This document shows, piece by piece, positions 1 to 64,000 of a stretch of 64,000 nucleotides of DNA (position 1 is its first letter; every line of letters starts with the position of its first letter). Source of the DNA: Macrostomum lignano (taxonomy: Eukaryota); contig NIVC01002127.1 of the NCBI GenBank assembly GCA_002269645.1, positions 44,240 to 108,239 on the forward strand, written 5' to 3'. Under the pieces are notes generated by a model. That model saw only the letters and a program-made list of their open reading frames with translations, searched no databases and was not told the origin of the DNA. Position numbers and translations under genes: made by a program.

Positions 1-92
1 AGACACCCACAGACTCCCACTATCAGTGGCGTACGAAGGAATTTTTTTTGAATCAAAGGTACCACAAACCTATCGGGCACCAATATCTGGCG

Positions 93-785
93 TCTTGGTG
101 GCGCCCCTGTTTATTGGTGGGCACCCCTGTCTTTTGGTGGGCGTCCCTGTCTCTTGGTGGGCGCCCCTGTTCCTTGGTGGCACCCCTGTTCCTTGGTGGG
201 CGCCCCTGTCTCTTGGTCGGCGCCCCTGTCTCTTGGTGGGCGCCCCTGTTCCTTGGTGGCGCCCCTGTTCCTTGGTGGGCGCCCCTGTCTCTTGGTGGGC
301 GCCCCTGTCTCTTGGTGGGCGCCCCTGTTCCTTGGTGGCGCCCCTGTTCCTTGGTGGGCGCCCCTGTCTCTTGAATTGGCGCTCCTGTCTCTTGGTGGAC
401 GCCACTGTCTCTTGGTGACGCCCCTGTTTATTGGTGGGCGCCCCTGTCTTTTGGTGGGCGTCCCTGTCTCTTGGGTTGGCGCTCCTGTCTCTTGGTGGAC
501 GCCACTGTTTCTTGGTGGGCGCCCCTGTCTCTTGGTGGGCGCCCCTGTCTCTTGGTGGGCGCCCCTGTTCCTTGGTGGCGCCCCTGTTCCTTGGTGGGCG
601 CCCCTGTCTCTTGGTCGGCGCCCCTGTCTCTTGGTGGGCGCCCCTGTCTCTTGGTGGGCGCCCCTGTCTCTTGGTGGGCGCCCCTGTTCCTTGGTGGCGC
701 CCCTGTTCCTTGGTGGGCGCCCCTGTCTCTTGGTCGGCGCCCCTGTCTCTTGGTGGGCGCCCCTGCCTCTTGGTGGCGCCCCTGT
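93..785. repeat. GC-rich minisatellite, 19-20 bp unit GGTGG(G)CGCCCCTGT(CT/TC)CTT
   Basis: About 35 near-identical tandem units read directly; ends in a G-run at ~786-798. Confidence 0.95.
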
Positions 786-799
786 CGGGGGGGGGGGGA

Positions 800-1069
800 A
801 TCGATCACAATGGTGAAGATTTTCAAAGCTCAGGGACAAGCTAGCTGATCAATTGGGGTGACGATGGCGAGGTTTGCTCGAGGACGGGCCGAAGCAACTT
901 ATTATATTTATAGGCCACATGAGAGTCACATGGTGACGTCACCATCGAGCCGTACGTTAATTGGCTGGAAAAAGGGTGTCTAGGAATGTGGCTTAGGATG
1001 AGTCACTGCGGGATCAGTGCAGGGGTAATGGGTGATTGCATGGACAGGTGAGAGTAATAAATCACTACA
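800..1069 (-). mobile_element. Possible LTR fragment
   Basis: The minus strand begins TGTAGTGA at 1069, the same terminus as the solo LTR at 33561. It carries TGAGTCA and TGACGTCA motifs and a minus-strand TATAAATA near 910. No second terminus or TSD was found. Confidence 0.3.
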
Positions 1070-4000
1070 AATGACAATCTGACATATACATGTAGGTCAC
1101 GCTTGTTGATACAATTTGTAGTTTCAAACATAAGAGCAAAAAGAGGGTGACATTTAAGTGTGAATCGCACAACAACCCGGAGGTCAAATTTTCATGCACA
1201 GAGTCAGACGTACGCGTTTCCACTGGACATGGATTGCCGTCTATAGAAACAAAATGGCTTGCAGAAATTTCTGGGCAAATAAAATAACGCAATCCAGGCC
1301 ACCCTTTGAGAATATGATGATAATAAAGTCATGAAGTATAATTTATGGAAAATAAAAGTCTCGAGTGAGCAGATATTCGAGAGCATCAACCATTAAGCAT
1401 TCTCTCATTGACAGCCTCTCTACTGAACAAGAAATATAAATCAATGCAGGAATTCAACCTCTGAAAGCTTTCTAACTCCTGCAGCAAATCTTAACTTCTC
1501 ACCTTCTAGACTTCCAAAAAGTCATATTCGAGTGTGTAATATGAATCGAGTCTGAGCTAGAGTCTGAGTCTGAGTCTCGACTCTCAACCATATCCTATAA
1601 ATTAGTAAAAGTACAACTTGAAATTTTTTAACGTTTATCCAGGATTTTCCCATGGGGTCCGCATCTTTGGAATCGCCATTTCATTTGAGGGGCCGGCATT
1701 TCATTTGAGGGGCGCCACTTCATTTGAGGGGGGGGGGCATTTAATTTGGGGGGGGGCACGGGTACCTCAATCTTAATTCTTCTCTAAGGTGGTAATCAAA
1801 GGTCTCATAGATAAAAGTTTTATTGGCATCTGCGGTAATTTCGCTGTATTTAATATCGAAAAATTGTTTAAAGTTTTGCGAATCCGCCGCTGTAATAATA
1901 TTCGACCTATCTTCCTATTTATTTCGGATTTACATGCTATTTTGTATGTAAAATAGAAATTCACAATGTACTACTTCCAATAGGCAAATAGTCCGGCAAA
2001 ATCGTCTTTAAGATTATGTAACTTTTTTATCTTATCAGTCAAATATATTTCTACTAAAAGTAATAATGATTAATATTTTGCACAATAGGATGTTTATCCT
2101 TGACACGGCATCAAAATCAATCGGTTTAAGAAGTCAAAATATAAAAAAATCGGAATTCTTGAAGCTATTTATGTCTTCTGATTAGGCCCTTAATTCTTAA
2201 AAGCTGCACACAGGGTAAATTGCAATTGCAGAATAGTCGATTCGATCGATTCTGAAACAAGAGGCAAGACAAATTATAAAAAGTGCATATCAAAACAAAA
2301 CAATCAAGTTTCTTAGTCAAAAGTACATCCTATTGAATATTTTAAGGAATTAGTGCTTGTGATAGGAAACGTTATCATCTGTCACTAAAATAGTAAAAAT
2401 ACATCAGGTTAATAATACAGCACTTTAGAGTTTGAAATTAACTCTTGGAAATAAATAAATTATAATAAAAAAGAAATAGTAACATGTTGATAGCCTCACT
2501 TGTAATTCTAGAACTATTTTAGCCACTGCATGTAAATGCATGTAAATCAGTACAAACATGTACATGCATATCTTTAGTTGAAGAAACCACAAAACACTAA
2601 AACGTTACACCGAAAAATTTAACAAGGGCTAATTATTTTTGTTAAATGTTATTCACTACGTGTGTTATAATTTACAAAAATATTGTACCACTTAGCCTAA
2701 TACATTTATTAAAAACTTTAAAGTCCATGGGGGCCTTTTTTAATTTAAATGTAAATTTCAGGAAACTCAGATAAAACTGAGAAATGCAGATCTTCCTCAC
2801 CAGTTGTAAAGCACAATGATCAAATACATCAAATTCGCTGCAGATACCATGTAGCCAAATGGACACATTGAAAGTAAGTACATCGCAAGGCGGTTAATCT
2901 GTTTATTTAGCGTTCAAAAATAAAAGGTAAAGACACACTATAATGGACGCATAGGTAAGAAAAACAAAAATGACTAGCTTTGGAAACATCAGTTGAATTC
3001 CTAAAATCATTTTACGAATATTAAATAATAGAAAAACTTGCGAGTGAATAAGGGAACGGATTTCAGATGTACCTTGGGTCTCCTAGACGAGTTGGTTGAA
3101 AATTCCCGTATAAATCAAATATGTTCTCAAATAGATACTGTAAAAGAAAATTTGCTATGAAGGAATGTTTTGTTATTCCTAGTGAAAATAAAAACAGTTA
3201 AAAACATTTGTTCAAACCTAAGCTTGCAGTTAGCCCCAGTATTTTTCATATCTTTAAAACTTTGTTGAAAACAAACTTTTTAACTTCGGCATTTTTACGA
3301 GTTGCCCAATAAATCCCAATTTTAGTTTTCAAGGCCTTGATCACTGTACGTGTACAATAGTTCTTTTTAATCAATGTATTATATAGCGCTAGCAATCTAT
3401 CCCGTATTACGCGTTTATTTATGTAAAAATTTTCTTTTTCTAATCGCGCCTTATTTTTGTTTAAGCACTCTATTTTTGGTTATTTCTTTCTTACATATTT
3501 GCTTCAAAAATACCCTTCATATTTAATGCCTAATAATTGCCAGCAATCCTTTTATCTGATTTTTTTGTCTGATTAATACATATAAACTTATTTTTATCAC
3601 CTACGAATTCAAGTGACACCATACTTGTCTTTTAATTCCTTACTTAAATACTTTTTGCTTTGTTTGCCGTTAAAGATTTTTGAAGTTTCGTAGAAAAAAA
3701 AAATTGGCGCCCTTTCAAATACTATATTATTGTAAAACTCGCCGCACAGATCCCATTCTATTGAAATAATATTAATATTAAATACACTGACATATACTGG
3801 CCAAACAGGCTTCTTGCCTGAGCCAAACTTACTACTACTACTACTAGTAATGGCTCCTCTAATCTATATGTCAGTATATAAATATAGGTAGATAGCTTGC
3901 TCTGTGCCATCTGCGCCTGACATTTGAGGCAGAAATCCAATTCTGCAGGCCTAAGAAAATTCCCCAGAAAATAGGCCCTAGCATTATGCCAGTATCCCGA

Positions 4001-4768
4001 GCTATTGCACTAGGTATGCCTCTAAGTCTAATTTTAACTGTAGGTTTAAGTAATTAAAATTAAAAGCCAATGATATGAATATAATATAATATTAATGAAC
4101 TAATTTTACCTTCATTTTAGAGACTTCAATAAGGGTCCTAAAGTTAAAGGCAAATTTAGGAAAAAATATGGCCTAGGACTCGACTAGCTAACTAAGTAGG
4201 CCTAAAGGATATCAGCCTTATGGAATTTCCTTGGACCCTAGCCTAGGCAGTAGCCTAGGGAGCTTTTAAGGAAATTACTATTACTAGGCCTAAGCCTAAT
4301 TAGACTAGAGCCTAGGGCCTAGGCCTATGTTAGGGACCTTGTTACTAGCTATGGTCCTAGTCCCTAAAAATTGAGAATAACAATAAATTCTTTAGGGTCC
4401 CTACTAATAACTAGAATATAACTTATAAGTAATATTCTACTGATATCTCAATAAATATAATAGCTATTCCAAATTTTACCACAATTTACTATATTTTAGA
4501 TCATACATGCCCAACCTCAAAATTTCACCCGTTTAGTGCAACTTAGTTTTGTCCAGATTTGCGACTTACCTATGTACCACCACACTGAAGGACCAGGGGG
4601 GGGGGGTTAGCACGCCTTGTGCATGTTTGTGCTTATTGAAACATGGAAGTACCTCATTTCTCTTCCCTTTCTCCTGCCCTTACTTACTGATTGATTTATC
4701 ATTCACTTATGTAGCATTGTACTAAACTGCATTGTAGCCTGTACCCTGTAGGCTATATTCTCTACATA

Positions 4769-5508
4769 CCATAGTCAGGAAGGTGGCAAAGTGTGCGCCG
4801 GAACAAATTTTGGCCTCTCCCAAAATTGTGCGCCGTGCGCCGACACAAAAACCCTCGTGTGCGCCGTTGTGCGCCCGCCACTACCTGCCTTGCGACAATA
4901 AAAGACCTTTTTTTACAACATAGCAACAAATTTTGTGCGCCAATATTTTCAATAAACCCTACCCCTAATATTTCTTATAGTTATTACTATGGTACAGGCA
5001 TTCAAAGTAAAAAAATATATTTTTTTTTAAAATATATATGGTTACGGGCTATCTATATTATATTATGAGAAATTAAGATCGTTAAACCGAAAATAGAAAT
5101 TAAAAAAAAATTTAATTTAATTTCTAATTTTTAAAACAAAACAAACATAAAAAGTAAGCAAATGGCAAAAACAAAGGTAAAAAGGAAAAGGAAAATATTT
5201 TATTTTATTTTTTATTTTTTGGTAGAATGCAGTGTTACATTAGATAGAACAGTGAATAGTGTACTGTAACAAGTAACGACTTACATCGTTACATGGGATC
5301 GCCACAAGGGTAACGCTGCATGTGGCGCGGCGCCCGCTGCGCCGCGCCGCCATGCGCCGGTGTCCTCTGGTGTGCGCCGCTGTGCGCCAGTGCGCCGCTG
5401 TGCGCTGTTGTGGCGCGCCGCTGTGCGCCGTTGTGCGCCGTTGTGTGCCCAAAAAGGGCTTGTGTGCGCCGGAATTTTCCGACCAAACTGCCACCTTCCT
5501 GACTATGG
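4769..5508. mobile_element. Non-autonomous hAT-type element, CCATAGTCAGGAAGGTGGC TIR family, copy 1
   Basis: Perfect 19-bp TIRs; perfect 8-bp TSD TCTACATA (4761-4768 and 5509-5516); subterminal GTGCGCCG repeats. Confidence 0.92.
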
Positions 5509-5649
5509 TCTACATACTGTACTGTATATGTCTAGCAAACTAACTTGTATATGTACACTCGTGCACTCATACACACATATATATATATAGGTGTATATTC
5601 TTTGAGTCATTATATACTTCATTTAAAGATAGACCTGCACCTGACTATA

Positions 5650-6942
5650 TGAGGGCTAAGCAATAAGTTTCCAGATGTGCCCAGACAGAAATAGTTTAAG
5701 AGAAAAAACAGTTACATTTTTTCAAAGTACTTTCCAGCAGATTCGATGTAAATTTTTATGTACTTTACCACTTGCTGAAATAGCTGGACCAATCTAAAGC
5801 AGGCACCTCTTCCACATGCCGAATGAAAGCCTCCATTGCAGCTTCTAATGATCCATAGTGGATTTCACGCATCCTGCGCTTGATTTGTGGAAACAGGGGG
5901 CCAGGTCAGGGCTGTAGGGTGGATGACCGAGCTCTTGAATGAGCTCTCCGGCCAGGAACTCTGCCACCTGTCAAGCCTTGTGGGCCGGGGCATTGTTGTG
6001 ATAGAGAAGGATGCCCCAAGCTCGAGTCCTTTGGCGATGCCTAGAGAGAGTGCTCAGCACTTCTGGCAGGCAAACATTGGCGTACTAGTCACCAGTGACT
6101 GTGTGCTGCTGCACAAGTGGAACTGTGGCCAGATGACCAGTTTTTGCCACAAAAATGGCCACCATCTGCTTTGCCACACTGCACTCTCACCGAAGCTTGG
6201 ATGGTGGGGTGCTGCCAACTGGAGTCCACTGGGCCAACTGCTGCTTAGTCTCTGGGGCGAAACTATGGATCCAGGACTCGTCACCACTGACAATATCCCA
6301 GACCAAGTTTGAGCTGCCTCCATTGAATCTGTTGAGCATAGTGCGGCACCAGGTCACTCGAGCCTCTTTCTGCTCCGGAGTCAGCTGATGAGGCACCTAG
6401 CATGCAGAAATCTTGCTCAGGTTGAGATGTGAATGCAGGATTGTCCTGATGGATCCTGATGAAATACCCACCTCTGCCTCTATCTGGGCCAGTCACTCGG
6501 GCATCATCCTCAACCATGGCCTGGACAGCAGCAACATTATCCTCAGTTGTTGTGGAGACAGACAAGCTGCTGCGCTCCTTATCATCCAGACTCTGCCTGC
6601 CACATCAAAATTCAGCAAACCAGTCAAAAACGGTGGATCTAGATGGTGCTTCATCCCCAAAAGCTCCTCGCAATCGCTCAAGACTTTCTTGCTGCCGCAA
6701 ACCACTTTTAAAATGGTAGTAAATCATTGCTCTAAAATGACTCCTATTGAGCTCCATTGTGAATTTGATAGATAGGGTGGCTATGCTAGCTTGGTTTGGG
6801 ATGCTACACTGGCTATATATGACCAGTGTGTTTGAAACTTTACAAATATTGTACTTATATAATGTACTTGACACCTATGGTGTCAGATTTTGTCAGCTGC
6901 CTCTCAACTATGCACACCCAGAAACTTATTGCTCAGCCCTCA
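5650..6942 (-). mobile_element. Tc1/mariner element, ~1.3 kb, defective
   Basis: TIRs TGAGGGCTAAGCAATAAGTTTC and GAAACTTATTGCTCAGCCCTCA, flanked by TA dinucleotides; internal mariner transposase remnants. Confidence 0.93.
5700..6757 (-). pseudogene. Mariner transposase pseudogene
   Basis: ATG at 6757 (MELNRSHFRAMIYYHFKSG...APSRSTVFDWFAEF, helix-turn-helix). Motifs: *VPHQL (W mutated to stop), GDESW, HNNAPAH (catalytic D to N), YSPDLAPC. Several frameshifts and stops. Confidence 0.9.
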
Positions 6943-7299
6943 TACACTGAATCCTACATGTGAATGGGATAAAAAAGGCCATGAAGACTATTCTATCAAC
7001 CAGTGCCCCCTTTCTGCAGCTAAAGAGCGAAAGCCATTGCTCTTTATACAATGGAAACTTGGTCGTGTAACTCTTGGAAAAGTTAATGATTATTCTGGTG
7101 CGCATTGAATATTAGAATAAAATTTATAGCCTAGGGATCAGGTGATAGTGCAGCTGCAGCACATTCAAGAGAACTAGAAACACCACCATCCCACACAGAA
7201 TACAAAATCCAGAGGTGCAAAATCCAGAGGTTGCTTCTAATAGAGATCTATCTATGCAGAATGCAAAAATTGAGATTCTTGCAAATGCAACAACCCACA

Positions 7300-7490
7300 G
7301 GACGTTACAACAGATAAAGCATCTGTGATGACAGGAAGTAGAGTTGGACTTACAAGTTTGCTAAAACCATGGGCAAGAAACAATTTCTTCCAACACCATT
7401 GTGCTGCACACAAATTGGAGCCTTCTATGTATCATGCCTTCAAAAATTTGCCATATATACAATGCCTGGATACACTACTACAACGCCTAG
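7300..7490 (+). pseudogene. hAT transposase remnant (ZNF862-like type)
   Basis: Translates TDKASVMTGSRVGLTSLLKPWARNNFFQHHCAAHKLE, matching the hAT D-G-A-S-V-M-x-G ... H-C-x-x-H motif. Confidence 0.75.
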
Positions 7491-7509
7491 AGGACAGGCA
7501 AAAAATCTC

Positions 7510-7862
7510 CCGATTGCAACTTAGTTCCTCCCAATTGCAACTTAGTTCCTCCCAATTGCGACTTAGTTCTTCCCGATTCTGACTTAGTTCCTCCTGATTG
7601 CGACTTAGTTCCTCCTGATTGCGACTTAGTTCTTCCCGATTGCGACTTAGTTCCTCCTGATTGCAACTTAGTTCCTCCCGATTGCGACTTAGTTCCTCCC
7701 AATTGCGACTTAGTTCCTCCCAATTGCAACTTAGTTCCTCCTGATTGCAACTTAGTTCCTCCCGATTGTGACTTAGTTCCTCCCAATTGCAACTTAGTTC
7801 CTCCCGATTATGACTTAGTTCCTCCCAATTGCGACTTAGTTCCTCCTAATTGCTACTTAGTT
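7510..7862. repeat. 21-bp minisatellite GATTGCGACTTAGTTCCTCCC inside the hAT element
   Basis: About 16 tandem units; the core TTGCGACTTA matches the element's subterminal motif. Confidence 0.95.
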
Positions 7863-8113
7863 CCTATGTTCTCTTTTTTTCTCTTTCTCTTTCCTCTTTC
7901 TCTCTCTCTCTTCTTCCTTTCTTTTCCTTTTCTCTTCCTCTCCTTTCTTTCTTCTCCCAATTTTTCATTTTTCCCATTTTCAATTTTGCAACTTACCTCA
8001 GCCGGTGGCCATTTCACCCATGTGGTTCAGACAGATCGGACGGGTGTTGGGCATGTATGACCTTAGTCACAGAAATATTTTTAATAGGGCCTATATAATA
8101 TTATATATTATAC

Positions 8114-8306
8114 CAGTGGTTCTGAACCTATAGGCTGCAACTCCCGTTGGGGTTGCCTGACCATTTTCTAGGGGTTGCAGCACCAATAAATAATAATATG
8201 TCATGCTAAATGATGCATTATATTGATTATAAAAGGGGTCACAAACAAAAAAATGATGCAAGTGAATAAATTAAGGTTGCCTGAAAAAATAGGTTGAGGA
8301 CTGCTG
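8114..8306. mobile_element. hAT-Charlie-like MITE, 193 bp
   Basis: Imperfect TIRs CAGTGGTTCTGAACCT and AGGTTGAGGACTGCTG; perfect 8-bp TSD TATTATAC. Confidence 0.85.
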
Positions 8307-8472
8307 TATTATACCTACAAGAATACTAGGAAAGATTAGGCCTAGCTATTGCTAAAAGCAACAAAATTAGTATTCTCTTTTTATTCTAAGCCTTTGACTT
8401 TAATTGATCTTGCTATAAAGTTTTTGGTTCTTTTAGTTAAATCAAATTTGAATTGAATAAGTATAAAACAAT

Positions 8473-8474
<2 letters not shown>

Positions 8475-8527
<53 letters not shown>
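8475..8527. repeat. (TA)n microsatellite
   Basis: Read directly. Confidence 0.95.
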
Positions 8528-8528
<1 letters not shown>

Positions 8529-8689
8529 GAGTATATACGAGTATATTAATAGTTATAGAAGTTATTACCTCAATCACAGAATGTGTATGTAAATACATGC
8601 TTAACACTTGGCTGACCCTGCCAATTTTATCTGGTTGGTGAGAGGTCTTGCCTAGGTAAGTAGCAAAAATGCCAACCTGAAAAAATAGA

Positions 8690-8865
8690 TGCATTACTAA
8701 TTAGATGATGAGGCATTTAGCCCTAGTAATACAGTCATAATTACTCTTGCAGTTTATCTAAAAGTATATTAATTTTGATTTAGGATTTCTTTCATAGGTA
8801 AGTTGCATTTTTGGTCAAAAAGTAAGTTGCATGGCTTGGTGAAATTTTGAATTTGGGCATGTATG
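8690..8865. mobile_element. Orphan terminal fragment of the CATACATG hAT family
   Basis: About 170 bp homologous to 40860-41026, ending GGGCATGTATG. Confidence 0.7.
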
Positions 8866-9238
8866 CGTATATGTAATGTCAAAAAATCTCTGTTGTTTGA
8901 GTCTTCAATCCTAGGGACTTATAAGCTGCCTACAGATTGAAGGTAAAAGCATTCATCTTTACTTTAGCTCTCACTATCTCAATGAGAACATGGGCAGTGT
9001 GGGCACATGGCATAAAAAACCTGGCACCTAAAGTTGCCCCTGTTCTGAAACTGGCAATATACATTTATTTCTATTTGAATATTGTCATAAAACCTAGGAA
9101 AATTCATAATGCACTCTGATCTTATTGTTACAGCCATCTCTAACCCAAGTTAAGTTTAACTGAAAGCTGCAATTGTAAAAGGTTAACCCAAAGTCTCAGT
9201 TGGCATATCTAGAACATTATATAAGGCGATTATCTGCT

Positions 9239-12200
9239 ATGCTGACCAGTAGTGTCAGCTCCACAATTGGTGGCAGTGTAAAACCGCCTGTGTCAGCTGC
9301 AGCGGTGAGTTCATCTAGCAAATCTCCGGGTCACCAGCATCTTCGCCGGCTTGGTTGTCAGTGCTCAAATCCTCCATCAGTGAATGGTTCCGGTTTGATC
9401 TGCTGTCCAGGCTGTTCAGACTGGTTTCATCGGGACTGCGTTAGTCACCTGCTTGCTAATGTTAGTAATAATAAAGTTGGAGGCGATAAAGATAGTTCGA
9501 CTGTGAATTCATTTCGATGCGAGTCGTGTCTCAGACTGCGACGGAATCCGAGTCCCGGTTAGTGTAGATTTCTAAATGTATTCTCATTTTTAGTCAATGG
9601 ATAATTTAAAAAGCATGTCTACATCTACTTTAAAAAACCATTGGGAATTTCATTGGATTCATCAGATAATGTCACCCACCAAAGGAAGACTAAGAGAGGA
9701 CTCTATTACCCACTAGAAAAGTAAGTGTGAGGGTTCTATTACCCACCGTAGGGGGACTAAGAGAGGGTTCTATCACCCACCATAGAAGGACTAAGAGAGG
9801 GTTCTATCACCCACCATAGAAGGACTAAGAGAGGGCTCTATCACCCACCATAGAAGGACTAAGAGAGGGCTCTATCACCCACCATAGAAGGACTAAGAGA
9901 GAGGGTTCTATCACCCACCATAGAAGTACTAAGAGAGGGCTCTATCACCCACCATAGGATGACAAAGAGAGGTCTTTCACCCACCATAGTAGGACTAAGA
10001 GAGAGGGTTCTATCACCCACCTTAGGACGACTAAGAGAGGTCTTTCACCCACCATATGGGCACTAAGGTAGAGGGTTCAATCATCCACCAAAGTAACTGA
10101 TACATGTATAATGTATCAAGTTGATGAATTCGCAGGCACTCCCGAGCACGGCTACGCTTATGATGATCAACATCAACAGTCTCAGAATCTGCAACTCCAT
10201 CTGCAGCAAGCAGTGCCTCATCATAATCAGCAGCAGCAATCTCAATTGCTGTCGCCACAAAAATTGTCATCGCCAACAAAACAGTCTCACGGCGCGGCGT
10301 CTTTCTATGAAACCTCAAGCGCAACCTACGGAGGCGGCGCCGGCCGTGGCGGCAGGAATTCCAGCGGCTCGAAGAAGATCAGCTTCTTGCCTAGATCTGA
10401 TTCTTCTAGTAGCGGCCAGCAGCAACTAAGCAAACCGTCTACTAGTAAGGCGGCTGTTAGCGATGGTTAGTGATCGAATGGATTTATATGTTCTTGTCCA
10501 TGGTATGTCTTGGTGTGTCCTTGGTATCTGTCTTAGTGTGTCCTTGGTATGTCTTAGTGTGTCCTTGGTATGTCTTAGTGTGTCCTTGGTATCTGTCTTT
10601 GTGTGTCCTTGGTATGTCTTAGTGTGTCCTTGGTATCTGTCTTATTGTGTCCTTCGTGTCTGTCTTATTGTGTCCTTGGTATGTCTTAGTGTGTCCTTGG
10701 TATCTGTCTTATTGTGTCCTTGGTATGTCTTAGTGTGTCCTTGGTATCTGTCTTATTGTGTCCTTGGTATCTGTCTTATTGTGTCCTTGGTATGTCTTAT
10801 TGTGTCCTTGGTATGTCTTAGTGTGTCCTTGGTATCTGTCTTATTGTGTCCTTGGCATGTCTTATTGTGTCCTTGGTATGTCTTAGTGTGTCCTTGGTAT
10901 GTCTTAGTGTGTCCTTGGTATCTGTCTTTGTGTGTCCTTGGTATCTGTCTTATTGTGTCCTTGGTATCTGTCTTATTGTGTCCTTGGTATCTGTCTTATT
11001 GTGTCCTTGGTATCTGTCTTATTGTGTCCTTGGTATCTGTCTTATTGTGTCCTTGGTATCTGTCTTATTGTGTCCTTGGCATGTCTTATTGTGTCCTTGG
11101 TATGTCTTAGTGTGTCCTTGGTATCTGTCTTTGTGTGTCCTTGGTATGTCTTAGTGTGTCCTTGGTATGTCTTAGTGTGTCCTTGGTATCTGTCTTTGTG
11201 TGTCCTTGGTATGTCTTAGTGTGTCCTTGGTATCTGTCTTAGTGTGTCCTTGGCATGTCTTAGTGTGTCCTTGGTATGTCTTAGTGTGTCCTTGGTATCT
11301 GTCTTTGTGTGTCCTTGGTATGTCTTAGTGTGTCCTTGGTATCTGTCTTTGTGTGTCCTTGGTATGTCTTAGTGTATCCTTGGTATCTGTCTTTGTGTGT
11401 CCTTGGTATGTCTTAGTGTATCCTTGGTATCTGTCTTATTGTGTCCTTGGTATCTGTCTTAGTGTATCCTTGGTATCTGTCTTATTGTGTCCTTGGTATG
11501 TCTAAGTGTGTCCTTGGTATCTGTCTTATTGTGTCCTTGGTATGTCTTAGTGTGTCCTTGGTATGTCTTAGTGTGTCCTTGGTATCTGTCTTTGTGTGTC
11601 CTTGGTATGTCTTAGTGTGTCTTGGTATCTGTCTTATTGTGTCCTTCGTGTCTGTCTTTGTGTGTCCTTGGTATGTCTTAGTGTGTCCTTGGTATCTGTC
11701 TTATTGTGTCCTTGGTATCTGTCTTAGTGTGTCCTTGGTATCTGTCTTTGTGTGTCCTTGGTATCTGTCTTATTGTGTCCTTGGTATCTGTCTTAGTGTG
11801 TCCTTGGTATCTGTCTTATTGTGTCCTTGGCATGTCTTATTGTGTCCTTGGTATCTGTCTTATTGTGTCCTTGGTATCCGTCTTATTGTGTCCTTGGTAT
11901 CTTTCCTAGTGTCTTTTATTTGTTTATCGATTATGCTTCTGTTGATGCCTACTTGACACTTCTAGTTTGTTGGTTTTCTTCTAAATTTCCCCGCCTGCAT
12001 ATTTCACTTATTCACCTATTCAAAAACTTATTGCAACCAAATAACCTGTCTGACTAAACTCAGGTGGTAAAGGCGCCGGTTCCTCTGGCCGTCGTGCACA
12101 GGACGCCCCCGCGGGCTCCGCTAAGTCCAATACTGATGCGGCCTCGCCTCCGCAGATTGACGTGCTGGCTGAGATCTTTAGCGACACGACGCCTCGACAT

Positions 12201-15200
12201 TCAGAGCACAAGTGGCCGGATATGAACTGCCGCATTTGCCAGACTGGATCGCCTGAGCCTGAGGTTTGAGTCTCCACTGGCTCTGTAGTGTGTGCCGGCT
12301 GTTGTCCCAGATCCTCAGTTGCTGGGCCAGCCTCCCGAATACTCAGTTGCAGTGCCAGCCTCCCAGATCCTCAGTTGCAAGGCCAGCCTCCCAGATCCTC
12401 AGTTGCTGGGCCAGCCTCCCAGATCCTCAGTTGCTGGGCCAGCCTCCCAGATCCTCAGTTGATGAGCCAGCCTCCCAGATCCTCAGTTGCAGGGCCAGCT
12501 TCCCAGATCCTCAGTTTCTGGGCCAGCTTCCCAGATCCTCAGTTTCTGGGCCAGCTTCCCAGATCCTCAGTTGCTGGGCCCGCCTCCCGGATCCTCAGTT
12601 GCTGGGCCCGCCTCCCAGATCCTCAGTTGCTGGGCCCGCCTCCCAGATCCTCAGTTGCTGGGCCCGCCTCCCGGATCCTCAGTTGCTGGGCCAGCCTCCC
12701 AGATCCTCAGTTGCAGTGCCAGCCTCCCAGATCCCCAGCCCCTATCAGCGCAATTCCGCCATACACTTCTGCCGCAGTACTTCAAAGCCAAGCCTCTCCA
12801 ACCAATCGCAGAAGCTCCTCAGACAGCCTTTACGTCGCAGCGGCTTGCAATACGACGACGATCGCGCAGTCGCATCGGTGCCTCAGCCTCCGCCAGCTTC
12901 ATCAGACGGCATACCATATCATTCATACTACACAACCGCAGCTGTCGCAGACGAACCTTCAGCGGATGGCAACACCGAGAAGTCGTCAGTCGGTCAAGCA
13001 ACACCTGTCGTCGAACAACAGCCTGACGACGCCGATCCCATGGATCTTGTCGACGACGAAGATGACGAGAAGGAAGCTGGGAAGAATATTAATGCCGATA
13101 GCCGCGAGGCTCTGGCTAGGCAGCAGCTTAGCAAGCGAATTGCTGGGGTGGCTCAGCAGCAGCAGCAGCCACCGCGTCGACACGTTTGGTCCGGCATAGC
13201 CGACAGTCAGGCGGGAGAATTCCGACTTCGAGCCTATCCGGTCAGCGGCGCCGACTGCACGAATCCTAGGCGAATTGTCGGCCATTTTCCTGCGGATCGG
13301 CGGCTTATGCTGAAAGGCCGTTTGGCTAGGAGTACCTGTTTTGATTATCTTAAACAGATGCAAAGAGTTGGTACTAGAGATATATTGGTGCTTAGCTGCG
13401 TGCCAGATGGACAGGTGAGTCTGTAAAATATCACTTTTCTGGGTTAGTGATAGAAATTGATTTTTAAGTTATAACTAATGACCGTTTAGACTATTGTATT
13501 GTACCATAAAAATGGCCGGTTTAATGTTTAGGTCATAACTAATTACGGGTTTAATGATTGAGTCACAAACAAGGACAGGTTTTATAATTAGAATATAACT
13601 AATGACCAGATTGATGATTGGGTCATAACTAATGAGCTATTTAATGATTGGGTCATATATAATAACCGGTTTTATGATTGGTTCATAACTAGCGATTGGT
13701 TTGATAATTGGTTCATAAGTTATATATAGTCACGGTTTGATGATTGGGTCATAACTAATGACCATTTTGATGATTGGGTCATAACTAATGACCAGTTTGA
13801 TGATTGGGTCATAAATAATGACCAGTTTGATGATTGGGTCATAACTAATGACCAGTTTGATGATTGGGTCATAACTAATGACCAGTTTGATGATTGGGTC
13901 ATATATAATCACCGGTTTTATGATTGGTTCATAACTAGCGATTAATTTGATAATTGGTTCATAAGTTATATATAGTCACAGTTTGATGATTGGGTCATAA
14001 CTAATGACCATTTTGATGATTGGGTCATAACTAATGACCAGTTTGATGATTGGGTCATAACTAATGACCAGTTTGATGATTGGGTCATAACTAATGACCA
14101 GTTTGATGATTGGGTCATAACTAATGACCAGTTTGATGATTGGGTCATATCCAATGATTGGTTTAATGATTGGGTCATAACTAATGACGGGTTTAATGAT
14201 TGAGTCACAACCAAGGACAGGTTTTATAATTAGAATATAACTAATGACCAGTTTGATAAATGGGTCATAACTAATGACCGGTTTTATAATTGGATCATAT
14301 CTAATGACCAGATTGATGATTGGGTCATAACTAATGACCAGTTTGATAATTGGGTCATAGTTAATATTAACTAATGACTGGTTTGATGATAGGGTATATT
14401 TTACAGTAAGAATTAATTCAGCAAAAATGCTCCCATTAACGCAGCCGCACAAGCAGTCCTACCTTGGCCTTCACCAAGCTCTAGTCGTGAAAGACATTGT
14501 TGCCGTGTGCGTGAACAAGCCGCCTCACGTGAAGGATTTTTATCTGTACGCCCTGCCTGCCAAAGCTCCCGTACCCTCCGTGCTTCTGCCTTTCAAAGGC
14601 CCAGGTAGGTTGCGTTGCGTTTCGTTTAATTTTTCTGGGTTTCTTAGAATCCAACTTTTTCAAATGTATGGATTTCGATCCCAATTGTAGATCTCATTAT
14701 CGCCACATGCAAGCTCCCAATCGGAAGTCCACAGACCAAAAATCCCCATTCTCAATCCCAGAATCCTCATCCTCAGTCCAAGAATCCCCATTATCAGTCC
14801 TATAGAATCCCCATCCTCAGTCCTAGGCCTAGAATCACATCCTCAGTCCCAGAATCCCCATCCTCAGTCCTATAGAATCCCCATCCTCAGTCCCAGAATC
14901 CCCATCCTCAGTCTAAGAATCCCCATCCTCAGTCCAAGAATCCCCATCCTCAGTCCAAGAATCCCCATCCTCAGTCCAAGAATCCCCATCCTCAGTCCAA
15001 GAATCACCATCCTCAGTCTAAGAATCCCCATCCTCAGTCCAAGAATCCTCATCCTCAGTCTAAGAATCCCCATCCTCAGTCCTATAGAATCCCCATCCTC
15101 AGTCTAAGAATCCCCATCCTCAGTCCTATAGAATCCCCATCCTCAGTCCAAGAATCCCCATCCTCAGTCCAAAAATCCCCATCCTCAGTCCAAGAATCCC

Positions 15201-16620
15201 CATCCTCAGTCCAAAAATCCCCATCCTCAGTCCAAGAATCCCCATCCTCAGTCTAAGAATCCCCATCCTCAGTCCAAGAATCCTCATCCTCAGTCTAAGA
15301 ATCCCCATCCTCAGTCCTATAGAATCCCCATCCTCAGTCTAAGAATCCCCATCCTCAGTCCTATAGAATCCCCATCCTCAGTCCAAGAATCCCCATCCTC
15401 AGTCCAAAAATCCCCATCCTCAATCCAAGAATCCCCATCCTCAGTCCTATAGAATCCCCATCCTCAGTCCAAGAATCCCCATCCTCAGTCCTATAGAATC
15501 CCCAACCTCAGTCCCAGAATCCCCATCCTCAGTCCCAGAATCCCCACCCCCAGTCCAATAATCCCCATCCTCAGTCCCAGAATCCCCATCCTCAATCCAA
15601 GAATCCCCATCCTTAGTCCCAGAATCCCCATCCTCAGTCCCAGAATCCCCACCCCCAGTCCAATAATCCAGAACCGTGAGTAACGGTGAGAAAATTCCAA
15701 ATACAATTTAATTACTCGCAGGCTTAAGCGAAGATCGGCCCCACCTGCTGCTGGCAATCATAGTGAAATCTCGGGGCGAACAACATCAGCAGCCTCATCA
15801 GCATCATCACCAACAATCCGCGGTGTCCTACGAAACGTCGAAAAATCCGTCGCCTCCTCTATCGCCGTCGGAAGTGCCCAGTCCGACGCCCAGTAGCGGT
15901 GGCGAGCCAGACTATTACGACTCGGTGGTCGGTGGTATTCAACAGCAGCAGCCGCCGCCTCCTCCGCCGCCGCCGCCTCCACCGTCTCAGCCAGCGGCGC
16001 CTTCTTTAGCTACGCCGGCTGACGGTAGCGACACTCCGCCGCCTCCGCCACCACCGCCGCCTCCGCCGCCGCCTCCGCCTCCGCCGCCGCCTCCGCCGCC
16101 GTCGCAGCAGCAGCAGCAGCAGCATCAGCCGCCTATGCCGCTGCCAGTAGACGACGTCCCTGTGGCAGCTTATTCAACCTCAGTGCCAGCTGATTATCTT
16201 GTCGACGCATCGCCAACAGCAACTCTGCCAAGCTATTGGTCGATGGAGCCTCAGCAACAGCAGCAGCAGACGCTGGATGTCTATAGTACTAGCTGGCCAA
16301 GTGTTGAAGGCTATTCACCGCCTCCTCCGCCACCGCCACCTCAGCATCCTCAGCCTCATCATCATCATCAACCGCCTATGATGCCCTATGGACAGCCTAA
16401 TAATAGTCAGTTTCCGTTTATGCAGCACCAGCATCATCAGCATCCGCCGAATTTCCCACCGCATTTTGCGCCAGTACGTCGTGGTGGCGGTGGCGGGCCA
16501 CCAGAGCGAGGCTTTCATCGAGGACGAGGTGGCGGCCGCGGCTTCTGGCACCATCGAGGTCGAGGCGGAGGCGGAGGCGGAAACTATCACAGAGGCGGCG
16601 GTCATTTCGCGCCCTATTGA
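9239..16620 (+). CDS. DIDO1/PHF3-like PHD-finger + SPOC-domain protein; exons 9239-9557, 10121-10465, 12064-12263, 12749(or 12778)-13414, 14445-14604, 15722-16620; ~860 aa
   Basis: PHD finger CQC...CCPGCSDWFHRDC...CESC. DTTPRHSEHKWPDMNCRIC resembles the DIDO1 DTTSQHRAHLFDLNCKIC motif. SPOC motifs include VKDFYLYALPAKAPVPSVLLPFKGPG|LSEDRPHLLLAIIVK. Pro/Gln-rich and RGG-rich tail. Splice phases are consistent except for an ambiguous exon 4 acceptor. Confidence 0.88.
9700..10090. repeat. 34-bp minisatellite in intron 1 of the PHD-SPOC gene (TCTATCACCCACCATAGAAGGACTAAGAGAGGG[T/C])
   Basis: Period of 34 measured (CATAG at 9781, 9815, 9849). Confidence 0.93.
10497..11905. repeat. 21/23-bp minisatellite in intron 2 (GTGTCCTTGGTATGTCTTAGT and GTGTCCTTGGTATCTGTCTTATT)
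   Basis: About 60 tandem units of two interleaved variants. Confidence 0.96.
12304..12738. repeat. 28-bp minisatellite in intron 3 (CCTCCCAGATCCTCAGTTGCTGGGCCAG)
   Basis: Period of 28; same unit as 55630-56218. Confidence 0.96.
13470..14395. repeat. 30-bp minisatellite in intron 4 (GATTGGGTCATAACTAATGACCAGTTTGAT)
   Basis: Tandem units; gives a 10-aa period in the minus-strand ORFs. Confidence 0.95.
14735..15670. repeat. 21-bp minisatellite in intron 5 (AGAATCCCCATCCTCAGTCCA)
   Basis: About 40 tandem units. Confidence 0.96.
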
Positions 16621-18234
16621 AGCAGTTGACTAAAACTAAACTGTTAATTGTGATCTTTTCATAGTGACGCTTGGCAGCAAGGATTTAAATAATTGCGCTT
16701 GATTACATATTTGTTCGGATTTCTGCTAGATAATATCTTGATAGACTAAAATATAACAAAAAACGCTAGTTCAGCTACTTACTGTAAGTAGAATAACATG
16801 GTTTTTTAGTTTCTTTTAATTGAAGGCTAATGCAAAATAAGTTGTAAAGATTGCTTTGTATACTACAATGATAACGAGTTGAACTCTTGGTTTGCAATAA
16901 TTGCTTTATTTTGTTTTCTATGTAGTACTACAGTAACTTGTGATTGCTCGATTCTTGTGTCACATGTTCTGAGCAAGAATTGCATGCATCTGTAAATATT
17001 TTATGTCGCTAAAACAATACTGAGAAATTCTGTCGTTTTTTACTGCGTGTTACTTTTTAGGAGTAAATAAACTGATCACCGTTTAAGTTCGAGTTCTGAC
17101 TTATAGTTTTCTAAACATAATCAATAATAGATTAAAAACTACACTGCCTGTTTTGTAAATTGAATTGTTATTCTTAGTATAAACTATTTTAGTTGCTTAA
17201 TTCTTTACTCTCACCTCATTCAAAATTTATAATTTTTTCGAGTGAACTGAGCTAAATTTATTTGTTTATCCACTCCGTTTTATTAGCCGATCTATTTGTC
17301 GCTTTTCCTTGACCGCATGCATTATTATTTCTTTCAGAAGCTTTAGGGTGTAGAAATCGCTAGTGATTTTCTACCTCTTGATTCGCATTGTTAATCCTGT
17401 ATTTTACTTATTGCTTTTTCTGGGAATATAAGACTCACCAAGTTGTATTATTAAAAAGCTATTTATATTTGTCTGTCGTAATAATTAAAACTAATCTCGT
17501 GTTTCAAAATTTAAATTGGCGCCAAGATATTATTCTTTGTTGACGTCGTTATCAAAAGGAAATTATAAAAAGTGTGTATTGGGATTTCAGTTCACGTCGA
17601 GTTGTCGTACTTTTGTCTTAAATTCAAATTTTTGCGGTTCGTTAAAACCAAATTAGTTTTGGCGCCAATTCAAAATATTCGCTTAAATATTTGTTTTCGA
17701 TAAGTTAGTTGTGTGAAAAGAATTAAATCTTCATATAAACAAATAACATTGTCTAAATACCTTAATAATACATTTAATTAAAATTTTATCTAGAGTAAAG
17801 TACTTTAAATTTCGCTGAGCATTCTGTATTTTATTACTTACTAAATTTGGTTAACTTGCTGCACTCATCCCTTGTAATTAATAACCTTAATTAGTAAATC
17901 ACAAATTGTCGACTATGATATCCTAAATAATTGAGTCAAATACATTTCGCTTCATTCAATGACTTTAACGCCTTTAATTACTGATCAGCCATTGGACTGA
18001 ATTAAACCACCTGAGTCGTTTTTTGTCTGAATTTTATTGTTCCTTTTGTACAAAGCTTACTACGATACATATCGGTTATTTACAATAGCTGGTATTTTTG
18101 ACATTAAATAATTATTAAAATTGAAGACAAAATAAATTTCGATGCCTACGTACTGCAAAAACAGATAAGGGGCAACTCGATTAAAACTAATTAACAATTA
18201 ATATTAATTAATATTTCAGGCTGGTAAAAAGTTT

Positions 18235-18306
18235 CTCCCCGACCGGGAATCGAACCCGGGCCTTCCACGTGACAGGCGGAGATACTGACCACTATACTAT
18301 CGAGGA
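18235..18306 (-). tRNA. tRNA-Asp (GTC)
   Basis: TCCTCGATAGTATAGTGGTCAGTATCTCCGCCTGTCACGTGGAAGGCCCGGGTTCGATTCCCGGTCGGGGAG. The acceptor, anticodon and T stems pair, A and B boxes are intact, and a TTTTT Pol III terminator follows a few nt downstream. Confidence 0.96.
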
Positions 18307-18343
18307 GTTACTTATTGGAAAAGATGTTTTGGTATATAAAGAT

Positions 18344-20999
18344 TCAACCAAACTGCAGGCGCTCTATGTAGAAAAACGTCTGATTTGGCAAGACGGAATT
18401 TTTCGAAATTTGTCGATGCAGACAAATGTCAGCTTGTCGTTCTTTTTAAGCCGCCTAACGCCGTACAGAATGCATTTAGTGAAGGCGCCAGCCAGATGGC
18501 TCTGCTCGCAGTGGATCCAATTGTTGTTGTTTAATTGAATGGAAGTCTCCACTGGCATATCTGTGATGTCGTCGCGGAATGTAACCTGAGAAAATTTGAT
18601 GATTCGAAATGATTTCAATTAGCCTTAGTCCAAGATAAAAGCAGCTTATTAAATGAAATCAATTAATGCGAAGAAGGTGTGTGATGTTCTACCTGAGGTG
18701 TGTTATGGACTCCCTGAGGTGTGTTATGGGCTTCCTGAGCCTGAGATGTGTTATGGACTCCCTGAGGTTTTATGGACTCCCTGAGGCGTGTTATGGACTC
18801 TGAGGTGTGTTATGGGCCCTCTGAGGTGTGTAATGAGCCATCTGAAGTGTGTTATGGACTCCCTGAAGTGTGTTACTGTTATGGACTCCATGGGGTGTGT
18901 TATGGGCCCTCTGAGGTGTGTTATGAGGAGCTGTCTGAGTTGTGTTATGGGCTGCCTGAAGGTGTGTTATGAGCCTCTGAGGTTGTGCTATGAAGTCCCT
19001 GAGGTGTGTTATGAACATCCCCTGAGGTGGGCTTTAATTTTGGGGCAACCCAAGCTGTGTCGTAATTATTATATAGCCAGTTCCGTCGTACGAATTTATA
19101 AATATGGTAATTCTGTCGAAACTTGAAAAAATTCATTTCTAATTAACAGCTCAGCAAAAACCAACTCACCTGTGCAAATACTCGATACACTCCCAGATGA
19201 TTAATAATTAGTTTCGCCATCTGGCCATCGTGATGAAGCTGTGCAAATTCTTTAGACCTGTTGCGCATCGAGTAGCCTCTTGCTGAAGGCTTGATGCTAT
19301 CTTCTGTTAGGGGTCCGAAACTGTGGCCTGAATTGGGAAGGTGAACAGTAATTCATTCGGTTTTTTAGCAAGGTGATGGGGCTGATTTTAGGTGCAGTTG
19401 TTGATCGAAAGGGTAGTGTAGTGGATGGATCTGGGTAGTTTATTGCAACACAAAGCATGGGTTGAGTAGTTTAGAGGATTAATTTGGCTGTTTAGTGGAT
19501 GGTTTATGTTGCTTAGTCAGTAGATGAGGTTATGATGCGGATTAGGCAGTTTAACAGAATTGTCATCTTTGCTCCCGGCAACTCTCACCCGTGGTGACGT
19601 AATCCGTTCCTTGCAGACAACCATTGTCGAGTCTTCTTTTGCCCACCGTTGAATGACACACGTCCATTAGCTTGGTTTGAAACACAAGTCGCATCCATGC
19701 CTGAATGAAATGATATGAAATGTATGAAATAGTAGAAAATCCGTCATCGACTACTACATGTATTGAGAAAAATAAAATTAGTGGAGCATATGATCAATTT
19801 AGAATTATTTCGCGTTTGGATTAGTTCAGATGAAGAACTACATTCACTATCGATACCACTTATTATTCGAATTCCACGTAAAGTCGCACATCGAAAATGT
19901 AGATAACTGTAATTTGCATGTAAATGTAATACCCCTAAAACGTCACATCATCAAGATGCTACACCATCGAAATGACACAAAATCAAAACATCATACCATC
20001 AAAAACGTCACAAAATCGCAACATCACATCACCAAGACGTCGCACCATCGAGACGTCACACCATCGAGACGTCACACCATCGAGACGTCACACAATCGAG
20101 ACGTCACATCATCGAGACATCACACCATCGAGACGTCACACCATCGAAACGTCACAACATCAAGACGTAAAATCATCTAGACGTCACACCATCGAGACGT
20201 CACACCATCGAAACGTCACACCATCGAGACGTCAAATCATCTAGACGTGACACCATCGAGACGTTAAATCATCTAGAAGTTACACCATCGAGACGTCACG
20301 CCATCGAAACGTCACATCATTGAGACGGCACACCATAGAAACCTCACACCATCCGAACGTCACACCATCGAGACATCACAAATCGAGACGTCACACCATC
20401 GAGACGTCACGCCATCGAGACGTCACATCATTGAGACGGCACACCATAGAAACCTCACACCATCCGAACGTCACACCATAGAAACCTCACACAATCCAAA
20501 CGTCACACCATCGACACGTCACATTATCAAACCGTTACATTATCGATAAGTAACATCAGCTTTCGCAATAATTCCATAGAATTTCATTTCATACCCGGTC
20601 GCTTTCCAGTTTAACAGAGGCCAAGTGCTCCTGCCGAGCAAGACGCAGAGCGACACAGGCGACACTAAAAGCTGCAACTAGCGCTGTTTGAGCGAACAGC
20701 CAGAGTCTCGGATCGTTCAGTCGACATTTAGAAATTGTTCTTGTATTTTTTGAGTTCGTCGTTGCTGCTTCTTTTGTTGATCGATTTCGATTTTCTTTTT
20801 TTCGATTTTTAACTTTGGAATGAGTTGTTGTTGTTGCCGAAGTTTGCACTGTTGGTTTTTCAGTTGACTGCAACTGCTGGTCTATTGCATCATCAACTCG
20901 TTCGCTGTGGATACAGGTGTACAGACTACTGCTGACGCTGTTCCGATTGTCAAGATGCTGCGGTTGCTGTTGAGACTGGTTTATCGACTGCTCGTGCTG
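18344..20999 (-). CDS. TNF-superfamily ligand, Eiger/EDA-like, type II membrane protein; exons (5' end uncertain, ~21036/20999)-20595, 19700-19589, 19327-19170, 18585-18344 (1-nt frameshift at ~18395)
   Basis: Phase-consistent GT-AG joins give a basic cytoplasmic N-terminus, a TM segment LWLFAQTALVAAFSVACVAL, then KLIINHLGVYRVFAQVTF...WIHCEQS...FTKCILYGVRRLKKNDKLTF...PNQTFFYIERL. This parallels the EDA TNF domain (ELEVLVDGTYFIYSQV...FLQC...NTCYTAGVCLLK...TTFFGAIRL). The start codon is not identified. Confidence 0.82.
18685..19030. repeat. ~21-bp minisatellite in the last intron of the TNF-like gene (CTGAGGTGTGTTATGGACTCC)
   Basis: Degenerate tandem units. Confidence 0.9.
19920..20540. repeat. 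16-bp minisatellite in a TNF-like gene intron (CATCGAGACGTCACAC)
   Basis: Tandem units, homogeneous centrally and decaying at the edges. Confidence 0.92.
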
Positions 21000-21169
21000 C
21001 TGTGGCCGAGGCGGGAGCTTCGGAGGGCAGGCTATTCTGCAGTTCGCGATCGTAAGAGGCAGGATTACGCGGAGATAGGACGGAATGTACTTTACTTTTA
21101 ATTGTTTTCTCTGTCAGGCTGGGTAGCTTTTGGGATGGGAAGCTGTCAGGGTGGTTACTACTTTGACAG

Positions 21170-21512
21170 CGGCTAACTATCCTGACAACTACCCATCCTG
21201 ACAACTAACCATCCTGACAACTACCCATCCTGACAACTATCCATCCTGACAACTATCCATCCTGACAACTATCCATCCTGACAACTACCCATCCTGACAA
21301 CTACCCATCCTCTGACAGCTAAAACCATCCTGACAGCTAACCTTAGCTAAACAGCTAAGAGTGGTAGCTGTCAGAGTGGGTAGCTGTCAGAGTGGGTAGC
21401 TGTCAGGATGGGTAGCTGTCAGAGTGGGTAGCTGTCAGAGTGGGTAGCTCAGAGAGTGGTAGCTGTCAGGGTAGCTGTCAGAGTGGTAGATGTCAGTGTG
21501 GGTAGCTGTCAG
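21170..21512. repeat. Two 16-17 bp arrays in inverted orientation (ACTACCCATCCTGACA)n then (GGGTAGCTGTCAGAGT)n
   Basis: The second array is approximately the reverse complement of the first. Confidence 0.85.
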
Positions 21513-21904
21513 TATAGGCAGTTGATATTTACTTTTTACGAGTAATTTACCTTGGAGGAAGTGGTGGACTATTTTCCTCCATCCTTGTATTCGATTTCAG
21601 AGTCAGCAGGTTTCTATTAGCATGAAGAGGTGAAGTTCTTTATGTTGAAACTTTGTTCGAATGGGCAGTCATTTATGCAAGTAAAGTTTTACCAATTTTC
21701 GCCACTGAAGATGAAAATCAGAATTTGTGTAATATACATTTGTGCAATAGACGCAAAACGTTGTATAAACAGGGTTAAACGTTATAAATAAAATTATAAA
21801 ATGAATTTCAGACTTTTGGCGTTTGAAAGCGGATGATAAAAGTTGGGTGAAATTTAGGTTCAGATAAGTATCATGGCTGAATAGCACGATGGTGCACACC
21901 GAGG

Positions 21905-22585
21905 AGAGAGGTAGATGGAGACAGGTGTAGCGAGGTGGCTAGGTGGAGGGACATGGAGAGACGTGGAGAGACGTGAAGATGCGTAGAGAGACGCGGAGAG
22001 AAATCGAGTGAGGTGGAGAGTCGCGGAGAGACGTAGAAAGACGCGGAGAAACGTAGAGAGACGTGAAGAGACTTAGAGAGACGTAGAGAGACGTGAAGAG
22101 ACGTAGAGAAACGTAGAGAGACGTAGAGAGACGTAGAGAGACGTAGAGAGACGTGAAGATGCGTAGAGAGACGCGGAGAGAAATCGAGTGAGGTGGAGAG
22201 TCGCGGAGAGACGTAGAAAGACGCGGAGAGACGTAGAGAGACGTGAAGAGACTTAGAGAGACATAGAGAGACGTAGAGAGACGTGAAGAGACGTTGAGAG
22301 ACGTAGAGAGACGTAGAGGGACGTGAAGAGACTTAGAGAGACGTAGAGAGACGTAGAGAGACGTGAAGAGACTTAGAGAGACGTTGAGAGACGTAGAGAA
22401 ACGTAGAGAGACGTAGAGAAACGTAGAGAGACGTAGAGAGACGTAGAGAGACGTAGAGAGACGTGAAGATGCGTAGAGAGACGCGGAGAGAAATCGAGAG
22501 AGGTGGAAGTCATGGAGAGACGTAGAGAGATCTGGAGAGACGTAGAGAGATCTGGAGAGACGTTGAGAGACGTGGGTAGAGGTGA
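21905..22585. repeat. 10-bp purine-rich minisatellite (AGAGACGTAG) with higher-order duplications
   Basis: Read directly; the block GTGAAGATGCGTAGAGAGACGCGGAGAGAAATCGAG recurs three times. Confidence 0.93.
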
Positions 22586-22994
22586 AGAGAAGAGCAACAA
22601 AGATGAGACATACCCCTGTATGTGATGCAAGATCGGAGGGAACTTAGTTACAAATATTTGCGTAAAACCGAGCACTAATTCGAACTTTAATATTGACATA
22701 TTTGAACTAAAAATGGATGGACAATCCTAACATTTGGCATTTAATAGTGCAGACCAGATGGCCCGGCATTGCAATCTAAAAACTTACCGACTAAAGCAAA
22801 GCCGGATATGAATTCAAATGGGAAATTTTATCCAAAAACAGTGGCTCACTCAGAGCTGTCTTAACTGTCTATCAAGATTTGCTATCTCTTCCTTGAGCAC
22901 AGTACCCACCGGCCTGTTATCTTGGATAGAATCAGATTTATTCTCAGAGCAGAGCTGTCTCAATAAAGCTTTGGCTCCTTCCTCACAGTGTCTT

Positions 22995-23813
<819 letters not shown>

Positions 23814-24187
23814 AACTTCGGAGCAGTATTTACTGTGGTCGATTGGATCTGTGTTTAAAAACACGATGCATTATTAGAGTAATCAGCCAAACAGGTCACA
23901 GGCTTCTGCTCATGAGCTTTGGTAGATTGGCTGGACCTGACAGGGCCCACACAGTTATACAGCACAGAAGTCAGCCAAACCACTTAGCTAGTTAAGTAGC
24001 ACTGCCTGGCACTGAGGACTCTTAATGTCCGGTTAAATGGATCGTCCGGCCCTTGAGCAGGTCTTCAGAGCTGCTTTTAATGATTCCGATTCAGGATTCT
24101 GAATGGAAGGTATTGGACACTAAATTAGACTCTGGACTTTTTCCGGCCATAGGACAGGGGTCGTTGCATTGGTGATGTGGCTTGGTA

Positions 24188-24740
24188 ACTAGATCTATAT
24201 CTATCTGCTTCTGCGTCCATCTACACTAGATCTATCTGCTTCTAGGTCCATCTACACTAGATCTATCTGCTTCTGGGTCCATCTACACTAGATCTGGCTG
24301 CTTCTGGGTCCATCTACACTAGATCTATCTGCTTCTGGGTCCATCTATACTAGATTTATCTGCTTCTGTGTCCATCTAGATAGATCTATCTGCTTCTGGG
24401 TCCATCTACACTAGATCTATCTACTTCTGAGTCCATCTATACTAGATCTGCCTGATTCTGGGTCCATCTACTACTATCTGATCTGGCTCTGCTTCTGGTC
24501 CATCTACACTAGATCTAGATCTATCTGCTTCTGGGTCTCTATCTATACTAGATCTATCTGCATATAGATCTAGCATCTATACTAGATCTATCTGCATCTA
24601 TACTATCTATACTAGATCTATCTGCCGGTGTCCATCTATACTAGATCTATCTGCCGGTGTCCATCTATACTAGATCTATCTGCCGGTGTCCATCTATACT
24701 AGATCTATCTGCCGGTGTCCATCTATACTAGATTTATCCA
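24188..24740. repeat. ~29-bp minisatellite containing the TAGATCTA palindrome
   Basis: Unit CTAGATCTATCTGCTTCTGGGTCCATCTA[C/T]A. Confidence 0.92.
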
Positions 24741-26272
24741 CCTCTCTGTCCGTGTCATTAACTGAATACGGGCCGGCCATATCGGTATAGCAAAGAAACA
24801 CAAGCCTGCTCAAGCACTCTTCTTCACTGTGCGCTCATTAATTCTTAACATCGTGACAGCAGCTTTGTAAGTTGATCAGAAACTTCGGAATCATTTTTCT
24901 AACCCTTCAGTTCACCCCGGTGATTTTTTGCCACGTTAGAACGTGCCAAGAACGCAAAGTTGTCAACTTGCTGACAGAATTTCAAGCACACAAAGTATGA
25001 TGTAGAAAGCTCACCTATAGCGAATAGTATTTTACAGAAATTTACCAGTGGCCTTTTTGCCCTGTGTGCGCGTGTGTGTGAATGCGATAAACTAAGAGTA
25101 GTAGTCTGAACGATTTTGGCTGTAGTAAACTGATGACTGTAGTTTATGATCTTTAGAATGATTTGTTAGTTAGCGACATGTATAGAAAAATCATAATTAT
25201 CAACTTCGTGTCTTCATGACTCATCTTTAAGGTAGGTCTATTCTTCCACTCTGATGTGCGTAAAACTATTTGGAACACCAAAAGGTTAAACTCACTTGGA
25301 ATCTTCCAAAACATTTTGGAACCTCTGGGTTGGCATTAAATTTAAGCTTTTTTAAGCAACCTGTATGCGCGTAATTTAAAAGTTAACGAAAGGTTGTTTA
25401 ACTGCGCATTTTTGTTTATTTTTGCTTCACAAATCAGAGGATACCACAGGTTAGTACGCAGGAACGGATACTGAACAGACGGATAGGAACACGCAATTAT
25501 TGTATTTTCTTAGAAATAAGAAACAATGTTTAAATATAACATTTTTAACGAGAGATATATGCAAGTATCTACTGTGATCACATTGTACATGCATATTAAA
25601 CTCAAATAAACCAAACTAAACACTAAAGTATGTTGAAACTTAAGAGCTTCTCAAAAAAGTCTAGTTTGAACAATTTACAACAATATGGACAAACATTGTA
25701 AGAAAAGTTCATCAATATTTTTAACAAATAATATTTATCAGTACAACAAATATAGAATAGTCGAGAGACAATCAAAAAGTAACTAAAAAATTCTGTCACA
25801 GAATTCAAGCAGTTTGTTAGTTTTTAACATCCAAGCGTCTTCTTAAATGTGCTTTTTCGAACGAACAAATTTGTTCGGATAAACAAATTTTAAAACGACA
25901 GGTTGTTAATAGTATGGGTCCAGACTCTCTCAGAAGTAGGACACAAATATTCTCGAAAGCCAGTTACTGTAACGGTACCAAATGTAATGGAAAAGATAAA
26001 GTATACATCTTGGTCACGCACACCATGCACGCAGGCGACAATGGACATGCGCATCCCGCGAGGATCAAGCAGTCACGTTCATTCCGATAGCCCCTGAGCA
26101 ATGCACATGAATGCGTACAAAACAGACGTTGTTTGGAAAAAATAACAATCTTTCTATCATGACAGAGTGAGAACGGATCAAAATAGAAAAACTATTGGTG
26201 TCAAATCTTGAGAAAATTGTCTTCCAAATAGTACGTATCAAACACATGCTACACTACATTCTACATTCGAAT

Positions 26273-27460
26273 TTACTTTTCCAAGCTCTCCCGAGGCCTC
26301 CTGTCCGTATTCTGGTCTGCCGAGCCCCCCATCGGAGCTGCAACCGATCCAGCCACCCGGTCGCCAGCTCCGCCAGTCGTCCTCGCCTGCGACCGCGACA
26401 GGAACATGTCCTCGCGGCCAGCTCGATTGCGACGTCGGAAAAATCGTTTCAAACCCTTTTTGAACGGCTTGTAGGTGCCGCCGTAAATAGCCGCGTTGAT
26501 GCTGGTGTGGCCCATGGCCAGCCAGGCCAGGCAAAACTCCACGCCTTCGCTGATGCTCGACTTTCGCAGTGCGATGGAGATTTTGTAGGCAAAAAACGGC
26601 AACCAACAGACTAGGAAGCCGAGAATAACGCAAGCATTGGTTATCCAGCCTCGAAGACTCGATCGCATGTTCGACCATTTGTTTTGAGCAGTCTGACCAC
26701 CGTTCAGAAGATTCTGTCCCTGTTCCGGGTTTTGATCTGGCAACGCTACCGGCTGCTGCGTGCCCAAACGCATTCGTCGGATATTGTTGACATGGCGTCG
26801 CGAGATGACAAAAATTGTCCCATAGCCAATCACCAGCATGAGCACCATGAACAGTATTAGACCGATTCGAACCCGAACAGGCTTAGGTCGACTTCGTTAC
26901 GGCCTCGACAAGATTTCGTGTTAAACATCAGAGTGTTGGCGGTGAACTCGTAGTAATAACCGCTGATGGGTACGAGACGCGTCGGTAAGAAGCTGAGAAA
27001 AGCCAGCACGGTCCAAACCGCCGACACGATGACTGTAACTTTGCGCTTCGACATCATTCTATCGTAACTGTAGGGCAGCTTAATCTGGTGCAGCTTGTCC
27101 AAACCGATTCCGATGGTAATCACTAGGGTGGCCGTCAGCATCAGGTAGTAGATCCACGAGCCAAAGTCCAGCTCGATCCGGCTGCCCGGTCCAAATCCGC
27201 TGACTGCGTAGCGAAATGCGAACAGTAAGAAGCACACGCCCGAGCCGAAGTCGCTGATTGCCAGGCTCAGCATGTAGATGCCCTGGTTAGTGCGAAGGGC
27301 CGGCGTATTGTAGAACACTAGCATGACGAGAAGGTTACTAGGCAGGGCTAGCACTGAAATGGTGAAGACTAGAGCTATTCTCCAGCCAGACGACTCAATC
27401 TCGGTAAGGCTTCCGCAGCCTGGACAGTTAATCCATTCAACTGTAGCATTTTTGATGCAG
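26273..27460 (-). pseudogene. Rhodopsin-class (class A) GPCR with one frameshift at ~26868 (pseudogene or assembly indel); start codon not located
   Basis: Seven hydrophobic segments with TM1 SN, TM2 LAISD, TM3 end DKL (DRY position), TM4 W, TM6 CWLPF and TM7 NAAIY (NPxxY position). Adding one base at TTCG^AATC joins ORF 27354-26857 to ORF 26848-26273. Candidate acceptor TTTCAG at 27461. Confidence 0.8.
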
Positions 27461-28350
27461 CTGAAATGTTTAGAATCCGGTTGTTACAGGAATTAGTTTA
27501 AGCAAAGTATTAGCGCCTAATTAAAGCACATATCTGCCCTGGAGCTTTATGAGATTCACGGGCAAACGGGAGATACATGGTATATATTCGCCTCGGTCAA
27601 TAAACGAGACACCTCGAGCCTTTGACCCTAGACAACACAATAAATGGGAAATATGGTATGTATCTCCTAATCTATGCTATGGTCTTAAGTTACGATTTAC
27701 CATAGACAGGTGCACTCAAAACCAATGGCTTTTTTGGCCACAGACGCAACAACAGATGGAATGCCAACTGTTTCAACCTCGCTTCCTTCAGACAAAAATC
27801 TTACTTATGCTATTCCTGAGACAGCAGTGGAGATGCATACAGAATTACAAAATTTCAAGTCTAAAAGGAAAGCATAATAAAAAATCTTTCTAAATAAGCT
27901 ACGCTGGTAACTGGAGCGTGATTTACAAAAGATAGACGAGCTTCTTAGCTGCACTAACAAGCTGCTAGTGAGCCATCTAACAACATGCATGATGCTTGGT
28001 GGCATGTAACAAGCAACTGGCCTCTTGAAAACGCGAAGAAAAACAAGCAAAGAAAGTGCAATCCTGCGATGCTATAATAGTATAAAAGTGATGTAGTTCT
28101 TGAAACAACGCCCTCAAAAGACGCTAATTGCGATTCTCTTTCACAAAAAAGATTTGCTTGGCATCTGCAACTGCGTTGTTTCCACATGTATTTATGTCAT
28201 TCAAGCTTTATTCTGCCTCCTCAGAGATGGCACCTTCCGCTGACAGGAAATTGCGCCGCAAATCACCGCCTTGTGTCAGTTAACAGGGCAGGAAAATGAG
28301 ATATACTCGAAGGTGTGAGAGAGTTGGAGAGAATATATGGGATATAAAAA

Positions 28351-28629
<279 letters not shown>

Positions 28630-30133
28630 GTTGAGAATATTCAAGGCGACTATCTAACCTTCCCAATTCACTATTGAAGCTCAAGTGAATTAGTTCAACG
28701 TTCTCAGGTAGTATATACCCAGTGACCGAAAGGTTGACCGCAAGTTCGGTCGAACTTGGATAAGCTCCCACTGCTTAAGTGAGTTAGCGATTGTTGACTA
28801 GAATTCGAGAAGAAGCCTCTTATAGATGCCCGCTCTGAAGAGAATTTGGCTAATGAGACTTGATTTTAAGTGGGCCTAAAGCACGCAGCATATCAATAAT
28901 GCATGATTTACTGATGCTAGTAAGCTAATAATTTGTTAGCTCCAGGTAGTAGACGCTATTATGGACAGCCTCATTCCGTCAGTCGGATTAGAGTTCAACC
29001 TGCATTAGCTATACCTGTGTGTATAGTAAATACATATTCATGATTCTCAATTTCTCTTAGCGGAAAAGCTAAAGAATGCTGAGAAGAGAGCTTTTTATTG
29101 AAGGTTACGGGAAAATTTACGACGCAAAATCGCAGCACAATGGCAAAAAATCCCTTGCGCAGAAGAGTGCCTTCTCTTTATAACTCTATTTGCGCAATGT
29201 TCAATGCTAATTTTTTGTTAAAATAGAAGCTTACTATAATTAAATATAGCAAAATATTTTAAATTAGCAAGTTTGTTATTGAATAAGAAACTGTACAAGG
29301 AGAGCCATAGCCTAGTGGTCCATGACGGCGCTCGATTCCAAGTGCAGTCACTGTTAATTTGGGGCTAAAATATCATCTCAGCTTGGCTCTGCTCGTGCAA
29401 TTAAAGGCCTTGAGGGCCAACCCCCAAGGCACAGTGAAGTGTACGTGCCTCGCTGTACACTCCTGTGTGAGTGTGTGCCTGTGCGTATGACTGCGTACGT
29501 ATCCTTGAGACTGTGTGCCTGCTCAGGGCAGTCGGCGGAATGGGCAGTAATGCCTCTCGCCGGTTGCGTGACAATGTCGCTTAAAGTGCGCCAGGGTGCA
29601 CACAGAATTCCCTTTCATTAATGCGACTGCACTGGGAATCGAGCCTGGGCCGCTGGCTCAGTATTTCTGAGCCCAACTTATTTTAAGAATAAGCAATGAA
29701 AACTGAAAAAAAGCATTTTATTAACGATATGAAAGTCAAATGTAGATTTTACCTGAAATTCATTTCAGTTGGAAGAGAATTTTTCAGAGGCAGTTGAAGT
29801 AGCGAATTTTTCTTTTCTGAATCGTTCAATAATTTTTTTTGTGCGGATTGGTACGAGTAGATTAGAGAAAAGTAGAGAAAACTGGAAGTGCTTTTTTATA
29901 GCGGGAATGCCTCATTTATTTCCTCAAACTGTGGGCAGCACCACCGATTCGATTGGCGGTATATATAGGCCAATGATCGGCAAGCCAAGAATTATGAATC
30001 TTCTGTGCTACTTCCAGAAGAAGCGTTGCCCTTTTCCACTGCATACAGATTTTAATTATTAATGTTTTGGTAACACTACTTACTAGTAGCACTTAAAGGG
30101 CAATTGTACAATATAAAAGGCTGGGGTTGTTGT

Positions 30134-30395
30134 GGGGTTGCAGCCTAGTGGTCAGAGCGTCGGACTCACGACTGAAAGGTCGAGGGGGGTTCGATTTCCG
30201 ATCCACTATGAAAAATTTGTGTCCTTGAGCAAGACACTTAACACTGCATTGCTTCAGTTCACTCAGCTGTTATATTGTATGCCCAGCATTAGCTGGGGTA
30301 ACTGAGGGTGTGTGTGGCGACCCCCAGCAGTCCTTGGACTGAACAGCCGTACGCAGCCTTCAGATGCGCCGCGCAATAGCTGCGGCTGAGCTGTC
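30134..30395 (+). mobile_element. tRNA-derived SINE, copy 1
   Basis: A box GCAGCCTAGTGG, B box GGTTCGATT, core GTGTCCTTGAGCAAGACAC; homologous to 57287 and 61500. Confidence 0.85.
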
Positions 30396-30397
30396 GG

Positions 30398-30497
30398 TAG
30401 CTGGGTGAGCTGAAGCAATGCAGAGTTTAGTGCCTTGCTCAAGGACACTAACTGTTCCGAGTTGGGTCGAGAATACGCCGCTCCTACTACTAGGCTA
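30398..30497 (-). mobile_element. Internally deleted second SINE copy, tail-to-tail with copy 1
   Basis: GCTGAAGCAATGCAG...CTTGCTCAAGGACAC is the reverse complement of the SINE core, followed by a degenerate head. Confidence 0.7.
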
Positions 30498-31259
30498 GTT
30501 GCGTTGTCTTGTTAGGCTGGATGCTATCAGTTCTTATTTAGCTGCCTTAGCTTGGCGCTTTGCTGCTCCGTCGTTGACTTAAGCTGGCAGGTACTCGTAG
30601 AATCTTCCGCGCAGAGTCGTTCTGCCCATGGCCGGTGCTCACCGTGCAGCTTCTTCTTGAAGTCTGCTTCTCTTCACAAATTGCTTGTAGTGATTCGAAG
30701 AATTTATCTACAAAAAGTCACAATTTATGTGATAAATTCATCAACTCAAACACTGATTCGGACTCAGTTGGAATTTTGGTCGCATAGAAATGCAAAACAC
30801 TCGTACTTAGCAAATATTGAATTAGGGCTCATACGGAATGAACAATTAAATCAATAAATCTATGCTTCCGTGTTTACTTTGCATGCGACCCGGCGGAATA
30901 ACGGGATAGGTTAATACGGATAGAAATACAAAGGGTATAGATGGCCTCTCTTCCTCACTCTTCCTGCAAGCACGCGATTGCCAAAATAATTGGCTATATT
31001 TTCATTGCTGGAATTATAGACTGCCTCACTGTGCCACAAATTCTACTAGGTAAATATAACATGAAAGCCCCAGTCATGAAACTGCTTAAGCAGGGATGAA
31101 GTGGTCGCTGCCACCACTGCACTTGCTTCGGCCTGTTTCTCTCCACCGATAGTTACCATAGCAACTAATAAAACAGCATATAACAGCTAGGGGAGAGAGA
31201 AATGTTTGGGGTAAAAAATAGAAGCAAGAGAGAAGTATACCAGAGAGATTTCTGCTCCC

Positions 31260-31266
31260 TATATAA
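31260..31266 (+). promoter_or_regulatory. Candidate TATA box of the DEG/ENaC gene
   Basis: TATATAA about 90 nt upstream of the ATG; positional inference only. Confidence 0.4.
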
Positions 31267-31350
31267 GCTGTTTAATCCCTGGCCCGATTAACTGACTAAC
31301 TATATCGTCCGAACTGACTCGCACAGATATCACTATCTTGCACTAAAGCC

Positions 31351-33218
31351 ATGACTGCGGACGCGTTGAATTCATCCAGACGGCCAAGAAGTTGCTGCGA
31401 CAAATCTTGGAGGTCGGCTAGGCGATCGGTACTAAGCCAGGCAGCCACTGAGTCCACTGCTCACGGTCTGTCTCGAACGGTAGGAGACAGGCACTGGGTC
31501 GTGCGAATGCTCTGGCTATTGGCATTCCTAGTTGTGGTGTCGGTACTATTGAAACTTCTAGTCGACGCTGTGAATCGCCTGGCTAGTCAACCGGTGAGCA
31601 CGGCTGTGTCACCAAATTTGGAAAAGTTCGCATTCCCCGATATTCATATTTGCTCCTATCCGATGATATCCGCAAGCTACTCCGCCACGATGTCAGAAGC
31701 TGAGCTAAATTACACCAACTGGAAGATTAATCGCATTATGAACGTACTACACCTGGCAAACATCACTGGAGAGGAGTTGGTTCGACTAGCCGCTCAAATC
31801 TTTGTTGGCAGCGTTCCATACAGCTTTCTCAGTCGGAACATGGGCATGCGGATGGAGCAGACGATTATTGGCGCAACTGTCATGCCAGTGACGCATAATC
31901 TAGTCCTTGACGTTGACATTATCAAACTGAGTCACTACAAATTTCTTAACTGTTTCACGATACGCCCAAAGACAAGCACTGCCCAGAGACTGCTTAGTTA
32001 CGTGGCCGGACACCTAGACATAACCTTGTTCGCCGACGCGACTTATAATAAAACCCTCAAGCTAGGGAACGATACGATCGATGTCAGAGGACTCGGCTTC
32101 ATCAACTATGAACTGCTGATTGGGTCCGGGTTCAGGATTTATTTTACCGAGCGAGGTCGCTATCCGGATGAGTACAGCACCTCCGTCGCGGTCAGTCCGG
32201 GTTTCCATCATCAGATCAGTCTCAGCATGAGGGTCAACTCCCTAGCCAAGGACAAGAAGCAGTGCGTCAGTGACAAACCGCTAGAAAGTATTTACGACGC
32301 TGAGACGGGAAAAGGGAACAAATATAACTACAGTCTTGGGAGTAAGTTCATTCTGTTAGGTTGTTTTTTTACTTTTTTATCAAATACCAAACGGAAGTTT
32401 ATTGTTAACCGTTAATTTACATTTTAGCTTGCTACGCGAAATCGTTGAGCAGAATGTTTCACGAACTGGGCTTGAACTGTTACATTGCTGGCTACAGTCC
32501 GATAATGTACAGCGACAGGAATGTAACTTGCTGTAACAACCTGACCAGCCTTCTCGATGCTTATTACTCGTCATCTATTCCGTTGAAAAGTGTTCTGCAA
32601 GCGATTCACTTCATCCAGAAGCTTTACAATGGCTCTGTTGTTCGAGAAATGGTCGACTCAGTAAGTAAGATGGAGTCCAACTGTCAGTTTAGCAGGCCTT
32701 GCGAAGAGCGAATTTATGAGCCGTCAGTGACATTCGTGTTGTTCCCACTGCGCCAGGGACTCCGGACAGAGCTGACAAACATATTTAAACAACTGACGGA
32801 AGACAGGCAGAAGACGTACTTTGTTCCAGGTAGAGAGTGGATGGTCAATCTGTTCAGCTCCGCGTACGGTCCAAGCAGCACCACCGAATCCGAAAAGGAG
32901 CTGGTGGACGCAGCGTCTGAGAACATCGTCCGCCTTCATATCCACGCTGGAGAGCTGAGCTCGACGCTACTCAAACAAGATATTTCTTACAATTTCGAAG
33001 ATTTAACGGCGGGTGTTGGGGGTCTGATGGGGCTGTTCATGGGCGGCAGTGTCCTGACTCTGCTGGAACTCATCGAACTCTTTGCATGCCTGATCCTGGG
33101 CCGACAACTGACTGCTAGAAATGCTGCCAACTCTGAAGGCGATTCGACTGTCACTGGTCATGCCGGCAATGCAGAGGTGCAGCTTGAAATCGGCTCTGAT
33201 CAAAACACTGTCTTCTGA
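31351..33218 (+). CDS. DEG/ENaC (amiloride-sensitive sodium channel/ASIC family) subunit; exons 31351-32341 and 32428-33218; 593 aa
   Basis: STAHG pre-TM1 motif, TM1, FPDIHIC post-TM1 motif, YNYSLG|TC across a phase-1 86-nt intron, and TM2 GGLMGLFMGGSVLTLLELIE with the GxS filter. Confidence 0.93.
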
Positions 33219-33560
33219 TGCCCTCTGATAAAAAATAAGAGTTTACTTAAATTCAATTTTCAGTATGTCATGATGTGTACCCATGAGTCATGAAAAATGT
33301 TTTATGATAATTTAAATGACCTAATACTTTTATCTCAGATACATTGTCAAGATTCGCGATAAAACTTCGTCAAAATTGCGCAAATTATTTTGCAAGATGC
33401 CCTGAAGATTAGATTGGCTCTAATATATCTACCTCGTATAAATTGGGATTTTCGAGACTACACGTACATACGTAAGAATGGTGCAATCATTAAAACAAAT
33501 TTATTTGTCGAAAGAACAATAAGTTGTGCCTTAAATTTGATTCAGATCAAGACAACATAG

Positions 33561-34468
33561 TGTAGTGAGTCGCTAGTTTATTGTTAGGCGTCGCCCTTTG
33601 TCAGCAGTCGCCCTTGCTCTCGCCCCACATTGGGTTGCTGTCTGCCGCTGGTCAGCTTCCCGCCCCTTTCCGCTTCTCTTTCCGCTTCCGCTTCCCTTTC
33701 CCTTTCCGCTTCCCTTTCCGCTTCCGCTTCCCTTTCCCTTTCCGCTTCCCGGGAAGTCACTTCCCGGGAAGTGAAGCGGCCGCTTCCCGCGATCTGCGTT
33801 CTTCGAGTCCTAAAGTTCAGTAAACATGTTTACTGCACCTGCTGGTCCCGTTTACCGGGAGAATCACGTGCTTTCGGACCCCTCCCTTCTCTAAGGAGAG
33901 GAGTGACTCATGTTGCTAAAAATAGCAACTGAGTCACAGCCGCGTGTACTCTGGCCGGAGACCTCAAGTGACGTCAGTCCAAAAATAGAACGAGTCGCGA
34001 GGTCTTTTGCATGGGTGAATCCTGGCTATAAATAGGACCCCTCTCCCCTTGTTTCTGTCAAGGAGTCTATGGTTTCTCGAGTTCTAAGTTTTTGAGCTCC
34101 CGAGTCTGAGTGTCAGCCCGTCTGTGTGCATTATAAGTTCTTTTCTATTGGTCTGTCTGAGACCCTACTAAAGCAAACCCCAAGCCTACGAGAGGCTAAC
34201 TCAGCCCTCCCATCCACCAACCAAGCCCGGCAGGTGCTGCTGACGAGACGCCTTTTACGTTGAGCTGCAAATCTGGACGTCGTGCTGTGTTCGTTGACTT
34301 CTTTATTTCGTTCCGACGGGAAGCTCACCTCACCGAAGGCCGAGACCTGAAGGAACTGGTGGCAGCACTACCTACGCTACTGAGAGCTAAGAGAACTTCC
34401 CACTGAAGAGGCTCGAGACTTAAGGCAATCCTAAGTGCCTAAACCGGGAAGCAACAGCGTTCTACTTC
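33561..34468 (+). mobile_element. Probable solo LTR, 908 bp
   Basis: TGTAGTGA...CTACTTCA termini (TG...CA), 4-bp TSD ATAG, internal CTATAAATA, TGACGTCA and TGACTCA/TGAGTCA motifs, and a CTTCCG/CTTCCC repeat block at 33660-33750. Confidence 0.6.
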
Positions 34469-35827
34469 AATAGCTCGTTGATGTAGCTAATGAAACACAA
34501 ACCGACGAATAGAAGACTTTGTTATATTGTTGAACTCTATAATTAATACATGTAATATCGGTCTACAATATATTGATTTCACTTATACTTCTACATGTAT
34601 GGCTAATTTTTTTCGCTGGATAGAAATTATGCTGACTAACCCGTGCGACGGCCGCGCCGACGTACAATGTAACCCTTGGTGTTTTACATTAGGCGATACT
34701 GTTGTTTTACATCGCAGCTGCCAGGAGATGCCTATAGACTCCATCGCATGGACAACGAATCGAATATTCGGCCACTGCTGTCATCGGCTGTTGAACATCT
34801 TTGCAACAATTATAACACGAGTTGTGGTGCGTTCGACTAAATTTGTCGCAATCCATGCCTTAATAGTGTTTGAATTGGTGAGCTGTTCGTCCGAATAATA
34901 ACCTCGCATGTGTTGTTTAATGTGACTGACTGCCGCAGTTTTTTTCTAATACAAACTCAATAATGCCTTCGCCAGTTGCAGATATGTAGAATAGATATCG
35001 ACAGGATTAGCCGTTGATTTTTAATTATCATTCTGCATGCATATACGGACATAGTAAAGTTTAGAAGGCTTACGAACTCACACAGCGTCAATCGCGTCAG
35101 ATATCTGAGTCGATCCAAAGTCCACCCGCCAGCGTTGTCTGGAGTGCCTGGAATCGCAATAACAGGCGCTCTGAGGTTATATATATCGACGACGGGTTCG
35201 CACCTGGCCCTACCGAAATCGGTGTGAGAAGCAGGACGTCTAGGATAGGCTGTGGCAGCAGTAGCTCTCCTTCAACTCGGATCCCGTAACCCGCGCCAGT
35301 ATTGATCTGAGAGAAGTCACCACCGGCGCCTCAAATGTATATACCTCGGAGACCTCAAATGAAAACATCTGAAACGTGAAGTTACGCTCGTAGATAAGCT
35401 TCTAGCTCGTACTAAATTTCTACAATACTTTGAATGGTTCGCACAGTATGCACATTTTATAGTGTAGAAAAGCTCACAAGCTAATCAGATATCAGATTGC
35501 AAAGCAAAAGTTGAACTAAAATGCATCAAATTTATAATTAAGCCTGGCTTATGGATATACGGATATGCGGATGTATAAAACAAGAGCTCTTCTACTTGGA
35601 AATAAGCCAAGTCAATTATTGCGCCTCGTTCAATATACAGGTATTGACTTTGTTGCATTTACAAGTAACTTACTAAAACTGTAAACTTGTGTTTTGAGGT
35701 AAGGTGTAAGCCAGCTATTAATACCATGCATCTACCTCAATTCACCTTGACTACACGCCCCGTGTAATATAATCATTGGTCAGAATAAAAATAGTGGGGA
35801 TCTTCGAACTTCGAACTTAAATCTTCC

Positions 35828-36174
35828 CACTGGGAAAAAGCTAGCGGCCCGAAAGCGGCATGGCGGTAACATAGCGGCACAAAAAAGAGTTGTTTTATGC
35901 AAAAATGTACTTTTTTCGCGTACTTTATGTATAAAGTGATTAATCGTTTCCATTTAAGTATGTTTTTTGAATATTGTAACTTGGTGGCATGGGAGCGGCA
36001 AGTATAACATTGCCGCGATATTGCCGACTTAATCATAATTATTACAGATAGTTCTATATAATAAATAAATAGCCGCTAGTGGGCCGCGGGTGGATCACGT
36101 GACACGCCGCCAGTCGGCCCGATATCGGCCCGCTGGCGGCTGCGACTAGCGGGCCGCTAGCTTTTTTCCCAGTG
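35828..36174. mobile_element. MITE with CACTGGGAAAAAGCTAGCGGCCC TIRs (EnSpm/CACTA-like terminus)
   Basis: About 23-bp inverted termini; no clear TSD. Confidence 0.6.
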
Positions 36175-36740
36175 TGTTTTACAGTTTTTAACAGTTTTAT
36201 GACATAAATGCAGGCAATTATAATGTACGTATCCATTTTAGCATTATCGATAAGCTAATATAAGTAAATTAAGCCAATAATCCGTCACCACCTACACTTC
36301 AGCGATACCGATGAAATCAGTATGTTTGAATCAAATGCCGCCATGCATGTCCATGATTTAAATTTTTATCAAATTGTTATCGTACACTAGCATTAACTTT
36401 TAACTCTACATTTATTTTAGTTTGAGCTCCATAAATAGAGCCACTTTCGACTTTAAATAGTCGTCACTGTTGGATAATTTTATCATAGAGCCTTTGTTTA
36501 AACATGTATAAAAAAGTTTTAAATTTAAAACTACCGAATTTGGCATTTTTCATTTGTAAATTAATTTTTTTGGATTTAATCATGATGATAGTAGGCTATG
36601 CCCTAAGCATAATAAGTAAGGCTGCTTATCAAGCCACGATCATAACGATAGCATGAAGATGACAATGACGTGATTGTTGATTTTTGTGTTTCGTTAGACG
36701 CCATTTTTTCGTGGTTTGTAAAAAATCTATTGTTTTTAGG

Positions 36741-38438
36741 TAGTGTTCCGCCGTAAGGAGGGTCCATGTACCGTAGCCGTAGCCGTAAGCAAAACTACGG
36801 CTTATTCCAATTCTCCGTATCCGTAGCCGTAGGGACCCCGAAATTACCATATTCCCGTAGTTCCCGTAGCCGTAGCCGTAGTTTTAACAAAAGACTAAAA
36901 AATAAAAAAATTTGAATCAAGACGATAACCTAGTGCTTAAACAACTGCAAATTAAATTAGAAAATAAAAGAAACACTCAATTGCCTTTGTAAGATTATAT
37001 TTCGTCTTTGTTCAGAGCAACAATACTTAATCGTTACTTAAAGTACTAACACTAAACTTTTTCACATTAATAAAAGTTAGAGTTTGCTAGTGTTTTATTG
37101 TACTTTTTTAGGTATATTTTATAAGTTTCTAGGTTGATAATACAGTTTACTAAAAGTATCTTTGTTTTACTCTACCTGTTTCTAATATTTTTATCTATTT
37201 TTAACATTAATAATGAGGTGGGGGTGGAGAAAAGGACAATCTTTTCCTTGTACGGTTGTTTTGAATTTGCAGGCACCAGTGAGGTGGGGCGGATTCCTCG
37301 TTTGAATTGCCGCCGGCGTTGAGTTCGCACGAATAAAACCGGAAAAACGCGCAGACGAATCACAACGAAATTCCTTCTCCTGTTGTACTCCGACAGCCGG
37401 GTCCTCAAGTCCGGGGGGAGGGTAGTTGCAGTCGTAGCGGAGCGGTCGTGTAGCGGCGCGGTCGTTCAAAGCGATGAAACACCGGAGATACAGACACCGT
37501 AAATTAATGTGTCGATTTGCTGAGCTTGTTACTTTCAGTAGGGTAGAGCTGCCACCACCGTAATTACGTATTACGGAACGAATAAGTCTCTGAGCTTTCT
37601 TTGAGCTGAGAAAACTTGGTTATTTAACGCCCCACGGGCAAAAGACTCAAGATAGGCTATGGCTTAATGTCAACGAATGAATATTAATAAATTGGCGGAA
37701 TATTAATTTTTATTTATTGGTTTGAGCAGGATATCTGACAGATTACTTAATTATTGACGGAGATGGATTCGGCGTGCCGCGGTGCGACGACTATTTAATT
37801 AATGAATTAACCAAAGCTTATACAAAGGTGGTGTTTGTTTGTGAGTAAATTATAATAATAAAACACACTAATAATAATAAACCTTCAACACAGAAACAGA
37901 AACAGAAACCGGGGAACAGGTAAAAAAATATAACCACACATACTCGTATATAAGCAAAAAAAATGAGCGAAATCCGCGGCTGGACCAGAATAAGGAAAAT
38001 TACACATACGCGTTTGGTCCAGCGACGGCAAAGTAACAAGAAAACATACAATTAAGCGTGATACGAAAGGGGGCATACGGAGGGAAACACTTACACGGGA
38101 TGGGAATTAAAGAAATCCCATAGCGGGATGGGGTGCGTGATAACTTTTCGAAAAAACTGTCCCGGCTTGGGAAATGTGCACTTAACGTGAAACATCAATT
38201 TTTGAATTTTGAAAGTTTTTAAAACTGCAAAAATAAATATTAAAGAAACAGGGGCAGCCACCTGCCACAATAACTACGGCTACGGGATCTACGGAATGTG
38301 ACAGCAAATACCATATTTCCGTAGTCGTAGTCAGAGCAGCTAGCTACCGTAGGCGTATCCGTAGCTGCCGTAGGCACCTATTTTACCGTATTTGCCGTAG
38401 GATCCCGTAGCCGTAGCTACGGCTACGGCGGAACGCTA
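36741..38438 (+). mobile_element. Non-autonomous hAT-type element, TAGTGTTCC family, copy A
   Basis: TIRs TAGTGTTCCGCCGTA and TACGGCGGAACGCTA; TSD TTTTTAGG/TTTTTAGC (7 of 8 match); CCGTAG subterminal repeats; homologous to copies B-D. Confidence 0.85.
37214..38269. mobile_element. LTR-like insertion inside copy A
   Basis: Absent from sibling copies; TG...CA termini (TGAGGTGG and CCTGCCACA) with 4-bp TSD ATAA. Confidence 0.55.
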
Positions 38439-39229
38439 TTTTTAGCCTAAAAACGGCCGGGTGAATCCCTAGGTTGCGCCCAAGCATGTTTTTAGGCCTG
38501 CCTGGCTGCCTGCCTTACTAACTAACTAACTAACTTACTAACTTTAGCCTAAGTTAAGGCTTAAGTTCAATGTAGGAAAGAAGGGTGTTTCTTTTTTAAT
38601 TTTAGTTTGTTTAGGCCTAGGCCTAGCTTGGATTTGGTAAAATTTATAGGTTTTCTTCTAAATTTAAGATAGGCCTAGTCTCCTGTCACCCCTAGCTCTA
38701 CCAGTCTACCTCTACCTACATAATAAATTAGATAATTATTGCAATTTATAGTTTTTTAATAACTAGACTTAGGCCTATGATAATATACCAAGTGTATATG
38801 TTAAAAGGTAGGCCTATGCCAAGCTAGCAATCTCCTAGTTTACTGCATTAAATTATTTTTGGGTATAAAAAATGAAAATAAAAAGTTACACATTTTAACA
38901 GTTGACAGTAGTTAGAGGGCAGTCCAAAGTGTCAATAATAGTGCACAACCCAATGTCGCAAAGCTTGGCTATAGGCCTCAAATTGGCCTTAGGTACAATT
39001 GTAGTTTGTGTTCTAGGCCTTTAATCTCCCAGTGGCAGCCATATGGACAATTAGCAGGTAGGCTAAAAAGTTTTGAAAGTGGCAAATAATTTTATGCAGT
39101 AAACTAGGAGATTGCTGCCAAGCCTCTCTATATGTCTATTTGTATATCAGATCTCTTTATCTATGCCAGAATTTTTTGATATATATTAGGGTAGTGTTCC
39201 GCTATAGCCATAGCTATGGCTACGGGATC

Positions 39230-41026
39230 CTTACATGCGCAACTGCTGGCCGAGCTGGCCGATCTGGCCACCGTAAATTGTGGTGGACCAGGGTAAGTCG
39301 CAAAATTGAGTTGACCAAAAATGAAAAAATGCAAGAGGAAAGAGCAATATAGGGAAGTAAAATGGTGAAGCAAAAGAAAAACAAGTTGCAGCAGAAGCAA
39401 ATTAAGTTGCACAAATGATTAGGTAAGTCGCAAAAGGATTAGGTAAGTCGCAAAAGGGTTAGGTAAGTCGCAAAAAGGATTAGGTAAGTCGCAAAAAGAT
39501 TAGGTAAGTCGCAAAAGGAGAAACTAAGTCGCAAAAAGGATTAGGTCAAGTCGCAAAAAGATTAGGTAAGTCACAAAAAGGATTAGGTAAGTCGCAAAAG
39601 GATTAGGTAAGTCGCAAAAAGATTAGGTAAGACGCAAAAGGAGCAACTAAGTTGCAAAAAGGATTAGGTCAAGTCGCAAAAGGATTAGGTAAGTCGCAAA
39701 AAGGATTAGGTAAGTTGCAAAAGGGTTAGGTAAGTCGCAAAAGGAGCAACTAAGTCGCAATAAGAGGGAAGTAAGTCGCAATCAGAGGCGATCAAGGGGT
39801 AGTAGGTGCAAGTGTGGCAGGGGAGCAAAAAAACAGAATAGAAGCCTTCAACCACAGACAAGATCTTTGAAATCAGCAGCCTATGTCAACAGTTTCCCAT
39901 TGATTTCTTTAACTCCGGAGCAGGGGTCAGCAAAGTCCAGCTCGCAAAGCCCCTCTATCTGGCCCTCGCCCTTCGGGTTCTTTGAAACTTTCTAACTAGC
40001 AAGGTTGGTGTCTCTTCAACTCTCATCTCTCTCTTCTTCTCTACCTTGCCTCCCCTCTTATCTCTCTCCCCCTTTTCCCTCTTCTCTCTCCTTTCCTTTT
40101 TACTCTCCTCTCTTCTCCCCTCTCCTTTCTCCCCTTTTCTCTCTACCCTTTCTCCTCAATGCCCTCTTCTCTCCTCTTATCTTCAGCAAAAATGTGTGCA
40201 TATTTTCTTACTTCAAAGTAGAGGGAATAGAAGATTGGAGATAAGCAAACAGAGGAGAGGCGAGCGATGCAATGGGAGAAAAGATAGATGAGAGAAAAGC
40301 TGAGGGAGGAGAGAGATGAGAGAGATGAGAGGAAAGAGGAAAGATATGATGATGGATGAGATCAGAAAAGAGAGGAAAGAGGAAAGAGGAGAGAAGAAAG
40401 GAGATAAGAGAGTAGACGAGAGAAGAGAGGATAAGGACGAGATAAGAGGAGAGTGAAGAGAGGAGAGATAAGAGAGTAGAGAAGAGAGGAGAGATGAGAT
40501 GAGAGAGTTGAGTGGAGAGAGACGAGAGGAGAGATAAGATGAGAGAGTAGAGTGAAGTGGAGAGAGACGAGAGGAGAGATAAGAATGTAGACAGGAGACA
40601 GAAGAGATAAGAGAGGAAGAAAGAGAGGAGAGGAAAGAGAGAAGGGATGAGGGATGAGAGAGAAAATATCTTCCATGCTAAATCGTCTAGCAAGTGAAAT
40701 TATTCTTGAGCTATAGGCCACACTGTATTCACTTCACTTACTTCTAGACATTCATGAATCATGACTTTTGTCTTTACATGTCTTTACTCATTGTCATCAT
40801 TACTAATTGCCTCAGGCCGCCACTATGATATACTGATTAGCTGTAATAAAAACCGCAAAATCTGCACTAATTAGCTGGCGAGGCATTTAGCCTTTAAAAT
40901 ATGGTTATAGTTACTCCTGCCGTTTACCCACAATTCTTTGTTTAGCTTTCTTACATAGGTAAGTCGCATTTTTGATCGAAAACTAAGTCGCACGGCCAGC
41001 GTAATTTCAGAAGTTGCGCATGTATG
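39230..41026 (-). mobile_element. CATACATG hAT family, non-autonomous copy
   Basis: TIRs C(T)TACATGCGCAACT and AGTTGCGCATGTATG; 8-bp TSD ACGGGATC; carries the GGATTAGGTAAGTCGCAAAA array (39415-39785) and CT-rich and GA-rich tracts (40020-40665). Confidence 0.88.
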
Positions 41027-41134
41027 ACGGGATCCTACGGCAAATACGGTAAAATAGGTGCCTACGGCAGCTACGGATATGCCTACGGTAGCTAGCTGCT
41101 CTTACGGCTACGACTATGGAAATATAGTATTTGC

Positions 41135-41319
41135 CAGGGGCGTAGCCAGGAATTTCCTACGGGGGGGATACACCAAGGTGAATTTCCTACGGGGGGGGGA
41201 TACACCAAGGTAAAAGTGCTCACATGGTAGCATGTATAGCGAAAAAGTGCAACAAAAAAGTTTTGGTCTGGCTCTTCGGGGGGATACATCCCCCCTGATC
41301 CCCCCTCCCTACGCCACTG
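41135..41319. mobile_element. 185-bp hAT-type MITE (CAGGGGCGTAG...CTACGCCACTG)
   Basis: 11-bp TIRs with one mismatch; perfect 8-bp TSD GTATTTGC. Confidence 0.92.
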
Positions 41320-41861
41320 GTATTTGCTGTCACATTCCGTAGATTCCCGTAGCCATAGTTATTAATGTTAAAAATAGATAAAAATATTAGAAACAGGTAG
41401 AGTAAAACAAATATACATTTAGTTAACTGTATTATCAACCTAGAAACTTATAGAATATACCTGAAAAAGTACAATAAAACACTAGCAAACTCTAATTTTT
41501 ATTAATGTAAAAAAATTTAGCGTTAGTACTTTCAGTAACGATTAAGTATTGTTGCTTTGAAAAAAGACGAAAAATAATCTTACAAAGGCAATTGAGTGTT
41601 TCTTTTATTTTCTAATTTAATTTGCAGTTGTTTAAGCACTAGGTTATCGTCTTGATTCAAAATATTTTACTTTTTAGTCTTTTTGTTAAAACTACGGCTA
41701 TGGCTATGGGAACTACGGGAATATGGTAATTTCAAGGTCCCTACGGCTATGGATACGGAGAATTGGAATAAGCCGTAGTTTTGCTTACGGCTACGGCTAT
41801 GGTACATGGACCCTCCTTATGGCAGAACACTATATTAGGGCTAGGGGTTAGACATGATCTA

Positions 41862-44800
41862 CCCAGTGTCCATGATGTCAGCATTATGCCGTAATTATGC
41901 TGACGCGTCAGCATATTTTTGACAAGCAAAAAAATTCCAAATTTGTGTTGCATTGATATCTGTTTGATATTTATTGAAAGTGCTTTCAGTTTTGCCAGCA
42001 ATTCTTTCTTTTTTAGGCGCAGCATCAAACTGGAATAAATTTGGCCTGTGCATGCCACGGCACAATTAAGGCATTAAGTGCTAAAAATATGACTTTGAGA
42101 AACTTAGAAGGAAAAGATTTTATGCAGGTTCCTGAATAGTCCCAAATTTATAATAGTCTTCAAAGATACCCATTGACAAATTTTACTGTCTTCATAATTT
42201 TTGCATATATACAGCATGCAAATGCTTGTTCATTTCGTCGATTTGATATAATTTGAATTGTACATGTTTCTTATATATACTGAATGGACTACAAATAGTA
42301 GTCATACAAGTAATATTTAGATGGTTTATTTTAAGCTATGTTATCTTTTGGCTATAGTAGTTATACATGTTTTTATTTTTTTGTTATAATAATAAATATT
42401 AAACAATATTGAACAAAAATATAGCACATTTTTAATTGATGCTTTTTACACTCATTTGTCTTAGGCCTAGTCTGTCTCGATCAATTGTACTGGCTTTTAT
42501 ATGTATGCGCAGAAAAATACCTTTTCTAACAAGGCATTTGTATATTAGTTTCTAGCAATAGTAGTGGGTGCAGTCTGACAATTTTCTAAGGCTGTATATG
42601 ATATTACAAAGTTATATATGTTAATGTACTAGCCTAGGCTCTATAGGCATAGGCCTATGTGAAATATTGTACTTGTCATATTTTATATAGGGCCTACACC
42701 AGTTTTTAGTTGCTTTGTTGTATAAATTGCTGTTAAAATATGATATGATATAATACTGTTCCTTGTAGTTTATATTGCAAATAGCAAACAATTACATATT
42801 CAGTTGTCAAAAAAGGATAAAACTAATTTTAAGTTTTATCTAAATCAATGAAACAAATGTTGAAATCAGACAATAGGCTTTTTCCAGTTTCTTAACTATT
42901 TTATTTACTGGGACACTTAAGCCTTTAAGAGGTCTACTTATAGTAAAGTACTTATCTAAATATCTATAGACAGAATAATAATTCATTGTAGGCCTAATTA
43001 TAGGTTATAAACATAGCTAGGCCTATAGTATATTATTGTATAAGGCAAAAAAAGGTTTAACCTTTTATATTTATAAGTTAGGCCTAATGAATAGGCCCTT
43101 AATTTACTCTGTATATATATAAAGCCTAGGTTTTTTTAAGGTTAGAAATCCAGTTGCCAATGGCTATTTTTGGTTGCCCACTGGCAACCTAACTACCCGC
43201 ATTCTTGAGGATCTAGATATTTCTAGGGCTCATTAAAACATGGATACACTATATGACTATGTGAATGAAACAGTTTGGGACTTGGTATTAAATTGACATT
43301 GAAATTGTCCATTTTTGCAACTTTGTTTTTGCATCAACTTAGATTAATAGGCCTATAACATTTTTATTATACTTGTAAAATCATTTTCTGAAAGTGGCAA
43401 CTGGCACAGGGAAATAAAGTTGCTAGATTGGCCTCTGATGCCAAAAATCCAATTGCCAATGAGATTTTCAAGGGGCCAAAAAATCCCATATGGCCAAAAA
43501 ATAAACCTAGGCATTATATCTTATATTATTGTTATTTAATTACTAATTTAACTATAAAGTGCCAATTTATTTTGATTTAATAGGATTTATTTGGTTACCT
43601 ACAAAAAATAAATATAATATAATAATATATAAAGGCAAATTCTATAAACAAAAAATTTAAATTGAATATCAATTTTTTAGCAATATTAAAAATGTGATAA
43701 ATATATTTTTTCCATCATAGTTTAAGACTTTATTATGGCTTTTTAAATTCTAATTTTTTATTTTTTATATTGTAATGTTCATGATATTTTCATGATTAAA
43801 TGTCTAAATACGATATATTGATACAATATTAAGTATAGCAAAAGCAGTTAATATGCAGTGTATTATGTTAATGTGTAGTTTAATATTTTTATATATTGCA
43901 AGTATAGCATGTTGTTAAAGAGGGACATTATTTTCATGGTATATATTGACAAAGATCAATCAATTTTATTAGTTTACTATGTGGATAAGACTAGGACTAG
44001 GAGCAGCATTATCTACATAATTCTATGCCAATTGGGAAAATATTCTATAGTATATAATATTAAATATTAAGTATTGAGTAGTATTAAGTATTTTCTTCCT
44101 TAATAGTCAGTTTATCTAAGATTCTAAGAGAAGGAAAGACAGGGATTGGAAAAGAATAATAGATATATATTAGACAACTATATAAGTGGTAGAAAGGAGA
44201 GGAGAAGACTATGGGAATTGAAAAAAGAAAAGTTTGTAAGTGGGAGTTAAAAGCCAAATAAACATGTTATCTAAAGTCCAATTCATGCATTATTTCTTAT
44301 TTCAGATGAGCATTCAATTTGAACAATGCAAATTCAAAGTCACATGCTTCGAAGCTGGGATGCAATTACTGTCAAGGTTGAAGAAGTTTCGCTGAAGATA
44401 GGGTGGTTTACAAAACTTTTGTAGGCATTAAAAGAACAGATGCAGACTACAAATCTGGTCTTGAGAATAACCAACTGCAGATTTCGCCACTCATTGACAA
44501 TGCAAACTTGCAGTCTGGTTTCCCTGTTGATTACTAACATTCTGTTTGTTTGGGAGTTGTTCGCCAATTGTTAAAGTTTTTTCTCCACTGTAAAGGGTTT
44601 TTGTCTTCGTTGTAAATTACACCCAACTGCTTTGGCTGAGCTGTCTGAAAAGTCGATTTCTTTGGCAAAATTTATACCAAATGAGTTTCAGTGACGGCCA
44701 AGGCGATTTGATACCAAGCTTTCTCATTTTAAGGCAACAGAATTCAGACTCTTTGCTGTATTTGGGACCCTATCTTTTAAAGAAGTATCTGCTTATAACT

Positions 44801-45460
44801 TTTGTATGTTGTTTTTGTTGCTATATTCTGTTTATATTTTTATGTTGTTATGTTTCTGTTTTCCCATGCTATTTAAGTTACTATTTAAGTTAAATTATAA
44901 AAGAATTAAAGAACTAAAAACATGTTCCTACCATTGTTTTCGATGTTAAAAAAATACTTTTCTGCGCCGTCTTTTTTACAATACACTCGTATTTAGTTCT
45001 TTTGTACCATTTCCTAAAGCCTAATTAAAGCCTTGTGGAGTTCAAAAAGGGTTAAGTGCTTCATTGTAATAATTGGACAACAATTGCATTATTTATGAGC
45101 CACAGAAAGCTACGGCGTACATTGGTTTACTATATAATTGAACAGGCATATCAGTCGCATATAGTTGGCATAAAAGCAGCATTACACTGGCATTTCATGC
45201 TAACATAATGCCTGGATCCCGTCGCGACATTCAGTCTGGCATGATATGCCAGCATTATTCCAACAATGCAGCCACAATGCTACGAAGTACATTGGTTAAC
45301 TACGTAATTGAACAGGCATATCAGTCGCATATAGTTGGCATAAAAGCAGCATTACACTGGCACTTCATGCTAACATTATGCCTGGATCTCGTCGCGACAT
45401 TCAGTCTGGCATGATGCTGGCATAATATTCCGGCATTATTCCGACAATGCGGACACTGGG
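41862..45460 (+). mobile_element. Degenerate EnSpm/CMC-type DNA transposon, 3.6 kb
   Basis: TIRs CCCAGTGTCC and GGACACTGGG extending imperfectly ~45 bp, flanked by TA; internal transposase remnant; ~120-bp direct repeat at 45119-45247 and 45288-45415. Confidence 0.75.
44330..44790 (+). pseudogene. EnSpm/CMC transposase remnant
   Basis: KRTDADY...SPL...FPVDY*HSVCLGVVRQLL and IPNEFQ*RPRR...FKATEFRLF/LLYLGPYLLK, matching animal EnSpm motifs FPxDYMHxVxLGV and PxEFxRKPR...KATExRxFLLYxGP. Confidence 0.78.
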
Positions 45461-45631
45461 TAATGATCTCAAGCGTAATTATAAAATTGTTGTTTTACAA
45501 AACCTTTTCCAGGACCCTGACTTATGGAATTTCAATCTGTGATTATGATTTTTTTCTTTAAACCCAAATTCAAATTTATATAGATTTAAAGTGTTCCACT
45601 GTAAGGAGGGTCCATATACCATAGCCGTAGC

Positions 45632-46769
45632 CCATAGTCAGGAAGGTGGCAGAGCAGAGTGTGCACTAGAATAAATTTTGGAGGGACAATCTGTGCGCCG
45701 TCTATGTGCCATCTGTGTGCTGTCTATGCACCATTTGTGCGCCACTCTTCACGAGTAGAGTTTTCTAAGAAAGGTAGTGTTCCACCGTAGCCATAGCTAT
45801 GGCTACGGGATCCTATAGCAAATATAGTAAAATAGGTGCCTATGGCAGCTACGGATATGCCTATGGTAGCTAGCTGCTCTTACAGCTACAACTATGGGAA
45901 TATGGTAGTTGCTGTCACATTCCATAGATTCCCATAGCCATAGTTATTAATGTTAAAAATTGAAAAAAAAATATTAGAAACAGGTAGAGTAAAACAAAGA
46001 TACTTTTAGTAAGCTATATAATCAACCTAGAAACTTATAAAATATACCTAAAAAAGTACAATAAAACACTAGCAAACTCTAATTTTTATTAATGTGAAAA
46101 AGTTTAGTGTTATAACTTTTAGTAACGATTAAGTATTGTTGCTCTGAAAAAAGACGAAATATAATCTTACAAAGGCAATCAAGTGTTTCTTTTATTTTCT
46201 AATTTAATTTGCAATTGTTTAAGCACTAGGTTATTGTCTTGATTCAAAATATTTTATTTTTTAGTCTTTTTGTTAAAACTACGGCTACGGCTATGGGAAC
46301 TATGGGAATATGGTAACTTAAGGGTCCCTATGGCTATGGAATACAGAGAATTGGAATAAGCCATAGTTTTGGTTACGGCTATGGACCAACCCTCCTTACG
46401 GCAGAACACTAGTCCTTCGTACGAAAAGTCTTTTTAAAATGTTATGCATATTTTCATTTTAAACAAACTTAAATTATACCTACAAATAAAGTAATGCAAA
46501 ATTGACTTTCTTAGAAATAGTTTATACTAATTTTATTTACTGTCAATTTTAAAGATATAAAAAGTTTATCATTGACTTTCTAGACTATACAAATCTTTAT
46601 TTTACATAAAATTGTTAATTTGCATTACAATTTTCATGCATGTCAGGGACCTTATGCGCCGCAATTATGCGCCACATATGCTAGGGACCTCAGTGTATGC
46701 CATGATTGTGCACTAAGGACCCTATTGTGCACTAAGGACCCTTCTCAGAGGCCACCTTCCTGACTATGG
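45632..46769. mobile_element. CCATAGTCAGGAAGGTGGC family, copy 2
   Basis: Perfect 19-bp TIRs; 8-bp TSD GCCGTAGC. Confidence 0.9.
45775..46411 (-). mobile_element. TAGTGTTCC family, copy C (uninterrupted, ~640 bp)
   Basis: Both TIRs present (TAGTGTTCC and AGAACACTA); colinear with B after removing B's insertions; TSD not preserved. Confidence 0.82.
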
Positions 46770-47845
46770 GCCGTAGCCATAAGCAAAACTATGGCTTATT
46801 CCAATTTTCTATATTCTATAGCCATAGGGACCTCAAAATTACCATATTCTCTTAGTTCCCATAGCCAAGCCATAGTTTTAACAAAAAGTCTAGAAAACAA
46901 AATATTTTGAATCAAGAAGATAACATAGTACTTAAACAACTGCAAATTAAGTTAGAAAATAAAAGAAATACTTGATTGCCTTTATAAGATTATATTTTGT
47001 CTTTTTTCAGTGCAACAATACTTAATCATTACTGAAAGTACTAATGTTAAACTTTTTCACATTAATAAAAATTAGAGTTTGCTAGTATTTTATTGTACTT
47101 TTTTAGGTTTAATAAGTTTCTAGGTTGATAATACAGGTTACCAAAGTATATTTGTTTTACTCTACCTGTTTCTAATATTTTTTTCATTTTTTTAACAAGA
47201 ATAACTATGGCTACAGGAATCTACAGAATGTGACACCAACTACCATATTTCTGTAGTCATAGCCATAAGAGCAGCTAGCTACCATAGGTATATCCATAGC
47301 TACCATAGGCACCTATTTTACTATATTTGCATAGGATCCCATAGGAATAGCTACAGCTACAGTGGAACACTAGATTTAAATAAAGTAGGCCTATTCTTTC
47401 AAAAAATATAATGCCTTTTGGTATTTAATTTTTAGCTTACTCAAAATAAGATTTAGACTAGAATTATAACTCTTATATGCCTTACCAGAAGCTAGAACTT
47501 AAAAGAATCTTTATTTAAAAGAGTTGAAAATCCAAGATATAATAAAATAAAGTAAAATAAAAAGCCTTACTAGATCAAATACTAAATAGATTGAATACTA
47601 ATATTTTAAATATAGACCTTGTATAATGTGTAAATTCTGTATTTTATTTCTGTATTGTATTTTATTCTTTATTAATTGATTGGCAATTACCCTACTCATA
47701 AATCTTACTTCTGGAAGTTGGTGTGGTATATGCAGCAGCAAGCTTCCAGTGGTGTTTGGCTGAAAGTTACTACATGTCTGGGCCTTAACTTGGCAAACTT
47801 TGATAATAAAATGTTCATATCTAGGTTGTCCTCAAGGAACATTGC

Positions 47846-48033
47846 ATTGCAATCATACGTGTGCAACCTTGGGAATCACCCGGCCGTTTCTATTGGCAAC
47901 GCAGACATGTAAGTCGCTATTGGCTGAGAGCAGTCACGTGACTACTATTCTGTCCAATAGCGACATACATGTGTGTGTTGCCAATAGAAACGGCCGGGTG
48001 AATCCCAAGGTTGCGCCCAAGCATGATTGCAAT
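47846..48033. mobile_element. Fold-back MITE, ~188 bp, almost fully palindromic
   Basis: Arms ATTGCAATCAT...CAACCTTGGGAATCACCCGGCCGTTTCTATTGGCAAC and its reverse complement; centre GTCACGTGAC; a 40-bp piece recurs at ~38450-38488. Confidence 0.8.
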
Positions 48034-49667
48034 CCTTATACTTGCTGTCCCATACTAAAACCTTATTTATTTATAGCCTAGGCCTGTGATTGACTGCTAC
48101 CAAAAGGTATATTTGGACCAGCAACTTCTAATGCAGCATTAGGCTTGCTGGCTAATAGGGCAACTATGTTGACCATTCTTCTTTTTTCCCTCATCCCTCT
48201 TATGCACTCTTTTGCCTATGATCGTTGCTTTGCAACTTGCTAATGGTCAACAAATCTTTGCTTCATTGCACTTCTTTCTCTCTTTCTTTTTCTCTTCTCC
48301 ATTTGTTGCAAAATGCCTTCTGATGTTGAGCATTTGTTTTCCAAATCATGATTAGTGCTAAATGGGAAAAACTCTAAATTAGCTGAAATGCAATGTAAAC
48401 TTATATTTTAATTGATCCAAGCAAAAGTCTAAGCAGGATGTCTATGTTATTACCAAGAAATTGAGTGTTACAACCATAATCTTGTTGTTACACACACTTT
48501 CTGTTCTAAAGGAATAGAGCTAAGTCCACCTAATTTGAAGATTAAGTTAGTTTTAAAAAGTGCTTATTTCCAAGAATTTTGAGTTCTTTACACAAAAAAT
48601 ATTTATAAATATAATTTAAAACTGCATGTACTTTGATTCTTATAGTCATAAAAGCACAAAATCATGCACAATATTGGTCTACTAACTGACTCACTAATGT
48701 ATATTATAAGAGAAAAAACCTTATTTCATTTCTGCAACATATGATGAGCCGAGTTTAATTATTTCTGCCACAAAAAACATGAATAAAGTCTTTAAAATCA
48801 GTTTGTAAGAACACTGAAAACTTTGTAAGTGTATGTAAAACATGAAAAAATGCTGATAAAATTAAGCAAAACAAGTAAAATATGGTAATGTGATTAGATA
48901 ATAACCTATACTTCAAATTATATAAAAAACATGTCTTAGGGCAAAATAAGTCACCTGCATTGACTAAAAATACAAAAAATAATTGATGACCATTGTCCAA
49001 GTTATATAACTAGAAAAAAAGGAAATTTTTATTACATAAAACACATCTTAAAATTGCCTATCTAAAATGTTTGCAAAATGTTTTTTCCATAAAAAATTAT
49101 AGAATATATCTATACAAAATATGCCTTTGCAAATATTAAAAATAAATTATTTAGCGTATTGATACCATGGCAACAAAAGTCAAATAAAAATGTTTCACAT
49201 TTTTAAGATTTATAGAAAGTTTTTTTTCTCAAATTTCTGTTTCTACTTTTTTACAACTATTTAGCTTACATTTTGACCATGTAGGAATATCATGGAATGT
49301 CATGTAGGAATATCACAAAGATCACTATCTTATCTTAGTGATAAGATTACACTATCTTAAGGGGCCAGGTAATATGAAACATATTTTATTGGCTGCATAG
49401 AATAGCCCAATTTATAATTCGGCTAGTAATTGGCTAATATATAAGGAATAGTTAATTAGCTCAAAATTTTGCATCACTTGATGCAAGGCATTTTGACAGT
49501 GTAAAGTTTTGTGTTTGTAAAAGCATCCCAATTAAACTACTATTTCTAACATAAGCCTAGCTAGAATCAAACATATTTATATTTGTATTTATATATGAAA
49601 CTTGCTAAAATTGAGTGGGTTCAAAGTAAAAAGGGTCTATTAATGTTAAACTTATAGCAAGGAATAA

Positions 49668-52241
49668 TCCTATATACTAAAAATGAGTTGTCTGTCGGTA
49701 TGCGATAGATTTCAGAAAAATTGGCTCAACCGATTTTCTTCAAACTTGCACCATTTGATCAGAAATTTTCCTGGCACGGTACATGCATCCTGGCTAAGAA
49801 ATTGCTCAATGTTAAAGGGATTAAATATTCAAAAAACATGCTTTTTTGCAAAGGTCAAGCCAAATTTTCGACTTGAAATGCATTGTAAGAATGCTAGAAA
49901 AAAAACTGACTGACTGAATTCCGATTGTGCTAAAGATTGCATCACAACAAGTTGAAAACAGTGTCAAAGCAATGCACACACGACTTGAATGAAATTGCGT
50001 AACCATATTGCCAACTTAAACTGAGACTGATTCTGGCTGACTGAGAAATTGATTATGTCATAACTTTTTATTCCAATTGACTTGCTGTAAGAATTGAATT
50101 ATAAGGGCCACAATTCATGTTCTCCAATTGAAAAAAGATAGCCCTGATGCGAACAGACTGGAATGCTAATGTAGCAACCTGGATTCGAATCTTAGTAGTG
50201 CAAAAAAGATTTTTTTTATTAAAACACCTTTAAAACACAAAATTGCTAAACATGTCGAACATTAAAGAGTTACCATGTCAAACATAAAAGAGCCACCATG
50301 TCAAACCTAAACGAGCCACCATGTCTAATATTTAAGAGGCACCATTTCGAACATTAAAGAGCCACCATTTTGAACATTAAAGAGCCACCATGTCAAACAT
50401 AAAAGAGCCACTATTTAGAACATCAAAGAGCCACTATGTCAAACATTTAGGAGCCACTTTTTTCGAACATTAAAGAGCCACCATGTCAAACATAAAAGAG
50501 CCAACATGTCAGACATTAAAAAGCCACCGTATCAAATATAAAAGAGTTATCATGTAGAACAAAAAAGAGCCACCATTTCGAACATTAAAGAGCCACCATG
50601 TCAAACATAAAAGAGCCAACATGTCAGACATTAAAAAGCCACCGTATCAAATATAAAAGAGTTACCATGTAGAACAAAAAAGAGCCACCATTTCGAACAT
50701 ACAAGAGCCACCATGGCGAACATTAAAGAGCCACCATGTCGAACATAAAAGAGCCACCATGTCAAACATAAAAGAGCCACCATTTTGAACATAAAAGAGC
50801 CACAATGTCGAACATAAAAGAGCCACCATGCCAAATATAAAAGAGCCACCATGCCAAACATTAAAGAGCCACCATGTCAATCATTAAAGAGCCACCATGT
50901 CAATTATTTATGTGTCTTTATGTCAAACATTAAAGAGCCACCATTTCGATCATTAAGGAGCCACCATGTCAAACATTTAAAAGCCACCTTGTCAAACATT
51001 AAATAGCCACATTGTCGAACATTAAAGAGCCACTGTGTCAAACATTAAAGAGCCACCATGTCAAACATTAAAGAGCCACCATGTCAGATATTAAAAAGAG
51101 CCACCATGTCGAACATTAAAGAGCCACCATTTCGAAAATTAAAGAGCCACCATGTAGAATATTAAAGAGCCACCATGTCGAACATTAAAGAGCCACCATG
51201 TCAAACATATATGTGACTTTATGTCAAACATTAAAGAGCCACCATGTAGAACATTTAAGAGCCACCATGTCGAACATTAAAGAGCCACCATGTCGAACAT
51301 TAAAGAGCCACCATGTAAAACATTAAAGAGCCACATTGTCAAACATTAAAGAGCCACCATGTCGAACATTAAAGAGCCACCATGTCAAAAATAGAAGAGC
51401 CACCATGTCAAACATAGAAGAGCCACCATGTCGAACAATAAAGGGCCACCATGTAGAACATTAAAGAGCCACTATGTCGAACATTAAAGAGCCACCATGT
51501 CAAACATTAAAGATCCACCATGTCGAACATTAAAGAGCCACCATGTCAAAAATAGAAGAGCCACCATGTCAAAAATAGAAGAGCCACCATGTCAAAAATA
51601 GAAGAGCCACCATGTCAAACATAGAAGAGCCACCATGTCTAACAATAAAAAGCCGCCATGTCGAACATAGGAGACGCAGTTTTAAACGTAAAAAGAAGCG
51701 TCATGCCAATCACAAAGGAGCCATTATAAAGCTAAGGAAATTGTTGCACTTGCTACTTATTGTCCGGTGGATGCTTGCTATTTAAAGATCAATACTTGCT
51801 ATCAATTGGTTGCTTGCTATCTGGGGGTGCTTGCTATCTGGGGGTGCTTGCTATCTGGGGGTGCTTGCTATCTGGGGGTGCTTGCTATCTGGGGTGCTTG
51901 CTATCTGGGGTGCTTGCTATCTGGGGTGCTTGCTATCTGGGGGCTTGCTATGCTTGCTATCTGGGGGTGCTTGCTAACTGGGGATGCTGCTATCTGGGGG
52001 TGCTTGCTATCTGGGGTGCTTGCTAACTGGGGATGCCTGCTATCTGGGGGTGCTTGCTATCTGGGGGTGCTTGCTAACTGGGGGGATGCTTGCTGTCTTA
52101 GGATGTTTTCTTTTTGCATTGCACTTCATCTGAGCAGTTTTTCTATTGACTATGTGAAGACTTTGTTTGGCCATCTTATTGATACTGGTAGAGAACAGAG
52201 ATTCTATCTAGATGTCCCCCATCGGGGGCGAAGATTGCTAG
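49668..52241 (+). mobile_element. Non-autonomous Helitron, unit 1 of a tandem dimer
   Basis: 5' A|TCCTATATAC; 3' CCCCCATCGGGGG hairpin then CTAG; internal 23-bp (GAGCCACCATGTCAAACATTAAA) and 18-bp (GGGGGTGCTTGCTATCTG) arrays. Confidence 0.85.
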
Positions 52242-54987
52242 TCCTATATACTAAAAATGAGTTGTCTGTATGTATATGGGTATGCGATTGATTTCAGAAA
52301 AATTGGCTCAACTGATTTTCTTCAAACTTGCACCATTCGATCAGAAATTTTCCTGGGACGGTACATGCATCTTGGCTAAGAAATTGCTCAATATTAAAGG
52401 GATTAAATATTCGAAAAACATGCTTTTTTGCAAAGGTCAAGCAGCTCCTTCGACTTGAAATGCATTGTAAGAATGCTACAGACAAAACTGACTGGCTGAA
52501 TTCCGATTGTGATAAAGATTGCATCACAACAAGTTGAAAACAGTGCCGAAGAAATGCACACACGACTTGATTTAAATTGCGTAACCAATACTGCTAACTT
52601 GAATTGAGAGTGATACTGGCTGACTGAGAAACTGATTATGTCATAACTTTTTACTCTAATTAACTTGCTGTAAGAATTGAATTATAAGGGCCACAATTCA
52701 TGTACTTCAATTGAAAATAGATAGCCTAGACTAGATACGAACAGACTTGACTGCCAACGTAGCAACCTGGGTTCAAATCTTGGTAGAGCAAAATAATTTT
52801 TTTATTAAAACACCTTGAAAACACGAAACTGCTAAACATAAAACAAGCACAATATCAAACATACAAGTGGCACCATGTCGAAAATTAAAGAGCTACCATG
52901 TAAAACATAAAAGAGCCACCATGTCAAACACATACGTGACTCCAATGTCAAACATATTTGTGACTCCATGTAAAATATATATACGTGACTGCATGTCAAA
53001 CATTTAAGAGCCACCATGTCAAACATTTAGGAGCCACCATGTCAAACATTTAAGAGCCACCATGTCAAACATTTAAGAGACACCATGTCAAACATTTAAT
53101 AGCCACCATGTCAAACATTTAAGAGCCACCATGTCAAACATTAAAGAGCCACCATGCCAAACATAAAAGAAGCACCATGTCAAACATATACGTGACTCCA
53201 TGTCAAACACTTGAGAGCCACCATGTCAAACATAAACGAGCCACCACGTCTAACATTTAAGAGCCACCATGTCAAACATTTAAGAGACACCATTTCAAAC
53301 ATTTAATAGCCACCATGTCAAACATTTAAGAGCCACCATGTCAAACATTTAAGAGCCACCATGTCAAACATTTAAGAGCCACCATGTCAAACATTTAGGA
53401 GCCACCATATCAAACATATATGTGACTTTATGTCAAACTTTAAAGAGCCACCATTTCGAACATTAAAGAGCCACAATGTCAAACATAAAAGAGCCACCAG
53501 GTTAAACATTAAAGAGCCACCATGTCAAACATAGAAGAGACACCATGTCAAACATTTAATAGCCACCATGTCAAACATTTAGGAGCCACCATGTCAAACA
53601 TTTAGGAGCCACCATGTCAAACATTTAAGAGCCACCTTGTCAAACATTTAGGAGCCACCATATCAAACATATATGTGACTTTACGTCAAACTTTAAAGAG
53701 CCACCATTTCGAACATTAAAGAGCCACCGTGTCAAACATAAAAGAGCCACCATGTCAAACATAGAAGAGCCACCATGTCAAAACATAAAAGTGCCACCAT
53801 GTCGAACATAAAAGCGCCACCATGAAGAACATTAAAGAGCCACCATGTCAAACATTTAGGAGCCACCATGTCAAACATATATGTGACTTTATGTCAAACA
53901 TTAAAGAGCCACCATTTCGAACATTAAGGAGCCACCATGTCGGACATTAAATAGCCACCATGTCAAACATAAAAGAGCTATACCATGAAGAACATTAAAG
54001 AGCCACTTTGTCGAAACATTAAAGAGCCACCATGTCAAACAATAAAGAGCCACCATGTCAAACATTTTGGAGCCACCATGTCAAAACATAAAAGTGCCAT
54101 CATGTCAAACCTAAAAGAGCCACCATGTCTAACGTAAAAGAGCCACCATGTTAAACATTAAAGAGCCACAATGTCAAACAATAAGGAGCCACCATGTCAA
54201 ACATAGGAGAACCACCATGTCAAACATAGAAGAGCCACCATGTCAAACATAGAAGAGCCACCATGTCAAACATAGAAGAGCCACCATGTCAAACATAGAA
54301 GAGCCACCATGTCACACATTGAAAAGCCACCGTATCAAACCTAAATGATACACAATTTCAAACGTAAAAGTAAGCGAATTTTAAAGGAGCCACTATAATG
54401 CTAAGGAAATCGTCGCACTAGCTACTTATTGTCTGGTGGATGCTTGCTATTTGGGGATGCCTGCTATCTGGGGGATGCTTGCTATCTGGGGGATGCTTGC
54501 TATCTGGGGGATGCTTGCTATCTTGGGGATGCTTGCTATCTGGGGGATGCTTGCTATTTGGGGATGCTATCTATCTGGGGGATGCTTGCTATCTGGGGGA
54601 TGCTTGCTATCTGGGGGATGCTTGCTATCTGGGGATGCTTGCTATCTGGGGGATGCTTGCTATCTGGGGGATGCTTGCTATCTGGGGGATGCTTACTATT
54701 TGGGGGATGCTTGCTATCTGGGGGATGCTATCTATCTGGGGGATGCTTGCTATCTGGGGATGCTTGCTATCTGGGGGATGCTTGCTATCCGGGGGATGCT
54801 TGCAATCTGGGGGATGCTTGCTATCTGGGGGATGCTTGCTGTCTTGGGATGATTTCTTTTTGCATTGCACTTCATTTGAGTATTTTGTCTGTTTTCTTTG
54901 TGAAGGCTTTATTTGGCGATCTTTTTGTTACTTGTAGAGAGCAGAGATTCTATACAGATGCCCCCCAAGGGGGTCGAAGATTGCTAG
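52242..54987 (+). mobile_element. Non-autonomous Helitron, unit 2 of the tandem dimer
   Basis: Starts TCCTATATAC directly after the CTAG of unit 1; ends CCCCCCAAGGGGG...CTAG|T; no TSD. Confidence 0.85.
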
Positions 54988-55255
54988 TAATATCTATTAT
55001 TTGTTTACTGAAAATCTAAAATTATTTATTATTAATCTTTGAAAATATATATTAGTCTAATAAGATTTGAAGTTGGTGAAGGAAAATTTTAAGCATTCTT
55101 AAGTTTTATTAAATGTTTTTCATTTTCAATTTGGCATCTTGAATGTAGACCCTGAGTACCAAATAGTACTGCGATTCTGATGCTTGGAAAACACACAGAG
55201 ATTATATTTCTGCTTTTTTATACTTTACTTAATTTTATTTACTGCCGTTGCTCCA

Positions 55256-58200
55256 ATGCAGACGGAGGAGGAAATCCAGGACGGGCCGTGGAGTCTGAAA
55301 GATGATGAGGAGCAGCGACGCAACCGTCGTCGGTCGCACGCGGCCGACCTGCTCTCAGCTGCGTCTGGCGGCGCCAGCCGACTGGCCGGGGCTGAAGGCA
55401 ACAAAGAGAACGCACCAAATAAAGGCGCTCTGCATGGCATGTCCGCTAAGCAGCTCACTGAGCACTATGAGGACTGCATTAAATTGTCTGCTGAAGGGAA
55501 AATTTCTGCAAAAAATGCCTTTGCTCTGCATTTGATTGACTATCTGGATGGCATGGTTAAACAGGAGAACTTTGGCGGCTTCCAGGTGAGTGGCATTCGC
55601 TTAGAATTTTAAATTTGTGTTGCTTGTTTTCAGTTGCTGGGCCATGCAGCCTTTAAGATCCTCAGTTGCTGGGCCAGCCTCCCAGATCCTCAGTTGCTGG
55701 GCAGCCATTCAGATCCTCAGTTGCTGGGCCATCAGCCTCCCAGATCCCCAGATGCTGGGCCAGCCTCCCAGATCATCAGTTGCTGAGCCAGCCTCCCAGA
55801 TCCTCAGTTGCTGGGCCAGCCTACCAGATCCTCAGTTGCTGGGCCAGCCTACAAGATCCTCAGTTGCTGGGCCAGCCTCCCAGATCATCAGTTGCTGAGC
55901 CAGCCTCCCAGATCCTCAGTTGCTGGGCCAGCCTCCCAGATCCTCAGTTGCTGGGCCAGCCTCCCAGATCCCAAGTTGCTGGGCCATCAGCTTCCCAGAT
56001 CCTCAGTTGCTGGGCCATCAGCCTCCCAGATCTTCAGTTTCTGAGCCAGCCTCCAGATCCTCAGTTGCTGGGCCAGCCTCCCAGATCCTCAGTTTCTGAG
56101 CCAGCCTCCCAGATCCTCAGTTGCTGGGCCAGCCTCCCAGATCCTCAGTTTCTGAGCCAGCCTCCCAGATCTTCAGTTTCTGAGCCAGCCGCCCAGATCC
56201 TCAGTTACTGGGCCAGCCTTATTGTTAATTAAGATGAAGAATTCACAAAAAATTGCATAGCAACCAAACTAACGAGTCTCCTGAAATCACCGCCGCAACC
56301 GCCAGGTGGCCTCCAGCTCCCTAGACGCTGGCGCCAAAATCTACGCCGGTCGGGTAGACGCAGTCCACCACGAGGCCTACAAAGTTCTTGGCGGGCTTGG
56401 CCGGTCCACAACTTCTGCAGAGAAAAAATCCAATGACAACGACATCAACAGCGACGATGACGGAGGCAACGCTGGCGAGGCCGACGACGATGACGACAGG
56501 CCAATGTCGGGCAACAGGCGCAAAGCTGCGGCCGAACGGAAGCGCCGCCAGAAAGCTGTGATCGCATCTAATCTGGCTCGGATTCGCTTGAAACCGGCCA
56601 GTTTGAGATTCGACGTTGATCCGCTCTTCCAACAGCAGGCGTCCGCTTATGACGATGGCGGCACGGGAGAATTGAGACTCAACAATGTCTACGTGGTTGA
56701 CAATGCGTGCGAGATTCTGCTGGATAGCGACGCGTCAGTTTGTATTGGCGCCTGCGAGTCGGCTAATCAAGACGAGTCTTCTTCTTCTAATAAGCAGCAA
56801 TGCCGATTGGAAGATGTTGACATTAGTAACCGCTTAGCAACGGTTGCTAATCGCCTTGACAGCAGCGTCCTACAAGAAGAAGACGAAGACGAAGCAAATA
56901 ATCAGTGGCTCTGCTTTGCGTTTAGGCGATTTTCTTTCCTACGTAGAAATTGCGGCGGCCTAAACGACCTCACATTCGGCGGCGGTGCAGCAGATCAGAG
57001 CGCCGTTCTGGCCGATTTTGTTGCCAGACTGCCGCCGCCAGAGGATGATGATTATCCCGAGCAGCCGCCTGCTGATCACCTAGACGCGGACGATGATCAT
57101 CACGGCGGATTCATTGACGAGTGCACTATGGACGCCGGCGTCGGGATGCAGATCGACATGTGCGGCGAGCGCAATGCTGTGGTGGTTAATACGGCGGATA
57201 GTAAATTGGCTGGAGAGAGCTTGTAAGTACCGATGGCTTCATTAGATTGGCTGGTATTGCTGATGTCAAATGTATTGTAGCCTAAGGGGGTTGCAGCCTA
57301 GGAGTTAAGAGCGTCGATCTCACGACTTAAAAGTCGGGAGTTCGATTCCCGATCCCACTCGGAACAATTTGCGTCCTCCTTGACCAAGACACTTCACTCT
57401 GCATTGCTTCAGTTCACCCAGCTGTAAAATGGGTGCCAGTATTAGCTGGGGTGATTGAGCGTGTGTGTGGGGAGTGGCGACCCCCCAGTCATTGGACTGA
57501 ACAGCCGTACGCAGCCTTTAGACTGCACCGCGCAATAGCTGCGGCTGAACTGTCTGTGTATAGGAGTTTTGTCTATTCTAAATCTAAAAAGACAAATTTG
57601 CCATTCTATTAATGAATAGAATCCAATCATAAAGCATGAACACAAACGGATACCTAAACTATCCGATTTTTAGAAATACGAATTTTCTGTTTCTTAGAAG
57701 CATAGGCTATTCGATTCTTAGAAAAGTGAATTGTTCGATTCTCAGAAACTTACAGTTAACGTCCGATTCCCAAAATAACAATTTTATCCGTTTATAAGAA
57801 GAAAATGCGGGATTCTTAGAATTTTTAGTGATCCAATTTTAAAAAAACACGAATTTCGTTTCTAAGAAATTTAAGCTATCCGATTCTTAAAAACAAAAAA
57901 TACAAGGTTTCTACGAACATTAAACAACCAGTTCTTAGAAAAAGGAATTACCCGATTTTTAGACACAAGAATTAACAATTTCTTAGAAACATAAACTGTC
58001 TGATTCTTAGAAATAGAAACTTTTTGATTCTTAATAATAACAAGCTGTTGAAACCCGCGGATTTTGAACCCGGGAATTTCAATCCCCGGAACTATTTTTG
58101 CATGTATTCTAAAATCTGAGGTCTAACTCAAACAAAAACTTGTTAATAGTTACGAAAGAGTTAAACATAAAATAGAGTACACATTTGTGTAAAATTAGGA

Positions 58201-58576
58201 TTTGAGGCAAACATTGATATTGTTGGCTAGGGTGCTGCGCAGAATGTCAGGCAAACTCTGGCAGTCTGGCTGGCCTCTGTATCTGCCTCTCTGTCTCCCT
58301 ATGCCCCTCGGATCCTTTGAAATTTCTATCTTCTCTTCTGTTTCTTCTCTTCTCTCTCGTCTCTTGTCTCTTCCTTCTCTTCTCTTCTCACTCCTTACTC
58401 TACCCTTTCAACACTTCCTTCATCTACTCCTCTCCCCTTTCTCATCTCTTCTCTCAACTCTCTCCTCTCCTCTCTCCACTCTCTCCTCTCATCTCTTTCC
58501 TCACCTCTTTTCTCTCTTATCTCTTCCCATTACTCTCTGGTTGCTTCTCTCTCTCTCTCTCCCTCTCTCTCTCTCT

Positions 58577-58624
<48 letters not shown>

Positions 58625-61600
58625 TCTCTCCTGTCTCATCTGTCTTCTCTCTAATCTTTCCCCTCTTTCCTCTCCTCTCTCATCCTTTCCCCTCTTTCCC
58701 TGTCCTCTCGATTCTCTCCCCTCCCCTCCCCTCCTCTTCCTCACTCACTTCTCTCTCCCCTTGTCTCACCTCTCCTCTTTTCTCTCTACTCTCCCATCTC
58801 TCGTCTGTTCACTCTTGTTTCTGCTCTCTTATCTCCCCTCTCTCATCTGTCATTACTCTCTTATACTCGTGTGTTCTCTCACCTCTCTCCTCTGTACTCT
58901 TCTTTTTCCCCTCTTTTGACTCCTCTCTTTTCTTTCTCCTTTCTTCTCTTCTCTTCTCTTCCCTCTTCTATACTCTCTCCCTCTCTTGTCTTCTCTCTTC
59001 TCTCTCCACACTTCTCTCTCCACTCTCCTCTCTTCTCTCATAAATCGTCTGTTCACTCTCACCTTTGCTCTCTCATCCCCCTTTCTCCTCTGTCATCTCT
59101 ACTCTCCTCTCTCCTGTGTACTCTTCTCTTTCCCCTCTTGTATACTCTCTCCCCTCTATTCTCTTCTCCCGTCTCTCTGCACTCTGCTCTCTCTTCCTTC
59201 ATCTCTCATCTCTACTCTCTCATCTTTCCTTTCATCTCTCCCATCTCTATAATCTCATCTCTTTCATCTCTCCTCCTCTTTCCTTTACTCTTCCCTTCCA
59301 TCCCTTCTTTCTCAACTCTCTTCTCACTCCTCTCTCCCCCTCTTATCTACTCTCTTCCCTACCCTCTCTAATCTCTCCTCTCGATCCTCTCTCATCTTCT
59401 CTCTGTTCTCTCATCTCTACTCTCTTATCACTCTTCTCTACTCTCCTCACCCATCGATCCTCTGTCTCATCTCTCCCCTCTTCTCTCTCCCTCTTCTCAC
59501 CTTTACTATTTCCTCTCCCTCCTCTCTCCCCTCCTCTTGCTTCTTCCTCCCATATACTCTGCTGTCTACTCTCTCCTTACCCCTCGTCTCTCCTATTATC
59601 GTCTATCTTATAGCCTCTTCACTGGGGCAGAGAGAATTCAAGTTGTTCGAAAGTTCGAAACACTACATTGTTGCATGCACACTGACCCTGGTATGGGGAA
59701 ATGAGTGAGAGGCTTGCTCTCTTTCTGCTGTACTGTACTGCACTGAATCTGGCATTTAAAATTTTTTATTTTAAGTGGCTTAAGTAAAACTTAAGAAATG
59801 TTAAAATTTGCATTTTTTGTTACTTATTCAGTAGAACTATATCTATATCGCTTTTTCAGAGATTTTTTGCTTTTGCAAACTTTTACAAACTGCTGGTTGG
59901 CAGGTTGGGCAAGCTTAGAACAGTTTGGTGAGAAGTTCTAACCAAAGCCTTTTCCACTGTGCTGACTGGGCCGGGGAGGGGGCGCAATAAAGTCAAGTTA
60001 ATTTCCAAATCACTATACACTGCTGGCCTACCCCTTTGTTCTGGGGGAATGAGTAAGAGGGAGCGGCCTAACACCAGAAAAAACAGCCAAACTTCTCACG
60101 CTTACAGTTTCTGTTCTGGTAGAGTTACAGAGTTGAGACTTTATAATTAGAGCATGCACTCTGCAGCAGTCTAACAACCAAGGAAATACGCATTTCTTAG
60201 GAGCCATTTAAATTTTAAAGTTACCTTATGCGAATCTTAATGTTAAAAGCTTCATGCTCTAACAACAAACTAATTTAGTAAGGATTGCATTGTAATTGTA
60301 ATCAGTTATTAATTAATTTTTCGCTATTTTTACAAACCATCCCACATTGTCTTGACTCTTGATTTGCCATCCACTGTTAAACTGCTGCAGACTTGTGTCT
60401 ATTCAGAGGACAGTGGTTTGAATCTCTAGCTAAACTGTCTCTCTTCTCTACGCCTCTCCACTCGCGGGGGACAGAGAAGGCTATTAAAAAGTTATTCCAA
60501 AACACTGTACATTCGCTATGTACATTGAGCCCTATCGCCTGATCCTTCGTCTGGGGGAATGAGTTGGATGAGCGGCAAACAACAGAAAAAGCAGACAAAC
60601 TTCACATGCTTACAGTTTCTGTTCTGGTTGAGATACAAAGTTGAGACTTTATATTTGGACAGAGAATAAGTCAATAAAGATTTGTGTCAAGTTTGAAGTC
60701 AATCGCTTCACGTGAAGCAAACGTATGGCAGCCCAAAGTTAGTCATTAAAAAACCTATTTGCACCCTTTGCCCAGATCGGGAAAGAGAGGCAGGAGGGCG
60801 GAGGTTGGGGTGGCTGCCTCGCTGAAAAAAACAGCCTAACTTAAAAAGTGCCCAGCGCCATTCAGGATTAACTTTGAGACTCAAAACTTTACACGATTGT
60901 GTCAAAATAGTTGAAGATTGATTGTGTCAAATTTGAAGAGGATCGGTAGAAGTGGAGCGGCGCTATGGAGGATTAAGTAAAAAAATTGCGCATTTTGAGC
61001 AGTTTTTTGTACTTTAAGGTAGGAAGACTTGAGTCTAGGAAATTTAAAGGTAGCCTAAGACATTCTCCGTAGTAAGTTTAGGGTGGGTGTAAAGTTTGGT
61101 GTCATTTAGTTAAGCGGTTTGGGAGTCCATAGCGATCAAAATTGTCCACAGACAGACAGACAGACAGAGTTTTGATTTTTATATGTAGAGATAATGATAA
61201 TGTTAATAATAGCAATAACTGATTACACCTGCCCTAATGGCCAGATGTGCAACCGAGACAGCTCAGCCACAGCTATTGCGCGGCGCATCTGAAGGCTGCG
61301 TACGGCTGTTCAGTCCAAGGACTGGGGGGTCGCCAACCCTCACCCCAGCTAATGTGCACCCATTTTACAGCTGCGTGAACTGAAGCAATGCAGAGTTTGT
61401 GTCTTGCTCAAGGACACAAAGTGTTCCAAGTAGAATCGGGAATCGAACTCCGACCTTTAAGTCGTGAGTCCGACGCTCTGACCACTAGGCTAAAAACCCC
61501 ATTTTTTAAAAGATCAATTATCCAATTCTTAGAAACATGAATTATCCAATTCTTAGAAACATGAATTATCCAATTCTTAGAAACACGAATTATCTGATTC

Positions 61601-62327
61601 TTAGAAACATGAATCATCTGATCTTAGAAACACGAATTATCTGATTCTTAGAAATACGAATTATCTGATTCTTAGAAACATGAATTATCTGATTCTTAGT
61701 TATTGGCCTTAGCGCGATTCCTATTTCTTAGAAAAATAAATCCCCATTCATAACCGATTTCTCCGCAGCCATCCGAACGCCAGTAGAAATTTTGTGGAAG
61801 CAATCCGCGATCTGCTCTCAGATCGCTACGCTCATTTGAGCGCCAACGGCGCCGCTAGCGGCGGCAGTGGAGTCGGCGGCGGCAGAGGTGTTGGCCGACT
61901 TACCGGCGGAGAATTCTTCCGTCTATTCGCCGACCCGGCTAATTGGAAGAGAAAAAAGTGCAAATTAACTGCGCTATTATCGAAAGCGGCAGCGGCAGCA
62001 GAGAAAATTAAAGATGGCGCCATCGCAGGCGCGGCTTGCTCTGCCGCAGCTCCGGCCGCTTCTACAGCTCGCCGACGCCAAGCAGCCAAAGCCGCCATGG
62101 ATCAGTTGCTGACTGACAGTCCTGCAGATTGGCGAAAGAAATTAGCTTTATCTAGATCCGGGTTGAAGCTATCCGACACTGTTATTAGCAGGCATATGCA
62201 ATCGGAATTTAATTTGCCGCACGTGATTGCGCCTGTTCAATCTGGCGTAGTTGGAGACTTTGCTGGTCGTTGCGTCAGGCAGAACCTGTTAAATTTGATT
62301 GCAGATAATCGGCATTGCTTTCAGAGT
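55256..62327 (+). CDS. NCAPH: Condensin I kleisin subunit (NCAPH/Barren/Cnd2), partial; exons 55256-55585, 56306-57222, 61769-62327; continues beyond the window
   Basis: [27 protein letters not shown] and FQ|[31 protein letters not shown] are the conserved kleisin N-terminal motifs; also [17 protein letters not shown]. Splice phases 0, 2, 0 are consistent. Confidence 0.92.
55630..56218. repeat. 28-bp minisatellite in NCAPH intron 1, same unit as 12304-12738
   Basis: CCTCCCAGATCCTCAGTTGCTGGGCCAG, same orientation. Confidence 0.95.
57287..57556 (+). mobile_element. tRNA-derived SINE, copy 2 (NCAPH intron 2)
   Basis: Colinear with 30134-30395. Confidence 0.85.
57600..58030. repeat. Degenerate GATTCTTAGAAA array, continued as a clean 24-bp array at 61505-61700
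   Basis: The same core motif lies on both sides of the intervening insertions. Confidence 0.75.
58041..61191 (-). mobile_element. Putative non-autonomous Helitron in NCAPH intron 2, carrying a 1.3-kb CT-rich tract (58320-59610)
   Basis: Minus-strand 5' A|TCTCTACATATAAAAATC...(CTGT)n; 3' GC-rich hairpin then CTTG|T at 58041; internal ~140-bp direct repeat (~59990-60140 and ~60490-60650). Confidence 0.5.
61252..61500 (-). mobile_element. tRNA-derived SINE, copy 3
   Basis: Reverse complement of copies 1 and 2, with intact A and B boxes. Confidence 0.85.
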
Positions 62328-62344
62328 GTGAGTCTTGGCTGTTT

Positions 62345-63180
62345 TTTTAATTATCTCACTTCCGGTTCTTTATTACTTGTATTTTTCAGCGAATTGTCTT
62401 ACTCCCGTCTCTATTATCCATATTTTTAGTGGATTATCTCACTTCCGGTCTCTATTATCCATATTTTTAGTGGATTATCGCACTCCCGGTCTCAATTATC
62501 CATATTTTTCAGTGGATTATCTCACTTCCGGTCTCTATTATCCATATTTTTCAGTGGATTATCTCACTTCCGGTCTCTATTATCTATATTTTTCAGTGGA
62601 TTATCTCACTTCCGGTTTCAATTATCCATATTTTCAGTTGATTGTCTCACTCCCGGTCTCTATTATCCATATTTTTAGTGGATTATCTCACTTCCGGTCT
62701 CTATTATCCATATTTTAGTGGATTATCGCACTCCCGGTCTCAATTATCCATATTTTTCAGTGGATTATCTCACTTCCGGTCTCTATTATCTATATTTTTC
62801 AGTGGATTATCTCACTCCCGGTCTCTATTATCCATATTTTTCAGTGGATTATCTCACTTCCGGTCTCTATTATCTATATTTTTCAGTGGATTATCTCACT
62901 CCCGGTCTCTATTATCCATATTTTTCAGTGGATTATCTCACTTCCGGTTTCAATTATCCATATTTTCAGTGGATTATCTCACTCCCGGTCTCTATTATCT
63001 ATATTTTTCAGTGGATTATCTCACTCCCGGTCTCTATTATCCATATTTTTCAGTGGATTATCTCACTCCCGGTCTCTATTATCCATATTTTTCAGTGGAT
63101 TATCTCACTTCCGGTCTTAATTATCCATATTTTCAGTGGATTATCTCACTCCCGGTCTCAACTATCCATATTTTTGAGCA
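62345..63180. repeat. 41-42 bp minisatellite in NCAPH intron 3 (ATTATCTCACTTCCGGTCTCTATTATCCATATTTTTCAGTGG)
   Basis: About 20 tandem units; 14-aa period in the ORF track. Confidence 0.95.
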
Positions 63181-63190
63181 GATTATCTCT

Positions 63191-64000
63191 GACTTACTTA
63201 CTTGACTTAGCTGCAGGACAGTCCGAAGACGCAGCGGGAAGGCGAGAGTCGCCCATTCCGCTAAACCCTGGTGACCCGCTTCGGCAATGGTGCGGGCCGG
63301 TCAGGGTGGTCCGCCAGTACGTGCTGCAGCATTCTCTTCGTTTGGGAAGAAAGAGGCTCCTCTAGTTGCCCGAAGGGACCGGACGAGCCGTAAGATGTTC
63401 TCAGGTCTACAAACGTCATCAATAGATAGTTTTGGACCGATGTAGTTTAGCCGGTTCCTGGTAAAGAACGGGAATTGACAAACGAAATGCTGAGCGTCTT
63501 CGTTGTCGTAATCGCAAAATGGGCACAGAAAGCAGTGCCTAGCGAAGCAGCCATGCCCGTGAGGGTCATAGCAAGAGCCCGGATGTCCTTCCTGCTTTGG
63601 TTCAGGAGGACAGTTCGGAGCTTTCGGGATGGACGAGGGACCGCCGCACGCGATTGGCGGCAGGTAGTGAGGTTCATCCATCTGTCCCTGTGCAGGGCGG
63701 AGGCCCAGGCATCAATGCTACGAATGATGGTGGCCGCAGGGATTGGAGCCAAGGGCAGAGGTCCCTGAAGGGAGCCGCCGCTCCCTTGCTTTGCTAGCGA
63801 GTCGGTAGCTCGTTTCCAGGATCCATTTGAGCAGGACAGCATTTCTGCGTCCCAGCGTATTGAGCAAGAGCTAATAGCAAGGACCTCGTTCTGGAAGACA
63901 GTAGAGAGTTTTCGAGTGTGCTGGGCATACGTGGCGAGCACGCGGCCATTGATAAGAATGCAGACCCCAAAGCCGGAGAGACCGTCTTTTAGGGATCCGT
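63191..64000 (-). mobile_element. 3' end of a degenerate RNase H-containing non-LTR retrotransposon (I/Loa/R1 group), antisense in NCAPH intron 3
   Basis: GSLKDGLSGFGV...STVFQNEVLAI...RATDSLAKQGS (RNase H with internal deletion), then a CPFC...HFVC knuckle, and a (TAAG)n-like tail at 63191-63210. Confidence 0.75.

What the first reader, a model, noticed from the sequence alone, without database searches (positions are those of the whole stretch)
18344..21113. Hidden Eiger/EDA-like TNF ligand gene assembled from short exons
Seen: two exons (112 and 158 nt) are missing from the ORF track and the others appear as unlinked fragments. Joined at GT-AG sites they stay in frame (phases 0, 1, 0) and give cytoplasmic tail, one TM helix, short stalk and a TNF homology domain. 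Known: the L-x-[IV]-x3-G-x-Y-x-[IV]-[FY]-x-Q-V motif, the internal Cys pair, G-[IV]-x2-L-x3-D-x-L and terminal TFF are TNF hallmarks. Inference: automated annotation could easily miss it because of the frameshift and repeat-filled introns. If the host is a free-living flatworm it bears on TNF ligand retention in that phylum.
Basis: partly seen in the sequence, partly recalled or inferred. Interest (0 to 1): 0.8.

Follow-up and report, generated by a model that had tools for sequence, protein, structure and literature searches.

The report
Known flatworm TNF ligand gene
The region holds a real five-exon gene for a membrane-anchored TNF-family signalling protein of the free-living flatworm Macrostomum lignano, but UniProt already labels it as TNF family and TNF ligands in this species were published in 2020, so it is ordinary rather than hidden.

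Summary
The three junctions (20595/19700, 19589/19327, 19170/18585) are GT-AG, in phases 0, 1, 0. They reproduce, residue for residue, UniProt A0A1I8G0K9, "TNF family profile domain-containing protein" of Macrostomum lignano.

Two corrections to the model:
- The 5' end is wrong. The frame open to 21113 has no ATG. The real start is a 32-nt exon at 21582-21551, spliced to 21036.
- As written, the window stops early at TAG 18366-18364 and loses the last beta strand. One extra T in the TT run at 18398-18397, which is what A0A1I8G0K9 implies, restores ...NQTFFYIERLQFG*.

The repaired 328-aa protein passes Pfam TNF (26.5 bits, cut-off 23). Its moderate-confidence model matches EDA-A1, Eiger, GITRL and APRIL structures. 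Its intron positions and phases match a paralogue's.

TNF ligands in free-living flatworms, including M. lignano, were published in 2020 (PMC7519573). This paralogue is not in that paper's list. With A0A1I8IXE1 it forms a divergent long-tailed subgroup.

It is unresolved whether the frame break is an assembly error or decay of one redundant copy of a neopolyploid genome. A neighbouring GPCR gene carries a similar break.

Verdict: correct identification, already known, low interest.

The parts
21551..21582 (-). Coding exon 1 (32 nt): ATG at 21582-21580, encodes MEENSPPLPP plus 2 nt of the Arg11 codon. Donor GT at 21550-21549.
   Evidence: Six-frame search for the N-terminus of P0001. Sequence read. 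Splice sites.
21037..21550 (-). Intron 1 (514 nt, GTAAAT...CTGCAG), with 16-nt tandem repeats at 21173-21512.
20595..21036 (-). Coding exon 2 (442 nt): a Ser/Gln/Thr/Pro-rich cytoplasmic tail of about 120 aa, the transmembrane helix and a short stalk (...LASVKLESDR). Ends in phase 0.
   Evidence: tblastn of P0001 gives 100% identity over residues 11-158..
20637..20705 (-). Single transmembrane segment, L122-A144 (LWLFAQTALVAAFSVACVALRLA).
   Evidence: Kyte-Doolittle 19-residue window peaks at 1.95, and this is the only segment above 1.6. It aligns with the TM segments of the paralogues.
19701..20594 (-). Intron 2 (894 nt, GTATGA...TTCAG), with a 16-nt tandem repeat array at 19940-20523.
19589..19700 (-). 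Coding exon 3 (112 nt): start of the ectodomain (AWMRLVFQTKLMDVCHST...NGC...DYVTTG), containing the first Cys pair. Ends in phase 1.
   Evidence: Same intron position and phase as paralogue BOX15_Mlig009154g1.
19328..19588 (-). Intron 3 (261 nt, GTGAGA...TTCAG).
19170..19327 (-). Coding exon 4 (158 nt): ...FGPL... up to LIINHLGVYRVFAQ (TNF strand C motif). Ends in phase 0, after Gln.
   Evidence: The paralogue has its intron at the same place (YGQ|VSF).
18586..19169 (-). Intron 4 (584 nt, GTGAGT...CTCAG), with 21-nt-period tandem repeats at 18675-19029.
18344..18585 (-). Coding exon 5: VTFRDD...HCEQ...TKC...GVRRLKKNDKLTFVCIDKFRK. After the frame break it continues ISVLPNQTFFYIERLQFG, with stop TGA at 18346-18344.
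   Evidence: The Pfam TNF match extends to profile position 122 of 127 only in the repaired frame.
18397..18398 (-). Frame break: a TT run where A0A1I8G0K9 implies TTT. As written the frame runs into TAG at 18366-18364, giving a 321-aa product without strand H.
   Evidence: With one T added, P0001 is an exact 317-aa prefix of the 328-aa product.

Best explanation
This is a five-exon, minus-strand gene of Macrostomum lignano for a type II membrane protein of the TNF ligand superfamily.

Shown: the exon chain, the family membership, the species, and the existence of a frame-restoring sequence variant in a public protein.

Domain layout: a cytoplasmic tail of about 120 aa, one transmembrane helix, a stalk of about 14 residues, and an ectodomain of about 170 residues ending in a TNF homology domain.

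Inferred from the family: the ectodomain folds as a jelly-roll and assembles into a homotrimer. It signals by clustering a TNF receptor. The candidate is the single NGFR-like, death-domain-bearing TNFR reported for this species (PMC7519573). The ligand may act membrane-bound or after shedding. No canonical furin site (R-x-K/R-R) is evident in the stalk, so shedding is uncertain.

It belongs to the lineage-specific Macrostomum TNF-ligand expansion. It is already recorded as UniProt A0A1I8G0K9.

The copy in this window has a one-base shortfall at 18398-18397 that removes the last beta strand. I judge this somewhat more likely (about 0.6) to be a consensus indel error of the assembly than a true lesion.
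For: - Identity with a database protein: there is a 100% match to A0A1I8G0K9, 'TNF family profile domain-containing protein', M. lignano. tblastn places its residues on exactly the exons given. It is an exact prefix of the repaired product.
- Family membership, by sequence: Pfam PF00229 scores 26.2-26.5 bits (E 7e-6 to 9e-6) against a cut-off of 23.
- Relatives in a library of 1.84 billion representatives: the only hits at E <= 1e-3 are M. lignano TNF_2 proteins A0A1I8IXE1 (4e-8), A0A1I8HE44 and A0A1I8GNH9.
- Published flatworm ligands: BLASTP against M. tuba comp32280 gives 1e-19 in a small database.
- Solved structures, by profile: a profile of four family members hits APRIL, EDA-A2 (4.6e-10), EDA-A1, BAFF and Eiger (1e-3), with the Cys pair aligned.
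- Fold: in the AlphaFold2 model, residues 64-170 have pLDDT of about 64-82. Foldseek's top PDB matches are EDA-A1 (E 3e-6, TM 0.60-0.63 by target), Eiger, GITRL and APRIL.
- Gene structure: the three ectodomain introns sit at the same positions and phases (0, 1, 0) as in paralogue BOX15_Mlig009154g1.
- Repaired C-terminus: TFFYIERL aligns with the family's TFWGxVRM/L terminal strand. The D-x-L to TFF spacing of 17 residues fits the family.
- Frame break as artefact: a second gene in the window, the GPCR at 26273-27354, also needs one added base to align without gaps to its paralogue.
Against: - As written, the window's reading frame ends early. The as-is product scores 19.2 bits, below the Pfam cut-off, so this copy may not make a functional ligand.
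- No transcript or read data could be consulted, so expression and the junctions are supported only by the database model and the paralogue's gene structure.
- The structure model is of moderate quality: mean pLDDT 59, and residues 1-63 are below 50.
- The protein alone finds nothing in PDB by phmmer.
- It lacks the second Cys pair (GPLxC...C) that most Macrostomum paralogues have.
- Trimerisation and receptor binding are inferred, not tested.
Confidence: 0.9

Rival explanations
1. The copy in this window is a decaying duplicate, a young pseudogene. The one-base deletion at 18398-18397 is real and truncates the TNF domain before its last strand. Function is carried by the other subgenome copies.
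For: - The frame break is in the sequence as given.
- M. lignano is a neopolyploid in which about 70% of the Mlig_3_7 assembly exists as three paralogous copies about 1.1% diverged in coding sequence (PMC10733133).
- A near-identical second copy exists: A0A1I8IC90 has a few substitutions, and its model is collinear with this window.
- The neighbouring GPCR is also frame-broken, and no identical protein is on record for it.
Against: - Apart from the single base, the copy is 100% identical in protein to A0A1I8G0K9 over 317 residues.
- The 11 codons after the break are still open and still family-like (TFFYIERLQFG*), so there is no further decay.
- The early M. lignano assemblies were built from PacBio reads. 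From my own knowledge, single-base consensus indels are common in such assemblies.
- Two isolated one-base breaks in otherwise clean genes fit consensus errors as well as they fit decay.
Confidence: 0.35
2. It is not a TNF ligand but another jelly-roll protein of the C1q/TNF-like superfold, and the TNF motifs are convergent.
For: C1q-like and BclA/ExsF-type structures appear far down the Foldseek list (ranks 44 and 46). The Pfam score is modest.
Against: - Only PF00229 is hit, and no C1q family appears.
- The top 40 structural matches are all TNF ligands.
- The architecture is type II membrane-anchored, with no signal peptide or collagen stalk.
- The E-F Cys pair aligns with EDA and APRIL.
- Paralogues score up to 31 bits on PF00229.
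Confidence: 0.03
3. The exon chain is a chance concatenation of short ORFs between repeats.
For: The individual ORFs are short (41-94 aa), and the region is repeat-rich.
Against: There is 100% identity across every junction to an independent database protein. Intron positions are conserved with a paralogue. The domain hit is significant.
Confidence: 0.01

Closest known systems
UniProt A0A1I8G0K9 (Macrostomum lignano, 'TNF family profile domain-containing protein', 317 aa)
   Same: It is the same gene product. It is an exact prefix of the repaired 328-aa protein, with the same five-exon structure.
   Different: The database entry stops at ...ISVLPNQ and lacks the last 11 residues (TFFYIERLQFG). 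The window has one T fewer at 18398-18397. I could not fetch the entry's own locus.
Macrostomum TNF ligand homologues of Bertevello et al. 2020 (PMC7519573), e.g. BOX15_Mlig009154g1 / A0A1I8GNH9 and M. tuba comp32280
   Same: - Type II topology.
- A conserved ectodomain from [HR]L[VA][IFL] to the terminal TF[FW] strand.
- The first and third Cys pairs.
- Identical intron positions and phases.
   Different: - Only 25-30% identical.
- Not among the 10 M. lignano sequences in that paper's Data S3.
- Has a cytoplasmic tail of about 120 aa, against about 10 aa.
- Lacks the GPLxC...C Cys pair.
- Its nearest relative is A0A1I8IXE1 (29-33% identity), which is also absent from that list.
Vertebrate EDA / APRIL / BAFF branch of the TNF superfamily
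   Same: - Best profile-to-PDB matches: APRIL, and EDA-A2 at 4.6e-10.
- Best structural match: EDA-A1, 1rj7.
- The Cys pair joining strands E and F aligns.
   Different: - About 17-20% identity.
- No collagen-like Gly-X-Y stalk and no furin site, both of which EDA has (my own reading of the sequences).
- Orthology was not tested. A recent survey places all M. lignano TNFSF homologues in one lineage-specific clade (bioRxiv 10.1101/2024.07.27.603686).
Drosophila Eiger
   Same: An invertebrate type II TNF ligand. Eiger structures 6zt0 and 6i50 are among the top fold matches, and they also hit the family profile (6i50 E 7.6e-5, 6zt0 E 1e-3).
   Different: Sequence similarity is marginal. The reported M. 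lignano receptor is NGFR-like (PMC7519573); Grindelwald is Eiger's receptor in the 6zt0 complex, and receptor pairing was not tested here. No phylogeny was run here.

Membership tests
TNF ligand superfamily (TNFSF; Pfam PF00229 TNF homology domain) | Sequence matches the TNF homology domain model above the curated threshold. | tested here: met
   26.2-26.5 bits against a cut-off of 23 for the one-base-repaired product. The as-is product (19.2) and A0A1I8G0K9 (20.2) fall below the cut-off because the last strand is missing.
TNF ligand superfamily (TNFSF; Pfam PF00229 TNF homology domain) | Ten-strand jelly-roll beta sandwich resembling solved TNF ligands. | tested here: met
   The AlphaFold2 model is all-beta, with pLDDT of about 64-82 over residues 64-170. 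Foldseek against PDB gives EDA-A1, EDA-A2, Eiger, GITRL and APRIL, probability 1.00, TM 0.54-0.64 by target. Moderate model quality is a caveat.
TNF ligand superfamily (TNFSF; Pfam PF00229 TNF homology domain) | Type II membrane topology: cytoplasmic N-terminus, a single TM anchor upstream of the domain, and no signal peptide. | tested here: met
   There is one hydrophobic segment, L122-A144, N-terminal to the domain. Its orientation is inferred from homology, not predicted.
TNF ligand superfamily (TNFSF; Pfam PF00229 TNF homology domain) | Homotrimer formation and binding to a cysteine-rich TNF receptor. | not testable with these tools
   No multimer or complex prediction or assay was available. 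A TNFR exists in the species according to PMC7519573.
Macrostomum TNF ligand family (Bertevello et al. 2020) | Significant similarity to the published flatworm ligands, with shared gene structure. | tested here: met
   BLASTP gives 1e-19 to 5e-6 against all published full-length Macrostomum groups (no hit to the Microdalyellia fragment). HMMER hits to three M. lignano TNF_2 proteins are the only hits at E <= 1e-3 in 1.84 billion representatives. Intron positions and phases are identical to BOX15_Mlig009154g1.
EDA / APRIL / BAFF subfamily | Disulfide-forming Cys pair linking strands E and F. | tested here: met
   HCEQ...TKC aligns Cys-to-Cys with APRIL and EDA-A2 in the profile alignments. Bond formation itself was not tested.
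Ectodysplasin (EDA) orthologue | Collagen-like Gly-X-Y repeat stalk and a furin cleavage site between the TM segment and the TNF domain. | tested here: not met
   The stalk is RQEHLASVKLESDR, with no Gly-X-Y run and no R-x-K/R-R motif (sequence). It is EDA-like in fold only.
Eiger orthologue | Phylogenetic grouping with arthropod Eiger. | not tested
   No phylogeny with Eiger sequences was run. The profile E-value to Eiger is only 1e-3. A preprint places the M. lignano ligands in their own clade.

The most novel reading that the evidence does not exclude
This gene and A0A1I8IXE1 may form a distinct subgroup of flatworm TNF ligands not yet described in the literature. The subgroup would have a long, low-complexity cytoplasmic tail and would lack the second ectodomain Cys pair. 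The published catalogue would have missed it because every public model is C-terminally defective and scores below the Pfam threshold. The long tail could indicate reverse signalling or regulated trafficking.
Probability: 0.4. Interest if true: 0.3.

Novelty: already known. Interest (0 to 1): 0.15.

Why it matters
It matters little beyond curation.
- That free-living flatworms keep endogenous TNF ligands while parasitic ones lack them is already published (PMC7519573).
- This protein already carries a TNF label in UniProt.
- The useful residue is practical: a complete 328-aa model with the correct first exon and C-terminal strand, for a paralogue missing from the published list.
- It also warns that this assembly region carries single-base frame breaks that defeat gene callers. 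Of the two public models, one is truncated and one is a chimera.

Tried and rejected
1. phmmer of the repaired ectodomain alone against PDB found no hit at E <= 10. Only the four-sequence profile reached solved structures.
2. Fetching the locus of A0A1I8G0K9 failed because no gene with exactly that product is on record. So I could not compare the DNA at the frame break between assemblies.
3. A profile search of the 5.8-billion-protein collection returned only two known paralogues, which left the alignment for structure prediction shallow.
4. I considered a 44-nt mini-intron (GTCTGC...AAATCAG, after ...KLTF) as a way to restore the frame without an indel. I rejected it. It would delete the 17-residue G-H loop that all family members keep. 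A0A1I8G0K9 also reads straight through that stretch. The chimeric model A0A1I8IC90 does use that donor, to jump into unrelated antisense ORFs.
5. There is none. The out-of-frame ATG near 20726 stops after 20 codons (read).
6. I rejected the C1q-like reading (see the rival explanations).
7. The last large protein search went to the neighbouring GPCR, to test whether frame breaks recur. It found no identical protein, only a 55% paralogue that aligns without a gap across the break. This is suggestive but not decisive.
Full report
**Observation**

- The junctions 20595/19700, 19589/19327 and 19170/18585 are flanked by GT and AG.
- The middle exons are 112 and 158 nt, and the phases are 0, 1, 0.
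- These exons lie in ORFs of only 43 and 41 aa, so a 60-aa ORF list would miss them.
- Tandem Repeats Finder shows 16-21-nt arrays in three of the four introns: 21173-21512, 19940-20523 and 18675-19029.
- The quoted motifs are present: LIINHLGVYRVFAQV, HCEQ...TKC and GVRRLKKNDKL.

The frame open back to 21113 contains no ATG. Position 21113 is simply the first codon after a TGA.

The database homologue starts MEENSPPLPPR. That peptide is encoded at 21582-21551 and is followed by GTAAAT. The acceptor CTGCAG ends at 21037, so exon 2 starts at 21036.

The gene therefore has five coding exons:
- 21582-21551
- 21036-20595
- 19700-19589
- 19327-19170
- 18585-18344

All four introns are GT-AG.

**Identity**

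A word-indexed search of 5.8 billion proteins returned one cluster at 100% identity.
- UniRef100_A0A1I8G0K9 is "TNF family profile domain-containing protein" of Macrostomum lignano, 317 aa.
- The cluster's second member, A0A1I8IC90, is 763 aa.

tblastn puts A0A1I8G0K9 on exactly the exons above.

The 763-aa entry is a near-identical second copy. Its gene model leaves the TNF gene after ...KLTF. It then runs on through minus-strand ORFs at 16659-9318, collinear with this window. Where I checked, at 13324-13004, it overlaps the plus-strand SPOC-domain ORF. I regard it as a chimeric prediction.

An exhaustive HMMER pass over 1.84 billion representatives found only three further proteins at E <= 1e-3. 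All are M. lignano "TNF_2 domain-containing" entries: A0A1I8IXE1 at 4e-8, A0A1I8HE44 and A0A1I8GNH9. So the window is M. lignano, or something extremely close to it.

**The frame break**

As written, the CDS is 986 nt and stops at TAG 18366-18364. That gives 321 aa ending ...KFRKIPSCQIRRFST.

A0A1I8G0K9 reads ...KFRKISVLPNQ, which needs TTT where the window has TT (18398-18397). Adding that one T has two effects:
- A0A1I8G0K9 becomes an exact prefix of the product.

The repaired C-terminus aligns with the family's terminal strand (TFWGMVRMAD, TFWGLVRLSD, STFLQIARLSD).

Pfam scores follow the repair:

| Product | PF00229 score (cut-off 23) |
|---|---|
| As-is product | 19.2 bits |
| A0A1I8G0K9 | 20.2 bits |
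| Repaired product | 26.2-26.5 bits |

I rejected a 44-nt mini-intron as an alternative repair. It would delete the 17-residue G-H loop that all relatives keep.

**Is it a TNF ligand?**

Four lines of evidence beyond Pfam agree that it is.
- A profile of four Macrostomum ectodomains hits solved APRIL, EDA-A2 (4.6e-10), EDA-A1, BAFF, Spodoptera Eiger and Drosophila Eiger (1e-3). The Cys pair aligns to theirs.
- An AlphaFold2 model from the same shallow alignment is moderate: mean pLDDT 59, about 64-82 over residues 64-170, and below 50 for residues 1-63.
- Foldseek nevertheless ranks EDA-A1, EDA-A2, Eiger, GITRL and APRIL first, at probability 1.00.
- One hydrophobic segment (L122-A144) lies upstream of the domain. 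This gives the usual type II layout.

**Independent support for the splicing**

The paralogue BOX15_Mlig009154g1 was fetched from assembly GCA_002269645.1 as locus L001. Its three introns are at the same alignment positions and phases as here:
- before the [HR]L[VA][IFL] strand, phase 0;
- three residues before [LF]GPL, phase 1;
- after the strand C Gln (YGQ|VSF against FAQ|VTF), phase 0.

**Comparison with what is known**

Bertevello et al. 2020 (PMC7519573) searched platyhelminth genomes with PF00229.
- They reported TNF ligands only in free-living species, including ten M. lignano sequences.
- They proposed that parasitic flatworms lost the ligand.

A 2024-2026 preprint places all M. lignano TNFSF homologues in one clade.

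This paralogue is not in their Data S3. It is 25-30% identical to their three M. lignano groups. It pairs with A0A1I8IXE1 by reciprocal best score and in a rough neighbour-joining tree without bootstrap. Both have long cytoplasmic tails. The window protein lacks the GPLxC...C Cys pair of most Macrostomum paralogues. That subgroup is the only mildly new element.

**Artefact or lesion?**

M. lignano is a neopolyploid. About 70% of the Mlig_3_7 assembly exists in three copies, about 1.1% diverged in coding sequence (PMC10733133). Loss of one copy is therefore plausible.

Two observations argue against loss. The copy shows no other damage, and the 11 codons after the break are still family-like.

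A rhodopsin-type GPCR at 26273-27354 (minus strand) is also split into two frames at about 26857-26862, with no intron signals. With one base added it aligns without a gap across the break to its 55% paralogue BOX15_Mlig018633g1.

Two isolated single-base breaks in one window lean towards consensus indel errors. I put that at about 0.6, but reads are needed to settle it.

**Mechanism (inferred)**

The mechanism below is inferred from the family and was not tested.
- The ectodomain trimerises.
- It engages the species' single NGFR-like, death-domain TNFR (PMC7519573).
- I see no R-x-K/R-R furin motif in the 14-residue stalk, so it may act membrane-bound.

**Verdict**

The gene and the biological point are both already public. 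Interest is low.

Noticed in passing
window 18234-18307 (minus strand): A tRNA-Asp (GTC) gene lies 36 nt downstream of the TNF gene's repaired stop codon, on the same strand. It is therefore probably inside or abutting the 3' UTR.
   Followed up: partly
window 26273-27354 (minus strand), break near 26857-26862: A rhodopsin-family GPCR gene is split into two frames, with no intron signals at the break. With one base added it aligns without a gap to its 55% paralogue BOX15_Mlig018633g1. No identical protein is on record in the 5.8-billion-protein collection. This is the second single-base frame break in the window.
   Followed up: yes
window 21038 down to 9318 (minus strand): UniProt A0A1I8IC90 (763 aa, named 'Protein kinase domain-containing protein') is a chimeric gene model. 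It takes the TNF exons up to ...KLTF and then minus-strand ORFs at 16659-9318; one of them (13324-13004) overlaps the plus-strand SPOC-domain ORF. It is collinear with this window and comes from a near-identical second copy.
   Followed up: partly
window 9200-13426 (plus strand): ORFs with a PHD finger (9200-9562) and a SPOC domain (12863-13426), possibly exons of one gene. They are interrupted by long coding-frame tandem repeats ([26 protein letters not shown]-like units). Similar repeats recur at 55666-56232, inside the condensin gene region.
   Followed up: partly
window 31351-33218 (plus strand): A DEG/ENaC (amiloride-sensitive sodium channel, PF00858) gene in two long exons. They are separated by a GT-AG intron of about 84 nt (about 32343-32426) and appear intact.
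   Followed up: partly
window 55184-57226 (plus strand): Condensin complex subunit 2 (Cnd2/CAP-H, PF05786) exons, with a repeat-filled gap between them.
   Followed up: partly
window 22997-23813, 21956-22573, 15000-15669, 24195-24738: Very dense short-period tandem arrays: (TGTC) about 204 copies, a 10-mer about 62 copies, a 21-mer about 31 copies and a 31-mer about 17 copies. A (TGTC)n-like array recurs around 28276-28771. Such arrays generate long spurious ORFs on both strands.
   Followed up: no
UniProt A0A1I8G0K9, compared with window 18344-18378: The database protein ends at ...ISVLPNQ, although the window encodes 11 more in-frame residues and a stop directly after it. The reason is unexplained (a contig end or a partial model?).
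   Followed up: partly
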